Of a stretch of 64,000 nucleotides of DNA, positions 1 to 64,000 are shown one piece after another. Numbering within the stretch: the stretch's first letter is position 1; the number at the start of each line of letters is the position of its first letter. The notes under the pieces are model-generated. The model saw nothing but the letters and a program-made list of their open reading frames with translations, did no database searches and was not told the DNA's origin. Source of the stretch: an uncultured delta proteobacterium (GTDB lineage Bacteria; Myxococcota; Myxococcia; Myxococcales; Myxococcaceae). The DNA is taken from positions 1 through 64,000 of the forward strand of contig CAVZMH010000015.1 of assembly GCA_963776345.1 (NCBI GenBank), written 5' to 3'. The position numbers and the translations under genes were made by a program.

Positions 1-189
1 GCCGCGGTAGCCCTTGAACGCGCTCTTGCAGCCCTTCTCCCGGATGAGCCGCTCGGCCAGCTGGTCGAGGTCCCAGGTGGTGACCCCGGGTGCGACGGCG
101 GCCTCGAGCGCGTCGAGGATCTCCGCCACCACCCGTCCGGCGCGCCGCATCCGGTCGATCTCCGGCGCGCTCTTGAGCTCCACCGCCAC
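1..189 (-). CDS. map: Methionine aminopeptidase (5' part, runs off window)
   Basis: Manual translation from GTG at 189: MAVELKSAPEIDRMRRAGRVVAEILDALEAAVAPGVTTWDLDQLAERLIREKGCKSAFKGYRG. Canonical position after adk. Confidence 0.93.
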   Translation of the reverse strand, partial: MAVELKSAPEIDRMRRAGRVVAEILDALEAAVAPGVTTWDLDQLAERLIREKGCKSAFKGYRG

Positions 190-208
190 GCGAGGAACAT
201 AACTGGAA

Positions 209-352
209 GCCGCGGCCCTGGCCTGCCCGACGCCGGGGCTCCTGCGCCACCGAGTGCCGCGGCCGTGACCGAACGCGAGCGCCGCGGCCCTGGCCTGCCC
301 GACGCCGGGGCTCCTGCGCCACCGAGTGCCGCGGCCGTGACCTAACGCGGGC
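209..352. repeat. 72-bp tandem duplication (2 copies)
   Basis: 209-280 and 281-352: first 62 bp identical, last 10 bp differ at 2 positions (gaacgcgagc vs taacgcgggc). The second copy includes the adk stop codon. Confidence 0.95.
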
Positions 353-989
353 GGATGGCCTGCACCACCGCGGCCTCGATGGCCTCGGGCGCCCCGACGC
401 CGTCCACCACGTGGAGCAGGCCGCGCCGGGCGTAAAAGTCCTTCAGGGGGGCCGTGGAGGCGGCGTAGGCCTGCATCCGGGTGCGGACGCTGTCCTCGCG
501 GTCGTCCTGCCGCTGCACCAGGGCCGCGCCGCAGAGGTCGCAGTGGCCGTCCTTCCGGGGCGGGTTCTGCACCACGTGGTACACGCTCCCGTCGCGCGGG
601 CAGCTCCGGCGCCCCGAGATGCGTTCGACCAGGGTCTCGATCGGCACCTCGAGCGAGATGACCCCGTCCAGCGCCTTGCCGTGGTTGGCGAGCCCCTCCT
701 CGAGCTTCTCGGCCTGGGGAATGGTCCGGGGGAAGCCGTCGAGGATGAAGCCCTTCGCGGCGTCCGGCTGGAGCAGGCGGTCCTTGACGATGCCCACCAC
801 CAGGTCGTCCGGGACCAGCTTGCCTGCGGCCATCAGGGGGCCCGCCTGCTTCCCCAGCTCGGTCCCGTCCTTGACCGCCTGGCGCAGGATGTCCCCGGTC
901 GAGACCTGGGGGATGCCCCAGCGGGCCACCAGCCGCTGCGCCTGCGTTCCCTTCCCCGCGCCTGGTGGTCCGAGCAGGACCAGGTTCAT
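342..989 (-). CDS. adk: Adenylate kinase
   Basis: GPPGAGKGTQA P-loop, GFILDGFPRT, lid CPRD...CDLC; follows secY. Confidence 0.98.
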   Translation of the reverse strand: MNLVLLGPPGAGKGTQAQRLVARWGIPQVSTGDILRQAVKDGTELGKQAGPLMAAGKLVPDDLVVGIVKDRLLQPDAAKGFILDGFPRTIPQAEKLEEGLANHGKALDGVISLEVPIETLVERISGRRSCPRDGSVYHVVQNPPRKDGHCDLCGAALVQRQDDREDSVRTRMQAYAASTAPLKDFYARRGLLHVVDGVGAPEAIEAAVVQAIRPR

Positions 990-1015
990 CGTGCCCCTCC
1001 CCGGGAACGAACCCC

Positions 1016-2365
1016 TTATGCAGCCGGCCTCAGTCGCCCGCGGATCCGCGGGCCGCGCGCTCCGGCGAAGCCCTCGTAGTTCCGGCTGATGAGGTGGCCC
1101 TCGATCTGCTGGACAGTGTCCAGCGCCACGCCCACCACGATGAGCAGCGCCGTCCCGCCGAACTGGAACGGCAGTCCGCCGAAGGCCGGGTTGGAGAGGA
1201 TGGAGGGGATGACGCAGATGAGGGCGAGGTAGATGGCCCCGCCGAACGTGATCTTGTTCAGGACACCCGAGATGTACTCCGCCGTCTGCCGACCCGGCCG
1301 GATGCCGGGGATGTAGCCGCCCTGCTTCTTGATGTTGTCCGCGACGTCGTCGGCCCGGAAGGTGAGCGTGGTGTAGAAGTAGGTGAAGAAGATGATCAGC
1401 AGGACGAACACGCCGTCGTAGAGCCAGGCGTTGCTCTCCAGCGCCCGCTGCACCGTGGCCAGGCCGGGCAGCCAGTTCCCCAGCGTGGCCGGGAAGCTGA
1501 GGATGGCGCCGGCGAAGATGGGCGGGATGACGCCCGAGGTGTTCACCTTCATCGGGAAGTACGTGGCCTGACCGGCGAACATGGTCCGCCCGGCCATCCG
1601 CTTGGCGTACTGCACGGGGATCCGCCGCATCCCCCGTTCGATGTAGACCACCACCCCCACCACTGCGAGCATGAACACCGCCAGCACCGGGATGAGCCAG
1701 GCCTTGTCCTGCGACAGCTCGACCAGCCGGGTGGTGGCCGAGGGGAGCCGGGCCACGATGCCGGCGAAGATGATCAGCGAGATGCCGTTGCCGATGCCGC
1801 GCTCGGTGATCCGCTCACCGAGCCACATGATGAACGCCGTCCCCGCAGTGAGGGTGATCACCGTCATGACGGTGAACCACACCGAGTCGCTGGGGACCAC
1901 CACGTGGTCGATCTCCACGCCGCCGCGGCCGGGGATGGTGTGCCGCCCCAGCGAGGCGAGCCAGCGGGCGATGCCGATGCCCTGCACCACCGAGAGCACG
2001 ATGCTCCCGTAGCGGGTGTACTGGTTGAGCTTCTGCCGGCCGGCGGCGCCTTCCTTCTGCAGCCGCTCCAGCGTCGGCACCACCACCGTCAGGAGCTGCA
2101 TGATGATCGATGCCGAGACGTACGGCATGATCCCCAGCCCGAAGATGGACATCTGGTCCAGCGCGCCGCCGGAGAACAGGTTGAACAGGTTCACCAGCCC
2201 GCCGCGCGCCTTCTGCTCCTGCATGTAGGCGTTCATCGCCACCCGGTCCACGCCGGGGGTGTTGATGAAGATGCCCAGCCGGTAGATGGCGAGCATGGCC
2301 AGGGTGTAGGCGAGGCGCGACCGGAGCTCGGCGACCCGGAAGACGTTGGTGATGGCTCGGAACAT
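1016..2365 (-). CDS. secY: Preprotein translocase SecY
   Basis: LFSGGAL, SIFGLGIMPYVSASIIMQLL, GIGNGISLIIFAGIV, IPGIRPG motifs. Confidence 0.99.
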   Translation of the reverse strand: MFRAITNVFRVAELRSRLAYTLAMLAIYRLGIFINTPGVDRVAMNAYMQEQKARGGLVNLFNLFSGGALDQMSIFGLGIMPYVSASIIMQLLTVVVPTLERLQKEGAAGRQKLNQYTRYGSIVLSVVQGIGIARWLASLGRHTIPGRGGVEIDHVVVPSDSVWFTVMTVITLTAGTAFIMWLGERITERGIGNGISLIIFAGIVARLPSATTRLVELSQDKAWLIPVLAVFMLAVVGVVVYIERGMRRIPVQYAKRMAGRTMFAGQATYFPMKVNTSGVIPPIFAGAILSFPATLGNWLPGLATVQRALESNAWLYDGVFVLLIIFFTYFYTTLTFRADDVADNIKKQGGYIPGIRPGRQTAEYISGVLNKITFGGAIYLALICVIPSILSNPAFGGLPFQFGGTALLIVVGVALDTVQQIEGHLISRNYEGFAGARGPRIRGRLRPAA

Positions 2366-2427
2366 GGAGGAAGGCCGTCGAGACTACCGGATTGTCCCGG
2401 GCCGGCAAGACCCGGGACGGACGAACC

Positions 2428-2934
2428 TCAGGCCTTCGCGCCCTTGCCGGCGTGCGCCCTGGGGGCTGCCTCGGGCTTGTGGGCCATCAAGGGCACGAGC
2501 TCCACGGTGCCGCCGGCCTTCTCCACGGCCTCGCGGGCCTTGGCGGACGCGCGGTGCACGTGGACGGACACCTTGCGGCCGAGCGAGCCCGAGCCGAGCA
2601 GCTTGATGCCGTCCCAGACGCCCTTCACCAGCCCAGCCTTGCGCAGCGCGGCCTCGTCGACGCTCGCCCCGGCATCGAAGCGCTCCAGCTCGCCCACGTT
2701 CACCACCGCGAAATGCTTCCGGTTGGGTGGGTTGAACCCGAACTTCGGGAGCCGCCGCTGCAGCGGGCTCTGGCCGCCCTCGAAGCCCTCGAACCGCATG
2801 TTGCCGGTGCGGGCCTTCTGGCCCTTGCCGCCGCGGCCGGCGGTCTTGCCGAGGCCCGAGCCCTGGCCACGGCCCACGCGCTTCTTCCGGTGCCAGCTGG
2901 CCTTGGGTCTCCTCAGATTCGACAGGCTCGACAT
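2428..2934 (-). CDS. rplO: 50S ribosomal protein L15
   Basis: RVGRGQGSGLGKTAGRGGKGQKAR, FEGGQSPLQRRLPKFGF; start taken at ATG 2934. Confidence 0.97.
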   Translation of the reverse strand: MSSLSNLRRPKASWHRKKRVGRGQGSGLGKTAGRGGKGQKARTGNMRFEGFEGGQSPLQRRLPKFGFNPPNRKHFAVVNVGELERFDAGASVDEAALRKAGLVKGVWDGIKLLGSGSLGRKVSVHVHRASAKAREAVEKAGGTVELVPLMAHKPEAAPRAHAGKGAKA

Positions 2935-2935
2935 G

Positions 2936-3202
2936 TCACTGCTCCTTGGAGGCGCGCCGCTCACGGGCCGCCTCGCGGGCCTTCACCATCCGCGGCTTCC
3001 GCCGCGGCGCCTTGGCCGGATTGTCCTTCACTACCTCGTGGCTCACGAGGTGGCGGACCTTGGAGATCATCCCCCGGACGGACGGCGTGTCCTCGAGGAG
3101 CCGCTCCTGGCCGAACTTCTTCAGGCCCAGGCCGGCGATGGTCCGGAGCTGGGTGTCGCTCGCTCCAGCGAAGCTCTTGGTCAGCTTGATGCGCAGTCCC
3201 AT
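2936..3202 (-). CDS. rpmD: 50S ribosomal protein L30 with basic C-terminal extension
   Basis: LGLKK...DTPSVRGMISKVRHLV; between rpsE and rplO; 88 aa. Confidence 0.93.
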   Translation of the reverse strand: MGLRIKLTKSFAGASDTQLRTIAGLGLKKFGQERLLEDTPSVRGMISKVRHLVSHEVVKDNPAKAPRRKPRMVKAREAARERRASKEQ

Positions 3203-3210
3203 GGTCGTCC

Positions 3211-3717
3211 TCAGGCGTGCTTGCCGTACTCCAGTTCGCGCCCGCGGAGGCGGGACACCTGGTCCGGGGAACGGAGCGACTTGAGGCCGGCCACCGTGGC
3301 CTTGAGCACGTTGTGCGGGTTCCGGCTGCCCTGGCTCTTGGTCAGGATGTTCCGGATGCCGGCCGCCTCGAGCACCGCCCGGACCGAGCCGCCGGCGATG
3401 ACGCCGGTGCCCTCGGCGGCGGGCTTGAGCAGCACCCGCCCTGCGCCGAAGTGGCCCAGGACCTCGTGGGGGATGGTGTGGCCCTGCAGCGGCACGCGGA
3501 AGAGGTTCTTCTTCGCGTTCTCGCCGCCCTTGCGGATCGCCTCGGGCACCTCGTTCGCCTTGCCCAGGCCGACGCCGACGTGTCCGGCACCGTCACCGAC
3601 GACGACCAGCGCCGAGAAGCTGAACCGCCGGCCGCCCTTCACCACCTTCGCGACGCGGTTGATGTTGACGACGCGATCGCTGAGATCGAGGTCGTTGGGA
3701 TTGATGGGAGTCGCCAC
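3211..3717 (-). CDS. rpsE: 30S ribosomal protein S5
   Basis: [32 protein letters not shown]. Confidence 0.99.
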
Positions 3718-3732
3718 GCTGCCCGGCCTTTC

Positions 3733-4086
3733 CTAGAACTCGAGGCCGGCCTCGCGGGCCGCCTCCGCCACGGCCGCGATGCGGCCCTGGTACGGGAATC
3801 CGTTTCTGTCGAACACCACCCGGGTCACCTTGGCGGCCTTGGCCTTCTCGGCCACCAGCCGCCCCACCCGCTTGGCGTCCTCCTTCTTGTCGCCCTCGTC
3901 CTTGCCCTTGAGCTCCTTGGAGAGGCTGGAGGCGAACGCCAGGGTCCGGCCGGTGGAGTCGTCCACCACCTGGGCGTAGATGTGCTTGAGGCTCTTGTAG
4001 ACGGTGAGCCGCGGCCGCTCCGCGGTGCCGGAGAGCTTCCGCCGGATGCGGTTCTTCCTCTTGAGGCGGGGGTCGATGGTCGACAT
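3733..4086 (-). CDS. rplR: 50S ribosomal protein L18
   Basis: [37 protein letters not shown]. Confidence 0.98.
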
Positions 4087-4158
4087 GTGCTGTTTCCTCG
4101 GTCCGTCCGGCGCGGATCGGGACTTCCCGCGCCGGATGATGAGTGTGGCGGCGTCCGC

Positions 4159-4725
4159 TTACGCGGTGCCGGTCTTCCCTTCCTTCCGACGCACGCGCTC
4201 GTCGGCGTACTTGATGCCCTTGCCCTTGTACGGCTCGGGCGGCCGGAGCGCGCGGATCTTCACCGCGGTCTCGCCCAGGGCCTCGCGGTCCACGCTGCGC
4301 AGGGTGAGCCCGATGGTGGGCAGGCTGTCCTCGGTACGGGGCACCTTGTCCACCTCGGCGGTCACCCCCTCGGGGAGGTCGAACACCACCGGGTGGCTGT
4401 AGCCCAGGGCGAAGTGGATCTGCTTCCCCTTCACCTCGGCGCGGAAGCCCACCCCGCGGATGTCGAGCTTGCGCTCCCAGCCGGTGGCCACGCCCTTGGC
4501 CGCGTTGGCCACCAGGCTGCGGGCCAGGCCGTGGAGGCTCCGGGACTCGCGGGTGTCGTCCGGCCGCTGGACGTGGATCTGCCCGTCCTTCACGTCGGCG
4601 GTGATGGTCGCCGGCAGCGGGACCTTCATCTTCCCCTTGGGACCCTCGAGGGCCACCGCGCCACTCGCCACCGAGGCCTTCACCTTGGGCTCCAGCTTGA
4701 TCGCCAGCTTTCCGATTCGGCTCAT
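4159..4725 (-). CDS. rplF: 50S ribosomal protein L6
   Basis: MSRIGK, LGYSHPV, RPPEPYKGKGIKY. Confidence 0.98.
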   Translation of the reverse strand: MSRIGKLAIKLEPKVKASVASGAVALEGPKGKMKVPLPATITADVKDGQIHVQRPDDTRESRSLHGLARSLVANAAKGVATGWERKLDIRGVGFRAEVKGKQIHFALGYSHPVVFDLPEGVTAEVDKVPRTEDSLPTIGLTLRSVDREALGETAVKIRALRPPEPYKGKGIKYADERVRRKEGKTGTA

Positions 4726-4726
4726 G

Positions 4727-5125
4727 TCAGTACACCGTGCAGATCAGCTCGCCGCCGATGTTCTGCTTGCGGGCCTCGACATCGCTGAGGATGCCCTGGC
4801 TGGTGGAGAGGATGCTGATGCCCAGCCCGCCGAGGACCGGGCGGATGTCGCGGACCGGGACGTAGCGGCGCAGGCCCGGCTTGCTGATCCGGCGGATGCC
4901 GGTGATGACCGGGCTCTTGTCCGGGCCGTACTTGAGCTGGAGGGTGATCTCCCCCTGCGGCTGGACGTCGTGCTCGGTGTAGTCCGCGATGTAGCCCTGC
5001 TCCTTGAGCACCCGGGCGATCTGGACTTTCAGCTTGGAGGTCGGCATCACGACCTTGTCGTGGCGCGCCCTCGAGGCATTGCGGATGCGGGTCAGCATGT
5101 CGCCGACCGGATCGTTCACTGGCAT
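4727..5125 (-). CDS. rpsH: 30S ribosomal protein S8
   Basis: [34 protein letters not shown]; start ATG 5125. Confidence 0.98.
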
Positions 5126-5260
5126 CTGTCGTTCCTCTCGCTCGTCCTTCGTCCGGGTGCCCCGTGTCGGGGCGCCTCCCGGGCTCGTCGTTGTTCGCCC
5201 GCGGCCGCCTGGCCGTGACGACACGGGGGTCCGTGCCGCGGACGTGCTTGCCCTTGTCTT

Positions 5261-5446
5261 CTACCAGGAACTCTTGATGACTCCCGTCACCTCGCCCTGC
5301 AGCGCCCGCTTGCGGAGGCAGATCCGGCACATCTGGAACTTGCGCAGAAACGCGCGGGGCCTCCCGCAGAGCGGGCAGCGGTTGTACTTGCGCACCGCGA
5401 ACTTCGGCTTGCGCTTCGCCTGGGCGATCTTGGAAAGCTTGGCCAT
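5261..5446 (-). CDS. rpsN: 30S ribosomal protein S14 (short zinc-binding type)
   Basis: 61 aa, RCPLCGRPR...CRIC. Confidence 0.98.
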
Positions 5447-5460
5447 TCTGGTCGTTCTCT

Positions 5461-6117
<657 letters not shown>

Positions 6118-6193
6118 CGTCGCTCGTCCTCGCCTCGCTTCGACGGGGCGTCATGACTCCACCGCCGTCGATCCAGGCCGTTGATTCATCACG

Positions 6194-6529
6194 TCAGTCG
6201 ATCTTCGCGTCGCACTTCTTGCAGAAGCGGACCTTCTTGTCGCCCTCGTCCCGGATGCCCACCCGGGTCGCGGCGTCGCACTTCTTGCAGACCACCTGGA
6301 CCGCCGAGAGCGCGATGCTGCCCGGGCGCTCGAGGATGCCGCCTTCGGGGTTGGCCCGATCGCGGCCCTTGCGGATGTGCCGCTTGACGGTCCGCAGCCC
6401 CTCGACGCGGACGCGGAGCGCGTCCCGGTCGATGGCGAGGATCTTCCCCCGCTTGCTGGCCTTGTCCTTGTTGGACCGCTCGGCGCCCGCCACCACCTCG
6501 ACCAGGTCGCCAATCTTGAGTTTCTGCAT
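6194..6529 (-). CDS. rplX: 50S ribosomal protein L24
   Basis: KOW-like [39 protein letters not shown] x2. Confidence 0.96.
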
Positions 6530-6548
6530 GTTCTCTCGGCGCTCCCGC

Positions 6549-6917
6549 CCAGAGCACTTCCGGGGCGAGGGAGATGATCTTCATGAACTTCCGGGCGCGG
6601 AGCTCGCGGGCCACCGGGCCGAAGATGCGGGTCCCGATCGGCTCCAGGTCCTTGTTGATCAGCACCGCCGAGTTCCCGTCGAACTTGATGAAGCTGCCGT
6701 CCGGCCGCCCCACCTCGCGCTTGGTCCGGACGATGACCGCCTTGGCCACGTCCCCCTTCTTTACCTTGCTGTTGGGGAGCGCCTCGCGGACCGAGACCAC
6801 GATGATGTCCCCGATGCTGGCGTACTTCCGCTTCGAGCCGCCGAGCACCTTGATGCAGAACACCTTCTTGGCGCCGGAGTTGTCGGCGACGTCCAGCACG
6901 CTGGTCATCTGGATCAT
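6549..6917 (-). CDS. rplN: 50S ribosomal protein L14 (expected stop reads TGG at 6549-6551)
   Basis: [17 protein letters not shown]...[10 protein letters not shown] = canonical 122 aa. Codon 123 is TGG, so the called ORF runs to 6189. Confidence 0.95.
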
Positions 6918-6931
6918 GGTCGGTCAGCTCC

Positions 6932-7252
6932 TCACTCGCGCGTGCCGCGCTCGAGCACCTCGACCACCCGCCAGCGCTTGTCCTTGCTGGTGGGCCGGGT
7001 CTCGGCGATCCGCACCCGGTCGCCCTCGTGCAGCGTCGGGTTCTTCGGGTAGTCGTGATCCTCGGCGTGCGCCTTGTACTTCTCGCGCAGCGTCAGGATC
7101 TTCCCGTACTTCCTGTGTGCGGCGCGCCGGCGCACGGTCACCACCACCGTCTTCTGCATCTTGTTGCTGGTGACGATGCCGGTGCGCATCTTGGGGCGCC
7201 CGCGATGGCTCTCCGCCTGCGGAGCGCCCGTCTGTTCCGTGGTCTCGGCCAT
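6932..7252 (-). CDS. rpsQ: 30S ribosomal protein S17
   Basis: [25 protein letters not shown]. Confidence 0.97.
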
Positions 7253-7266
7253 GTTCGTTCCTCGCC

Positions 7267-7476
7267 TCAGGCCTTCGCCCCGGCGGCCCTTTCCTTCTGG
7301 GTGATGACGGTGAGGATCCGCGCCAGGTCCCGGCGGGCCTCGGCCCGCTTGGCCGGGCTCTCCAGCGCGCCGGTCCGCAGCTTCAGCCGGTCCTTGAACA
7401 GGGACTCGCGCAGCTCGACCGCGCGCCGGTTGAGGTCCTCGAGAGTCAGCTCGTGCAGCTCCTTGGCGGTGGCCAT
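7267..7476 (-). CDS. rpmC: 50S ribosomal protein L29
   Basis: RRDLARILT; between rplP and rpsQ. Confidence 0.95.
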
Positions 7477-7489
7477 TGTCGTGTTCCTC

Positions 7490-7909
7490 TTACAGCGACA
7501 GATCCGCCCGGTGGACGATGCGGGTGAGCACCGGGAGCTTGGCCTGGGCCAGCTTCAGCGCCTCGTGGGCCAGCTGCTCTTCCATCCCGCCCATCTCGTA
7601 GAGGATGCGGCCGGGCTTCACCACCGCGACGTAGTACTCCACGCCGCCCTTGCCGGTGCCCATGCGGGTCTCGGCCGGCTTCTTGGTGATCGGCTTGTCC
7701 GGGAAGATTCGGATCCAGATCTTCCCGCCCCGCTTCACGTGGCGGGTCATGGCGATACGGGCCGCCTCGATCTGCCGGGAGGTGATCCACCCGGGCTGGG
7801 TGGTCATCAGGCCGAACTCGCCGTAGGTGAGGTTCGAGCCCCGGTATGCCTTCCCCGGCATCCGGCCCTTCTGCATCTTGCGATATTTGGTGCGCGCAGG
7901 CTGAAGCAT
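7490..7909 (-). CDS. rplP: 50S ribosomal protein L16
   Basis: [37 protein letters not shown]. Confidence 0.99.
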
Positions 7910-7918
7910 GGTCGTTCT

Positions 7919-8584
<666 letters not shown>

Positions 8585-8595
8585 GGTGCGCTCTC

Positions 8596-8955
8596 CTAAC
8601 TCTTCCGCGAACGGACCGGCGTGTCGGCGAGCACCACGTGCACGTGGCTGCTCTTCTTGTGGATGGGAGTGGCCCGGCCCATCGCCCGCGGCATGAACCG
8701 CTTCAGCGTGGGGCCCTGGTCCACCGAGATGGTCTTCACGTACAGCGCGTCCACGTCCACCTGGCCCTTGGAGAGGTCCGTGGCGTTGGCCACCGCGCTC
8801 TGGATCAGCTTGGCCACCGGCTTGGCCGCGGCCCGCTTGGTGAACCGGAGGATGTTGAGGGCCGCGCCCACGGGCTTGCCGCGGACCAGGTCCACCACCA
8901 CCGCGATCTTGCGGGGCGACATCCGGAAGTTCATGAGGTGCGCAGTCGATTCCAT
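8596..8955 (-). CDS. rplV: 50S ribosomal protein L22
   Basis: [24 protein letters not shown]; start ATG 8955. Confidence 0.97.
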
Positions 8956-8966
8956 TGGCTGCTCTC

Positions 8967-9257
8967 TCACTTGCCCGGGGGCGGCTTGGCGACCTTCTTC
9001 TCCGCCGAGTGGCCGGTGAAGGATCGGGTGGGGGAGAACTCGCCGAGCTTGTGACCCACCATGTTCTCGGTCACGAACACCGGGATGAACTTCCGCCCGT
9101 TGTGCACCGCGAAGGTGTGCCCCACGAACTCGGGAAGGATCGTGGACCGGCGGGACCAGGTCTTGAGGACCTTCTTCTGGTTGCCCTTGATCAGGTCCTC
9201 GACCTTCTTGAGCAGATGGGCGTCGACGAACGGGCCCTTCTTGATGGAACGTGCCAC
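8967..9257 (-). CDS. rpsS: 30S ribosomal protein S19
   Basis: [23 protein letters not shown]. Confidence 0.99.
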
Positions 9258-9272
9258 TTTGGTCGCCCTCTC

Positions 9273-10118
9273 CTACTGGCTCCGGACGCCGGACCGGCGC
9301 CCGCTGACGATGAACTTGTCGGTCCGCTTGTTCTTGCGGGTGCTGAGACCCTTGGTCTTCTGACCCCAGGGGCTCACGGGGTGCGGGTTACCCTGGCCGG
9401 ACTTGCCCTCGCCACCGCCGTGCGGGTGGTCGACCGGGTTCATGGCCAGACCGCGGACGGTGGGCCGGATGCCCAGCCAGCGGCTCTTGCCCGCCTTGCC
9501 GATCCGGATGATGTCGTGGTCGGCGTTGCCGATCTGGCCGATGGTGGCCCGGCACTCCAGGAGGACCTTCCGGACCACGCCCGAGGGCAGACGGATCTGG
9601 GCGTAGCTGCCCTCCTTCGCCATCAGCTGCCCGGAGGAGCCGGCCGAGCGGATCATCTGCGCCCCGCGGCCCGGCTTCAGCTCCACGTTGTGGATGGTGG
9701 TCCCCACCGGGATGTTCCCCAGCGGCAGGGCGTTCCCGGGCCGGATGTCCGCCTGGTCGCCGGCGAACAGGGTGTCGCCCACGGTGAGGCCCAGCGGGGC
9801 GAGGATGTAGCGCTTCTCGCCGTCGGCGTAGTGGAGGAGGGCGATGTTGGCCGAGCGGTTCGGGTCGTACTCCACGCTCGCCACCTTGGCCGGGACGCCG
9901 TCCTTGTCGCGCCGCTTGAAGTCGATGACCCGGTAGCGGCGCTTGTGGCCGCCGCCCTGGTGACGCCGGGTGATGTGGCCGTGGACGTTGCGCCCGCCCG
10001 AGCGCTTCATCGCCTCGGTGAGCGACTTCTCCGGCCGGTCGCGGGTGACGTCCGCGAAGTCCGAGACCGTCGTCAGGCGACGGGCAGCCGAGGTCGGCTT
10101 GAACTTCTTGATGCCCAT
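9273..10118 (-). CDS. rplB: 50S ribosomal protein L2
   Basis: [26 protein letters not shown]. Confidence 0.99.
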
Positions 10119-10119
10119 G

Positions 10120-10413
10120 TCAGACCACGCCTCCCTCGAACAGGTCGATCTTGTCGCCTACCTTCAGGGTGACGATCGCCTTCTTGTAGTTGGGGCGCTT
10201 GCCGGTGCTCCGCCCCACCCGCTTCACCTTGCCGCGGACGATGGTGGTGCGGACCGCCTCGACGTGGACGCTGAACAGCGACTCCACCGCCCGGGCCACG
10301 TCGTGCTTGGTGGCCTCCCGGTCGACCAGGAAGCTGTAGTGCCGGAACTTCTCCCGGGCGCGATCCAGCTTCTCGGTGATCAGCGGGCCCTTGATGACGT
10401 CTGTGGGGATCAT
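10120..10413 (-). CDS. rplW: 50S ribosomal protein L23
   Basis: [14 protein letters not shown]. Confidence 0.97.
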
Positions 10414-10419
10414 GGTCGG

Positions 10420-11046
10420 CTACGCCTCCAGCGCCTGATTGATGGCCTGGGCCGCGGCGGAGGACAGGACCACCGCCTTGTGCTTGAGGAGCGACTCGAG
10501 GTTCAGCCCCTCGGGGGGGAGCACGTCGAAGTCGACCAGGTTCCGCACCGTCCGGTGGAGCAGCGTGTTCTTCCGCTCGTCCACCACCAGGGCGTCCTTC
10601 AGCTTCAGCCGCCGGGTGAGGAGCTCCAGGGTCGCCTTGGTCTTGGGCGACTCGAGGTCGAAGGTGTCGACGATGAGGAGGGCCTTCTCCCGGGCGCGGA
10701 GCGACAGCGCGGCGCAGAGCGCGCCCCGGCGGACCTTCCTCGGCGGCCGGTAGGTGTAGTCCCGGGCCTTGGGGGCCATGGCCTTCCCGCCGCCGACCCA
10801 CTGGCTGGCGCGGATGGAGCCCTGGCGGGCGCGGCCGGTGCCCTTCTGCTTGTAGGGCTTCTTGCCGCCGCCCGAGACCAGCGAGGTGTTCTTCACCCCC
10901 ACGGTGCCGCGGCGGCGGTTGATCGCCTGGAACTTGGCGACCTCGTAGAAGAGGTTGGGGTTGGGCTCGGCGCCGAACACCTCGTCCGAGAGCTCGATCT
11001 CCCGGACCTTCTTCCTATCCAGATCGACGACGTCGAACTTGGCCAT
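10420..11046 (-). CDS. rplD: 50S ribosomal protein L4
   Basis: [23 protein letters not shown]. Confidence 0.98.
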
Positions 11047-11049
11047 GGC

Positions 11050-11358
11050 TTAGCTCTTGATCTCGACGTCGACGCCGGCCGACAGGTCGAGCTTCATGAG
11101 GGCGTCCAGCGTCTGCTGGGTGGGCTCGAGGATGTCGAGGAGCCGCTTGTGGGTGCGGATCTCGAACTGCTCCCGGCTCTTCTTGTCCACGTGCGGGCTG
11201 CGGAGCACCGTGAACTTGTTGATCCGAGTCGGAAGGGGGATCGGACCGGCCACCCGGGCGCCAGTGCGCCGGGCGGTCTCGACGATCTCTCCTGCGGACT
11301 GATCCAGGAGCTTCGAGTCGTACGCCTTGAGCCGGATGCGAATCTTTTGAGTCGCCAT
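11050..11358 (-). CDS. rpsJ: 30S ribosomal protein S10
   Basis: [30 protein letters not shown]. Confidence 0.99.
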
Positions 11359-11460
11359 TCTTCGGATGTCCTCGACTGCCGCGACGCCCGGCCGGTCCCC
11401 CTGCGGGGCCCGCCCGGTGTCCCTCGATGCTCCTGGTTGTCACAGAACTGCTGCGACGAA

Positions 11461-11498
11461 GGGGCGCGCTACCTAGCACCCCGACGGAACTGGTGCAA
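11461..11498 (-). promoter_or_regulatory. Candidate sigma70 promoter of S10 operon
   Basis: Minus strand TTGCAC-N17-TAGGTA followed by GC-rich GCGCGCCCC. Same layout as the candidate upstream of rpsL, but the -10 is imperfect. Confidence 0.4.
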
Positions 11499-11774
11499 GC
11501 GCACGGGAGCTACGACCCCGTGAACGCTCTTCTCTCCCCGGCGGACCGGCGAGGGCCGGGGCCTACGCGCAGGTCCCGGGGTACCAGAGCAGCAGAACAG
11601 CGAGCAGCGCGGTGTGCACGCCGGCGGAAGTGGCTGCGTGGCGGAGGACTCGAACGAGAGTGGTCATGGTTGCCCCATCGGAGTGGGTCGAGAAGACCCG
11701 GCGAGAAACCCCGACACGACACCACAACGGTCCCTGGCTTGGCAACCAGAGACTTACACCACCGCTCCCCCGCC

Positions 11775-12921
11775 CTAGCTCTGACCCTCCCCCACCGATC
11801 GCAGGGTAGGAGATGGACCTACCACGCGGTTCCGGCCTGCCTCCTTGGCCTCGTACAGCCGCTCGTCCACCCGGGCGAGGACCTCCTCGAAGGTCGAGCC
11901 GTCCTCGGGCCAGCTCCCGACGCCAGCGCTCACCGTGAGGTGCCTGCCCCCCGTGGTGTGGGGACGCGAGCTGGGCCAGCTCGGCGCGAAGCTCGTCGAC
12001 CCTCCGTGCCGCGCGGCTGACCTCCATCCGGGGGAAGGCAACGATGAACTCCTCCCCGCCGAAGCGGGCGACCAGGTCGGTGGTCCGGATCGACTTCCGC
12101 AGGCGCTGGGCGAGGAGCTGCAGGGCGCGATCCCCGGCGAGATGGCCGAACTCGTCATTGAACGCCTTGAACTTGTCGACGTCGAAGAGGGCGAGGCTCA
12201 AGGTGCCACGCTCTCCCGACCGTCCGAGCTCCTCGTCGATTCGCTCGAGGAACGGCCGGCGCTGGGCGAGCCCGGTGAGGTGATCCGTCCCGACCATCAA
12301 GCGCAGGTGCCGGGCCCACTTGGCGGCAGCGACGGAGCTCGCGCCGGCCGCAGCGAGCACAACCATCCGGAGGGTGTGCGAGCGAGGAATGAAGGTTCCA
12401 TGCTCGGGGCTGGTGAGTGACCGGAGGTCCCAGTGTGCAGCGACGTACGAGGTCAGCCCGCCGAACTCGAGCAGCGCCAGCAGCGAGGTGAACGCGCAGA
12501 GGCGCCAGTCGAACCTCAGGATGGAGCTGATCACCACGAAGAAGTAGGTCTCGAAGAGGAGGCGGTTGTTGAGGGCAGCGAGAGGAAAGCCAGCGAAGAC
12601 CAGCACGCTCAGAGCTGCCGTCACCAGCGAGGTGTCGAGCGCGCAGCTCAGCCACGAGACCCATGGCCGCTGCACCCGAGACGCCAGCCAGAGCATGCCC
12701 AGCGCGTAGAGGGGCGCAGCGAGGAGCAGCACGGCTCCGAGCCGATCACGGGCCATCTCCGGCTCGAACAGGAGATTCAGCGCCGTGATCACCAGCACCA
12801 GGCCGAGTCGCATCGAGGCGACCAGGACCTCGCCCGAGGTCCGCGCGCGAACCAGTGCCTGGTCGGTGTCCGCCGACAGCAGCGTGCGGAGGCGCGCTGC
12901 GACTTGCTGGAAGAGGCTCAA
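11775..12921 (-). CDS. Membrane-bound diguanylate cyclase (one +1 frameshift near 11960)
   Basis: N-terminal TM helices, TDHLTGL, DVDKFKAFNDEFGH, I-site RTTD, GGEEF. C-terminal LTVSAG...LYEAKEAGRNRVV lies in the adjacent frame. Start uncertain. Confidence 0.85.
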
Positions 12922-13094
12922 CTCCTGACAAGTCTGCCAGGCGTTTCGTTGCGCCGCTCGCCGCCGCCCGATGTCAGCGTCACGCCTCCGCTGTGTGCCG
13001 TCTCGTCGACAGAACTGCGAGTCCCGAGGCGGGTGAGACAATGTGCGTCCGCCAAGCGTAGGCTCCTCCCTCGCGCCCTGCCCGGAGGCTGCCG

Positions 13095-14426
13095 ATGGCC
13101 CTCTCTCGCCGTGCCTTCCTCGCTACCCAGGGGGCGGCGGCCGGCGCGCTGCTCGTCCCGGGGCGGCTCCTCGCCGCGCTCGAGACCGCGAGCCCGAAGC
13201 CGCCCCCCCTCGACGACTGGGCCAAGGTCCGCACCCAGTTCCGCCTCTCGCCCGAGGTCCTCCACTTCGCCGGGTTCTTCATCGCCAGCCACCCTGCCCC
13301 GGTGCGCGACGCCATCGACTCCTGGCGCAAGGCCATCGACGAGAACCCGTTCCTGGTCGTGGACCAGGGGCTCTTCGAGGACGAGGCCAGGAACGTCCAG
13401 AGCCGGGTGCGGGAGGCGGCCGCCTCCTACCTGGGCGGCAAGCCCGACGAGGTCTGCCTCACCCAGAACACCACCACCGGCCTGGCCCTCGTCTACCACG
13501 GGCTCCCGCTGAAGCCGGGGCAGGAGGTCCTCACCACCGAGCACGACCACGTCGTGCACCACGAGTCGATCCGGCTCTCCACCGAGCGCACCGGGGCCAG
13601 CTTCCGGAAGATTCCTCTCTTCGCCAGCTCGGCGAAGGCCAGCGTGGACGAGATCGTCGGCCGCATTCGCGGCGCCCTCCGCCCGGCGACCCGCGTGGTC
13701 GGCGTCACCTGGGTGCATTCGCAGTCCGGCATCCGGCTCCCCATCCGCGCCATCTCGGCTGCGCTCACCGAGGTGAACGGCAAGCGCGACCCGCAGGACC
13801 GCGTTCTCCTGGTGGTCGACGGCGTGCACGGGCTCGGGTGCACCGACGAGACCGTGGCCGAGCTCGGGGCGGACTACTTCTGCGCCGGGACCCATAAGTG
13901 GATCTTCGCTCCCCGGGGCACGGGCCTGGTCTGGGCCCGCCCGGACGCCTGGGCGCGGCTCCGGCCCGTCCTCCCCAGCTTCTCGGACGAGGAGACCTAC
14001 CAGGCCTGGATCGAGAACCGGCCTGTCAGGACCCCCAACAACGCCCGGCGGATGACCCCGGGCGGCTTCCAGGCCTACGAGCACCAGTGGGCGATGGTCG
14101 CCGCCTTCAAGATGCACCAGTCCATCGGACGGGCCCGCATCGCGGCGCGGGTGGCGGAGCTCAACGGCCGCCTCAAGGACGGGCTCGCCGCGATGCGGGG
14201 CGTCAAGCTCCACACCCCGAGCGACCCGGCGCTCTCGGCCGGCATCTGCTGCTTCGAGGTGGAGGGGCACAAGCCCGGGGAGGTGGTGAAGGGGCTCCTG
14301 GCAAGGAAGGTCGTCGCCAGCACCAGCCCCTACGCCAACGTCTACGCCCGCCTCTCGGCCGGCATCTTCAACACCCCGGCCGAGGTCGACCAGGCGCTCG
14401 CGGCGCTGCGCAGCAGCCTGGCCTGA
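13095..14426 (+). CDS. Tat-exported PLP-dependent class V aminotransferase-fold enzyme, PvdN-like
   Basis: Tat motif [50 protein letters not shown] (PLP Lys), [11 protein letters not shown] match segments I recall for PvdN. Confidence 0.85.
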
Positions 14427-14524
14427 GCCCCCGCCCGCGAGACGCCTCGCCCGGTCCCCGCGATTTGCCGCTGGTGCCGAACCCGCAGCCGTACGAGGCT
14501 CGCCCCCTTCGGGAGGGCACGCCG

Positions 14525-14983
14525 ATGAAGCTCATGGTCAACGGCCGGGAACGCGAGGTCGACGCGCCGCCGGACATGCCCCTGCTCTGGGTCCTGCGGG
14601 ACGTCCTCGGCTACACCGGCACCAAGTTCGGCTGCGGGATCGCCCAGTGCGGCGCCTGCACCGTCCATCTCGACGGGAAGGCCGTCCGGGCCTGCGTCAC
14701 CCCGGTCTCGGCGGTGGGCAGCCGCGCGATCACCACCATCGAGGGCCTCTCGCCCGACGGGTCGCACCCGGTCCAGCGGGCCTGGGCCGAGGTGGACGTG
14801 GTCCAGTGCGGCTACTGCCAGCCCGGGCAGATCATGAGCGCCGCCGCGCTGCTGGCCGCCAATCCGAAGCCGACCGACGCCGACATCGATGCCGCCCTCG
14901 CCGGCAACATCTGCCGCTGCGGCGCCTACGAGCGAATCCGGGCGGCGGTCCACCGCGCCGCCGAGCTCAAGGGGGGCGCGTAG
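14525..14983 (+). CDS. 2x[2Fe-2S] subunit, isoquinoline 1-oxidoreductase alpha / CoxS family
   Basis: [32 protein letters not shown]. Confidence 0.95.
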
Positions 14984-14985
14984 CC

Positions 14986-17127
14986 ATGGGCGCCCTCTCC
15001 CGCCGCGACTTCCTCCGCTCCTCGGCGGTCACCGGGGCCGGGCTGGTCGTCGCCTTCGTCGTCCCCCGGCGCGCCGAGGCGCTGCTCGCCGGCCCGCCGA
15101 AGAAGCCGCTCCCGCAGCCCAACGCGTTCCTCCGCATCGGCACCGACGACTCGGTGACCGTGCTCCTCGCCCACTCCGAGATGGGCCAGGGCATCTGGAC
15201 CACCCTCCCCATGCTCGTCGCCGAGGAGCTGGGCTGCGACTGGTCGAAGATGCGCGTCGAGCACGCCCCGGCCGCGCCCGCCTACGCCCACACCGCGATG
15301 GGCATGCAGATGACCGGCGGCTCGAGCACCACCTGGTCCGAGTTCGACCGGTACCGGACCGTGGGCGCCCTGGCGCGCCAGCTCCTGGTCGGAGCCGCTG
15401 CCAAGGAGTGGAAGACCGACGCGGCGAAGCTCCGGGTGGAGAACGGGTTCGTCATCCACGGAAGCAAGCGCGCCTCGTTCGGCCAGCTCGCCGAGCGCGC
15501 CCGGGCCCTTCCCACCCCCGAGCGAGTCACCCTCAAGCCGCCCGAGAAGTGGACGCTGATCGGCAAGCCGATGCGGCGGCTGGACACGCCGGAGAAGATC
15601 ACCGGCCGCGCCCTCTTCGGGATGGACGTGCAGTTCCCGGGGCTCCGCACGGCGATGGTCGCCCGGGCCCCGGTGTTCGGCGCGACGCTGAAGACCTTCG
15701 ACCCCGCGGAGGCCAGGAAGGTCCCGGGGGTGGAGCAGGTGGTCCAGGTCCCGAGCGGCGTGGCGGTGATCGCCACCAACGCCTGGGCGGCGAAGCTCGG
15801 CCGGGCGGCCCTGAAGACCGAGTGGGACCTCGGCCCCGGAGCCGGGCTCGACACCGACCGGATGCGCGCCGAGGCGCTCGCCCTCTCCCGCACCGCCGGC
15901 GCCGTGGCCCTGGCCAAGGGAGATGCCGAGGCCGCGCTGGGCAAGGCGCCCCGCCGGGTGGAGGCCGAGTACGACGTCCCCTACCTCGCGCACGCGCCGA
16001 TGGAGCCGCTCAACTGCACGGTCCAGCTCGAGGCCGACCACTGCGACGTCTGGACCGGCACCCAGTTCCAGTCGATGGACCAGTCCACCGTCGCCCAGAT
16101 CACCGGGCTCAAGCCCGAGCAGGTCTCCATTCACACCACCTTCCTCGGCGGAGGCTTCGGCCGGAGGGCCACCACCACCTCGGACTTCGTGCGCGAGGCC
16201 ACCGAGGTGGCGAAGGCCGCCAGGGTCCCGGTCAAGGTGGTCTGGACCCGCGAGGACGACATCCGCGGCGGCTACTACCGGCCCGCGTTCCACCACCGGA
16301 TCGAGGCTGGCCTGGACGCGCGGGGACGGCCGGTGGCCTGGAGGCACACCCTGGTCGGGCAATCCCTCCTCGCCGGCACGCCGTTCGAGTCGGCGATGAT
16401 CAAGAACGGCATCGACGAGGCGTCGGTCGAGGGGGTGGTCGACTCGCCCTACCTCGCCGCGGTGCCCGCCCGGAAGGTCCTCCTCCACTCCCCGAGGTCG
16501 CCGATCCCCGTCCTCTGGTGGCGCTCGGTGGGGCACAGCCACACCGCCTTCGCCATGGAGTCCATGGTGGACGAGCTGGCGCACGCCGCCGGGCAGGACC
16601 CGCTCGCCTACCGGCTCGCCCTGCTCAAGTCCTCGCCGCGGCACGCCCGCGTGCTGCAGACCGCCGCGGAGAAGGCCGGATGGGGTCACCCCTCCCCGGG
16701 ACGCGGCCTCGGCCTGGCGCTTCACGCGTCGTTCGAGAGCATCGTCGCCCAGGTGGCGGAGGTGTCGATCGAGCCGGAGAGCCGCATCCGGGTCCACCGC
16801 GTGGTGTGCGCGCTCGACTGCGGGCAGCCGGTCAATCCGCTGGGGATCGAGGCCCAGGTCCAGAGCGGCGTCGCCTTCGGCCTCGGCGCGGCGCTGCACG
16901 GCGCGATCACCTTCCGGGACGGCCGGGTCCAGGAGAGCAACTTCCACGACTACCCCGTGCTCCGGATCGACGAGATGCCGCGGGTGGAGGTCCACATCGT
17001 CAAGAGCAGCGCGAAGATGGGCGGCATCGGCGAGCCGGGGACCCCGCCCATCGCGCCGGCCGTCGCCAACGCGGTGTTCGCCCTGACCGGCAAGCGGCTC
17101 CGCTCCCTTCCCTTCCGGCTGGTGTGA
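14986..17127 (+). CDS. Tat-exported molybdopterin-binding subunit, xanthine oxidase family (IorB-like)
   Basis: [45 protein letters not shown]. Confidence 0.95.
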
Positions 17128-17128
17128 C

Positions 17129-17738
17129 ATGACCATCCACGCTCGGCTCAGCCTCCTCCCCGCGGTCGCCCTGGCCGCGCTGCTCCCCGGCTGCTCGCAT
17201 GGCCCGGCGCCCGCTGCCACGGCCGCCGCCTCCACCACGGCGGCGAGTCCGGTCGCCGCGTTCGAGACCGTCCGGCTGGTCCTCCAGGACCCCCGCTGCC
17301 AGAACTGTCATCCCGCGGCAGACCGGCCTCTCCAGGGCGACGACAGCCGGGTTCACACCATGAACGTCGTCCGCGGCCCGGACGGGCACGGAACGCCAGG
17401 CGCCCAGTGCGTGAACTGTCACGGGAAGGCCAATCCGCCCGAGAGCTACGGCGCGCACCAGCCTCCGGGAGTCTCGAGCGACTGGCACCTGCCGCCTCCG
17501 GACATGAAGATGACCTTCGTCGGGCGCAGCTCGCGCGAGCTGTGCGAGCAGCTGAAGGACCCCGCGCGGAACGGCAACGCGAACGCTCCCCGCGCTGCTC
17601 AAGCACGTGAGCAGCGACCCGCTCGTGCTCTGGGGCTGGGCCCCGGGCGTCGGCCGCCGGCCGGTCGCCGTGCCCCACGCCGAGTTCGTCGCCGCGTTCA
17701 AGCGCTGGGCGGACGCCGGCGGTTCCTGCCCGCCCTGA
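17129..17738 (+). CDS. Diheme c-type cytochrome lipoprotein associated with IorAB (+1 frameshift near 17578)
   Basis: Lipobox-like LLPGC; CQNCH and CVNCH. Continues in the adjacent frame as [23 protein letters not shown]...[10 protein letters not shown] stop. Confidence 0.8.
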
Positions 17739-17760
17739 GCGGGCTAGGCTCCGCCGCCCC

Positions 17761-19269
17761 ATGAACCTCTACGCGCTGGTCCTGGCGCTCATCGTCCTCG
17801 CGCTGCTCTCGGTGAGCGTGAGCCAGGTCCGGAAGACGCGGACCAAGGCCGACTACCTCGTCGCCGGCCGCAGCCTGCCCTGGTACATCCTGGTCTTCAC
17901 CCTGCTCTCGTCGTGGATCGGCTCGGGGTCGCTCTTCGCCGGCGCCGAGAACGCCTTCCACAACGGCTTCGCCGCGCTCTGGCAGGGAGCCGGCGGCTGG
18001 TGCGGGCTGCTGGTCATCTACTTCATCGCTCCGCGCGCCCGGAAGTTCGCCCAGTTCACCATCCCCGACCTGCTGGAGACCCGCTACGACGTCTGGGCCC
18101 GGGTGCTCGGGGCGGCGGCGATCCTCTTCGCCTTCACCGCCATCGCCTCGTACCAGTTCAAGGGTGGCGGAGACATCCTGCACATCATCTTCCCCGGGCT
18201 CGACGTCGCGGCGCGCGAGACCTTCGGGCTGGCGGCGGGCAAGGAGCACGCGCTGGGGATGGTGATCATCGCGGTGTTCGTGGTCGTCTTCACCGCGCTC
18301 GCCGGCATGGCCTCGGTGGCGTACATGGACGTGGTCATCGGCGGCCTGACCACCGTCGCAGCCATCCTCTCGGTTCCCTTCCTCCTGGTGCGGGTCGGGG
18401 GCTGGAGCGGGTTCCACGCCGCGCTCCCGCCCGAGTACTTCCAGGCGTTCGGACGGTTCGGCGGCGCCGGCGGAGGCTTCGTCCGGGCGATGGAGCTCCT
18501 GGTCCCGACGATGCTGCTCCTGCTCGGCAACCAGAGCATCTACCAGAAGTTCTTCAGCGCCCGGGCCGAGCGGGACGCGCGGCTCTCGGTCATCGGCTGG
18601 CTCGGGGGCACGGTGGTCCTCGAGATCCTCATCGTCGGCATCGCCGTCCTCGGCGCGGCGCTCTTCCTCCACACGCCCGGAGTGAAGGCGCGGGAGATCA
18701 TCCCCTACACCGCACGCAACGGCGTGCCCTCGCTGGTCGGAGCGATCCTGGTCGGGGCGATCTTCGCCAAGGTCATCTCCACCGCGAACAACTACCTGTT
18801 CTCTCCGGCGACCAATCTGGTCAACGACGTGTACACCCGCTTCCTGAACCGGGAGGCCTCCGACCGCACCGTCCTGCGCGTCTCGCGGGTGCTGATCGCG
18901 GTGCTCGGCCTCTTCGCCCTGCTGCAGGGCACGGTGAGCGAGTCCATCCTCGCCATGTCGCTCTACGCGTACACCGTCTACGCGGCGGCCATCACCCCGG
19001 TGGTGCTGGCGGCGTTCTTCTGGCGGCGGGCGACCGCGGCCGGCGCGGTGGTCTGCATCCTGGCCGGCACGGCGATCACCATCGTCTGGAACCTCGAGCA
19101 GCTGGCGCTCCAGGCGCACCGGGCGACGGTGCTGCCCGAGGGCTGGCTCGGCCGGGACGCCATCTTCCCCGCGCTCCTGGTCTCGGTGGTCTCGCTGGTG
19201 GTGGTGAGCCTGCTCACCCCGGCGCCGGCGAAGGAGAAATGGCAACCCTTCGCGGCGGCGGAAGGCTGA
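17761..19269 (+). CDS. Sodium:solute symporter family transporter
   Basis: DYLVAGRSLP, SWIGSGS, TIPDLLETRY, YQKFFSAR; about 13 TM segments. Confidence 0.93.
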   Translation: MNLYALVLALIVLALLSVSVSQVRKTRTKADYLVAGRSLPWYILVFTLLSSWIGSGSLFAGAENAFHNGFAALWQGAGGWCGLLVIYFIAPRARKFAQFTIPDLLETRYDVWARVLGAAAILFAFTAIASYQFKGGGDILHIIFPGLDVAARETFGLAAGKEHALGMVIIAVFVVVFTALAGMASVAYMDVVIGGLTTVAAILSVPFLLVRVGGWSGFHAALPPEYFQAFGRFGGAGGGFVRAMELLVPTMLLLLGNQSIYQKFFSARAERDARLSVIGWLGGTVVLEILIVGIAVLGAALFLHTPGVKAREIIPYTARNGVPSLVGAILVGAIFAKVISTANNYLFSPATNLVNDVYTRFLNREASDRTVLRVSRVLIAVLGLFALLQGTVSESILAMSLYAYTVYAAAITPVVLAAFFWRRATAAGAVVCILAGTAITIVWNLEQLALQAHRATVLPEGWLGRDAIFPALLVSVVSLVVVSLLTPAPAKEKWQPFAAAEG

Positions 19270-19277
19270 GGCCCGGG

Positions 19278-20150
19278 CTAGAGCTTCGCCAGCATCGCCG
19301 CGAGCGCCTGCTCCAGGGTCTCGGTGCCCCGGACCACGGACTCCGGATGCTCCCAGCGCAGCGCCCCCGAGGCGATCGCCTGGTAGAGGTGCTGGTACAT
19401 CGCCGCGTGCTCCGGCGAGAAGCCCATCCCGGTGAAGGCCTCGGCCACCTGGTCCAGCGGCTCGACGATGGGCTCCACCTCGGTCCCCAGCAGCTTGGAG
19501 AGGACGCGGGCCACGTCCGCCGGCCCGACCTCCTCGGGCCCGGCGAGCTCGACCACCCGGTGCTGCTTGGGGTGCTCGAGGAGGAGCTGGGCGGCAGTGT
19601 GCCCCACGTCGTGCGCCGCGACGTGGCTCCACTTCAGCTCGGCCGGAAGGAAGGTGTTCAGCAGTCCCTCCTTGGCGTCCGGGAGCGCCGGTGCCCAGTT
19701 CTCCATGAAGTAGCAGGCCCGGAGGAACGTCACTGGGGTCTTCAGCGTCTTGAGCTCCTGCTCGGCGTCGTGGAGCAGGACGACGATCCCCGTGCCGTCG
19801 GCCTGGTGGGCGCCGATCGAGGACAGGAAGACGACGTGCTTCACGTCGGTCCCGCCGATCGCCTGGACCATGGCGTCGATCGTCTTCTTCGCCTTGCCGC
19901 GGACGCCCGTGGTGTTGGGCGGGAACGGGGGCAGCAGGAAGAACGCCGCCTCGGTTCCCCGGAGCGCGTTGAGGAGGTCGTGCGCGCTGGAGAGATCGCC
20001 TTGTCCGACGTGCGCGCCGCGCTTCTTCCAGCGCTCTGCCTTGTGCGGGTCCCGGACCAGCACCCGGACCTTCCGTCCACTGTCCAGCAGCGTCTGGGCG
20101 ACCACCGATCCGGTGTGCCCGGTCACCCCGGCGACGACGTACTCGGCCAT
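19278..20150 (-). CDS. NmrA-like NAD(P)H-binding protein
   Basis: VAGVTGHTGS Rossmann motif, VVFLSSIGA, YFMENW. Confidence 0.9.
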   Translation of the reverse strand: MAEYVVAGVTGHTGSVVAQTLLDSGRKVRVLVRDPHKAERWKKRGAHVGQGDLSSAHDLLNALRGTEAAFFLLPPFPPNTTGVRGKAKKTIDAMVQAIGGTDVKHVVFLSSIGAHQADGTGIVVLLHDAEQELKTLKTPVTFLRACYFMENWAPALPDAKEGLLNTFLPAELKWSHVAAHDVGHTAAQLLLEHPKQHRVVELAGPEEVGPADVARVLSKLLGTEVEPIVEPLDQVAEAFTGMGFSPEHAAMYQHLYQAIASGALRWEHPESVVRGTETLEQALAAMLAKL

Positions 20151-20247
20151 CGGACCCTCCTCGGAACTGGTCTCGTATATCTCCGGCGCCCGGGCGTGGG
20201 CGAGGACGCAGAGCGGCTGGGGCTCAGAGGCCCATTCGCCTGGCCTC

Positions 20248-20393
20248 ACCCGCTGGCCCGCGTCGCCCAGGAGACGGGATTCGGCAGCGTCTCCTCCCTC
20301 TGCCGCGCCTTCCGCCGCGAGGTCCGGACCACCCCGGCCGCGTACTGGAGACGCGTCCAGCAGAGGCGCCTCCCTCGCCCGCCTCCGAGGTGA
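20248..20393 (+). pseudogene. AraC-family regulator C-terminal remnant
   Basis: PLARVAQETGFGSVSSLCRAFRREVRTTPAAYWRR is the second HTH of AraC/XylS. No N-terminus or start fits in the gap. Confidence 0.7.
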
Positions 20394-20444
20394 TGCCCCG
20401 GAGCTGCGAACCGGCACCGGATGTTCTATACGGCGCGTCCGCCC

Positions 20445-21674
20445 ATGCGCCGAGCCCTGAAGATCGTCGGTCTCCTCCTGGCGACACTCGTGGTTCTGGT
20501 CGCCGCCTTCCTCCTCTACGTCCAGGTGGACGGCATCCCCCGCTACCCGGTGGAGAAGGTCACCTTCCACGCCGAGCCGACGCCGGAACGGGTGGCGCGG
20601 GGAAGGAAGCTCGCCAACGTCCTCTGCGCCAACTGCCACATGGACCCGACCACCCGGGAGCTCACCGGCAAGCGCATGGCGGACTCCCCGCCGCAGTTCG
20701 GGGTCATCTACTCCTTGAACATCACTCGGCACCCCACCAAGGGAATCGGCAGCTGGACCGACTCCGAGCTGGCCTACCTCCTCCGCACCGGGGTGAGGCG
20801 GGACGGCCAGTACGCCCCGCCGTGGATGGTGAAGCTGCCCCATCTCTCCGACGAGGACCTCGCCTCGATCATCGCCTTCCTCCGCTCGGACGACTCGATG
20901 GTCGCGCCCTCGGATCGGGATCCGCCCGGCGTGAGCCGCCCCACCTTCCTCTCCAAGCTGCTCTGCCACGTGGCCTTCAAGAAGCTGCCGTACCCCGACC
21001 ACCCCATCGCCGCGCCCCCGGCCTCCGACCGGGTCGCGTACGGCCGCTACCTGGTCTTCGCCCTGGACTGCTTCGGCTGCCACTCGGCGGACTTCAAGAC
21101 CATGAACGTGGCCGAGCCGGAGAAGTCCGCGGGCTACCTCGGCGGAGGCAACACGGTCCTGGACCTTCGCGGCAAGCCGCTCCGCTCAGCGAACCTCACC
21201 CCGGATGCCGAGACCGGCATCGGGCGCTGGTCCGAGCGGGACCTCGTCACCGCCCTGCGCACCGGCTTCAGGCCGGACCGGACCCTCATCCGGTACCCGA
21301 TGGGGCCGATGCCGGAGCTGAGCGACGAGGAGGCTGGCGCCATCTACGCGTACCTTCGAACCGTCCCGCCCATCCGGAACGCCGTGCCCCGCGACCTGGC
21401 GCCATCTCCCGGCTCCACCGCCAGGCTCGACGGGAAGCAGCTCTACGAGCGCTACGGCTGCGTCTCCTGCCACGGCGACGACGGGGTGGGAATCGCCAAT
21501 CTCCGGAGCGCCGGCCAGCACTACCCCACTCCCGAGGCGCTCAGGACCTGGATCCAGGACGCGCCGGGCGTCAAGCCCGGGGCCAGGATGCCCGTCTGGA
21601 AGGACGTCATCCGCGAGGAGGACTACGCCCCCCTGATGGACCACGTGCTGCAGCTGGGGAAGACCCGGGGCTGA
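20445..21674 (+). CDS. Membrane-anchored triheme cytochrome c
   Basis: N-terminal TM anchor; CANCH, CFGCH, CVSCH; NITRHPTKGIGSW and NLTPDAETGIGRW repeats. Confidence 0.9.
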   Translation: MRRALKIVGLLLATLVVLVAAFLLYVQVDGIPRYPVEKVTFHAEPTPERVARGRKLANVLCANCHMDPTTRELTGKRMADSPPQFGVIYSLNITRHPTKGIGSWTDSELAYLLRTGVRRDGQYAPPWMVKLPHLSDEDLASIIAFLRSDDSMVAPSDRDPPGVSRPTFLSKLLCHVAFKKLPYPDHPIAAPPASDRVAYGRYLVFALDCFGCHSADFKTMNVAEPEKSAGYLGGGNTVLDLRGKPLRSANLTPDAETGIGRWSERDLVTALRTGFRPDRTLIRYPMGPMPELSDEEAGAIYAYLRTVPPIRNAVPRDLAPSPGSTARLDGKQLYERYGCVSCHGDDGVGIANLRSAGQHYPTPEALRTWIQDAPGVKPGARMPVWKDVIREEDYAPLMDHVLQLGKTRG

Positions 21675-21704
21675 GGGGTCAGGGCGGGACGCCGCCCCTC
21701 CGGC

Positions 21705-23795
21705 TCAGTGTCCGCGGATGCGCGCCACGATCTCGTCCGCGACCGGCTTCGGCACCGCGGCGTAGTGGCTGAACTGCATGGTGTACGTCGCCCGGCCCTG
21801 CGTCCGCGAGCGCAGGTCGGTGGCGTAGCCGAACATCGTCGCCAGCGGCACCTGCCCCTGGATGTGCTGGGCCCCGCCCTTCGGCTCCATGCCCACGACC
21901 TTCCCCCGCCGGGCGTTCAGGTCGCCGATCACGTCGCCCATGAAGTCCTCGGGCGTCACCACCTCGATGGACATGATGGGCTCGAGCAGCACCGGCCCCG
22001 CCCGCGGGCCTCCCTCGCGCACCGCCATCGACCCGGCGATGCGGAAGGACACCTCGTTCGAGTCGACGTCGTGGAAGCTCCCGTCGATGGCCTCGACGTG
22101 CACGTCCACCATGGGGTAGCCGGCGAGCGGACCGTTGCTCATCGACTCCTGGGCGCCCTGGAACGCCGCCTCCACGAACTCCTTCGGCACCTTCCCGCCC
22201 ACGATGGAGTTCTTGCTGGTGAACCCCTTCCCCGACTCGTTCGGCGAGAGGCGGAACACGATGTCCCCGTACTGCCCGCGGCCGCCGGACTGGCGCACGT
22301 ACTGCCCGCGCGCCTCCACCGTCTGGGTGATGGTCTCCCGGTACGCCACCTGAGGCTTGCCGACGTTCGCCTCGACCTTGAACTCGCGCAGGAGCCGGTC
22401 GACGATGATCTCCAGATGCAGCTCGCCCATCCCGGCGATCAGCGTCTGGCCGCTCTCGGGATCGGTCCGAACCCGGAAGGACGGGTCCTCCACCGCCAGC
22501 TTCTGGAGCGACGTCCCGAGCTTGTCCTGGTCGGCCTTGGTCTTGGGCTCGATGGCGATGTCGATCACCGGCTCGGGGAACTCCATCCGCTCGAGCACGA
22601 TGGGGTGCCCCTCGTCGCAGAGCGTGTCGCCGGTGACGGTGAGCTTCAGCCCCACCGCCGCGGCGATGTCCCCGGCCAGCACCTCGTCGATCTCGTCCCG
22701 CTTGTCGGCCCGCATCTGGACCAGCCGCCCGATGCGCTCGCGCTTTCTCTTGGCCGGGTTCCACGCGGCCATGCCGGTCGCCAGCCGCCCCGAGTAGACC
22801 CGGATGAAGGTCAGCGTCCCCACGAAGGGATCGCTCATGATCTTGAACGCCAGCGCGCTGAACGGCGCGGTGTCGTTCGTCTCGCGGGTGGTGTCGTTCC
22901 CCTTGGGGTCCTTGCCATGCACCGGCGGGATGTCCAGCGGCGAGGGCAGCAGGTCCACCACCGCGTCCAGGAGCGGCTGCACGCCCTTGTGCTTGAACGC
23001 CGAGCCGCAGAGCACCGGGAACAGCGTCCGGGCGATGCACCCCTTCCGGAGCGCCGCCAGGAGCTCGGCCTCGGACGGCTCCTTCCCGTCCAGGTACAGC
23101 GCCATCACCCGGTCGTCCTGGTCGGCGCAGGCCTCGATCAGGTGCGCGCGTGCGGTCCTCGCCGCCTCGAGCAGCGAGGCCGGGATGTCCACCACCTCGA
23201 ACCGGCTCCCCAGCTCCGACTCGTCGAAGCTGATGCCCTTCATCCGAACCAGGTCGATCACCCCCTGGTGCTGATCCTCGACCCCCCAGGGGATCTGCAC
23301 CGGGACCGCGTGGGCCCCGAGCTTCTCCCGGATGCTCCGGACCGACATCTCGAAGTCGGCCCCCAGCCGGTCCATCTTGTTGATGAAGCAGATCCGGGGG
23401 ACGCCGTACCGGTCGGCCTGCCGCCACACCGTCTCGCTCTGGGGCTCCACGCCGTTGGCCGCGTCGAACACCGCGATGGCGCCATCGAGCACCCGCAGCG
23501 ACCGCTCCACCTCGATGGTGAAGTCCACGTGCCCCGGGGTGTCGATGATGTTGATGCGGTAGCGCTGGTCCCGCCGGTTCCAGAAGGCGGTGATCGCCGC
23601 CGAGGTGATGGTGATGCCGCGCTCGCGCTCCTGCACCATCCAGTCGGTGGTGGTGTTGGCGTCGTCGACGTCGCCCATCTTGTGGATGGTGCCGGTGTAG
23701 AAGAGGATCCGCTCGGTGGTGGTCGTCTTCCCGGCATCGATGTGCGCCATGATGCCGATGTTGCGGTAGCGCTCGAGCGGGAAGTCGCGGGCCAT
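21705..23795 (-). CDS. fusA: Elongation factor G
   Basis: [43 protein letters not shown]; follows rpsG. Confidence 0.97.
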
Positions 23796-23863
23796 GATCG
23801 ATCTCTACAAATGACAACGGCCGGGAGGCCCGGCCGTGGGAACTTCGAGGATTCGGCCCCCGC

Positions 23864-24334
23864 TTACCAGCGGTAGTGGGCGAAGGCCTTGTTGGCCTCG
23901 GCCATCTTGTGCGTGTCCTCGCGCTTCTTCACCGCGTTGCCACGGTTGTTGGCCGCGTCCATGATCTCGCCGGCCAGCTTCTCCTCCATCGTCTTCTCGC
24001 CGCGCGCCTTGGCGAAGATGATGAGCCAGCGCATGCCCAGCGCCACGCGGCGGTCCTGCCGGACCTCGACCGGGACCTGGTAGGTCGCGCCGCCCACGCG
24101 GCGGCTCTTGACCTCCAGCACGGGCTTCACGTTGTCCAGCGCCTTCTTGAAGGTGCGGAGCGGCTCCTCCTTCGCCCGCTCCTCGATGAGGGCGAAGGCG
24201 CCGTAGCAGACCCGCTCGGCGATGGACTTCTTGCCCTTCCGCATCAGGTCGTTGACGAACTTGGTGACCAGCCGGTCCTGGAACTTCGGGTCGGGGAGGA
24301 TCTTCCGCTTGGCGACGACGCGACGACGAGGCAT
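23864..24334 (-). CDS. rpsG: 30S ribosomal protein S7
   Basis: [30 protein letters not shown]. Confidence 0.99.
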
Positions 24335-24349
24335 CTGCTTTGGCTTCCT

Positions 24350-24722
24350 TTAGCTCGGGCGCTTCGCGCCGTACTTGCTGCGACTCTGCTTCCGGCCCTG
24401 CACGCCGACCGAGTCCAGGGTGCCGCGGATGATGTGGTAGCGGACGCCGGGGAGGTCCTTCACCCGGCCCCCGCGGATCATCACCACCGAGTGCTCCTGG
24501 AGGTTGTGACCCACGCCGGGGATGTAGGACGTCACCTCGATGCCGTTGGTCAGCCGGACGCGGGCCACCTTCCGCAGCGCCGAGTTCGGCTTCTTCGGGA
24601 GTGGTGGTGTAGACGCGGGTGCACACCCCACGCTTCTGGGGAGACTCCTTGAGCGCCGGGCTCTTCCCCTTCACCACGAGCTTCTCGCGCCCCTTGCGCA
24701 CCAGCTGACTGATGGTCGGCAT
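24350..24722 (-). CDS. rpsL: 30S ribosomal protein S12 (one extra base at ~24598, probable sequence error)
   Basis: MPTISQLVR...[10 protein letters not shown] in one frame and [15 protein letters not shown]...[12 protein letters not shown] in the next; span 373 bp = 3n+1. Confidence 0.97.
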
Positions 24723-24792
24723 CCGTCCCTTGTCCGTCGAACGATGGCGGCGACCGTCGGGCACACGCCCACCACGGAAGCCCCCGAAAAGA

Positions 24793-24828
24793 GGGCGCGG
24801 TCTATAACGGTGCGTCACAGCGAGTCAA
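24793..24828 (-). promoter_or_regulatory. Candidate sigma70 promoter of str operon
   Basis: Minus strand TTGACT-N16-TATAGA then GC-rich discriminator CCGCGCCC, ~80 bp upstream of rpsL. Confidence 0.6.
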
Positions 24829-24938
24829 GCATCACGCCTCGAGGCTCGGAGCCTAGATGTCTCCGCCGCCCTGACCTCGCCGACGATTGCCAGGCTTGAG
24901 ACCACTTCACCGTGGCCCTCGGCTGCGGCGGCCCTGAC

Positions 24939-25418
24939 CTACAGGTCGAGGACCATGACGATCGCGTCCTCGCCCTCGTCCACGTAGTAGTTCGGCCGGA
25001 TTCCGACTGGCCGGAACCCGAACGTCCGGTACAGCTCCAGCGCCGCGGCGTTGCTCCGCCGCACCTCCAGCGTGGCCAGGGTGCACCGCTTCTGCCGCCC
25101 GCCGTCGAGGGCGGCCTGGAGCACCGCCCGGGCCACCCCGCGCCGCCGGTGTTCGGGGGCGGTGGCCACGTTCAGGATGTGCAGCTCGTCGTGCACCACC
25201 CAGAAGATGGCGAACCCGAGCAGCGTCATCCCCCGCGGACCCGGCTCCTCGGCGACCAGGATGGTGGACCAGTCGTGACCGAGCTCCCGGGCTAGGAGAT
25301 CTCGGCTCCAGGGGTTCCGGAACGCCACCTGCTCGATCTCCATCACCCTCGGCAGGTCGGCGGGGGTCATCGGGCGGAGCTGGAACGCCCCTCCCGGGCT
25401 CTCCCGGAGCTTCCTCAC
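24939..25418 (-). CDS. rimI: Ribosomal-protein-alanine N-acetyltransferase
   Basis: IEQVAFRNPWS, ELHILNVA, RRRGVA, LEVRRSN, RPNYY...EDAIVM; GTGA overlap with the upstream gene. Confidence 0.93.
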   Translation of the reverse strand: MRKLRESPGGAFQLRPMTPADLPRVMEIEQVAFRNPWSRDLLARELGHDWSTILVAEEPGPRGMTLLGFAIFWVVHDELHILNVATAPEHRRRGVARAVLQAALDGGRQKRCTLATLEVRRSNAAALELYRTFGFRPVGIRPNYYVDEGEDAIVMVLDL

Positions 25419-26090
25419 CGGGCCGCCTCCCCGAGCCCCAGCTGGTCCCGGGCGAGCTCCTCGGGCCGGGCGATGATCCGCACCGGGATGGACGTCCGCA
25501 GCTGGCCGAGCGCCTCCCGGGCGAGCACGAAGGCCCGCTCCCGTTGCATCCGCTCGCGGAGCGGACCGCGCGCCTCCTCCCAGGTGCGCCCGCCCTTGTC
25601 CGCGTCCCAGGCCTTCCGCACCTCCGCCTCGGGCACCTGCGAGCGGAGCCGGACCCGACCCTCGATGAACTTCTCGGTCCGGAGCGCCCGGGCCAGCACC
25701 TCGGCCAGGGCGGCCCGGTCCGCGTCGTGAGCCTTGAGGAAGGCCTGGAACGCGGCGGGCGTCGCGAAGCGGGACTCGAGAGCACGCATCCGCTGGTCGA
25801 TCTCCGCCGGCTCCACCGGATAGGCGTTGAGCTTGTCCGCCTCGGCCGTCGCCGCGCGCTGGGCGATGGCCAGATCCAGGGCGCCCTGGATCGTGGAGGC
25901 GTCCAGCGGCGCCGCGGCGGCCTCCACTCCCCCGCGATCGATGAGCATCACCCGGGCCTCGAAGTCGAGCTGGCTCCAGCTGAGCACGCGGCCGTCCACC
26001 AGCGCCACCACCCGGTCCAGGACCCGCGCCGGCGCCGGGTGGGCGCAGAGGAGCAAGCCGAGCGCGAGCAGGCGCCGCGTCCACTGGCAT
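25415..26090 (-). CDS. Exported SurA N-terminal-domain-like protein
   Basis: [14 protein letters not shown] after a signal peptide. Removing one C after ATG 26090 gives [21 protein letters not shown]; otherwise the start is uncertain. Confidence 0.65.
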
Positions 26091-26123
26091 GGTCGTCGCG
26101 GACGGTTAAGCTGCCTCGACTGC

Positions 26124-27296
26124 ATGGCTGAGGACCTCTACCAGCTGCTCGGCGTCGCCCGCGGCGCCGGCGAGGACGAGATCAAGAAGGCGTACCGGAA
26201 GCTGGCGCGCAAGTACCACCCGGACGTGAACCCCGGCAACAAGGCCGCCGAGGAGAAGTTCAAGCAGGTGAGCGCCGCCTTCGAGGTGCTGTCCCATCCG
26301 GAGAAGCGGAAGCTCTACGACGAGTTCGGCGAGGATGCCGCCAAGATGGGCTACGACCCGAAGAAGGCCGAGGCCTTCCGGGCGTACCGGGACGCGGCGA
26401 CCCGGGGCGGCGGGGCCCCCGGCGGCTTCGGCGGGACGGGCGGCATCCCCAACATGGAGGGCTTCGACCTCGGGGACCTCTTCGGCGAGCTGTTCCGCAG
26501 CCGCGGCGGCGGCGGCCGGGGGATGGAGGACCCGTTCGGCCGCGAGGAGGCGGAAGGGCCGAGCCGCGGGGAGGACCTCCACGCCCAGGTGCGCCTGTCG
26601 CTCCGGGACGCGGTCACCGGCACCGAGCGCAGCCTCTCGGTCACTCGCCCGGGCCGCTGCAAGAAGTGCAAGGGTTCCGGGCACTTCGGAAAGCCGGAGA
26701 CCTGCCCGACGTGCAAGGGCTCGCGCCGGATCCGCCAGGGCCGAGGCCCCCTGTCGATGAGCGCCCCCTGCCCTACGTGTGCCGGGAGCGGGAAGGTGGC
26801 CGCACCGTGCGACCTCTGCGGCGGCACGGGCCGGGTCGAGGAGACCGCCCGCGTGACGGTGAAGATCCCCGCCGGGGTCCAGACCGGCTCGCAGGTGCGG
26901 GTCGCTGGCCAGGGCGCCGCCGGCGCCCAGGGCGGACCGCCGGGCGACCTCTTCCTCGAGGTCCAGGTCGAGCCGCATCCGCTCGTCCGCCGCGAGGGCG
27001 ACGACCTCTACGTCGAGCTGCCGGTGACGGTGGCCGAGGCGATGCTCGGCGCCCAGGTGCGCGCACCCACCTTCACCGGCGAGGTGACCCTCACCGTCCC
27101 GCCGCACAGCCAATCGGGCCGGAAGCTCAGGCTCAAGGGCCAGGGCGTGCCGGCGCTCCGGGGCAACGGCCGCGGCGACCTGTACTTCGAGCTCCGCATC
27201 CTCGTGCCGGAGAGGACGACCGCGGATCTGAAGGCCGCGGCCGAGACGCTGGCCCGTGCCTACCCGCACGACGTGCGCGCCGACCTGCGGCTCTGA
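26124..27296 (+). CDS. dnaJ: DnaJ-class chaperone
   Basis: J domain with HPD, G/F region, four CxxCxG(x)G-like zinc motifs, C-terminal domain. May be a paralogue. Confidence 0.9.
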
Positions 27297-27387
27297 CGGA
27301 GCGAGGGCGCCGGGTGCAATTCCTAGGACCCGCCCGGGCCCTTGCGTCGGACACGCCGTGACGTAAAAGCCTCCCCCCGGCCCTTCG

Positions 27388-27822
27388 ATGGATCCCCAGT
27401 CCGACACCGTCACCGTCTCCACCCGCGGGCGCGGGCTCCACGACATCACCCGCTCGATCGACGACTTCGTGCAGCGGCTCAAGGTGGCCGCGCCAGGGCC
27501 CCGGACCGGCCTCCTCACCTGCTTCATCCGCCACACCTCGGCCAGCCTGGTCGTCCAGGAGAACGCCGACCCCGAGGTGCTCTCGGACCTGGAGCGATTC
27601 TTCGCCCGCCTCGTCCCGGACGGCGACAGGATCTTCCATCACACCGCCGAGGGCCCGGACGACATGCCCAGCCACGTCCGGGCGGCGCTCACCCAGACCT
27701 CGCTCTCCATCCCGGTGGTGGACGGTTCCCTCGCGCTCGGCACCTGGCAGGCCATCTACCTCTACGAGCATCGCACCCGTGCCCACCGCCGCGAGGTGGT
27801 TCTGTTGTACGTCGGTCGCTAG
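27388..27822 (+). CDS. yjbQ: UPF0047/YjbQ family protein
   Basis: HTSASLVVQENADP, EGPDDMPSH, LGTWQAIYLYEHR. Confidence 0.92.
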   Translation: MDPQSDTVTVSTRGRGLHDITRSIDDFVQRLKVAAPGPRTGLLTCFIRHTSASLVVQENADPEVLSDLERFFARLVPDGDRIFHHTAEGPDDMPSHVRAALTQTSLSIPVVDGSLALGTWQAIYLYEHRTRAHRREVVLLYVGR

Positions 27823-27840
27823 CAAGGAGACTCCTCGCCC

Positions 27841-28593
27841 GTGGGCATCCTCGACATCTTCGGCGGCGGCAAGAGCCCCGAGCGCGCCACCAAGCTCAAG
27901 GCCAAGGTGACGCAGAAGTACGGCGGCCCCGAGGCGCGTCAGAAGGCCATCCAGCAGCTCGGCGAGATGGAGTTCCCCGAGGCCACCGCCTCGCTCCTGG
28001 CCCGCTTCACCATCACCGTCGACCCGGCGACGACGGACACCGACGAGAAGGAGCACGTCTTCGGACTCCTCCGCGCCCGCGGCGAGGCGGCCGTCGAGCC
28101 GATCCGCACCTTCCTCCGCCGCAACGACCAGGCCAGCTCCTGGGCGGTCCGCCTCCTCCGGGAGATCCTCCCCGCCGACCGCTGCGTCACCGTCGTGGTC
28201 GAGCACCTGGGAGAGCTGGCGGACGTCTACACCCGGGACCCGGAGAAGAAGCTGGTCCTGCTCCACGAGGCCGAGTCGCTCGACGACGCCCGCGTCCCGC
28301 CCCGGGTGCTCCCCTTCCTCGAGGACATGGCGGACGACGTGAAGATCGCCGCCCTCCGCGCGCTGGCCCCCCGGGCCTACCCCGAGGCCCGCGAGCCGAT
28401 GCTCAGGCTCCTCACCGCGCCCGAGACCGCCCGGCGAGTCCAGACCGCCGCCATCGAGGCGATCGCCGGCAGCGGGTTCGGGGTCCAGGGCTACCGGGAG
28501 AAGGTCGAGTCGCTCCTGCCCGAACCGTTCTTCGTCGACAAGGCGGGCATCCTGAAGCGCCGCGGCGCGCCGGGCGCGGGGCAGCCGGAGTAA
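27841..28593 (+). CDS. HEAT-repeat protein
   Basis: Helical repeats (RQKAIQQLG, VKIAALRAL); AGGAG RBS upstream. Confidence 0.75.
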   Translation: MGILDIFGGGKSPERATKLKAKVTQKYGGPEARQKAIQQLGEMEFPEATASLLARFTITVDPATTDTDEKEHVFGLLRARGEAAVEPIRTFLRRNDQASSWAVRLLREILPADRCVTVVVEHLGELADVYTRDPEKKLVLLHEAESLDDARVPPRVLPFLEDMADDVKIAALRALAPRAYPEAREPMLRLLTAPETARRVQTAAIEAIAGSGFGVQGYREKVESLLPEPFFVDKAGILKRRGAPGAGQPE

Positions 28594-28609
28594 GTACCAG
28601 CCTCGTCTC

Positions 28610-30280
28610 ATGCCGCGCTCGCCCAAGACACCCACCCGACGTCGCTCGAAGGCGCTGGTGGAGCTGTTCCCCCACCTTGCCCCGGCGGCCGAGGCACCGC
28701 CCGGGCCGGACGCCGCCGCCCGCACGCTCCGGAAGATGGCCGACGCCATCCACCGCAGCGCCACCCTCGCCGAGGCCCAGAAGCTCCAGCTCGGCCTCAT
28801 CGCCTCGCTCCTCGGAGCCCGGAGCGCCTACCTGGCCGAGTACATCCACCTGCGCGACCGGCTGGAGGTCGCGACGGCGAAGGGAAGGAACGAGCCGCGC
28901 ATCACCGCCGTCCGCCCCGGGGAAGGGCCGGTGGGCACGGCCTTCGCCGAGCGCAGGCTGGTGCGTGACCGTGACCTGGTCGCGGTGCCGCTCCAGGGCG
29001 CCGCTGGCCCGCTGGGCGCGCTGGTGCTCATCTCACCGAAGGTGGACGCGCCGGACGCGCTGCTCGAGGCGCTCGCCGCCCAGGCCGCCGCGGCCTGGGA
29101 GCACGCCCGGCTGCGCGAGGACACCGCCCGCCGCGAGAAGGACCTCAAGACGGCGCTCGCCGGGCTGAAGTCGATGGAGAAGAACCGCGAGGAGCTCCTC
29201 TCCAACGTCTCCCACGACCTCAAGACGCCGCTCACCACGGTGAAGGCCTACCTGGCCATGCTCGGGCAGGGACGGCTGGGCCAGCTTCCGGATCCGCAGC
29301 TGCACGCGGTGCAGGTCGCCGAGCGGAACGCGGACCGGCTGCTGCGGATGCTGAACGACGTGCTGCTCCTGTCCCGGCTCCAGACGGGGAAGATGAGGCT
29401 GACCAGCCGGCCCTTCGGGCTCCGGGCCCTGGTGCACGACGTGATGGCCGCGCTGGCCTCGGCGGGGGAGCTCTCGCGCGTGCGGCTGACGCTCGCCCCG
29501 GCGCCCGAGGTGTTCGTCAAGGGCGACCGGGAGCGCCTGTTCGAGGCGGTGCACAACCTCGTCGAGCACGCCCTGTTCCTCTGCAGCCCCGACGGCGAGG
29601 TGCAGGTCGAGGTGCGCTCGGAGCCGGGGCTCGCCCTGCTCACCGTGCGCGACGACGGGATGGGGCTGCCGGCCGAGGACCTCGAGGGCCTCTTCGACGC
29701 CTTCCACCGGAGCCGCACCGGGCCGGGCGCGAGCGTGGGGCTCGGCCTGCCCGTCACCGCGAAGATCGTCCAGCTGCACGGCGGCCGGATCGAGGCCGAG
29801 GGCGCGCCGGGCGCCGGGACCTTCCGGCGGGTGGTGCTCCCCGCCTTCGCCGCCCAGGTGGGCATCGCCGACCCGGACGAGACGCTCACCCCGCGGGCCG
29901 GCCACATCCTCCTGGTCGAGGACGACCGGGACTGCCGCGAGGTGCTGCAAGAGCTGCTCGAGCAGGAGGGCTACAGCGTGGCCTCCGCCGCCGGCGCCGA
30001 GGAGGCCCGGACGCTGCTCGAGGGCCTCCGTCCGGCGATGGTGCTGCTCGACCTCCGCCTGTCCGAGGAGGACGGCCGGAGCGTGCTCCGCCACCTGCGC
30101 GGGCAGCCGGAGATGGCCGAGACGCCGGTCTACATCATCTCCGGCGCCTCCGAGGTGGCCTCCCTGAGCACCGGGACCGGGCTGGACCGCATCGACGGGT
30201 TCTTCGAGAAGCCGCTTCACCTGCCGAAGTTGCTGGACACCGTGGCCTCGGTGGTGCGACCCGTTCGCTCCGTCCGATGA
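28610..30280 (+). CDS. Hybrid sensor kinase (GAF-like, HisKA, HATPase, REC)
   Basis: SHDLKTPL, DDGMG, GLGL, LLVEDD...LLDLRL...KP. Confidence 0.92.
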   Translation: MPRSPKTPTRRRSKALVELFPHLAPAAEAPPGPDAAARTLRKMADAIHRSATLAEAQKLQLGLIASLLGARSAYLAEYIHLRDRLEVATAKGRNEPRITAVRPGEGPVGTAFAERRLVRDRDLVAVPLQGAAGPLGALVLISPKVDAPDALLEALAAQAAAAWEHARLREDTARREKDLKTALAGLKSMEKNREELLSNVSHDLKTPLTTVKAYLAMLGQGRLGQLPDPQLHAVQVAERNADRLLRMLNDVLLLSRLQTGKMRLTSRPFGLRALVHDVMAALASAGELSRVRLTLAPAPEVFVKGDRERLFEAVHNLVEHALFLCSPDGEVQVEVRSEPGLALLTVRDDGMGLPAEDLEGLFDAFHRSRTGPGASVGLGLPVTAKIVQLHGGRIEAEGAPGAGTFRRVVLPAFAAQVGIADPDETLTPRAGHILLVEDDRDCREVLQELLEQEGYSVASAAGAEEARTLLEGLRPAMVLLDLRLSEEDGRSVLRHLRGQPEMAETPVYIISGASEVASLSTGTGLDRIDGFFEKPLHLPKLLDTVASVVRPVRSVR

Positions 30281-31995
30281 CCCAGTTCCTCCACGACCGG
30301 CTCCTCGAGTCCTTCGCCTCCGCGCTCGCCACCGCCCTCGGGCAGCCGGTGGACGCCATCCGCGCCCAGGTGAAGCCCGCCGAGCCGGAACACGCGGACC
30401 TCGCCTTCCCCACCTTCCCGCTCGCCAAGCAGCTCCGGACCGCGCCGCCGAAGATCGCCGCCGACCTGGCCGGCCGCCTCTCCGTCCCGGGACTGGAGAT
30501 CGCCGCCGCCGGGCCGTACGTCAACGCGCGGTTCGAGCCCCGGGCCTTCATGGGCGGCGTGCTCGCCGAGGCGCGCGGGGCGGGCACCGGCTACGGGTCG
30601 ACCGACGCCGGCCGCGGCAAGACGGTGGTCATCGACTACTCGTCGCCGAACATCGCCAAGCCCATCGGGTTCCATCATCTGAGAACCACGCTCATCGGCC
30701 ACGCCATCGCCAACCTGTACCGGAGCCAGGGCTGGCGGGTGGAAGGCATCAACTACCTCGGCGACTGGGGGAAGCAGTTCGGCCTGGTCGCGGTGGGGCT
30801 CCGCGAGTACGGCGACCCGGCGCGCCGGGGCGAGATGGGCCACCTGGTCGACGTGTACGTGAAGGCCAACGCCCGCGCCGAGGCGGACCCCGCCTTCGAC
30901 GCCGAGGCCCGCGCCTTCTTCCGGGGGATGGAGGAGGGAGACCCCCAGGCCCGGGCGCTCTGGACCGAGCTCCGCGAGACATCGCTCCGGGGCTTCCTCC
31001 CCATCTACGAGCGGCTGGGCATCCGCTTCGAGCACATCGACGGGGAGAGCCTCTACCAGGACCGGATGGAGCGGGTCATCGAGGAGATCGGCCGGACGGT
31101 GGGCGTGCGCGAGAGCGACGGGGCGCTGATCGTCGACCTCCCGTACGCGGAGGGCGAGCCGCCCGTCCTCCTCAAGAAGGCGGACGGGAGCACGCTCTAC
31201 GCCACCCGGGACCTCGCCGCGGCGGAGGACCGCTGGGAGCGCTTCCACTTCGACCGCTCGCTGTACGTCGTCGCCCGGGACCAGTCGCTCCACTTCGCCC
31301 AGGTGTTCCGGGTGCTGAAGGCGATGGGCAAGCCCTGGGCGGACCGCTGCGTCCACGTCTCGTTCGGCCGCATCATGGGGATGTCCACCCGCGCCGGAAA
31401 GCTCGTCCTCCTCAACGACGTGCTCGACGAGGCGCGGGCCCGCGCGCTGGAGAAGGTGCAGCAGAGCGCCGCCTCGGGGCGCATCCACACCGAGGAGCCG
31501 GAGCGGCTCGCCGAGCAGGTGGGCCTCGGCGCGGTCATCTTCGGCGATCTCAAGAACCGCCGGAACACCGACTACACCTTCGACTGGGACGAGGTGCTCG
31601 AGTTCGACGGGCACACCGGCCCCTACCTCCAGTACGCCCACGCCCGCGCCTGCAACCTCCTCAAGCGCGGCGGCGGCGCCCCGACCCAGGCGGACCCGGG
31701 CCTGCTCACCCTTCCGGAGGAGCAGCAGCTCGCCCGGACGCTGGCCCGGCTTCCGATACAGATTCGCGCGGCGGTGGAGCAGGACGAGCCGTCGTTCGTC
31801 GCCCGCCACCTGCTCGACGTCAGCGTCGAGTTCAGCCGCTGGTATACGCTCGGCAACCAGGACCGCGACAAGCGGGTGCTGCACGAGTCGAACGAGGCGC
31901 TGCGCGCAGCCCGGCTCGCGCTCGCTGACGCGGTGCGCATCGTCCTCGCCACCGGGCTTCAGCTTCTCGGCATCGCCGCGCCCGAGAGCATGTAA
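30277..31995 (+). CDS. argS: Arginine--tRNA ligase
   Basis: IDYSSPNIAKP, NYLGDWGKQFG, YATRDLA, MSTRAG, GPYLQYAHAR. Confidence 0.97.
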   Translation: MTQFLHDRLLESFASALATALGQPVDAIRAQVKPAEPEHADLAFPTFPLAKQLRTAPPKIAADLAGRLSVPGLEIAAAGPYVNARFEPRAFMGGVLAEARGAGTGYGSTDAGRGKTVVIDYSSPNIAKPIGFHHLRTTLIGHAIANLYRSQGWRVEGINYLGDWGKQFGLVAVGLREYGDPARRGEMGHLVDVYVKANARAEADPAFDAEARAFFRGMEEGDPQARALWTELRETSLRGFLPIYERLGIRFEHIDGESLYQDRMERVIEEIGRTVGVRESDGALIVDLPYAEGEPPVLLKKADGSTLYATRDLAAAEDRWERFHFDRSLYVVARDQSLHFAQVFRVLKAMGKPWADRCVHVSFGRIMGMSTRAGKLVLLNDVLDEARARALEKVQQSAASGRIHTEEPERLAEQVGLGAVIFGDLKNRRNTDYTFDWDEVLEFDGHTGPYLQYAHARACNLLKRGGGAPTQADPGLLTLPEEQQLARTLARLPIQIRAAVEQDEPSFVARHLLDVSVEFSRWYTLGNQDRDKRVLHESNEALRAARLALADAVRIVLATGLQLLGIAAPESM

Positions 31996-32011
31996 AACTG
32001 GCCAGAGGGCC

Positions 32012-34558
32012 ATGGCCACCGCGCTGGTGAAGGTCGACGACAGCGAGGCCGCGCTCCGGCACGAGTTCGGCCCCACCGGCCGCGCGCTGGGGCGCCGGTA
32101 CTGTCCGTACGTCCGGGTGACGCCAGCGGCGGAGGCCGAGCTGCGGCGGATCAGCGCCGAGGGCTTCGTGGTGCACGTGCAGCGGACCGCGGCCTGGGTG
32201 AGCTTTCTCTACCTCGCCTGGCTCCTGGTCAGCCGCGCCCTCCCGCCGATCCGCGCCGTGGTGAACATGCGGCGGTGGTTCGGCCGGCCCTGGCGCCGGG
32301 TGGCGCAGCGCGGACCGCTCGACGTCCGCTTCACCTTCGCCCGGAGGCAGGGCGGCTCGGCGCTGGTCTTCCTCCAGCAGACGGCGATCGGGCGGGCCGG
32401 CGGCCGGAGCGGCCGGGAGGACCCCTTCCCCGCCCTGGTGGCGATGGCCCGGAAGAGCGACCGGCCGGTGTTCCTCGTCCCCGAGCTGGTGGTCTGGGAG
32501 AAGTGGAGCGTCCGGATCAAGCCCGCCTGGGCGGACTACGTCTTCGGGACGCCCGAGGCGCCGGGCTTCCTCCACTCGGTGCTGGCCTTCCTCCGGAACC
32601 ACAAGCGGGCGCAGTTCCGGGTGGGCGAGCCCATCGACCTCCGGGCCTTCGCCGCGCAGAACCCGGAAGAATCGGACGTGGTGGTCGCCCGGAAGGTCCG
32701 CGCCGTGCTCCACGTGCATCTCGCCCGCGAGACCCGTGCCGTCTTCGGGCCGCCGTACAAGCCGCCCGAGCGGGTCATCGAGGAGACGCTGCGTGACCGC
32801 ACGCTGCGCCAGACCATCGAGCAGACCGCCACCCGCAGCGGGAAGGACCCGGCGGCGCTGGAGCGCGAGGCCCGGCGGAACCTCAATGCCATCGCCGCAC
32901 GGCTGCACCCCACGGTGCTCGCGGTCGTCGCGCCGCTGATGGGCTGGGTGTTCGACCGGATCTACGACGGCATCAACGTGGACGAGGCCGGGCTGGAGCG
33001 CGCGCTCCGGGCCGGACTCAACGGCGCGCCGATCGTGCTCTGCCCGAGCCACAAGAGCCACGTGGACTACCTGGTCATGTCCTGGGTGCTGTGGAAGCGT
33101 GGCTACCAGGTGCCGGTGGTGGCCGCCGGGGCGAACCTCTCCTTCTTCCCGCTGGGGCCGGTGCTCCGGCGCGTCGGGGCGTTCTTCCTCCGCCGCAGCT
33201 TCGGCACCGACCGGCTCTACACCGCGACCTTCAAGGCCTACGTCAAGAAGCTGGTGCGCGACGGCGTGCACCAGGAGTTCTTCCCCGAGGGCGGCCGCTC
33301 CCGGACCGGCAAGCTCCTCCCCGCCAAGCTGGGGCTGCTCGGCTGGGAGGTGGACGCGGTCCTGGAGGGGGCCCGGAACGACCTCGCCTTCATCCCGGTG
33401 GCCATCGATTACGAGAAGATCGTCGAGGGCAGCAGCTACAGCAGGGAGCTGGTCGGCGGGGAGAAGAAGCCCGAGGACGTGGGCGCGCTCATCCGGGCGC
33501 CACAGGTGCTGCTCCGTCGCTACGGCACCATTCACCTGCGCTTCGACGAGCCGGTGCTCCTCCGCGACTTCATGCGGGGCCGCGGCCTGGAGGACCCGGG
33601 CAGCATCGGCGAGGAGGAGAGGCGCGGCCTGGTCCGGGCGCTGGGGCACCGCATCATGTGGGGCATCGCCCGCGTGTCCACGGTGACGCCGCACGCGCTG
33701 GTGAGCAGCGCCCTCCTCGCGCACCCCGGCCGGGGGCTGCCAGCCTCCGCGCTCGGCGCGCGGGTGGACGCGCTCCGGGGGATGTGCCTCGAGGAGGGCT
33801 CGGCGCTGTCCACCGGCCTCGCCGGAGCCCCGAGCGACCCGACCGTGGCGGGCCCGGTGCGCACCGCGGTGCTCGGCTTCGTCGAGGACAAGCTGGTCCG
33901 CACCGAGCAGGCCAAGGGCGAGACGGTCTACCTGCCGGTGGACGAGCGGCGGGTCCAGCTCGCCTACTACAAGAACACCATCCTGAACCTGATCGCCCCG
34001 CGCGCGCTGGTGGCCTGCGCCGTGCTCCGGGGCGTGCTCGACGGCACCGAGGAGTCGGTCCGGACCAAGGCCCTCTTCCTCTCCCGGCTGTTCAAGCTGG
34101 AGTTCATCTACCGGGTGGGCGCGCCCTTCGAGATCATCTTCGCCGAGACGGTGGACAAGCTGGTGGCGGCCGGGCTCCTGGTGCGGCGCGACGGGTCGCT
34201 CCTCCCCCCCGATGCGCAGGCCCGCGGCGTGCTCGAGTTCCTGGCCGACATGATCCGCGACTACCTGCAGTCGTACCTGCTCGCCGCGCTGACGCTGGAC
34301 GACCTCGCCACGGGCCCCATGGACCGGAAGGCGTTCCTCCGGGCCGCGCTGGAGACCGGGCGGATGGAATTCCTCTCCGGGCGCCTCGACGCCGCCGAGG
34401 CCATCAGCCGGACCACGCTGGAGAACGCGCTGGCCTGGCTCCTCGAGCAGGAGATGGTGGCCGAGCGGGACCGAAAGCTGGTCCTCGGCCCCACCGCGGA
34501 GCGGCCCGAGCCGCGCGAGGCGTTCCGCGACGAGCTGCGCGCCTACCTCGACCGGTAG
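32012..34558 (+). CDS. plsB: Glycerol-3-phosphate acyltransferase, PlsB-like
   Basis: HKSHVD (HxxxxD), GAFFLRRSF, FFPEGGRSRTGKL. Confidence 0.85.
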   Translation: MATALVKVDDSEAALRHEFGPTGRALGRRYCPYVRVTPAAEAELRRISAEGFVVHVQRTAAWVSFLYLAWLLVSRALPPIRAVVNMRRWFGRPWRRVAQRGPLDVRFTFARRQGGSALVFLQQTAIGRAGGRSGREDPFPALVAMARKSDRPVFLVPELVVWEKWSVRIKPAWADYVFGTPEAPGFLHSVLAFLRNHKRAQFRVGEPIDLRAFAAQNPEESDVVVARKVRAVLHVHLARETRAVFGPPYKPPERVIEETLRDRTLRQTIEQTATRSGKDPAALEREARRNLNAIAARLHPTVLAVVAPLMGWVFDRIYDGINVDEAGLERALRAGLNGAPIVLCPSHKSHVDYLVMSWVLWKRGYQVPVVAAGANLSFFPLGPVLRRVGAFFLRRSFGTDRLYTATFKAYVKKLVRDGVHQEFFPEGGRSRTGKLLPAKLGLLGWEVDAVLEGARNDLAFIPVAIDYEKIVEGSSYSRELVGGEKKPEDVGALIRAPQVLLRRYGTIHLRFDEPVLLRDFMRGRGLEDPGSIGEEERRGLVRALGHRIMWGIARVSTVTPHALVSSALLAHPGRGLPASALGARVDALRGMCLEEGSALSTGLAGAPSDPTVAGPVRTAVLGFVEDKLVRTEQAKGETVYLPVDERRVQLAYYKNTILNLIAPRALVACAVLRGVLDGTEESVRTKALFLSRLFKLEFIYRVGAPFEIIFAETVDKLVAAGLLVRRDGSLLPPDAQARGVLEFLADMIRDYLQSYLLAALTLDDLATGPMDRKAFLRAALETGRMEFLSGRLDAAEAISRTTLENALAWLLEQEMVAERDRKLVLGPTAERPEPREAFRDELRAYLDR

Positions 34559-35038
34559 TCAGCGCGGCGCAATCAGCGCGTCGAGCTTCCGGGCCAGCGT
34601 CGCGTTGGAGACCAGGCCCTCGTACCGCCCCACCATCGTCCCGTCGGCCGAGACCAGGAAGGTGGCGGGCACCGTCTCCAGGCCCAGGGGCGCGAGCATC
34701 TCGCTCTCCGCCGCGGCGACGGGCATCGTGCGGAGGCCCATCTTCTCGGCCGCGACCCGAATCCGGGTGCGGTCGGGGGCGATGGAGACGGCGATGAACC
34801 CCACCCGGCCCTCGTACTGCTTCGCCAGCTTCTCCAGCTCGGGCAACTCCCGAGCACAGACGCCTCAGCCGGGCATCCAGAGGTTCACCAGCCACGGCCG
34901 GCCGCGCATCGTCTTCGGGGTGACGCTCGCGCCGTCGAGACCGCGCGCGCTGAAGGAGTCGGGCAGCGGCCGCGGGGTGTAGGAGGGCTGGCAGGCGGCG
35001 CCGAGCACGAGCAGGAGGAGAACGGGCAGACTGCGCAT
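34559..35038 (-). CDS. TlpA/ResA-like thiol-disulfide oxidoreductase lipoprotein, predicted selenoprotein (UxxC)
   Basis: Manual translation: MRSLPVLLLLVLGAAC...PWLVNLWMPG-TGA-GVCARELPELEKL...VPATFLV...; TGA is codon 58 (34865-34867) and the frame is otherwise open for 159 aa. Confidence 0.85.
34837..34855 (-). promoter_or_regulatory. Bacterial SECIS element
   Basis: GCTCGGG-AGTTG-CCCGAGC perfect 7-bp stem; the loop starts 16 nt after UGA with G at loop position 2. Confidence 0.78.
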
Positions 35039-35102
35039 GCCTGGTCCTCGACGCTTTCACAGCCCTCACGGGGCTGGCAAGGTGCTCCGGCCGTCACCCA
35101 TC

Positions 35103-36248
35103 GTGCTCGAGCCCACCCTTCCCCCGTCCGACGCACCCGAACCTCCGGTACCCGCCGAGCGGCTGGGATGGCTCGCGCTGGTCGGCGCGCTGGCGCTCTT
35201 CTACCTGGTCGGCGTGCCGCTGCAGATGGTGAGCGCCGGCGCGGGCATCTGGTTCGCCGAGGTGTTCCTCTTCCTCGGCTCCGGCTGGGCGCTGACCCGC
35301 TGGAGCGGCCGGGCACCGGCGCCGTACCTCGGGCTTCGATGGCCCGGGATCCGGCCTCTCCTGTTCGCGCTCGGCGTGGCCGTGGCCAACTACTTCGCGC
35401 TGGTCATCCCGCTGCAGTTCCTGGTCCAGCTGGCCGCCCCACAGTCGTGGGTGGAGATGTTCGACCAGACCCAGGTGTTCGAGCGGAGGAGCGGCCTCGA
35501 GCTGTTCCTGGCCATGACCGGCGCGGTGGCCGCCGCGCCGATCGGCGAGGAGGTCGTCTTCCGGGGCCTCTTGCTCCAGGGCCTTCTCCGCCGGGGCGTG
35601 GCCGTCATCCCGGCGGTGATCGCCTCGGCGGCCATCTTCAGCCTCTGCCACGTCAACCTCATCGGGCTTCCCGCGCTCTTCGAGCTGGGGGTGGTCTTCG
35701 GGCTCCTCTACGTCCGGACCCGGACCGTGCTTCCGGGGATGGTGGCCCACCTGGGGAGCAACCTGACGGCCACCCTGCTCTACGTCGCCGGGAAGGGACA
35801 GGAGCCGGGGCCGGTCGAGCTGTCCGCGCTTCCCGCCATCCTCGGCGCGAGCGCTGCCGGATGGGTGGTGCTGGGCCTCGTCCTGTCCGCCGCCCGCCGG
35901 GTGCCCGGGGCCTGGGGTCAGCGCCGGGAGGAGGACGTGGCCCGACCCCGGATCCCGCTCTCGCGGGCGCTCGCGCCCTGGGCCGTGGCGGCCGCGGCCT
36001 CGCTCGTCGTCTGGGGCCTCGCGGACCGCCGCGGCCTCGAGCTCGACCTCGCGGACGTCCAGGCCCGGCTGCCGCCGCCCCGCTCCAGCGAGCCGGGATG
36101 GGCGCGCGAGCGCCGGGATGAGGTCGAGACGCTCCGGGAGGACGTGCGCCAGGGAAAGGCGAGCCTCGAGACCTACCGCCAGGCGCGCCGCGTGCTCGCC
36201 GGAGCGCTGGCAGCCGACGCCGGGACCCCGGACGGGGGAGCGCCCTGA
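35103..36248 (+). CDS. CPBP (CAAX/Abi) intramembrane metalloprotease
   Basis: EEVVFRG, FSLCH, AHLGSN motifs; multiple TM segments; start uncertain. Confidence 0.88.
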   Translation: MLEPTLPPSDAPEPPVPAERLGWLALVGALALFYLVGVPLQMVSAGAGIWFAEVFLFLGSGWALTRWSGRAPAPYLGLRWPGIRPLLFALGVAVANYFALVIPLQFLVQLAAPQSWVEMFDQTQVFERRSGLELFLAMTGAVAAAPIGEEVVFRGLLLQGLLRRGVAVIPAVIASAAIFSLCHVNLIGLPALFELGVVFGLLYVRTRTVLPGMVAHLGSNLTATLLYVAGKGQEPGPVELSALPAILGASAAGWVVLGLVLSAARRVPGAWGQRREEDVARPRIPLSRALAPWAVAAAASLVVWGLADRRGLELDLADVQARLPPPRSSEPGWARERRDEVETLREDVRQGKASLETYRQARRVLAGALAADAGTPDGGAP

Positions 36249-36267
36249 CCGCCGGTGGCTCCCGCGC

Positions 36268-36483
36268 TCAGAAGGCCTTGTAGCGACGCACCCGGAGCAC
36301 CGGACCGACCATGGCGATGCCGGCTGCCGCGGCGTCCACATCGCCGTCGATCTCCACCCGCTGCCCTTCCTTGAGCAGCGACGAGCGGCCACCGGCGAGC
36401 TGGTACGTCTTCCCGTCGTCCCCGGCGAGCACCCAGACGCCCATCTCCACGTCGCGGAACTCGACCGTCCCCCGGATCCTCAT
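36268..36483 (-). CDS. Small OB-fold-like hypothetical protein (DUF5818-like)
   Basis: MRIRGTVEFRDVEMGVWVLAGDDGKTYQL...; ATGA overlap with the subtilase stop. Confidence 0.7.
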   Translation of the reverse strand: MRIRGTVEFRDVEMGVWVLAGDDGKTYQLAGGRSSLLKEGQRVEIDGDVDAAAAGIAMVGPVLRVRRYKAF

Positions 36484-38252
36484 CGCCGCGTCTCTCGCCG
36501 GAGCATCGCCCGGGACAGCAGCGCCGCCAGGAGCCCGTTCAGCACCAGCCAGGGCCGGGCGAGGAAGGTGAAGGGAAGGTAGGCGATGCTCGGCGCCTTC
36601 GCCCAGGCCGCGTAGAGCAAGAATCCCGCAAACCCGAGCGACAGTCCGGCCACGACCGGCCGCAGCCCCCGCCACTTCAGCGCGAGGAGCGCCGCCACGG
36701 TCGGGACCAGCGCGCTGTACATCAGGGGGCTCGCGAGCCGCCCGCGCCCGAAGAGGATGCGCCCCCAGTCGGGCAGCGGCAGCGAGAGCACCTCGGCGGC
36801 GGCCGGCGGGTGCCCGACGTAGCGCTGCCAGAGAAGCTTGAGGAACCACAGCCCGACCGTGCTCAGGAGCAGCGGAAGGAGCGTCGCGGGGTTGAGCAGC
36901 ACGTTCAGGTAGCCCGGGCGCACCTTGGTCTTCAGCGAGATCAGGAGCAGCGCCAGCAGCGCCGCGCTCCAGGCGAGCGGCACCCAGTCGACCGGGCCAG
37001 CGGTCTTGCCGAGCGCCTCCAGCGCTCCGAGCGCATCCAGCCGGCCGTGCCCGGCCCGCGGAGTCCAGGCGCCCCCGGACCCGGCGCCCTCGAACAGGGC
37101 CCTCTCCACCTCGTCGGGCGTCCTCGCCCCCGCGGCGAAGAGCAGCGCCGCCACCCCCGCCACGTGGGGCGTGGCCATGGACGTGCCCTGGTACTCGGCG
37201 AGGACCGGCTTCCTGAAATCCGCGCGGTCGAGCGTCGCCTGGAGGATGCCGTTGCCCGGACCGAGCTTGGTGTTCCCACCCGGCGCGACGATGTCCAGCG
37301 CCTCCCCGTAGGACGAGTACGGCGCGAGCGCCCCATCCGGCCCCACCGCGCCCACCGCCACCGCGCCGGCGTACGCCGCGGGGTACGAGACCTGCCCCAG
37401 CCCGCTGTTGCCCGCGGCGCAGACCACCACCGCCCCCTTGCTCCGGGCGTAGGCCACGGCGCGCTCCATGACGCCCGAGTACCCGGGGCCGCCGAGCGAG
37501 AGGTTCAGCACCTTGGCCCCGTGGTCCACCGCCCAGCGGATGGCATCGGCGATGTCCGCCGAGTTCCCGAGCCCCGAGCGGTCCAGGACCTTGAGCGGCA
37601 TGAGCCGCGCCTCGAAGGCGACGCCCGCGACGCCCACGCCGTTGTTGGTGCGCTGGGCGATGGTGCCGGCGACGTGGGTGCCGTGACCGTTGTCGTCGTT
37701 GGGATGGTCGGTGTCGTTGACGAAGTCGTAGCCCGGGACGAAGCGCGCGCCCGTCAAGTCGGGCACCCGCACGAACTCCTCCCGGTCCTCGTAGGCGATG
37801 CCGGTGTCGATGACCGCGACCACCACGCCCTTGCCCCGCGAGCGCTCCCAGGCCTCGGGCATGTGGATCATCCGGAGGTTCCACTGCTTCGGGAAGTCCG
37901 GGTCGTTCGGGGTGAAGGCCAGCGCCTCCACCTGGACCAGCGGCTCGGCCTCCTCCACCTCCGCGTCACCGCGAACCCGGGCCAGCGCGGCATCCACGTC
38001 GTCGACGCCGTCGGCGATGGCGATGCCCGAGCGCAGGCCCTCGACCGAGTTGAGGTGGAGCGGGAGTCCCCAGCGCCGCGCTCGCTCGGCGATCTCCTCG
38101 GCGGGCGTACCGTCGCGGAAGTCGACCACCAGCGCGTGCGGCACGGCGGAGGCGCGGGCCGTCCCCGGGGGAGTCGCCTTGGTGTGCGCGGGGGCGGGCG
38201 CACACGCCGCCGCGAGCAGCACCACTCCGCTCAGGCACCAGCCAGACCGCAT
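36480..38252 (-). CDS. Subtilisin-like S8 serine protease with C-terminal TM helices
   Basis: Triad VAVIDTG, HGTHVAG, GTSMATPHVAG; AAGN; lipobox-like LAAAC. Confidence 0.92.
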   Translation of the reverse strand: MRSGWCLSGVVLLAAACAPAPAHTKATPPGTARASAVPHALVVDFRDGTPAEEIAERARRWGLPLHLNSVEGLRSGIAIADGVDDVDAALARVRGDAEVEEAEPLVQVEALAFTPNDPDFPKQWNLRMIHMPEAWERSRGKGVVVAVIDTGIAYEDREEFVRVPDLTGARFVPGYDFVNDTDHPNDDNGHGTHVAGTIAQRTNNGVGVAGVAFEARLMPLKVLDRSGLGNSADIADAIRWAVDHGAKVLNLSLGGPGYSGVMERAVAYARSKGAVVVCAAGNSGLGQVSYPAAYAGAVAVGAVGPDGALAPYSSYGEALDIVAPGGNTKLGPGNGILQATLDRADFRKPVLAEYQGTSMATPHVAGVAALLFAAGARTPDEVERALFEGAGSGGAWTPRAGHGRLDALGALEALGKTAGPVDWVPLAWSAALLALLLISLKTKVRPGYLNVLLNPATLLPLLLSTVGLWFLKLLWQRYVGHPPAAAEVLSLPLPDWGRILFGRGRLASPLMYSALVPTVAALLALKWRGLRPVVAGLSLGFAGFLLYAAWAKAPSIAYLPFTFLARPWLVLNGLLAALLSRAMLRRETRR

Positions 38253-38337
38253 CCAGGCTCCTTCCAGCCCCGGGGAAAGGGCAGACCCTGGAGTCATACG
38301 CCCCTGGCCTTCCCCGATTGGGGACCCAGGTCATTCT

Positions 38338-38961
38338 TCACGATTCCAGGTGCTTGCTGGCTCCCTCGATCCAGCGGAGCGCGACCCGGCCGACCTCGGA
38401 CAGGTGCCGCTGGAACCGGGCATCGGCGCCGGCGACGGCCTCGACCCGCCCTCCGGCCTCGGACGCGGCGGCCACGAGCCCTGCCCGACCAGGCTCGTCC
38501 TCCCCGACGATGCAGAGGAGCGGGACACCGAGGCGACGGGGCATCGTCGTCGCAGGGGGGCTGACCAGGACGACGGCCACGATGCCCGGATGCTCGCTTG
38601 CCAGCCGAACGGCCGTGTCTGCCGAGGCCCCCACCGCCGCGACGGCCACCTCGACCCGGGCCGTGTTCTCGCGGAGAAGGCGCAGCGCGGCGGCCGCGTC
38701 CTCGAGCCGTGACTCCGCATCGCCCCGCAGCCCCTGGCTGGCCCCGACGCCGCGGAAGTTGAACCGGAGCACCGGACGCCCGGCGCGCGCCGTGGCCCAG
38801 GCGAGCTCGGCGCAGACCACGTGATCCATCGACCCGGCCTCGGGTGGCGGCGGCAGGACGAGGACCGGAGGCGACTTGCTGCCCCGGTGCCACAGCCCCT
38901 CGAGCACCTCGTGACCGACCCGGACCAGCGCCGGCCGCTCGAGGTACTGGCCCCGGCTCAC
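38338..38961 (-). CDS. Alpha/beta hydrolase-fold protein
   Basis: LRFNFRGVGASQG; nucleophile elbow degenerate (AVGASA). Confidence 0.8.
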   Translation of the reverse strand: MSRGQYLERPALVRVGHEVLEGLWHRGSKSPPVLVLPPPPEAGSMDHVVCAELAWATARAGRPVLRFNFRGVGASQGLRGDAESRLEDAAAALRLLRENTARVEVAVAAVGASADTAVRLASEHPGIVAVVLVSPPATTMPRRLGVPLLCIVGEDEPGRAGLVAAASEAGGRVEAVAGADARFQRHLSEVGRVALRWIEGASKHLES

Positions 38962-40154
38962 CACGAGGTCACCCGGAGCACCAGGAGCTTGAGGTAGCGC
39001 CCCTCCGGGAACTGGAGGCGGATGGGGTGGTCGGGTGGCTGGTAGCGCTCCTCGACCAGCGTGAGGTCCACGCCGGCCTTGAAGCCCGCCTCCTTCACCG
39101 CGCCCTGGAAGGCCTCGGGCGTGACCCGGGCCGAGCACGAGGCGGTGACCAGGAGGCCGCCGGGCGCCACGACCTCGAGCGCCTGCCGGTTGAGCGAGGC
39201 GTACCCGTCGATGGCCGCCTCCACCGCGCGCTGGCTCTTGGCGAAGGCCGGCGGGTCGAGGATGACGACGTCGAACCGGCGCCCCTCCTCGCGGAAGGAG
39301 GAGAGCAGCGTGAACACGTCCGCCGCCAGGAAGTCGTGGGCGTTCGGGTCGAGGCCGTTGCGCACGAAGTTGTCCCGGGCGAGGGCGATCGCGTCGGCGT
39401 CCTGGTCGACGCTGAACACGCGGGTCGCACCGCCGAGCGCCGCGTTGACGCTGAAGCCTCCCGAGAAGCTGAAGCAGTTGAGCACCGTGGCCCCGCGGGA
39501 CAGACGCCGGACCAGCGCCCGGTTCTCTCGCTGATCGAGGAAGAAGCCGGTCTTCTGCCCGCGCCGGACGTCGACGCCGAAGCGCACCCCACGCTCGAGG
39601 ATGACCACCGGATCGGGCGGCTCCTCGCCCCACAGCAGGCGCCCCCCGCTCCGCCCGTCCTCGTCGCCTTCCTCGCCTGCGAGCTGGTCGCGGCCCAGCA
39701 CCGCGCGAACCCCGGGGAGCGCCCGGAGCGCCTCGACCAGGAGGCCCCGCGCCGGGGTGAGCCCGGCCGAGTAGAGCTTGAGCACCACCGTGCCCGCATA
39801 GAGGTCGGCCACCACGCCCGGCAGCCCGTCCGCCTCGCCGTGGACGAGACGGAAGCTGTCGGTGTCGGTCCGGTCCAGCAGCCGCTCGCGCAGCTCCCAC
39901 GCCGACCGCACGCGCCGCCGGAAGAAGTCGCCGTCGATGACCTCGCGCGAATCGCGGGTCAGGACGCGCACGGCGATGGGGCTCAGCGGATCGAAGTACC
40001 CGCGAGCGACGAACTTCCCGCCCTCGGTCAGGTCCACCACGCTCCCGGGCGGGATCTTCGGAAGCTTCTCCACCGCCTTGCGGAACACCCAGGGGTGGCC
40101 GGCCCGGAGGTGGCGTCCGAGGCCCCGCTGCAGCTCGAGCCGGACCAGGTTCAC
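38958..40154 (-). CDS. RlmI/RlmK-like SAM-dependent rRNA methyltransferase
   Basis: PUA-like GHPWVF, HGEADGLPG, GQKTGFFLDQRENR, ILDPPAF. Confidence 0.92.
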   Translation of the reverse strand: MNLVRLELQRGLGRHLRAGHPWVFRKAVEKLPKIPPGSVVDLTEGGKFVARGYFDPLSPIAVRVLTRDSREVIDGDFFRRRVRSAWELRERLLDRTDTDSFRLVHGEADGLPGVVADLYAGTVVLKLYSAGLTPARGLLVEALRALPGVRAVLGRDQLAGEEGDEDGRSGGRLLWGEEPPDPVVILERGVRFGVDVRRGQKTGFFLDQRENRALVRRLSRGATVLNCFSFSGGFSVNAALGGATRVFSVDQDADAIALARDNFVRNGLDPNAHDFLAADVFTLLSSFREEGRRFDVVILDPPAFAKSQRAVEAAIDGYASLNRQALEVVAPGGLLVTASCSARVTPEAFQGAVKEAGFKAGVDLTLVEERYQPPDHPIRLQFPEGRYLKLLVLRVTSW

Positions 40155-40951
40155 GCCCTGGCCCTCCGCGCCCGGAGCACCGCCCGGGCGACCTCCTCGA
40201 AGCCGGCGCCCTCGGGCGCGCGGGTGACGAAGCGTGGCCGGTGCTCGAGCCGCTCCAGCACGGCGCGCACGTTGGCCACCCCCACGCTCAGCGGGAAGGC
40301 TGCGAAGAGCGGCGCGTCGTTGAGGCTGTCGCCGACGTACAGGTAGCGGCGGTCGTCGGGGCGAAGCCGCGCCTGCCAGACCGAACGCAGGAACCGGCGC
40401 ACCATCCACGCCTTGTCGAAGGGGCCGATCCAGGCGTTCACGTGGACGCTCGAGCGCACCGCGTTCACCCCGCGGGCGGCAAGGAACGCCTCCAGCCGCC
40501 GCGCGGCCTCCGGCCCCAGGCGGACCTCCTCATTGACGTCGATGGCCAGATCCACCTCGGCGTAGCGGCTGTCGGTGGACATGCGCGCCCCGGGCACGGC
40601 GCGCAAGGCGGACCGCACCACCCGCTGGAGCCGGCGGCGCTCCCGGTCCCGGACCGGGGCGGGACGGGCGTAGGACTTGCGGAGCGCGCCCCGGGCGTCG
40701 AGCCGGACCGAGAGGCCCCCGTTCTCGGCGATGACTCCCGCCACCGGGAGCGTCCGGGCCCAGGCCTCGGCGAACCCGGCCGGCCGGCCGGTGACCAGCA
40801 CCAGCGCCACGCCCGCCCGGTCGAGCCGCTCGAGCATCGCCAGCGTCGACGCCCGGAGGCGCCCGCCGGTGGTGAGCGTGCCGTCGACGTCGGTGAACAC
40901 GGCCTCGACCCGGGAGAGGTCGGCCTCGCGCAGCGGTCTGAGCTCGGGCAT
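40151..40951 (-). CDS. HAD-IIB family hydrolase
   Basis: FTDVDGTL, VTGR, YVGDSLNDAPLF. Confidence 0.9.
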   Translation of the reverse strand: MPELRPLREADLSRVEAVFTDVDGTLTTGGRLRASTLAMLERLDRAGVALVLVTGRPAGFAEAWARTLPVAGVIAENGGLSVRLDARGALRKSYARPAPVRDRERRRLQRVVRSALRAVPGARMSTDSRYAEVDLAIDVNEEVRLGPEAARRLEAFLAARGVNAVRSSVHVNAWIGPFDKAWMVRRFLRSVWQARLRPDDRRYLYVGDSLNDAPLFAAFPLSVGVANVRAVLERLEHRPRFVTRAPEGAGFEEVARAVLRARRARA

Positions 40952-40985
40952 CGGGGGCGGGCGCACCCTACCCCAGGCCGGGGGC

Positions 40986-42131
40986 TCACTCGGCGAGCGG
41001 CAGGCCGGCGAGCAGCGCCCGGAACTCCTCGGCCAGCCGGCCAACCTCCTCGGCGGCGACCACGGCCAGGCTCTCCTTCCGGGCCCGGCGGAGGAAGTCG
41101 TCGAGCGGCTCGCTCCGGCCGTAGAGCCCGGCGGCGATCTCCGCCGCCTCGGCCAGGGCCACCGCGGCGGCCCGGCGGTCGGCGGCCAGGAGCGACTCGG
41201 CCTGCTCGAGCTTCACCCCGCTCCGGGCCCAGACCTCGTGGTCGTGCCGCCGGAGCAGCGTCCGCTGGTTGACCACCACCAGGCTCTTCACCAGCTCGAG
41301 CACGCGCTGACAGAGATCCATCACGTCCGCCTTCGCCGGGAGCGGCAGGGCGGCCATGCTCCGGACCTCGTGCCGGTACTCGATGAGCCGGCGCTTGTCC
41401 TGGGCGCGCAGCGAGCGGTACGGAGCCGTGCGCCCGAAGGCGTCCATCTCCTGCTCGAGGTGCTGGGCATGCCACTGCACGTCCTCGGCACTTGCCTGCC
41501 GGAGCTTGCCCGCGCGGGCCTCCAGGACGCGGCGCAGATCGGCCACCGCCGCCCGGACCCCGACGGCGCCGGCCACCTCCTCGGCGTGTCCGGGGACGAC
41601 CTCCGCGCGCTCCACGTCGCCGAAGGGTGCCACCAGGTCGAAGACCACCGTGCCGATGTGCTCGCGGATCCGGGTCCGCGACGCCTGGACCTCGGCGAGC
41701 AGGTTCCACCGGTCGGCGACCACGCCCGGATCACGCACCTTCGCCCCGAGCATCTGGACCTGCTCGAAGAGCTGGGCGGCCGCCGACTCGAGCACGCGCT
41801 CGAGCCGTGCCCGGGTCGCGTCGTCGAGCACCGCGTCCTCCACCAGCGACGCGAGGCCGTTGCCGCGCGAGGCGGGCTGGGCGGCGAGCTGCGTCCGCAC
41901 GAGGTCGATGAAGGCGTTCACGTCTCGCAGCGTCGCCGCGACCACCGGGGCCATCTCCTCCCAGGTGGAGAGATCGAGGCTCGAGGCCGTCACCGGCGAC
42001 TCGTACTGGAGCAGGTCCAGGTCGGTGAGCCCCACCAGCGCGTTCGCCGCCCCGTGACAGACCTGCCGGAGACGGGTGGCCTGCGACTCCGGGACTGCGG
42101 AAAGTGCCGATTCGAGCGCGGGAGGCAGCAA
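40986..42131 (-). CDS. Hypothetical alpha-helical protein
   Basis: Long ORF with genome-typical codon usage, co-oriented with the downstream operon; start uncertain. Confidence 0.7.
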   Translation of the reverse strand: MLPPALESALSAVPESQATRLRQVCHGAANALVGLTDLDLLQYESPVTASSLDLSTWEEMAPVVAATLRDVNAFIDLVRTQLAAQPASRGNGLASLVEDAVLDDATRARLERVLESAAAQLFEQVQMLGAKVRDPGVVADRWNLLAEVQASRTRIREHIGTVVFDLVAPFGDVERAEVVPGHAEEVAGAVGVRAAVADLRRVLEARAGKLRQASAEDVQWHAQHLEQEMDAFGRTAPYRSLRAQDKRRLIEYRHEVRSMAALPLPAKADVMDLCQRVLELVKSLVVVNQRTLLRRHDHEVWARSGVKLEQAESLLAADRRAAAVALAEAAEIAAGLYGRSEPLDDFLRRARKESLAVVAAEEVGRLAEEFRALLAGLPLAE

Positions 42132-42184
42132 GGGACAGTCCGAGAGCTTGCACGGACTCCACGCGGCGATCCATGTCACTCGGC

Positions 42185-42973
42185 ATGCCTACATGGACCG
42201 CTCCTGGAGGAATCCGGCTCCGCTTTCGCGACGTCGGCAGTGGCCCGCCGGTGGTGCTCCTTCATGCCTTCCCGCTGGAGGGCGAGATGTTCGAGCCGCA
42301 GTGGTCGGCGCTGGCCGAGCGCGGGCGGTTCATCGTCCCGGACCTGCGCGGATTCGGCGGGAGCAGCGTCCTGGCCGGCCCGAGCGAGATGGGCGCGATG
42401 GCGGACGACGTGCTCGCGCTCCTGGACCATCTGTCGATCGACTCGGCGGTCGTGGGCGGGGTGTCGATGGGCGGCTACGTGGCGCTCGCGCTGCTCCGGA
42501 ACGATCCGGGCCGGGTCCGCGCCCTGGTGCTCGCCGACACCCAGACCTCCGCCGACGACGCGCAGGGGCGGGCCGCCCGCGAGGCGACGGCGCAGGAGGT
42601 GCTGGCGAAGGGCTCGACGGCGCTGCTCCCGATCATCGCCCGGCTGCTCGGGCCGTCGGCTTCGGCCGACCTGCGGTCGCGGGTCTCCGCCTGGATCACC
42701 GCCGGCTCGCCCGAGGGTCAGGCCGCCGCCCTGCGCGGGATGGCGCTCCGCCCGGACACCCGCGACATCCTCACCCGGTTCGGCGGGCCGGTCCTGGTCG
42801 TGGTCGGCACCGACGATGTCATCACTCCGCCGGCGAAGGCGCGGACGATGGCGGAGCTGGTCCCCGGGGCGGAGCTGGTGGAGATCTCCGGCGCAGGCCA
42901 CCTGGCGAACCTCGAGCAGCCCGAGGCCTTCAACGCCGCGCTCGGCCGCTTCCTGGCGCGCGTCGGCGGCTGA
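42185..42973 (+). CDS. Alpha/beta hydrolase (enol-lactonase-like)
   Basis: LLHAFP, PDLRGFG, GVSMGG, GAGHLANLEQP. Confidence 0.92.
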   Translation: MPTWTAPGGIRLRFRDVGSGPPVVLLHAFPLEGEMFEPQWSALAERGRFIVPDLRGFGGSSVLAGPSEMGAMADDVLALLDHLSIDSAVVGGVSMGGYVALALLRNDPGRVRALVLADTQTSADDAQGRAAREATAQEVLAKGSTALLPIIARLLGPSASADLRSRVSAWITAGSPEGQAAALRGMALRPDTRDILTRFGGPVLVVVGTDDVITPPAKARTMAELVPGAELVEISGAGHLANLEQPEAFNAALGRFLARVGG

Positions 42974-42988
42974 GCTCCCGGCGAGCTC

Positions 42989-43081
42989 ATGCCCTGGCGG
43001 GCCTCACCCTGGCCGGGGTGGATCCAGGGCGCCATCCACTCGGGGCTCCGCGCCGCCCGCGAGGTCGCCGCGACCGTCTGA
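42989..43081 (+). pseudogene. C-terminal remnant of a flavin amine/L-amino acid oxidase
   Basis: ASPWPGWIQGAIHSGLRAAREV matches the terminal FAD-binding motif G-W/Y-x-x-GA-x-x-SG-x-RAA. Confidence 0.6.
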
Positions 43082-44126
43082 GGCGGGCCTTCGCCGCGTG
43101 ATCTCCCCGAGCACCTCGGCCAGGAAGCGGCGGAGGTTCAGGCCGAGGATGCGCTCGACGCGGGGCCGCGGGTGGCCGCGCCCGAGGAGCAGCGCGGTCA
43201 GCTTCCAGAAGATCCGTCACGTCCCGCATCCCGACCGGCAGGGGCACGAGCCCGTCGAAGTCGCTGCCGAGGCAGACCGCCTCCTCGCCCGCCACGCGGA
43301 CCGCGTGCTCGATGTGGTCGGCGACGGCGTCGAGCCGCCGGTCGCCGAGGTAGGGCGTCCCGAAGATGATTCCGATGACCCCGCCCCGATCGGCGATGCG
43401 CCGGAGCGCGGCGTCGTCGAGGTTGCGCCACCGCGGACCGAGCGCGGCCACGCCGGTGTGGGAGCAGAAGATGCGCGCCTGCTCCTGCCCCAGCAGCGCG
43501 GCGAGGAGACGGGGCGAGGCGTGCGCAACGTCCACCGCCAGGCCTTGGCTCGCCATCGCCTCGAGCACCTGCGCTCCGAGGAGGGTGAGCCCGAGCCGGC
43601 GGCGGAACGGGAAGGAGGAGCCGCCGAGCTCGTTGGGGACCAGGTGGGTGAGCCCCATGAACGCCACGCCGCGCCGGGCGAGCTCGGCCACCCGCTCGAC
43701 CCGGCCCTCGATCGCCTGGCCGCCCTCGACGCCCAGCACGCAGGCCAGCTTCCGGTCGCGCTCGGCGCCGTCCAGCATCGCCGGAGTCCGGGCGAGCACC
43801 GCGGCGCCGGACGCGCAGGCCTCGGCGAGCCGATCGAGCTGGAACAGCGTCCGCGTCCACGGGCTCCGGACGGCGGCGAGCGGCCAGCCGTGCGCGAGCG
43901 CAAAAGCCGGGAATCCGCCGATGAACGGGAACCCTCGCGAGACGACGGTGAAGACCTGGAGCCGGACGCCCGCCTCGGCGAGGCGGACGAAGTCGACGTG
44001 CCCCCGGCGCTGTCGGACCCGGAGGTCGCGGTTCCAGAGCAGCGCGTCGGCGTGGGCGTCGGCCACGTACGCCTGCCGATGCAGCGTGCGTGCTTCCTCC
44101 TCGAGGGCTCGGCTCCGATTCAACAC
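43004..44126 (-). CDS. Membrane dipeptidase (M19) family (+1 frameshift near 43208)
   Basis: DAHAD, LGVEG, DVAHAS, SHTG, RNLDD, LGSDFDG. C-terminal ILGLNLRRFL lies in the adjacent frame. Confidence 0.88.
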
Positions 44127-44200
44127 GCAGAGGCTACCCCGGAGGGAACTGCCAGGCACCCCGCGCTAGACTCGGGCGCGTGCCCCCGTCGACTGCACCG

Positions 44201-45031
44201 ATGCGCGTGAGTCGCGACGAGCTGCGCTTCGACTTCGGCGAGGCGCGGTTCCGGCTGCCACGCGACCGGGAGCTCCTCGGGTGGATCGTCGATCAGTTCC
44301 TCTACGGCGAGGTCACCGGCATCCAGGTCGGCCACTGGCTGTACGCCGCGCCCTCGCTCGAGGCCGCCACCTTCTTCGCCCGCCAGGCGAGCGAGGAGCT
44401 GGCCCACGTCCGCGTCTTCCTCCGCATCCACGCCCTGCTCGGGACGACCCCCGGGCCGCCCCACCCCGTGGTCCGCTTCCTCTCCACCGGGGCGATGGGG
44501 TCGGACTACGCCGAGCACGTGGCCACCGAGATGGCCGTCGGCGAGGGCCTGGTCCTGGCGGTGTTCCAGGCGCTCATCGACACCGTGGACGCGCCGGAGA
44601 TCGTCCGGCTCCTCGAGGCCGCGGCCCGGCAGGAGGAGCGCCACGTCGCCTTCGGAGAGGCGGAGACGGCGCGGCTCCTCGCCGAGCGCCCGGGCCTGGC
44701 CGACGACCTCCTCGGCGCGAACCTCCTCACGCTGCTCGCCCTGCCCCGGCTGGCGCGCTTCATTCAGCGGCGGCTCGGGAGCGAGCACGAGGTCCTGCGC
44801 CACATCGAGGCGTTCCTCGGCCACGTCGTCGGGCTGACCGAGCTGCGGCTCCAACGGCTCGGTATCCTCCGGGGCTCCCTCCCGGACCTCGGGTGGGGAC
44901 GCCGCGCCTGGCTCGTCGCCCGCGCCTACCTCCGGCACCAGCTCAACCGCTTCCGCCGGCCTCGCCGGCTGACCGACACGTACCTGTCGGATCCTCTGCT
45001 CCGGCACGCGGAGACGGAGGCCGCCGAGTGA
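44201..45031 (+). CDS. Ferritin-like diiron-carboxylate protein
   Basis: E(LYGE)...EELAH...E(VGEG)...EERH four-helix ligand pattern; GTGA overlap with thiS. Confidence 0.8.
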
Positions 45032-45228
45032 CCCTCACCGTCAATGGAGAGCGCCGCGACGTCGCGGACGGGCTGACGGTCGCCGCCCTGGTGACCGAGC
45101 TGGGCGTCCGCGGGCGGGTGGCGGTCGAGCTCAACGGCGAGGTGCTCCGGCAGGCCCAGCATCCGGAGGTGACGCTCCGCGAGGGCGACACCCTCGAGGT
45201 GGTGACGTTCGTGGGCGGAGGGGCGTAG
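45028..45228 (+). CDS. thiS: Sulfur carrier ThiS
   Basis: [28 protein letters not shown](A). Confidence 0.93.
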
Positions 45229-45238
45229 AACTCTCTCC

Positions 45239-46012
45239 ATGGACGACGCTCTGGTCATCGCGGGCAAGCGGTTCGGGTCCCGTCTCCTCATCGGCACCGG
45301 GAAGTACCCGAGCCACGAGGTGATGAAGCGCTGCCACGAGGCCTCCGGCGCGGAGATCGTCACCGTCGCCGTCCGGCGGCTCGACCTCGCCGCGAAGGGG
45401 GAGGCCTCGCTCCTCCACTGGATCGACACCCGCCGGATGACCCTCCTGCCCAACACCGCGCTCTGCTACACGGCCGACGACGCGGTGCGGACCTGCCGGC
45501 TCGCCGCCGAGCTGGGGATGAGCAAGTGGGTGAAGCTCGAGGTGCTCGGCGACGAGCGCACCCTGTTCCCGGACGTGGAGCAGACGGTCGCCGCGGCGCG
45601 GACCCTGGTGAAGGAGGGCTTCACCGTCCTCCCCTACACCTCCGACGACCCCGTCACCGCCCGGAAGCTCGAGGACGCCGGCTGCGCCGCGGTGATGCCG
45701 CTGGCGGCCCCCATCGGCTCCGGCCTCGGCATCCGCAACCCCCACAACATCCGGCTCATCCGCGAGGTGGTGAAGGTGCCGGTCATCGTCGACGCCGGGG
45801 TGGGGACGGCGTCGGACGTGGCCATCGCCATGGAGCTCGGGTGCGACGGGGTGCTCCTCAACACCGCCGTCGCCGGAGCGAAGGACCCGGTCCGGATGGC
45901 GCAGGCGATGAAGCTCGCCGTCGAGGCCGGCCGCGCGGCCTTCCTCGCCGGGCGGATCCCGCGCAAGGCATACGGCTCGGCCTCGAGCCCGCTCGAGGGC
46001 CTGGTCGACTGA
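45239..46012 (+). CDS. thiG: Thiazole synthase
   Basis: [37 protein letters not shown]. Confidence 0.98.
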
Positions 46013-46617
46013 GGCTCCCGAAGCTCATCGTCCTCACCGACTGGACGCTGCCCGAGGCGTCCCACCGGGCCGCGCTCGAGGCGGTGGCGAACCTCGGATC
46101 CGACGTCTGCATCCAGCATCGGGACCCGGGCGCGCCGGTGCGCGGCTTCCTCGAGCGGGCGCGCTGGCTCGCCGGGCTCACCCGGCGCGGCGGAGCGCAG
46201 CTGGCCATCAACGGGCGGCTAGACGTCGCGCTCCTGGTCGACGCGCACCTCCATCTTCCGGTCGATGCGCCCAGGCCCCGCGAGGTCCGGCCCCACCTCC
46301 CGCCGGAGCGCTGGCTCAGCGCGGCCGCCCACTCGACCGAGGAGCTGCGCGCGGCGAGCGGCTGCGATGCCCTGCTCCTCTCTCCCGTCTACGCGCCCGG
46401 GTCGAAGCCCGGCGACAGCCGCCCGCCGCTCGGGACCGAGGGCTTCGAGCGCCTCGCCCGCGCCGCGGCGCCCACGCCCTGCTACGCGCTCGGGGGGATG
46501 ACGCCGTCGCGGCTCCGATCGCTCTCCGTGGCCGGAGGCGTCGCCGCGCAGAGCGCCATCCTCCACGCGCCGGATCCGGCCGCCGCCGCACGCGCGCTCC
46601 TCGCCGCGCTCCGCTGA
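46009..46617 (+). CDS. Thiamine phosphate synthase / TenI family protein
   Basis: [35 protein letters not shown]; apparent CTG start overlapping the thiG TGA. Confidence 0.8.
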
Positions 46618-46798
46618 ACGCATCTTCGTTGCGCTCGCACCGCTCTCTGCGCTCCGATCGCGTGCGGATGCGCTCGAAGGCGTCGGGCGCCCGCCGCCCG
46701 CGCCGGGCGACTCTGGGCATACCCCCCGAGCGAGCCCTGGATGGATAGTTCGCCACCCGCGCGCAAACGCGTCGTGGGATCCCTCCCTCGCGACGCAC

Positions 46799-46822
46799 GG
46801 ATTGCAGTCCGGATGGCAGTCC
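46799..46822 (+). repeat. 12-bp tandem repeat, candidate enhancer-binding-protein site
   Basis: GGATTGCAGTCC GGATGGCAGTCC, ~85 bp upstream of the -24 box. Confidence 0.5.
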
Positions 46823-46905
46823 CCGGGCATGGAATCCCGAGGAGATTCGCGGGCCGACCCGATCCACTGTATGAACTCCCGCGCAACGCCGAGTCTCCCG
46901 CGCGG

Positions 46906-46921
46906 TGGCACGTCGCCTGCT
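46906..46921 (+). promoter_or_regulatory. Sigma54 -24/-12 promoter of ccm operon
   Basis: TGGCACGtcgcCTGCT vs consensus TGGCACGNNNNTTGCW (one mismatch), 45 bp before ccmA. Confidence 0.65.
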
Positions 46922-46966
46922 TGCGTTTTCGCCGGTTTTCGGACAGGTCAACCCCTCTCGGACGAC

Positions 46967-47611
46967 GTGGAACACGCCCCTGCTCTGCAGCTGCACGAGG
47001 TCAGCAAGCGCTACGGAGCGCGGTGGGCGCTCGTCCGGCTCTCGCTGACCGTGAAGCGCGGCGCGGCGCTGCTCCTCACCGGTCACAACGGGTCGGGGAA
47101 GACGACGCTGCTCCGCGTGCTGGCCACCGCGGTCCGCCCCTCGGCGGGACGGGTGGAGGTGCTGGGGCTCGACACCGCGCTCGAGCCGGAGAAGGTCCGG
47201 GCGCAGGTGGGCCTCCTGAGCCACGCCCACTTCGTCTACGAGGACCTCTCCGGGCTGGAAAATCTCGTGGTCCTCGCGCGGCTGCTCGGCGAGCCCGAGT
47301 CCGCCGCCACCGGCGCGCTGGAGCGCGTGAGCCTCTCACCCAAGGACGACCGGCCAGTCCGGACGTACTCGGCCGGGATGCGCCGGCGGCTGGCCCTGGC
47401 GCGGCTCTTCCTCAAGCAGCCCGCCGTGGCCCTCCTCGACGAGCCCTTCGTCGAGCTGGACCCGACCGGCATCTCCGAGCTCGAGGCGCGCATCCGCGAG
47501 CTGCGCGCCGCCGGCACCACGCTGGTCCTCGCCACCCACCACATCGAACAGGGGCTTCAGCTCTGCACGGACCGATTGCATCTGGAACAGGGACGATCGA
47601 TCGCCGCATGA
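46967..47611 (+). CDS. ccmA: Heme exporter ATP-binding protein CcmA
   Basis: GHNGSGKTT, YSAGMRRRLALARL, LLDEP. Confidence 0.92.
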   Translation: MEHAPALQLHEVSKRYGARWALVRLSLTVKRGAALLLTGHNGSGKTTLLRVLATAVRPSAGRVEVLGLDTALEPEKVRAQVGLLSHAHFVYEDLSGLENLVVLARLLGEPESAATGALERVSLSPKDDRPVRTYSAGMRRRLALARLFLKQPAVALLDEPFVELDPTGISELEARIRELRAAGTTLVLATHHIEQGLQLCTDRLHLEQGRSIAA

Positions 47612-48294
47612 GGCTCCCTGGCCTCCTGGCCTCGACGTGGGTCCTCTTGAAAAAGGACCTGCTCCTCGAGTGGCGCTCGCTCGCGCGCGTCAACGCGCTG
47701 CTCTTCTTCTCGCTCGCCACCTTGCTCCTCTTCTCCTTCGCGCTCGGGCCGGACACCGCGCTGCTCCGGCGGAACGCCGGCGGCTACCTGTGGCTCGCGC
47801 TCCTGCTCGCCAGCGTCCTTGCCCTGGGCGAGTCGTTCCGGGTGGAGCGCGAGAACGCCACGCTGGAGGGGCTGCGGCTGGTGCCGGTGAACGCCCGGTC
47901 CATCTTCCTGGCCAAGGCCATCGCCAACGCGGTGCTGCTCGCCGCGCTCGGCGTGCTCCTGGTCCCGGTGCTGGTGGCGCTGCTCGACGTGCGGATCGTG
48001 CTCTCCTGGGGGCAGCTCCTCACCCTCATCGCGCTCGGCTGCCTGGCCATCGCCGCGCCGGGCACGCTCTACGGCGCCATCGCCAGCCACGCCCGGGCCC
48101 GGGACGTGCTCCTTCCGCTCCTCCTCTTCCCCATCCTCATCCCCGCCCTGGTGGCGGCGGCCAAGGGCACGGCGCTGGTGTTCGAGGGGGACCCGATGGG
48201 TCAGTTCCCCTCATGGCTCGCCCTCCTGACCAGCTTCGATCTGATCTACTGGGGGCTGGGGGTCCTGTTGTTCCCCCGGGTTGTCGAGGAGTAA
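47608..48294 (+). CDS. ccmB: Heme exporter permease CcmB
   Basis: KDLLLEWR, FRVERENATLEGL, LLPLLLFPILIP. Confidence 0.93.
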   Translation: MRLPGLLASTWVLLKKDLLLEWRSLARVNALLFFSLATLLLFSFALGPDTALLRRNAGGYLWLALLLASVLALGESFRVERENATLEGLRLVPVNARSIFLAKAIANAVLLAALGVLLVPVLVALLDVRIVLSWGQLLTLIALGCLAIAAPGTLYGAIASHARARDVLLPLLLFPILIPALVAAAKGTALVFEGDPMGQFPSWLALLTSFDLIYWGLGVLLFPRVVEE

Positions 48295-48313
48295 GCACCA
48301 TGGGTTCCTTCCT

Positions 48314-49003
48314 ATGAGCAAGCCACTCCGAATCGGGTTCGTGCTCCTCACGCTCGCCCTCCTCGTCTCCGGGGCGTGGATCGGCCTGGCCTGGGCGCCT
48401 CCCGACCGCGAGATGGGTCACGTGCAGCGCATCATGTACATGCACGTGCCCGCGGCCTGGATGGCGCTCCTCGCGGCGACGATGAACTTCGGCACCTGCG
48501 TCTCGTACCTCTGGAAAGCCTCGTGGAAGAAGGACGCCTTCGCCGAGGCCACCGCGGAGGTGGGGCTGCTGTTCGGGACCATCGCCATCCTCCTCGGCTC
48601 CATCTGGGGGCGGCCGACCTGGGGCGTGTACTGGGCGTGGGATCCCCGTCTGACCACCATGGCGATCCTCCTGGTGGCCTACGCCGGGTACCTCGCGCTG
48701 CGGCGCTTCGTGGACGACCCCGACCGGCGCGCGGTCTGGTCCGCGGTGGTGGGCATCATCATCGCGGTCGACGTCCCGGTCGTGTACTTCAGCGTGAAGT
48801 GGTGGAAGAGCCTCCACCAGGTGCAGTCCACGCCCAAGACGGTGGACCCGCAGATGGTGCTCGCGCTCCGCTGGAACGCCGTCGCCTTCCTCGCCGTCCT
48901 GATCATCTTCCTCGTCGCCCGCTACCGCATCGCGCTCGCCTCGCGGATGCGGGAGACGACCGTGCCGGATGCGCCGACCGGCGCCCGGGAGGCAGTCGTC
49001 TGA
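48314..49003 (+). CDS. ccmC: Heme exporter CcmC
   Basis: YMHVPAAW, WGRPTWGVYWAWDPRLT, WWKSLHQ. Confidence 0.96.
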   Translation: MSKPLRIGFVLLTLALLVSGAWIGLAWAPPDREMGHVQRIMYMHVPAAWMALLAATMNFGTCVSYLWKASWKKDAFAEATAEVGLLFGTIAILLGSIWGRPTWGVYWAWDPRLTTMAILLVAYAGYLALRRFVDDPDRRAVWSAVVGIIIAVDVPVVYFSVKWWKSLHQVQSTPKTVDPQMVLALRWNAVAFLAVLIIFLVARYRIALASRMRETTVPDAPTGAREAVV

Positions 49004-49158
49004 TGAACACCCTGAACCTGGTTCTCGCCGCCGTCGGCGAGGGACGCATCCGCGGCGGCTGGGAGTACGTGTGGACGGCGTACGGCATCGCCTGGACCGG
49101 CCTGTCGCTCTACGCCCTGTCCTTGTGGGCCCGCTGGCCGCGGGAGGAGCGGAAGTGA
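49003..49158 (+). CDS. ccmD: CcmD-like small membrane protein
   Basis: 51 aa, YVWTAYG then TM helix and basic tail; overlaps ccmC and ccmE. Confidence 0.75.
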   Translation: MNTLNLVLAAVGEGRIRGGWEYVWTAYGIAWTGLSLYALSLWARWPREERK

Positions 49159-49624
49159 ACCCCACCACCCGCAATCGCCTGGTCGCCCTCGGCGCGCTGC
49201 TGGTCGCCGGCGCCGGCCTGTCCTTCGTCGCCTTCGGCAACATCGGGCAGAACCTGGTCTTCTACTGGACCCCGGGAGAGATGCTCGCCCAGGGCAGCAA
49301 GGCGTACGGGCCCACCATCCGCCTCGGGGGCGTGGTCCAGCCGGGCAGCCTGCAATGGGACGCCGCGCACACCCACCTCACCTTCCGGGTGGCGGACAGC
49401 GCCCAGCCGGGCGCGCCCTCGGTGGTGGTGCAGTCGCGCGAGACCCCGCCGCAGATGTTCCGCGAGCGGATCGGCGTGGTGGTGGAGGGAACGTTCGACA
49501 AGTCCCAGACGTTCACTTCGTCCAGGCTCATGGTGAACCACTCCAACGAGTACCGGCCGCCGAAGCCGGGTGACGGTCCCGACAAGTGGAAGACCACCGT
49601 CTCCGCTCCCACCGCGGAGGCCCG

Positions 49625-49628
<4 letters not shown>
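49155..49628 (+). CDS. ccmE: Heme chaperone CcmE
   Basis: NLVFYWTP, IRLGGVV, PQMFRE, HxxxY motif HSNEY. Confidence 0.93.
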
Positions 49629-51633
<2,005 letters not shown>

Positions 51634-51637
<4 letters not shown>

Positions 51638-52191
51638 GGAGGCGCGGGCTGTGGATCGGCCTGTCGCTGGCCGCGGTGACCGCGGTGCTGCTCTTCGTCC
51701 TGGCCAAGGGCTTCGGGCGCGATCCGCACGCGGTCCCCTTCCAGCTCCGGGGCAAGCCCGCCCCCGACTTCACCCTGAAGCGGCTGGACAACGGCGCGCC
51801 GGTGAAGCTCTCGGACCTCAAGGGCAAGCCCCTGGTCCTGAACTTCTGGGCCAGCTGGTGCGGGCCCTGCAAGATGGAGCATCCGGTCATCGCCTGGGGC
51901 GCCAAGCGGTTCGCACAGGAGGTGCAGTTCTACGGGGTGGTGTTCGAGGACACCGAGGAGAACGCCCGGGCGTTCGCCGGGAACCCGGACCCGAGCTTCC
52001 CCCAGCTCATCGACGAGCGCTCGCGGATGGCGGTGGACTACGGTGTGACCGGTGTGCCCGAGACGTACTTCATCGACGCCCAGGGCATCCTCCGCGACAA
52101 GGTGGCGGCCCCCGTGGACCCGACGACGCTGATGGAGAAGCTCGCCGCCCTCAAGCAGCCGCCCGGGCCGGTCTCGGAGGTCGTCCGATGA
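51634..52191 (+). CDS. ccmG: Thiol:disulfide oxidoreductase CcmG/DsbE
   Basis: LNFWASWCGPC, GVPETYFID. Confidence 0.92.
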
Positions 52192-52655
52192 CCGCGCTGG
52201 TCCTGGGCCTGGTGCTGTCCGCCTACGCCCCGCAGCAGGCCGGGAGCGCGCTGCTCGATCCGCCGCGCGAGGCGCGGGTGCAGGCCCTGGGCAAGCAGCT
52301 CCGCTGCCCGATGTGCCAGGGCCTCTCCATCGCCGACTCGAACTCGTCCGCGGCCCGCGCCCAGATGGACAAGGTGCGGGAGCTGGTGGCGGCCGGGAAG
52401 ACCGACCGGGAGATCCGCGACTACTTCACCGCCCGCTACGGCGAGTGGGCGCTGCTCGACCCGCCGGCGAGCGGGATGAACGTCCTGGTCTGGCTGCTCC
52501 CCCTGGCGCTGCTCCTGGGCGGCGGCCTGGCCATCGCCCGGACCATGCGGCGGCCCGTCCCCGCCCCCGCGCCGGACGCGCCGGGAGCGGCCAAGGGGCA
52601 ACCACCGTCCGATGACCCGTACCTCGAGGCGGTGCGGGCGGAGATGCGCCGGTGA
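52188..52655 (+). CDS. ccmH: Cytochrome c biogenesis protein CcmH
   Basis: LRCPMCQGLSIADS, RYGEW. Confidence 0.93.
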   Translation: MTALVLGLVLSAYAPQQAGSALLDPPREARVQALGKQLRCPMCQGLSIADSNSSAARAQMDKVRELVAAGKTDREIRDYFTARYGEWALLDPPASGMNVLVWLLPLALLLGGGLAIARTMRRPVPAPAPDAPGAAKGQPPSDDPYLEAVRAEMRR

Positions 52656-53593
52656 CCGAGACCCACTGGATCCCGGGCATCGTCGTTCTCTCCCTCGGGC
52701 TCATCGGCGGGGCGCTCTACCTCCTGTTCTGGCGCAAGCCTTCCGCGGCCGGCCCGGCCGACCGCGTGAGCGACACCCAGAACCGGGTGGATTCGCTGCT
52801 GGCCCAGCTCCGCGAGCACCAGGGCGAGCGGCACCAGATGGACGCAGCCGCCTGGGAGGCCGAGCGCGACCGGCTGGAGCGGGCGGCGGCGGACGCGATG
52901 CGCACCCGGGACGAGGCGGCCGGGACGCCGGAGAAGTCGGCATCCGGGAAGAAGAAGGAGGCGCCGGCCCCTGCGTCCGCGACGCCCAGCGGCTTCTTCG
53001 GCCGGCACCCACATCTGGTAGGCGCCGCCTGGGGCGCGGGCGTGGTCGTCTTCTTCGGCGCGCTCGGGCTCTGGCTGTCGCAGGACCAGAAGCCGCGGGA
53101 AGCCGGCGACACCGCCACCGGGACCGTGGGCCGGGGCGGCACCGCAGCGGCGGGCCCCGAGGGCGAGGACCGGGACTTCCAGGCCGCGCTGGCCCGGGTG
53201 AAGGACAACCCGGGCTCGGACCTGCCGCTCACCTCCGAGGTGGTGCGCGAGCTCATCAGCCGGAGCGACTTCCAGCAGGCGCTCGAGCTCAACGAGCGGG
53301 CGCTCGCCGCGGATCCGTTCCGGACCGACCTGCGCATCCACCGCGCCTTCCTCAAGGTGGTCCAGGGCGAGAAGGAGGCCGGGATGGCGGAGCTGGGAAA
53401 GATCGCCGACCTCTACCCGGACGGCACCTCCGCGCTCATCTTCCGCGGGATGATCCACATGCAGGCCCGTGAGACCCGCGAGGCGCTGGCCGACTTCGAG
53501 GGCTACCTGGCGGTCACTCCTCCGCAGAACGTCCCGCCACAGATGCGGGCCGGCGTGGCCCAGCTCCGACGCGAGGTCACCGGAGCACCCTGA
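52652..53593 (+). CDS. CcmI/CycH-like TPR protein
   Basis: Two TM segments flanking a helical loop, then TPR-like helices; last overlapping gene of the ccm operon. Confidence 0.72.
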   Translation: MTETHWIPGIVVLSLGLIGGALYLLFWRKPSAAGPADRVSDTQNRVDSLLAQLREHQGERHQMDAAAWEAERDRLERAAADAMRTRDEAAGTPEKSASGKKKEAPAPASATPSGFFGRHPHLVGAAWGAGVVVFFGALGLWLSQDQKPREAGDTATGTVGRGGTAAAGPEGEDRDFQAALARVKDNPGSDLPLTSEVVRELISRSDFQQALELNERALAADPFRTDLRIHRAFLKVVQGEKEAGMAELGKIADLYPDGTSALIFRGMIHMQARETREALADFEGYLAVTPPQNVPPQMRAGVAQLRREVTGAP

Positions 53594-53600
53594 CTCGCCC

Positions 53601-54278
53601 ATGGCCGCGGCCGGCTCCAGCGCACGCCGCCCGGGCGGCGTGATCTTCGATCTCGACGGCACCCTGGCGGACTCGCTGGCGGACATCGCCTCGGCGATGA
53701 ACCGCACCCTCCGGGCGCACGGGTTCCCGGTGCACCCGGTCTCCGCGTACCGGACGTTCGTCGGCGAGGGCGTGCGGAAGCTGGTCGAGCGTGCGCTCCC
53801 GCCGGGCACCGAGGACGTGCGCGAGGCGTTCGTCGCCGCGTACCAGGCGGACTATGCCGAAAATCTCCTGAACGAGACGCGCCTGTTCCCCGGCATCCCC
53901 GAGGTGCTGGACCGGCTCCAGTCGGCGAGCATCCCCGTGGCGGTGTTGAGCAACAAGCCCGAGGAGCCGACGCGGCGGCTGGTGGACACGCTGTGCAGCC
54001 GGTGGGAGTTCCGCGCCGTCTTCGGCGAGCGACCCGGGGTGCCCCGGAAGCCCGATCCGGCCTCCGCGCTCGCGCTGGCCGATGTGCTCGCCGCGCCGCC
54101 GGAGTCGGTGGCCTTCGTCGGCGACACCAGCGTGGACATGCTCACCGCGCGGGCGGCGTCGATGCGCCCCGTCGGCGTGCTCTGGGGCTTCCGGCCGAAG
54201 GAGGTGCTGGCCTCCGGCGCCGAGGCGGCCGGGACCGGCGATGAGCTCGCCCGCATCCTCGGCGTGGATCTGATCTAG
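53601..54278 (+). CDS. HAD-IA hydrolase, phosphoglycolate phosphatase-like
   Basis: IFDLDGTLADS, SNK, KPDP, VGDTSVD. Confidence 0.9.
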   Translation: MAAAGSSARRPGGVIFDLDGTLADSLADIASAMNRTLRAHGFPVHPVSAYRTFVGEGVRKLVERALPPGTEDVREAFVAAYQADYAENLLNETRLFPGIPEVLDRLQSASIPVAVLSNKPEEPTRRLVDTLCSRWEFRAVFGERPGVPRKPDPASALALADVLAAPPESVAFVGDTSVDMLTARAASMRPVGVLWGFRPKEVLASGAEAAGTGDELARILGVDLI

Positions 54279-54312
54279 AAACGCTCCGGGGCGGCGCTAG
54301 GCTCGGTGCCCC

Positions 54313-54780
54313 GTGCCCGCCCACTGGCTGATCAAGAGCGAACCCTCCGCCTACGCCTTCGCCCGGCTTCAGGCCGACGGCCGAACCGAGTGGACCGGCA
54401 TCCGGAACTTCGAGGCGCGGAACAACCTGCGCGCCATGGCCGTGGGGGACCTCTGCCTCTACTACCACTCGACGGAGGAGAAGGCGGTGGTGGGCATCGC
54501 CCGCGTCTCCCGCACTGCGCGGCCGGACCCCACGGCGCCCGGCGAGGACTGGGCCTCGGTGGAGGTCGAGCCGGTGGAGCCGCTCGCGACCCCGGTGACG
54601 CTGGAGCGCATCCGCGCCGACGCCCGCCTCCGCACCTTCCCGCTGCTCACGCGCGGCCGGCTGAGCGTCGCCCCGGTGACCCCGGCGCATTACGCGCGGG
54701 TGCTCGAGCTGTCGCGCCGGCGGCAGACGCCGAGGCGCACGGCCCGCCGGGAGCCCGCGCGCAGGCGCCGGGTCCGCTGA
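54313..54780 (+). CDS. EVE domain protein
   Basis: WLIKSEP, WTGIRNFEARN, YYHS, RLSVAPV. Confidence 0.93.
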   Translation: MPAHWLIKSEPSAYAFARLQADGRTEWTGIRNFEARNNLRAMAVGDLCLYYHSTEEKAVVGIARVSRTARPDPTAPGEDWASVEVEPVEPLATPVTLERIRADARLRTFPLLTRGRLSVAPVTPAHYARVLELSRRRQTPRRTARREPARRRRVR

Positions 54781-54798
54781 GCCACCCGGCGTGTGGGT

Positions 54799-55044
54799 CT
54801 AGGCAACGCTCATGCCACGCAGCCGCACCTCGAGGGCCGCGGCGTCCACCCGGAGGCGGCCGATCTCCTCGCCGTCGAGGGTGATGACCGGGGCGGCATG
54901 TCGGTACCGTTCCCAGGTGTCGGGAGCGTCCCGGATGTCCACCACCTCCAGGGTGAACGGGACCCGGGCCCGGATCTCCTCGAGCACCCGGTGCGCCTCC
55001 TCGCACAGCGAGCACCGGGGTTTCATGTAGATCCGGACCGTCAC
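54799..55044 (-). CDS. Glutaredoxin-like protein (DUF836 type)
   Basis: YMKPRCSLC, VDI...APVI; start approximate. Confidence 0.8.
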   Translation of the reverse strand: MTVRIYMKPRCSLCEEAHRVLEEIRARVPFTLEVVDIRDAPDTWERYRHAAPVITLDGEEIGRLRVDAAALEVRLRGMSVA

Positions 55045-55064
55045 CCCCTGTGACACTAGCGAAC

Positions 55065-56198
55065 ATGCGCGGCCTCTTGGGCGACCTTGCGACGATGCCT
55101 CTCCGGGACCTGGTGGCCTACCTGGGCAACCGGAAGGCGACGGGCACGCTGGTCGTCGAGCGCCCCGACGAGCGGCACCAGGTCGTCATCCGCGAGGGGG
55201 CGGTCATCCAGGCCGGGAGCAACGCCCCGCGCGAGTACCTCGCCCAGTTCCTGATGAACATGGGGATGATCACCGAGGACGAGTACACGCAGGCCTTCCA
55301 GCAACAAGTATCCACCAAGGTCGCCCTGGGGAAGATCTTGGTCGACTCGGGCAAGGTCCCGGAGGACGCCGTCCGCAACGCGCTCTCGCTCAAGTTCCGC
55401 GAGGCGCTGCTCGGCTGCTTCGACTGGAGCGAGGGGCGCTTTTCCTTCACCCCGGGCGACGCCCCCACCCCGGTGCAGGGGCTCGACGTGAGCGTGAGCC
55501 TGCTCGACGTGCACCGCGAGGCGGACCTCCGGCAGACCGCGTGGCGCGCCATCCGCGAGGTCTTCCCCACCGGACGCGTCCGGCTTCGCCTGGACCGCGA
55601 GCAGCTGGCCGGCCCACCCGAGCCCGGGAGCCTCGACGACCGGCTGTACGCGCTCATCGAGGAGGGAGCGACCATCGACGACATGGTGCTCGCGCTCCAC
55701 TCCACCGACTTCTTCCTCTACCAGCGGCTGTTCGCGCTGCACCGCCTCGGTGCGGTCTCCGTCGTCCCCACCGAGTCACCCACCGTGCCCACCGAGGTGC
55801 CCGAGGTTCTCGGCTCGGAGCAGGGCCCCGAGGAGATCCTCCGCGCCGCCGAGGCCTTCTTCGCCGCCGGCAACGTCGTCGACGCCGCCTCGCTGGCCCG
55901 ACGGGCCTACGAGGTCTCCCCGTCGACCCAGACCGCCAACTTCCTCCGGCAGGCCGAGGCGGGGCTCGCCGAGCAGCTCAAGGCCGAGCTGGCCCACGCC
56001 GGAAAGGTGCCGCACCTCCGGGTCACGCCGGCGCTGGTCAAGGAGATGCCGCTCACCGCCCCGGAGCGCTACCTCCTGTCGCGCATCGACGGGCGACGGA
56101 CGGTGCAGGCCATCGTCCAGGTCTCGCCGATCCACGAGCTGGACGCGCTCCGCTGCTTCAAGGGGTTCGTCGATCAGGGGCTGATCGAGCTTCGCTGA
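55065..56198 (+). CDS. DUF4388 domain protein
   Basis: GDLATMPLRDL...TGTL, WSEGRFSF, LLSRIDGRRTV. Confidence 0.82.
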   Translation: MRGLLGDLATMPLRDLVAYLGNRKATGTLVVERPDERHQVVIREGAVIQAGSNAPREYLAQFLMNMGMITEDEYTQAFQQQVSTKVALGKILVDSGKVPEDAVRNALSLKFREALLGCFDWSEGRFSFTPGDAPTPVQGLDVSVSLLDVHREADLRQTAWRAIREVFPTGRVRLRLDREQLAGPPEPGSLDDRLYALIEEGATIDDMVLALHSTDFFLYQRLFALHRLGAVSVVPTESPTVPTEVPEVLGSEQGPEEILRAAEAFFAAGNVVDAASLARRAYEVSPSTQTANFLRQAEAGLAEQLKAELAHAGKVPHLRVTPALVKEMPLTAPERYLLSRIDGRRTVQAIVQVSPIHELDALRCFKGFVDQGLIELR

Positions 56199-57435
56199 CC
56201 GCCGCGAGCCGCCTCTCCCCGCTCCGCCCCACCGCGTCCAGCCCCAGCCGCATCGCCTCGCGCGCCAGCCACGGCGCGCGGATGCGCCAGCGCGGCTCGT
56301 TCACCACCACCGCGGCGACGGCGATCCGGGGGTCGTCCTTGGGAGCGAAGCCGACGAACCAGGAGTAGTCGCGGAAGGGGTTCCGGTCGGCCAGCGAGCC
56401 CGTCTTCCCCACCGCCCCGCGGAGCTCGCGCAGCCGGAAGAAGCGGCGGGCCGTGCCGTGGGTCACCGTCGCCTCCATCATCCCGGTCAGCGCCGCCGCC
56501 CGCTCCTCGCTCACGATCCGCTCGGGGTCGGGCGCGGCGGCGAGGTCGCGCTCGAGGAGGATCGGCGCCCGCCAGAGTCCGTGGTTGGCGGCGACGGAGG
56601 CGATGAGCGCGCCGTGCAGCGGGGAGAGGAACACGTCGCCGAAGCCCGCCCCGGTGCGCGCCAGCTCCAGCGGCTCGTCGGGGACCGCCGCCAGCGAGGG
56701 CTCGGTGGGGATGGCGAAGGGGATGGGGGTGTTGAAACGGAACAGCTCGGCGGCGGCGCGTAGCTTGTCCGCGTCCAGGTAGCGGTGGGTCAGCTTGGCG
56801 AAGACGACGTTGGCGCTGCGGCCCAGCGCCTCGGAGAGGCTGACGCACTGCCGGTCCCGGCTCGAGTCGGTGAGCAGCGACTCGCTCACCCGCCGCTTCC
56901 CTCCGTGGTAGCAGGACTCGTCCTCGGGGCTGACGCCCTCCTCGAGCAACGCGCTGGCGGTCACCAGCTTGAAGATGCTCGCCGCGGGGAACACCGCCTT
57001 CACCGGGAGCCCCCGGAGACCCGGCGCCACCTCGCTGTGCTCGACCATCGCCAGCACCCGGCCGGTGGACGGCTCGAGAACCACCACCGCTGCCCAGGGC
57101 GTCTGGTACTCGGCGAGGGTGTGGGAGAGGCTCTCTTGAAGCGCGGGGAGCAAGGTGAGCGCCGCCTCACCCTCCGGGCCCGACACGACGTAGTGCGATC
57201 CGTCCCGGCGGGCGCGCGCGATGAGGTCCTCGGCGGCGGAGAGCGGCCGGACCGAGGCGAGCGGCGGGGTCTTCACGCGGCTCGGCACCGGGAGGGGCGG
57301 CGCCGGGGCCGGCTCGGAGGCCACGGCGGGAGCGGCGATGGGCCCGGGGAGGGTGGCTGGATCGAGCGCCTCGTCCTCGGGGGTGAAGCCGGTCAGCAGC
57401 ACGGCGAGGACCGAGAGGGAGATCGCAGCGCGCAT
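56158..57435 (-). CDS. Penicillin-binding protein, transpeptidase domain only
   Basis: SxxK (SIFK), SxN (SAN), KTG; signal peptide and Pro-rich linker. Confidence 0.88.
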   Translation of the reverse strand: MRAAISLSVLAVLLTGFTPEDEALDPATLPGPIAAPAVASEPAPAPPLPVPSRVKTPPLASVRPLSAAEDLIARARRDGSHYVVSGPEGEAALTLLPALQESLSHTLAEYQTPWAAVVVLEPSTGRVLAMVEHSEVAPGLRGLPVKAVFPAASIFKLVTASALLEEGVSPEDESCYHGGKRRVSESLLTDSSRDRQCVSLSEALGRSANVVFAKLTHRYLDADKLRAAAELFRFNTPIPFAIPTEPSLAAVPDEPLELARTGAGFGDVFLSPLHGALIASVAANHGLWRAPILLERDLAAAPDPERIVSEERAAALTGMMEATVTHGTARRFFRLRELRGAVGKTGSLADRNPFRDYSWFVGFAPKDDPRIAVAAVVVNEPRWRIRAPWLAREAMRLGLDAVGRSGERRLAAVSEARSAPDRRTP

Positions 57436-57512
57436 GTCCCGCCATCGTACGACGGCTCCCCGCAACCGGTGAAGACTTCGGCCGGCCTCCTCTGGTAGGC
57501 CCTGGGCCCACG

Positions 57513-58376
57513 TTGAGCCCCCTCCCCGAATTGCTGGCCGTCACCCGCACCGAGCTGCTCCGGAACGTCCGGAATGCGCGGGTGCTGGTCCTGCTCCTGC
57601 TCTTCGCTACCTCCACCGCCCTGGTGGGTCTGGTGGTGGGCCTGTTGACCCGGGGGCTCGATGCCCAGGGCCCCGAGGCCGCCGCGGCCGCCAGCGCCGG
57701 CATCCTCGGCTTCCTGGTGGGCGACGACGGCGGCGCGTTCCAGCGCCTCTCAGAGCTGCCGCTGCTCATCCCCCTGGTCTTCCGGGTGAGCCTGTTCTTC
57801 CTCCCGCTCTTCATCGCCCTGCTGGGGTACGACCAGCTCAGCGCCGAGCTCTCCACGGGGAGCGTGCGCTACCTCGCGGTGCGAGCCCGCCGGGGGAGCA
57901 TCCTCGGCGGGAAGTTCGTCGCCCAGGCCCTGGTCCTCGGGGTGCTGCTCGGGGTCGTCGTTGTGGGGCTCTTCGTGGCCGGGGTGGGCCTCCGCCCGGA
58001 GCTCGAGCCCCTGCCGTATGCCTCGGCCGCGGCCCGCTTCTGGGTGGGGGGTGCAACCCTCGCCTTCAGCTACCTGGCGCTCACCGCGCTGTCCTCGGCG
58101 GTGACGTCGAGCCCCGGGGGCAGCCTGCTCCTCAACGTCGGCGCGCTCTTCTCGTTCTGGCTCCTGGACGCCGTCGGCGGCCGGGCGGCGGTGGTGCACC
58201 GGATGGGCGGCCCGGCGTCGTGGACCGAGAGCCTCCGCTGGCTGTCCCCCTCGGCATACGCGTCGGGGGTCCTCGGGTCGTCGTCGGCGCTGGTCACCTC
58301 GGCCATCGCCTACGGCGTGTTCGGGGGCGTGTTCCTCGCCGTCGCCTGGGCGGCGTTCCGGGTGAGGGACCTGTGA
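57513..58376 (+). CDS. ABC-2 type exporter permease
   Basis: Six TM segments; ELSTGSVRYL...GKF. Confidence 0.82.
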   Translation: MSPLPELLAVTRTELLRNVRNARVLVLLLLFATSTALVGLVVGLLTRGLDAQGPEAAAAASAGILGFLVGDDGGAFQRLSELPLLIPLVFRVSLFFLPLFIALLGYDQLSAELSTGSVRYLAVRARRGSILGGKFVAQALVLGVLLGVVVVGLFVAGVGLRPELEPLPYASAAARFWVGGATLAFSYLALTALSSAVTSSPGGSLLLNVGALFSFWLLDAVGGRAAVVHRMGGPASWTESLRWLSPSAYASGVLGSSSALVTSAIAYGVFGGVFLAVAWAAFRVRDL

Positions 58377-59308
58377 CGGTGGACGCGGCGCTCATCCTCG
58401 ATGGCGTGTCGAAGCGGTACGGGACGACGCTGGCCCTCGACCGGGTGAGCTTCCAGGTGCGCACCGGGAGCTGCCACGGGCTCGTGGGGCCCAACGGCGC
58501 GGGGAAGACGACCACGTTCGGGCTGGCCGCCGGCTTCCTCCGCGCGGGCACGGGCACCCTGCGGGTGCTGGGCAGGGATCCGCACGACCGCGGCCCTGCC
58601 CGGCCGCGGATCGGCGTCCTCCCCCAGGACGCCGCCCTGCCCTCCTACCTCGACGTCGGCACGCTGCTCACCTCCTGGGCGGGGCTGTCCGGCGAGGACC
58701 GGCCCGAGGCCGCGGCGCGCATCGCGCTCGACCGCGTCCAGCTTCCCCAGGTCTGGGACGCCTCGCCCCGGGCCCTCTCGCACGGGGTGGCCAAGCGGGT
58801 GGCGCTCGCCCAGGCGCTGCTCGGCGACCCGGCGCTGCTCCTCCTGGACGAGCCCACGGCCGGCCTCGACCCGCGTGCCGCCGCCGAAGTTCGTTCGCTC
58901 CTCGCCGGCCTGCGAGGCCAGCGGACGGTGGTCATCAGCAGTCACAACCTCTCGGAGCTGGAGCGGCTCTGCGACGCGGTGACGGTGCTGGACAGGGGCA
59001 AGGTGGTCCAGGACGGCACGCTGGCCGAGGTGACCCGGCGAGGCGCGGAGTTCTCGGTCCAGGTCACCCGCGGGGACGTCCCACTTCCCGAGCTCCGGGC
59101 GCTGGCCGGGGTGGCCGGGGTGGAGCTGTCACCGGCCGGGCGTCTCGCGGTCCGGCTGTCTCCCGATGCCCCACCCGCCGAGGACGTGATCGCCGCGGTG
59201 CTCGAGGCGCTCCTTGCCCGCGGGGTGCGCATCACCTCGCTGGCCCAGGGCAGCTCGCTCGAGCAGCGGGTGCTGGACGTGACCGGACCTCCCGGTCAGT
59301 CCGGGTAG
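58373..59308 (+). CDS. ABC transporter ATP-binding protein
   Basis: GPNGAGKTT, LSHG signature, LLDEPTAGLDP, SSH. Confidence 0.92.
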   Translation: MTVDAALILDGVSKRYGTTLALDRVSFQVRTGSCHGLVGPNGAGKTTTFGLAAGFLRAGTGTLRVLGRDPHDRGPARPRIGVLPQDAALPSYLDVGTLLTSWAGLSGEDRPEAAARIALDRVQLPQVWDASPRALSHGVAKRVALAQALLGDPALLLLDEPTAGLDPRAAAEVRSLLAGLRGQRTVVISSHNLSELERLCDAVTVLDRGKVVQDGTLAEVTRRGAEFSVQVTRGDVPLPELRALAGVAGVELSPAGRLAVRLSPDAPPAEDVIAAVLEALLARGVRITSLAQGSSLEQRVLDVTGPPGQSG

Positions 59309-60318
59309 AAGAGCGGCTCTCGCTCGGCGACGAAACGGTGCAGGGCCTGGGCGGTCTCGGCGCGCAGCTCCAGGAAGCGCACTCCCACCCCGGGGAAGAG
59401 CTGGGGGGAGCGCTCGTCGAGCTCCCGGGTCCACCGGACCTCGCCCTGCACCGTGATCGAGGCCTCGCCGGGCAGGGTGAAGGTCAGATCCACCGGCGTG
59501 CCTACCGGGAGGACGTTGACGGTGGCGACGAACAGCCCACCCTCGCCGATGTCGGTGCTGAACCCGGTGAAGAGGTTCGACTCGCTCGAGAAGTTCACCT
59601 GGGTCTTCAGGGGAATCCGCGCGCCGGCGCGGCCGATCGCGACCGAGCCGGGTGCGGACATCTTCCCGAGCGCCTGGCTCCCAGGACGGGGGCGGACCGG
59701 TCCCGCGGCCTGCACGGCCCGGGAGGGCTCGGGCTGGGGAGCGGCCTCGGGGGCGGGCCCAGCGGCGCGTGCGGCACGCGCGGCGGCCTCAGCGTCACGG
59801 CGGGCGCGCGCCTGCGCCTCCCGCTGCTCCACCTCGCGGCGCTCGGCCTGCTTCCGGGCCAGCTCCGCCTGGGCCTCCGCGGCGGCGGCCTCCACCCGCT
59901 CCAGCTCGGCGGCGTCACGGGCCAGCCCGGCGCGGTGCTCGTCGAGCGCCGAGGCGCTGGCCTGCAGGAGCACCCGGGCCGTCTCCACCGCCCTCGCCCG
60001 GGCAGCGAGTGCCTGGCTGCGCGCGGCCATGGCCTCGGACGACGGGCCGGAGAGATCGGGACACTCGAGCCGGTGGCTGTGGAACCGGGCCAGGAGCCAC
60101 TCCGCCTCGGGGTGGCCGGCCTGCTGCAGCTGCGCGGCGCGATCGATCAGCGCCCGGGCGTCGGCCGCGAGCTGGACCAGGGAGCGGGCGAGCGCGTCGG
60201 CGTCGACGGCGATGGCGCGCTCGGCGTCGAGCGCGGACTGCTCGCGCTCGAGGAGCCCTCCGTCGGCAGGCGCCGGGACCGGATCGACGCTGGGGACGGC
60301 TGCGTGGCGAAGTCTCAT
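59296..60318 (-). CDS. Coiled-coil plus TIGR02266-type PilZ domain protein
   Basis: RAGAR (RxxxR), SESNLFTGFSTDIGEGGLFVAT, GEVRW, GVGVRF. Confidence 0.85.
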   Translation of the reverse strand: MRLRHAAVPSVDPVPAPADGGLLEREQSALDAERAIAVDADALARSLVQLAADARALIDRAAQLQQAGHPEAEWLLARFHSHRLECPDLSGPSSEAMAARSQALAARARAVETARVLLQASASALDEHRAGLARDAAELERVEAAAAEAQAELARKQAERREVEQREAQARARRDAEAAARAARAAGPAPEAAPQPEPSRAVQAAGPVRPRPGSQALGKMSAPGSVAIGRAGARIPLKTQVNFSSESNLFTGFSTDIGEGGLFVATVNVLPVGTPVDLTFTLPGEASITVQGEVRWTRELDERSPQLFPGVGVRFLELRAETAQALHRFVAEREPLFYPD

Positions 60319-60362
60319 GGCCCACGGGTCACTTCAAGCCCGGTGCCAGCGCCGCCGGGCCG

Positions 60363-60650
60363 TCATCCCGCGGTGTTGGACTCCTGCCCCCCCGGGGTCC
60401 CCGGAACCCAATCCCGCCCCCGAGAGGTCAGCTCGACCCGGATCCGCCACCCACCGGGACCCCGGTCCGCGGACAGAACGCGGTGGCCGAACCGCGTGCA
60501 CCACACGTCCACGTCCGGGCCGATGGCCGGGTCCGAGCCGGTGAGGTCCACCAGATCGCCGGCATCCAGTCCGCGGGCGCACTCGGCGAGTCGCACGATG
60601 GGCAGAGGACAGGGCAGCGCCCCGACCCGAAGCTGGACGACCCGGGCCAT
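60363..60650 (-). CDS. TusA/SirA-like sulfurtransferase
   Basis: CPLP motif, DP...DV..WC...GH. Confidence 0.7.
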   Translation of the reverse strand: MARVVQLRVGALPCPLPIVRLAECARGLDAGDLVDLTGSDPAIGPDVDVWCTRFGHRVLSADRGPGGWRIRVELTSRGRDWVPGTPGGQESNTAG

Positions 60651-60707
60651 GCCGGAGTATCCCTACCACGCCCGCCCCAGCTCTCCCGAGGAGCGGCTCT
60701 ACCCACC

Positions 60708-62069
60708 ATGAAAGTCAGCGCGATTCTCACCCTCTTCGCGGGGCTCATCCTGGGCTTCTTCATCGGCCAGGCCACCCGCAGCTCCGTCCCGTCCAGTGTG
60801 ACCCAGCGCCCGGGGACGACGCCCACCCGCCCCCGGCCGACGCCGGATGCAGCCGCGTACCGGCTCCCGCTGGAGGACTCGCCGGTGCGCGGCCCCGCCG
60901 ACGCGCTGGTGACGCTGATGGAGTTCAGCGACTACCAGTGCCCCTACTGCCGGCAGGCGCACGCCACCGTCACCCAGGTGGAGAAGAAATACGCGGGCAA
61001 GATACGGCTGGTGATGAAGCAGTACCCCCTCCCCTTCCACCCGCAGGCCCGGCCGGCGGCGCTGGCCGCCATCGCCGCGGGGATGCAGGGCCGGTACTGG
61101 GAGATGCACGACCGGCTCTTCGCCTCGCCCCAGCTCGACCCCGAGACCCTCGAGCGGTACGCGAAGGAGATCGGCCTCGACGTCGAGCGCTGGAAGCACG
61201 ACCAGAACGACCCGAAGGTCGCCGCCATCATCCAGCGGGACATGGACCTCGCCACCAACGTGAACGTCAGCGGCACCCCCGCCTTCTTCGTGAACGGCCG
61301 GCGGCTCCCGGGCGGCGCGGCCCCGCTGGATGCCTTCAGCGCCCTCGTCGACGAGGAGCTGGCCAAGGCCGAGGCGATGGTGCGCCAGGGCGTCCCGGCG
61401 AGCCAGGTGTACGCCCGGCTTCAGGAGAAGTCGCTGGCCTCGGCCATCCCGCCGCCGGTCATCAAGAAGGTGGACGTCCCGGCCGACGCCGCGACGTTCG
61501 GCCCGGCGGTGGCCAAGGTCACCATCGTGGAGTGGAGCGACTTCCAGTGCCCGTTCTGCGCCCGGGCGGCGCCGCTGGTGGAGCAGATCCGCCAGGCGTA
61601 CCCGAAGGACGTGCGCTTCGTGTTCCTGCACTACCCGCTGCCGATGCACCCGGACGCGCCGACAGCGGCGAGGGCCGGCGTCGCCGCGCAGGCGCAGGGC
61701 AAGTTCTGGCCGATGCACGACTGGATGTACGCCCACCAGCGGGAGCTGGACTCGGCGTCGCTGGAGAAGGCGGCCGGCTCGCTGGGGCTCGACGTGGCGA
61801 AGTTCAAGGCCGCGATGGGTAGCCCCGCCACCGAGGCGCGGGTGAAGGCGGACATGCAGGCCGCGCAGGCGATCGGCGTCTCGGCCACCCCCACCTTCTT
61901 CGTGAACGGCCGGGAGCACGTGGGCGGCATGCCCTTCGAGCAGCTGAAGACGGAGATCGACCGGGAGATCGCCCGGGCGGACAAGCTCCTGTCCTCGGGC
62001 GTGAAGCCGGCCGACCTCTACGGGCGGCTGGTGGCGGACGCGGCCGGGCCCTCCGGCGCGCGGAACTGA
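60708..62069 (+). CDS. Tandem two-domain DsbA/Com1-like oxidoreductase
   Basis: EFSDYQCPYC and EWSDFQCPFC, each with a TP.FFVNG cis-Pro loop; N-terminal anchor. Confidence 0.92.
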   Translation: MKVSAILTLFAGLILGFFIGQATRSSVPSSVTQRPGTTPTRPRPTPDAAAYRLPLEDSPVRGPADALVTLMEFSDYQCPYCRQAHATVTQVEKKYAGKIRLVMKQYPLPFHPQARPAALAAIAAGMQGRYWEMHDRLFASPQLDPETLERYAKEIGLDVERWKHDQNDPKVAAIIQRDMDLATNVNVSGTPAFFVNGRRLPGGAAPLDAFSALVDEELAKAEAMVRQGVPASQVYARLQEKSLASAIPPPVIKKVDVPADAATFGPAVAKVTIVEWSDFQCPFCARAAPLVEQIRQAYPKDVRFVFLHYPLPMHPDAPTAARAGVAAQAQGKFWPMHDWMYAHQRELDSASLEKAAGSLGLDVAKFKAAMGSPATEARVKADMQAAQAIGVSATPTFFVNGREHVGGMPFEQLKTEIDREIARADKLLSSGVKPADLYGRLVADAAGPSGARN

Positions 62070-62078
62070 CCGCCGCCC

Positions 62079-62465
62079 TCAGCCCACGGCGATCGCGTCG
62101 ATCTCCACCCGGGCGCCCTTGGGGAGTCCGGCCACCTGCACCGTGGCCCGCGCCGGGGGTGCGGTGCGGAACGCCTGGCCGTAGACCTTGTTGACCGCGG
62201 CGAAGTCCCCGAGGTCCACCAGGAAGATGGTGCAGCGGACGACGTGATCGAAGGACACCCCGGCGGCGGTGAGCACCGCCCCGAGGTTCTTCATCACCTG
62301 CGCGGTCTGGGCGCTCACGTCCCCGGAGACGAGCTCGCCGGTCGCCGGGTCGAGCGGGATCTGCCCAGAGAGGAACACCATCCGCGAGGCGGGCACGGCG
62401 ATCGCCTGCGAGTAGGGGCCGATGGCCCTGGGCGCCTGGAGGGACTCGATGACGGACCGGTGCAT
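62079..62465 (-). CDS. ridA: RidA family enamine/imine deaminase
   Basis: APRAIGPYSQA, SGQIP, PARATV..LP..ARVEI. Confidence 0.93.
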   Translation of the reverse strand: MHRSVIESLQAPRAIGPYSQAIAVPASRMVFLSGQIPLDPATGELVSGDVSAQTAQVMKNLGAVLTAAGVSFDHVVRCTIFLVDLGDFAAVNKVYGQAFRTAPPARATVQVAGLPKGARVEIDAIAVG

Positions 62466-62644
62466 GGCCCGCCTGCTACTCCGGCGCACCCGGACGGCGC
62501 AACTCGCCTGGGTGAAGCCTGCCCCGGACCCGAGCGTTGACCCGCCGGCGCGCCCGACCCGCTCCGGCTCAACCAGGCGTCCCGCCTCGGGCCGCACGCG
62601 GCAGGAGGCGTCGGCTGGCCCGTTGCAAGCACATCGGGGACCGC

Positions 62645-63214
62645 ATGCTCTCCCCTGCTCCGACCTCCCGGGATCCCCGCCTCGACATCTCGCAGGCCCG
62701 CCAGGTGCTCAAGGAGGCCCTGCGCACCCACGATGCGCGGGAGATCGTCCGGTGGCTCCAGGAGAACACCCACGAGCTCACCCGCTCCCGCTTCTTCGAG
62801 CTGATGTTCTCGTTCGGGCCGCTGGCCGGAACCCTCCTGAACGCCGTGTCGCAGCTGCTCCCCGCCGAGCGCCGCCTCCTGGGCGAGGCGCTGGGCCGGG
62901 CGTTCGCGCTCGGCGCGGTCCGTCCCGAGGACGTCCGCCGCGCGGTCCCGGAGCACTGGAGCGGCGCCGCGCCCGGGGACCCCCACCTGGGGCTGGCGGA
63001 GGTGCTCATCCTCACCGGCCGCCCGGCGATGGTCCTCATCTACCTGGAGCGCGAGCTGGAGATCTGCCGGAAGCCGCACGGACAGGACCGGCAGCGCATC
63101 GCAGCGGCGCGCATGGCGTTCATCGCGCTCCCCGCCGATGTCCGGGCCGAGCTGCAGTCCCGGCACGCCGAGCTCTCGCCCGGACCGGCGAGCCCGAACG
63201 CCGAGGCGGCCTGA
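62645..63214 (+). CDS. Hypothetical protein
   Basis: 189-aa ORF with genome-typical codon usage filling the ridA-relA gap. Confidence 0.65.
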   Translation: MLSPAPTSRDPRLDISQARQVLKEALRTHDAREIVRWLQENTHELTRSRFFELMFSFGPLAGTLLNAVSQLLPAERRLLGEALGRAFALGAVRPEDVRRAVPEHWSGAAPGDPHLGLAEVLILTGRPAMVLIYLERELEICRKPHGQDRQRIAAARMAFIALPADVRAELQSRHAELSPGPASPNAEAA

Positions 63215-63218
63215 GCAG

Positions 63219-64000
63219 TTAGACGCGCTCCACCGAGTACACGCCCTTCAGCCGCTCGATGGTCTTCATGAGATCGGTGAGCTGCTTCAGGTCCGAGATG
63301 GTGACCTCGAAGGTGTTCACCGCCCGGTCGTCGCCCGTCGCCCGGCAGTTCGCCTGGCTGATGTTGACGCCCTTCTTGCTGAAGATGTTCGACATGTCGG
63401 CCAGGAGGCCCGGCCGATCGGCGGTGAGCACCCGGAGCGTGACCGGCCGCTTGTAGTCGCCGCGCACGTCCCACGCGACGTCCACCCGGCGCTCGGGGTC
63501 AGTGGCCAGCGCGCGCTCGCAGCCCACGGTGTGCACCGTCACTCCCTGGTTCCGGGTGATGAAGCCGACGATGGGGTCACCGGGGACGGGGTTGCAGCAC
63601 CGGCCGAAGCGAACCAGCACGTCGTCCACCCCGCCGATGAGCACGCCAGTCCGGCTGCGGCGGCCGACCAGCTTCCTGGCCAGCTCGGTCACCCGGCCGA
63701 ACCCGTTCGCCGTCGGAGTCTCCGCACCGGTCTCCGAGGCAGGAGCCCCGTTGGCCGGCTCGGCCTTGGCGCTGCGCTCCTTCTCCGTCTCGGCCAGCTT
63801 CTCAGGCGGGAGGAGCCGGGCCAGCAGCTGGTTGGGCACGACCTTGCCGTACCCGACCGCCACCATCAGGTCGTCCTCGATGCGGTACCCCAGCTCGGCC
63901 GCCACCGGCTTCAGTTCGCCTGCCCGGAGCAGCTTGTTCAGGTTCAGGCCGACGCGGCGGAACTCCTTGTCCAGGAGCTCGCGGCCGAGCTGCTGGCTCT
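63219..64000 (-). CDS. relA: RelA/SpoT (p)ppGpp synthetase/hydrolase, 3' part
   Basis: GRELLDKEF, CCNPVPGDPIVGFITR.QGVTVH, ACT domain DRPGLLAD; frame open to the window edge. Confidence 0.93.
   Translation of the reverse strand, partial: SQQLGRELLDKEFRRVGLNLNKLLRAGELKPVAAELGYRIEDDLMVAVGYGKVVPNQLLARLLPPEKLAETEKERSAKAEPANGAPASETGAETPTANGFGRVTELARKLVGRRSRTGVLIGGVDDVLVRFGRCCNPVPGDPIVGFITRNQGVTVHTVGCERALATDPERRVDVAWDVRGDYKRPVTLRVLTADRPGLLADMSNIFSKKGVNISQANCRATGDDRAVNTFEVTISDLKQLTDLMKTIERLKGVYSVERV

What the first reader, a model, noticed from the sequence alone, without database searches (positions are those of the whole stretch)
34559..35038. Hidden selenoprotein: lipoprotein TlpA/ResA thioredoxin with UxxC and a SECIS hairpin
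Seen: the ORF track reports only the last 95 aa, but the minus frame is open from ATG 35038 except for one TGA (34865-34867). That TGA sits exactly at the attacking-Cys position of the thioredoxin motif (VNLWMPG-U-GVC). Directly downstream is a perfect 7-bp stem GCTCGGG/CCCGAGC with loop AGTTG, the loop starting 16 nt after the UGA with G second. Known: this fits the bacterial SECIS model, and Sec typically replaces the first Cys of CxxC. Inference: an exported, lipid-anchored (LGAAC) Sec oxidoreductase that standard annotation would call a pseudogene. It may serve periplasmic thiol reduction alongside the Cys-only CcmG and DsbA encoded in this window.
Basis: partly seen in the sequence, partly recalled or inferred. 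Interest (0 to 1): 0.85.

Follow-up and report, generated by a model that had tools for sequence, protein, structure and literature searches.

The report
Myxobacterial selenocysteine thioredoxin-like lipoprotein gene
The apparent stop codon in the middle of this small gene of a soil myxobacterium is almost certainly read as selenocysteine, giving a likely membrane-anchored redox enzyme that gene callers cut in two; it is real and widespread in this group but belongs to an already known kind of selenoprotein.

Summary
Confirmed. Window 34559-35038 (-) is a 159-codon TlpA/ResA-like gene whose only internal stop, TGA at codon 58, falls on the attacking cysteine (UGVC). The genome (Myxococcaceae-like) has selA, selB, selD and tRNA-Sec. 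Contigs of two other runs also read TGA. Of 56 genomes with an orthologue examined, 50 keep TGA, all with the same short hairpin (6-7 of 7 pairs). Six have Cys and a degraded hairpin, and all four Cys genomes without detectable selA are among them. The hairpin shows compensatory changes (17 cells; 0 of 500 shuffles) and keeps a rare TTG/TTT codon. Alone it is weak evidence: 14% of true TGA stops here have one. A lipobox Cys is conserved and the predicted fold is ResA-like. Most likely it is an exported thiol-disulfide reductase fed by DsbD/CcdA; its substrate is unknown. UxxC TlpA/Redoxin selenoproteins are already catalogued, and this scan reported the same kind earlier on other DNA. New here: an order-wide myxobacterial family with a W-x-P-x-U motif, recorded only as 95-aa fragments, that sometimes sits in a sulfur-handling gene cluster.

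The parts
34559..35038 (-). Full gene, 159 aa with Sec58: TlpA/ResA-like thioredoxin-fold lipoprotein
   Evidence: Pfam Redoxin 1.6e-11 and AhpC-TSA 2.2e-9, both over cut-off; GC3 0.95 before and 0.96 after the TGA; AlphaFold model mean pLDDT 91.3
35046..35049 (-). Possible ribosome-binding site GAGG, 7 nt before the ATG
   Evidence: Sequence; function inferred
34991..35038 (-). Predicted lipoprotein signal peptide, residues 1-16, ending LGAA-C16
   Evidence: C16 nearly invariant in alignment A1; [AGS]-C found by script in 39 of 45 orthologues; no signal-peptide predictor was available
34865..34867 (-). In-frame TGA, predicted selenocysteine, attacking position of UxxC
   Evidence: Aligns with the first Cys of ResA CxxC; TGA in 50 of 56 genomes, TGC/TGT in 6; same letters in contigs of runs X1 and X8
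34856..34858 (-). Resolving Cys61
   Evidence: Invariant in A1
34837..34855 (-). Bacterial SECIS-like hairpin: 7-bp stem, loop AGUUG, overlapping codons A62-R-E-L-P-E-L68
   Evidence: 97.3% of cells paired, 4 of 7 pairs with two-sided changes, 0/500 shuffles for covariation score; degraded in the 6 Cys forms
34847..34849 (-). Glu64, aligned with ResA Glu80 (CxxC+3)
   Evidence: Invariant in A1; alignment to ResA. One later orthologue (G162) has Lys here
34667..34669 (-). Pro124, position of the thioredoxin-fold cis-proline
   Evidence: Invariant in A1, aligned to the ResA P-T-T loop; cis geometry not tested
32012..34558 (+). Neighbour: PlsB-like glycerol-3-phosphate acyltransferase, abutting tail to tail; no functional link shown
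   Evidence: Pfam GPAT_C and Acyltransferase
35103..36248 (+). Neighbour: CPBP (Rce1-like) intramembrane protease, divergent; no functional link shown
   Evidence: Pfam PF02517; start chosen by codon score

Best explanation
This gene has an in-frame UGA at the first cysteine position of a thioredoxin CxxC motif, followed by a conserved covarying hairpin, and very likely encodes a selenocysteine-containing TlpA/ResA-type lipoprotein that is predicted to be anchored outside the cytoplasm and would act there as a thiol-disulfide reductase. Shown: the TGA, the hairpin and its covariation, the Sec machinery in the genome, the conserved N-terminal Cys, and the conserved C61, E64 and P124. Inferred steps: (1) SelB with Sec-tRNA binds the A-GUU-(G/U) loop and inserts Sec58 (about 0.96); (2) the protein is exported, lipidated at Cys16 and faces the periplasm (about 0.85); (3) the Sec58 selenolate attacks a substrate disulfide or oxidised thiol, Cys61 resolves it, and a DsbD/CcdA membrane protein re-reduces the Se-S bond (about 0.6). 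The substrate is not identified. A general accessory role in envelope thiol repair is favoured because the ccm operon has its own CcmG and the gene is patchily distributed.
For: Machinery: selA 509 bits, selB over cut-off, selD with its own TGA, tRNA-Sec with TCA anticodon; FdhA and a SelW-type gene also carry in-frame TGA, and the FdhA hairpin has the same A-GUU-U top. TGA in 13 of 13 genus genomes. Across 56 genomes: TGA with selA 49; TGA without selA found 1 (G016, 89% complete, has selB and tRNA-Sec); Cys without selA found 4; Cys with selA 2. Among 52 Sec loci the stem keeps 7 of 7 pairs in 45 and 6 of 7 in 7; the six Cys loci keep 2-6. Codon +7 is TTG in 43, TTT in 8, TTA in 1 of 52, against G000 usage of 2.0% (TTG of Leu) and 2.8% (TTT of Phe); no Cys form uses them. 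Synonymous recoding gives such a hairpin in 195 of 20000 trials. Covariation. The loop fits the published N1-G-[G/U]-N-N2 pattern and 16-37 nt spacing. Best sequence matches in the PDB are ResA (1.2e-22); Foldseek gives ResA, DsbF and TlpA. G000 has two DsbD_TM genes; a DsbD_TM-thioredoxin gene lies within the fetched stretch in 5 of 34 loci, directly adjacent in G218 and G224.
Against: No protein or RNA evidence: the one RNA run covers only 34976-35199, not the TGA, and all runs were contigs, not raw reads. The hairpin is unremarkable energetically and 14% of true TGA stops have one. Kin share the hairpin by descent, so the shuffle control overstates. No NCBIfam model passes its cut-off. The top Foldseek hit is mycobacterial DsbF, which I recall as oxidising. 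In the window's own locus, and in 29 of 34 loci, no DsbD_TM gene is nearby (stretches were 3-20 kb). The single MsrA of G000 shows no evident signal peptide, so an Etrx-type exported Msr substrate is not supported. The lipobox has Gly at -3 where the recalled consensus has Leu; two orthologues (G035, second G060 copy) lack the Cys.
Confidence: 0.7

Rival explanations
1. A selenoprotein, but an oxidase or isomerase like mycobacterial DsbF/DsbE rather than a reductase.
For: DsbF (3IOS) is the top Foldseek hit and MPT53 (1LU4) ranks 16th. The usual W before the first Cys is replaced (W-x-P-G-U), and the xx dipeptide varies freely (GV, ST, HA, SD, WV), so the potential cannot be read from the motif.
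Against: Sequence profile ranks ResA first; the ResA Glu80 position is kept; the window already encodes a DsbA-type protein; DsbD_TM neighbours occur in 5 loci; a more reactive selenolate fits a reducing role (established knowledge, recalled).
Confidence: 0.13
2. A selenoprotein specialised for periplasmic sulfur handling: it would reduce persulfides or polysulfides, or recycle a periplasmic rhodanese/SoxB-like module, with electrons from the CcdA-thioredoxin fusion.
For: In 5 of 34 loci (G218, G162, G147, G310, G314) the gene lies with a SoxB-like hydrolase (TIGR04486 7e-79, below cut-off), YeiH-like transporter and DsrE-like protein, variously with YeeE/YedE, rhodanese, persulfide-dioxygenase-like MBL, ECF sigma/anti-sigma and CcdA-thioredoxin. 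G314 lies apart from the other four on the tree.
Against: The window's own locus and 8 other loci from five genera have the argS-plsB-CPBP-subtilase context; close relatives of G147 (G203, G264, G216, G241, G188, G202) show no such cluster in the stretch fetched. At most two or three independent associations.
Confidence: 0.08
3. A second CcmG: it reduces apocytochrome CxxCH motifs or Cu-binding thiols for respiratory-chain assembly.
For: ResA, CcmG and TlpA are the closest solved relatives; one locus (G060) lies beside a DsbD_2 protein and a P-type ATPase.
Against: The ccm operon at 46967-53590 has its own CcmG; the family was found in only 35 of 114 family genomes sampled and missed in many selA-positive ones.
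Confidence: 0.06
4. The TGA is a true stop (pseudogene or split gene), a sequencing error, or is read as Trp/Cys by a changed code.
For: Public protein sets hold only the 94-105 aa fragments for close relatives (108 of 113 hits); the hairpin alone is within chance.
Against: Same TGA in 50 genomes down to about 33% protein identity with the frame open on both sides; Cys replaces it where selA was not found; contigs of X1 and X8 agree; TGA ends 1635 long ORFs in this genome, so it is a normal stop here.
Confidence: 0.03

Closest known systems
[quoted passage not shown]
   Same: Thioredoxin fold of the TlpA/Redoxin/AhpC-TSA type, single Sec at the first position of UxxC, SECIS right after the UGA.
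   Different: W-x-P-x-U motif and myxobacterial range; lipoprotein signal (the review's main text has no occurrence of 'lipoprotein', 'periplasm', 'ResA' or 'Myxococc'). The representative sequences of those families could not be compared.
ResA (Bacillus), CcmG/DsbE, TlpA (PDB 1ST9, 4NMU, 1KNG, 1JFU)
   Same: Predicted fold (query TM-score about 0.75 to ResA), N-terminal anchor, CxxC, Glu at +3, conserved Pro loop.
   Different: Sec for the first Cys; 17-25% identity; far below the NCBIfam cut-offs (47.6 bits against 170 for ResA); not in the ccm/res operon.
Pneumococcal Etrx1/Etrx2 thioredoxin lipoproteins (PMC3914529; abstract and headings seen)
   Same: Lipid-anchored extracytoplasmic thioredoxins in CcdA-fed electron pathways; structural matches.
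   Different: Their partner is an exported MsrAB; the only MsrA found in G000 looks cytoplasmic.
NCBIfam NF041054 (ResA-like WAxxUGC), NF041383 (VPGUxxT), NF047660 (HUIPC) selenoprotein models
   Same: Thioredoxin-like selenoproteins named by their Sec motif; VPGU resembles the VPG-U seen in several orthologues.
   Different: Window protein hits none of them at E 0.001; three orthologues hit NF041054 at 21-27 bits against a cut-off of 300.
SaoX/SaoC/SaoB exported or lipoprotein selenoproteins (bioRxiv 10.1101/2022.07.06.499078; passages seen)
   Same: Precedent for selenoproteins with (lipoprotein) signal peptides.
   Different: ABC substrate-binding and CC-COOH proteins of anaerobic Firmicutes, not thioredoxin-fold.

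Membership tests
Bacterial selenoprotein (UGA-Sec) | In-frame UGA aligned with Cys in homologues | tested here: met
   50 TGA and 6 TGC/TGT among 56 genomes; alignment to ResA
Bacterial selenoprotein (UGA-Sec) | selA, selB, selC, selD in the genome | tested here: met
Bacterial selenoprotein (UGA-Sec) | bSECIS: 4-16 bp stem, 3-9 nt loop, G in first two loop positions, 16-37 nt spacing, MFE at or below -7.5 | tested here: met
   Model; 7 bp, 5 nt, G second, 16 nt, -13.7 kcal/mol; covariation. bSECISearch itself not available; no Rfam match
Bacterial selenoprotein (UGA-Sec) | Selenium incorporated in the protein | not testable with these tools
   Needs 75Se labelling or MS
TlpA/ResA/Redoxin-type thioredoxin fold | Thioredoxin fold with N-terminal hairpin and insertion; Pfam Redoxin/AhpC-TSA over cut-off | tested here: met
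TlpA/ResA/Redoxin-type thioredoxin fold | CxxC (here UxxC), Glu at +3, conserved Pro loop | tested here: met
ResA / CcmG / TlpA proper (equivalog or subfamily) | Score above curated cut-off | tested here: not met
   47.6/170 (ResA), 38.7/123 (DsbE), 36.9/230 (TlpA)
ResA / CcmG / TlpA proper (equivalog or subfamily) | Location in the cytochrome c maturation operon | tested here: not met
   The ccm operon 12 kb away has its own CcmG; no CcmF-type cluster among families shared by three or more of the loci
Bacterial lipoprotein | Basic N-terminus, hydrophobic stretch, lipobox Cys | tested here: met
   MRSLPVLLLLVLGAAC; conserved Cys. Pattern recalled; Gly at -3 is non-canonical
Bacterial lipoprotein | Lipidation and membrane location | not testable with these tools
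   Needs palmitate labelling, globomycin test, fractionation
Catalogued UxxC families cd02966 / PF08534 / PF00578 (PMC13188914 Table 1) | Domain and UxxC motif | tested here: met
   PF08534 and PF00578 over cut-off with UxxC; cd02966 not held
Catalogued UxxC families cd02966 / PF08534 / PF00578 (PMC13188914 Table 1) | Orthology to the listed representatives, or presence in BSepDB | not testable with these tools
NF041054 WAxxUGC / NF041383 VPGUxxT / NF047660 HUIPC | HMM score above cut-off and motif | tested here: not met

The most novel reading that the evidence does not exclude
Aerobic soil myxobacteria carry an uncatalogued, order-wide family of exported selenocysteine thioredoxins that has switched between Sec and Cys several times, and in Myxococcus-type genomes it has joined a CcdA-fed periplasmic sulfur module (rhodanese, SoxB-like hydrolase, DsrE-like, YeeE/YedE, persulfide dioxygenase) as a selenium-dependent persulfide or polysulfide reductase.
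Probability: 0.1. Interest if true: 0.6.

Novelty: new member of a known kind. Interest (0 to 1): 0.3.

Why it matters
It corrects the gene in dozens of myxobacterial genomes, where records hold only a 95-aa tail without signal peptide or active site. The catalogued UxxC TlpA/Redoxin selenoprotein families are listed as predictions, not as experimentally verified. A close fragment is named from Myxococcus stipitatus, so a culturable aerobe is available to test what Sec does in an exported thioredoxin. Natural Sec/Cys pairs and a 19-nt covarying SECIS give ready controls. It does not change the picture of how Sec is used.

Tried and rejected
Fold energy of the hairpin as evidence: z = -0.63, and 228 of 1635 true stops have one; rejected as stand-alone support. 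Rfam: no relevant match. Promoter and terminator scan of 34300-35400: none. RNA run X20 does not cover the TGA, and the X3 contig has only 21 letters on one side of it, so neither was counted. My first genome-wide readthrough scan was too strict and missed selD, FdhA and SelW; a motif-based scan found them. A candidate at G000:C22:391227 proved to be an ordinary stop before the next gene. Exported MsrA as substrate: not supported. Functional link to plsB or the CPBP protease: shared context in 9 of 34 loci only, divergent or convergent orientation, not pursued. The careful tree did not finish; the quick tree (13 of 67 branches strongly supported) cannot give the direction of Sec/Cys change. 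One protein (L117:3331-4680) was given on the wrong strand and its blank result was ignored. How NCBI and UniRef annotate the clusters of named species could not be looked up (one search did not complete). Search of earlier findings by sequence gave nothing. No complex prediction was run, because an enzyme-donor contact is transient and would pass or fail by likeness to solved pairs.

Full report
Observation. The minus strand from ATG 35038 to 34559 reads as 159 codons with one internal TGA at codon 58 (34865-34867), in WLVNLWMPG-U-GVCARELPEL. Codon bias is coding-like on both sides (GC3 0.95 and 0.96). The ORF finder reports only the last 95 aa, starting at a TTG that sits in the hairpin loop. 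The hairpin GCTCGGG-AGTTG-CCCGAGC is at 34837-34855, with 16 nt between UGA and loop. By itself it is not unusual: z = -0.63, and 228 of 1635 TGA stops of long coding-like ORFs in this genome are followed by a 7-bp hairpin meeting similar rules.

Not an error. Logan contigs of runs X1 and X8 (two studies) span the codon. All 14 and all 5 of their differences are listed and none falls in it. These are contigs of near-identical strains, not raw reads. The RNA run does not reach the codon.

The organism can make selenoproteins. G000 (5.1 Mb, 98% complete; close loci are titled Myxococcaceae, Myxococcota or uncultured delta proteobacterium) has selA, selB and selD over their cut-offs and a tRNA-Sec with TCA anticodon. 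SelD, FdhA and a SelW-type gene carry in-frame TGAs. The FdhA hairpin has the same top, A-GUU-U.

Orthologues. All 13 genomes of the genus have the gene with TGA. A profile search of 301 genomes of the phylum matched 50 at E 1e-25 or better, 35 of 114 in the family and 0 of 40 in family f7 (only 12 candidates per genome were scored, and the tally includes unpublished G220). I examined the active-site codon in 56 genomes, drawn. Left out were G220, G189 and G224, the second copies in G277 and G060, and five weak hits near 1e-26. Result: TGA with selA 49, TGA with selA not found 1, Cys with selA not found 4, Cys with selA 2 (selA). The exception, G016, is 89% complete and has selB and tRNA-Sec. 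The four selA-less Cys genomes belong to four genera and are 92-99% complete. Many selA-positive genomes gave no match, so the gene is accessory. A quick tree needs 13 Sec/Cys changes, of which strongly supported branches force 3; direction is not shown.

The hairpin is under selection in the Sec forms only. Over 52 Sec loci the stem has 7 of 7 pairs in 45 and 6 of 7 in 7; the six Cys loci have 2, 3, 4, 5, 6 and 6. The loop is AGTTG (43), AGTTT (8) or AGTTA (1). This forces TTG, TTT or TTA at codon +7, although TTG is 2.0% of Leu and TTT 2.8% of Phe codons in G000; no Cys form has them. Synonymous recoding by genome usage gives such a hairpin in 195 of 20000 trials. On 26 distinct Sec sequences, 97.3% of cells pair, 4 of 7 pairs show two-sided changes (17 cells), and no shuffle of 500 reaches the covariation score; slid controls give 10-58% pairing. 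Several changes alter amino acids on both sides (ARELPEL, IRELPGI, LQEFPGL, VRELPEL with GTT/GAA). Relatedness inflates the shuffle test. The element meets the published bacterial SECIS model in stem, loop, G position, spacing and energy.

The protein. Pfam Redoxin and AhpC-TSA pass their cut-offs. No NCBIfam model does. The AlphaFold model (U as C; pLDDT 91.3) matches DsbF, ResA, Etrx and TlpA, and the profile ranks ResA first among solved sequences. C61, E64 (ResA Glu80 position) and P124 are invariant in the 15-row alignment. The family has W-x-P-x before the Sec instead of the usual W-A-x-W. A small residue plus Cys ends a hydrophobic N-terminus in 39 of 45 orthologues by script; four more show it in the printed sequences, and two (G035, second G060 copy) lack it. 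Lipidation is inferred from a recalled lipobox pattern.

Context. In the window the gene abuts a PlsB-like gene and diverges from a CPBP protease. I compared 36 fetched stretches of 3-20 kb, 34 distinct loci of 33 genomes. Nine loci, from five genera, share the argS, plsB, CPBP, subtilase context. Five have a DsbD_TM-thioredoxin gene nearby. Five lie in a cluster with SoxB-like, YeiH-like and DsrE-like genes, variously with YeeE/YedE, rhodanese, persulfide-dioxygenase-like and ECF sigma genes; three loci are in both of the last two groups. The rest vary. G000 has two DsbD_TM genes elsewhere. The window's ccm operon has its own Cys CcmG, and a Cys DsbA-type protein lies at 60708.

Mechanism. 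SelB likely recodes UGA58; the protein is likely lipid-anchored on the periplasmic side; the selenolate would attack oxidised thiols, Cys61 would resolve, and DsbD/CcdA would recharge it. The last step rests on family knowledge and the five DsbD-neighbour loci. Rivals are a DsbF-like oxidase, a sulfur-module reductase and a spare CcmG. No substrate is identified.

Databases. Of 113 hits to the profile, 108 are 94-105 aa fragments and 5 are full length; the three of these that I read have Cys. A search from a more distant orthologue gave nine fragments, one named 'hypothetical protein [Myxococcus stipitatus]', and one full-length Cys form. The 18 full-length representatives read show no U. How stored U would be displayed is not certain.

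Literature. PMC13188914 (abstract, passages, section 5, section 7 parts 1-2 of 3) lists UxxC families for cd02966, PF08534 and PF00578 as predicted. PMC13326102, BSepDB (passages, parts 1-2 of 6, cut supplement showing only Table S1) screened Myxococcia genomes by iterative tblastn with known families, so these genes may already be in that database, which I could not open. The four supplements of PMC12013277 hold no 'Myxococc', 'TlpA', 'Corallococcus' or 'Anaeromyxobacter' (main text not read). bioRxiv 10.1101/2022.07.06.499078 (passages) gives precedent for lipoprotein selenoproteins. PMC3914529 (abstract and headings) gives the CcdA-Etrx model. Six searches (listings only unless named above) showed no paper on this myxobacterial family; the library lacks most subscription papers. 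Earlier notes of this scan report the same kind of gene in eight other genomes, one a marine Myxococcota with a W-U-G-A-C motif; they are unchecked and were read after my analysis.

Verdict. A real selenoprotein gene with high confidence, a new member of a known kind. Interest 0.3.

Noticed in passing
G000:C2:47145 (+), locus L115:1119-1340: Second small hidden selenoprotein of this genome: SelT/SelW/SelH-type, CNV-U, 74 aa (TIGR02174 over cut-off); no hairpin passed my SECIS rule.
   Followed up: partly
G000:C2:70968 (-) and G000:C20:109766 (+): FdhA and SelD are selenoproteins here; the FdhA hairpin has the same A-GUU-U top as the TlpA family, SelD has loop GUC at 33 nt.
   Followed up: partly
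L097 (G218), L079 (G162), L098 (G147), L103 (G314), L111 (G310): A patchy sulfur-handling cluster in large-genome myxobacteria: SoxB-like hydrolase, YeiH-like, DsrE-like, YeeE/YedE pair, rhodanese, persulfide-dioxygenase-like MBL, ECF sigma with zinc anti-sigma, CcdA-thioredoxin fusion.
   Followed up: partly
L083 (G263) 449-3985: The Cys orthologue follows an ECF sigma/anti-sigma pair that diverges from an MNIO (MbnB/TglH/ChrH, PF05114) plus DUF2063 operon with a small secreted peptide.
   Followed up: no
L090 (G060) 3376-3990 (-) and L087 (G277): Second, more distant Sec copies (WYEY-U-PVC; WAPW-U-SAC) with the same CGGGAGTTGCCCG hairpin core.
   Followed up: partly
L079 (G162) 3640-3675: A G-to-A change breaks the top stem pair and turns the conserved Glu into Lys; possible decay of this copy.
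   Followed up: no
window 46967-53590: Complete-looking ccm operon (CcmF, CcmG, CcmH confirmed by Pfam; ccmA, B, C, E by inspection of the translations).
   Followed up: partly
window 60708-62066: Tandem DsbA-type protein with two CxxC domains (CPYC, CPFC).
   Followed up: no
window 345-11358 and 21708-24568: The ribosomal protein cluster appears split: rpsL-rpsG-fusA at 21.7-24.6 kb and rpsJ onward at 11.4 kb, with about 10 kb of unrelated genes between and no tuf gene called there (names by inspection).
   Followed up: no
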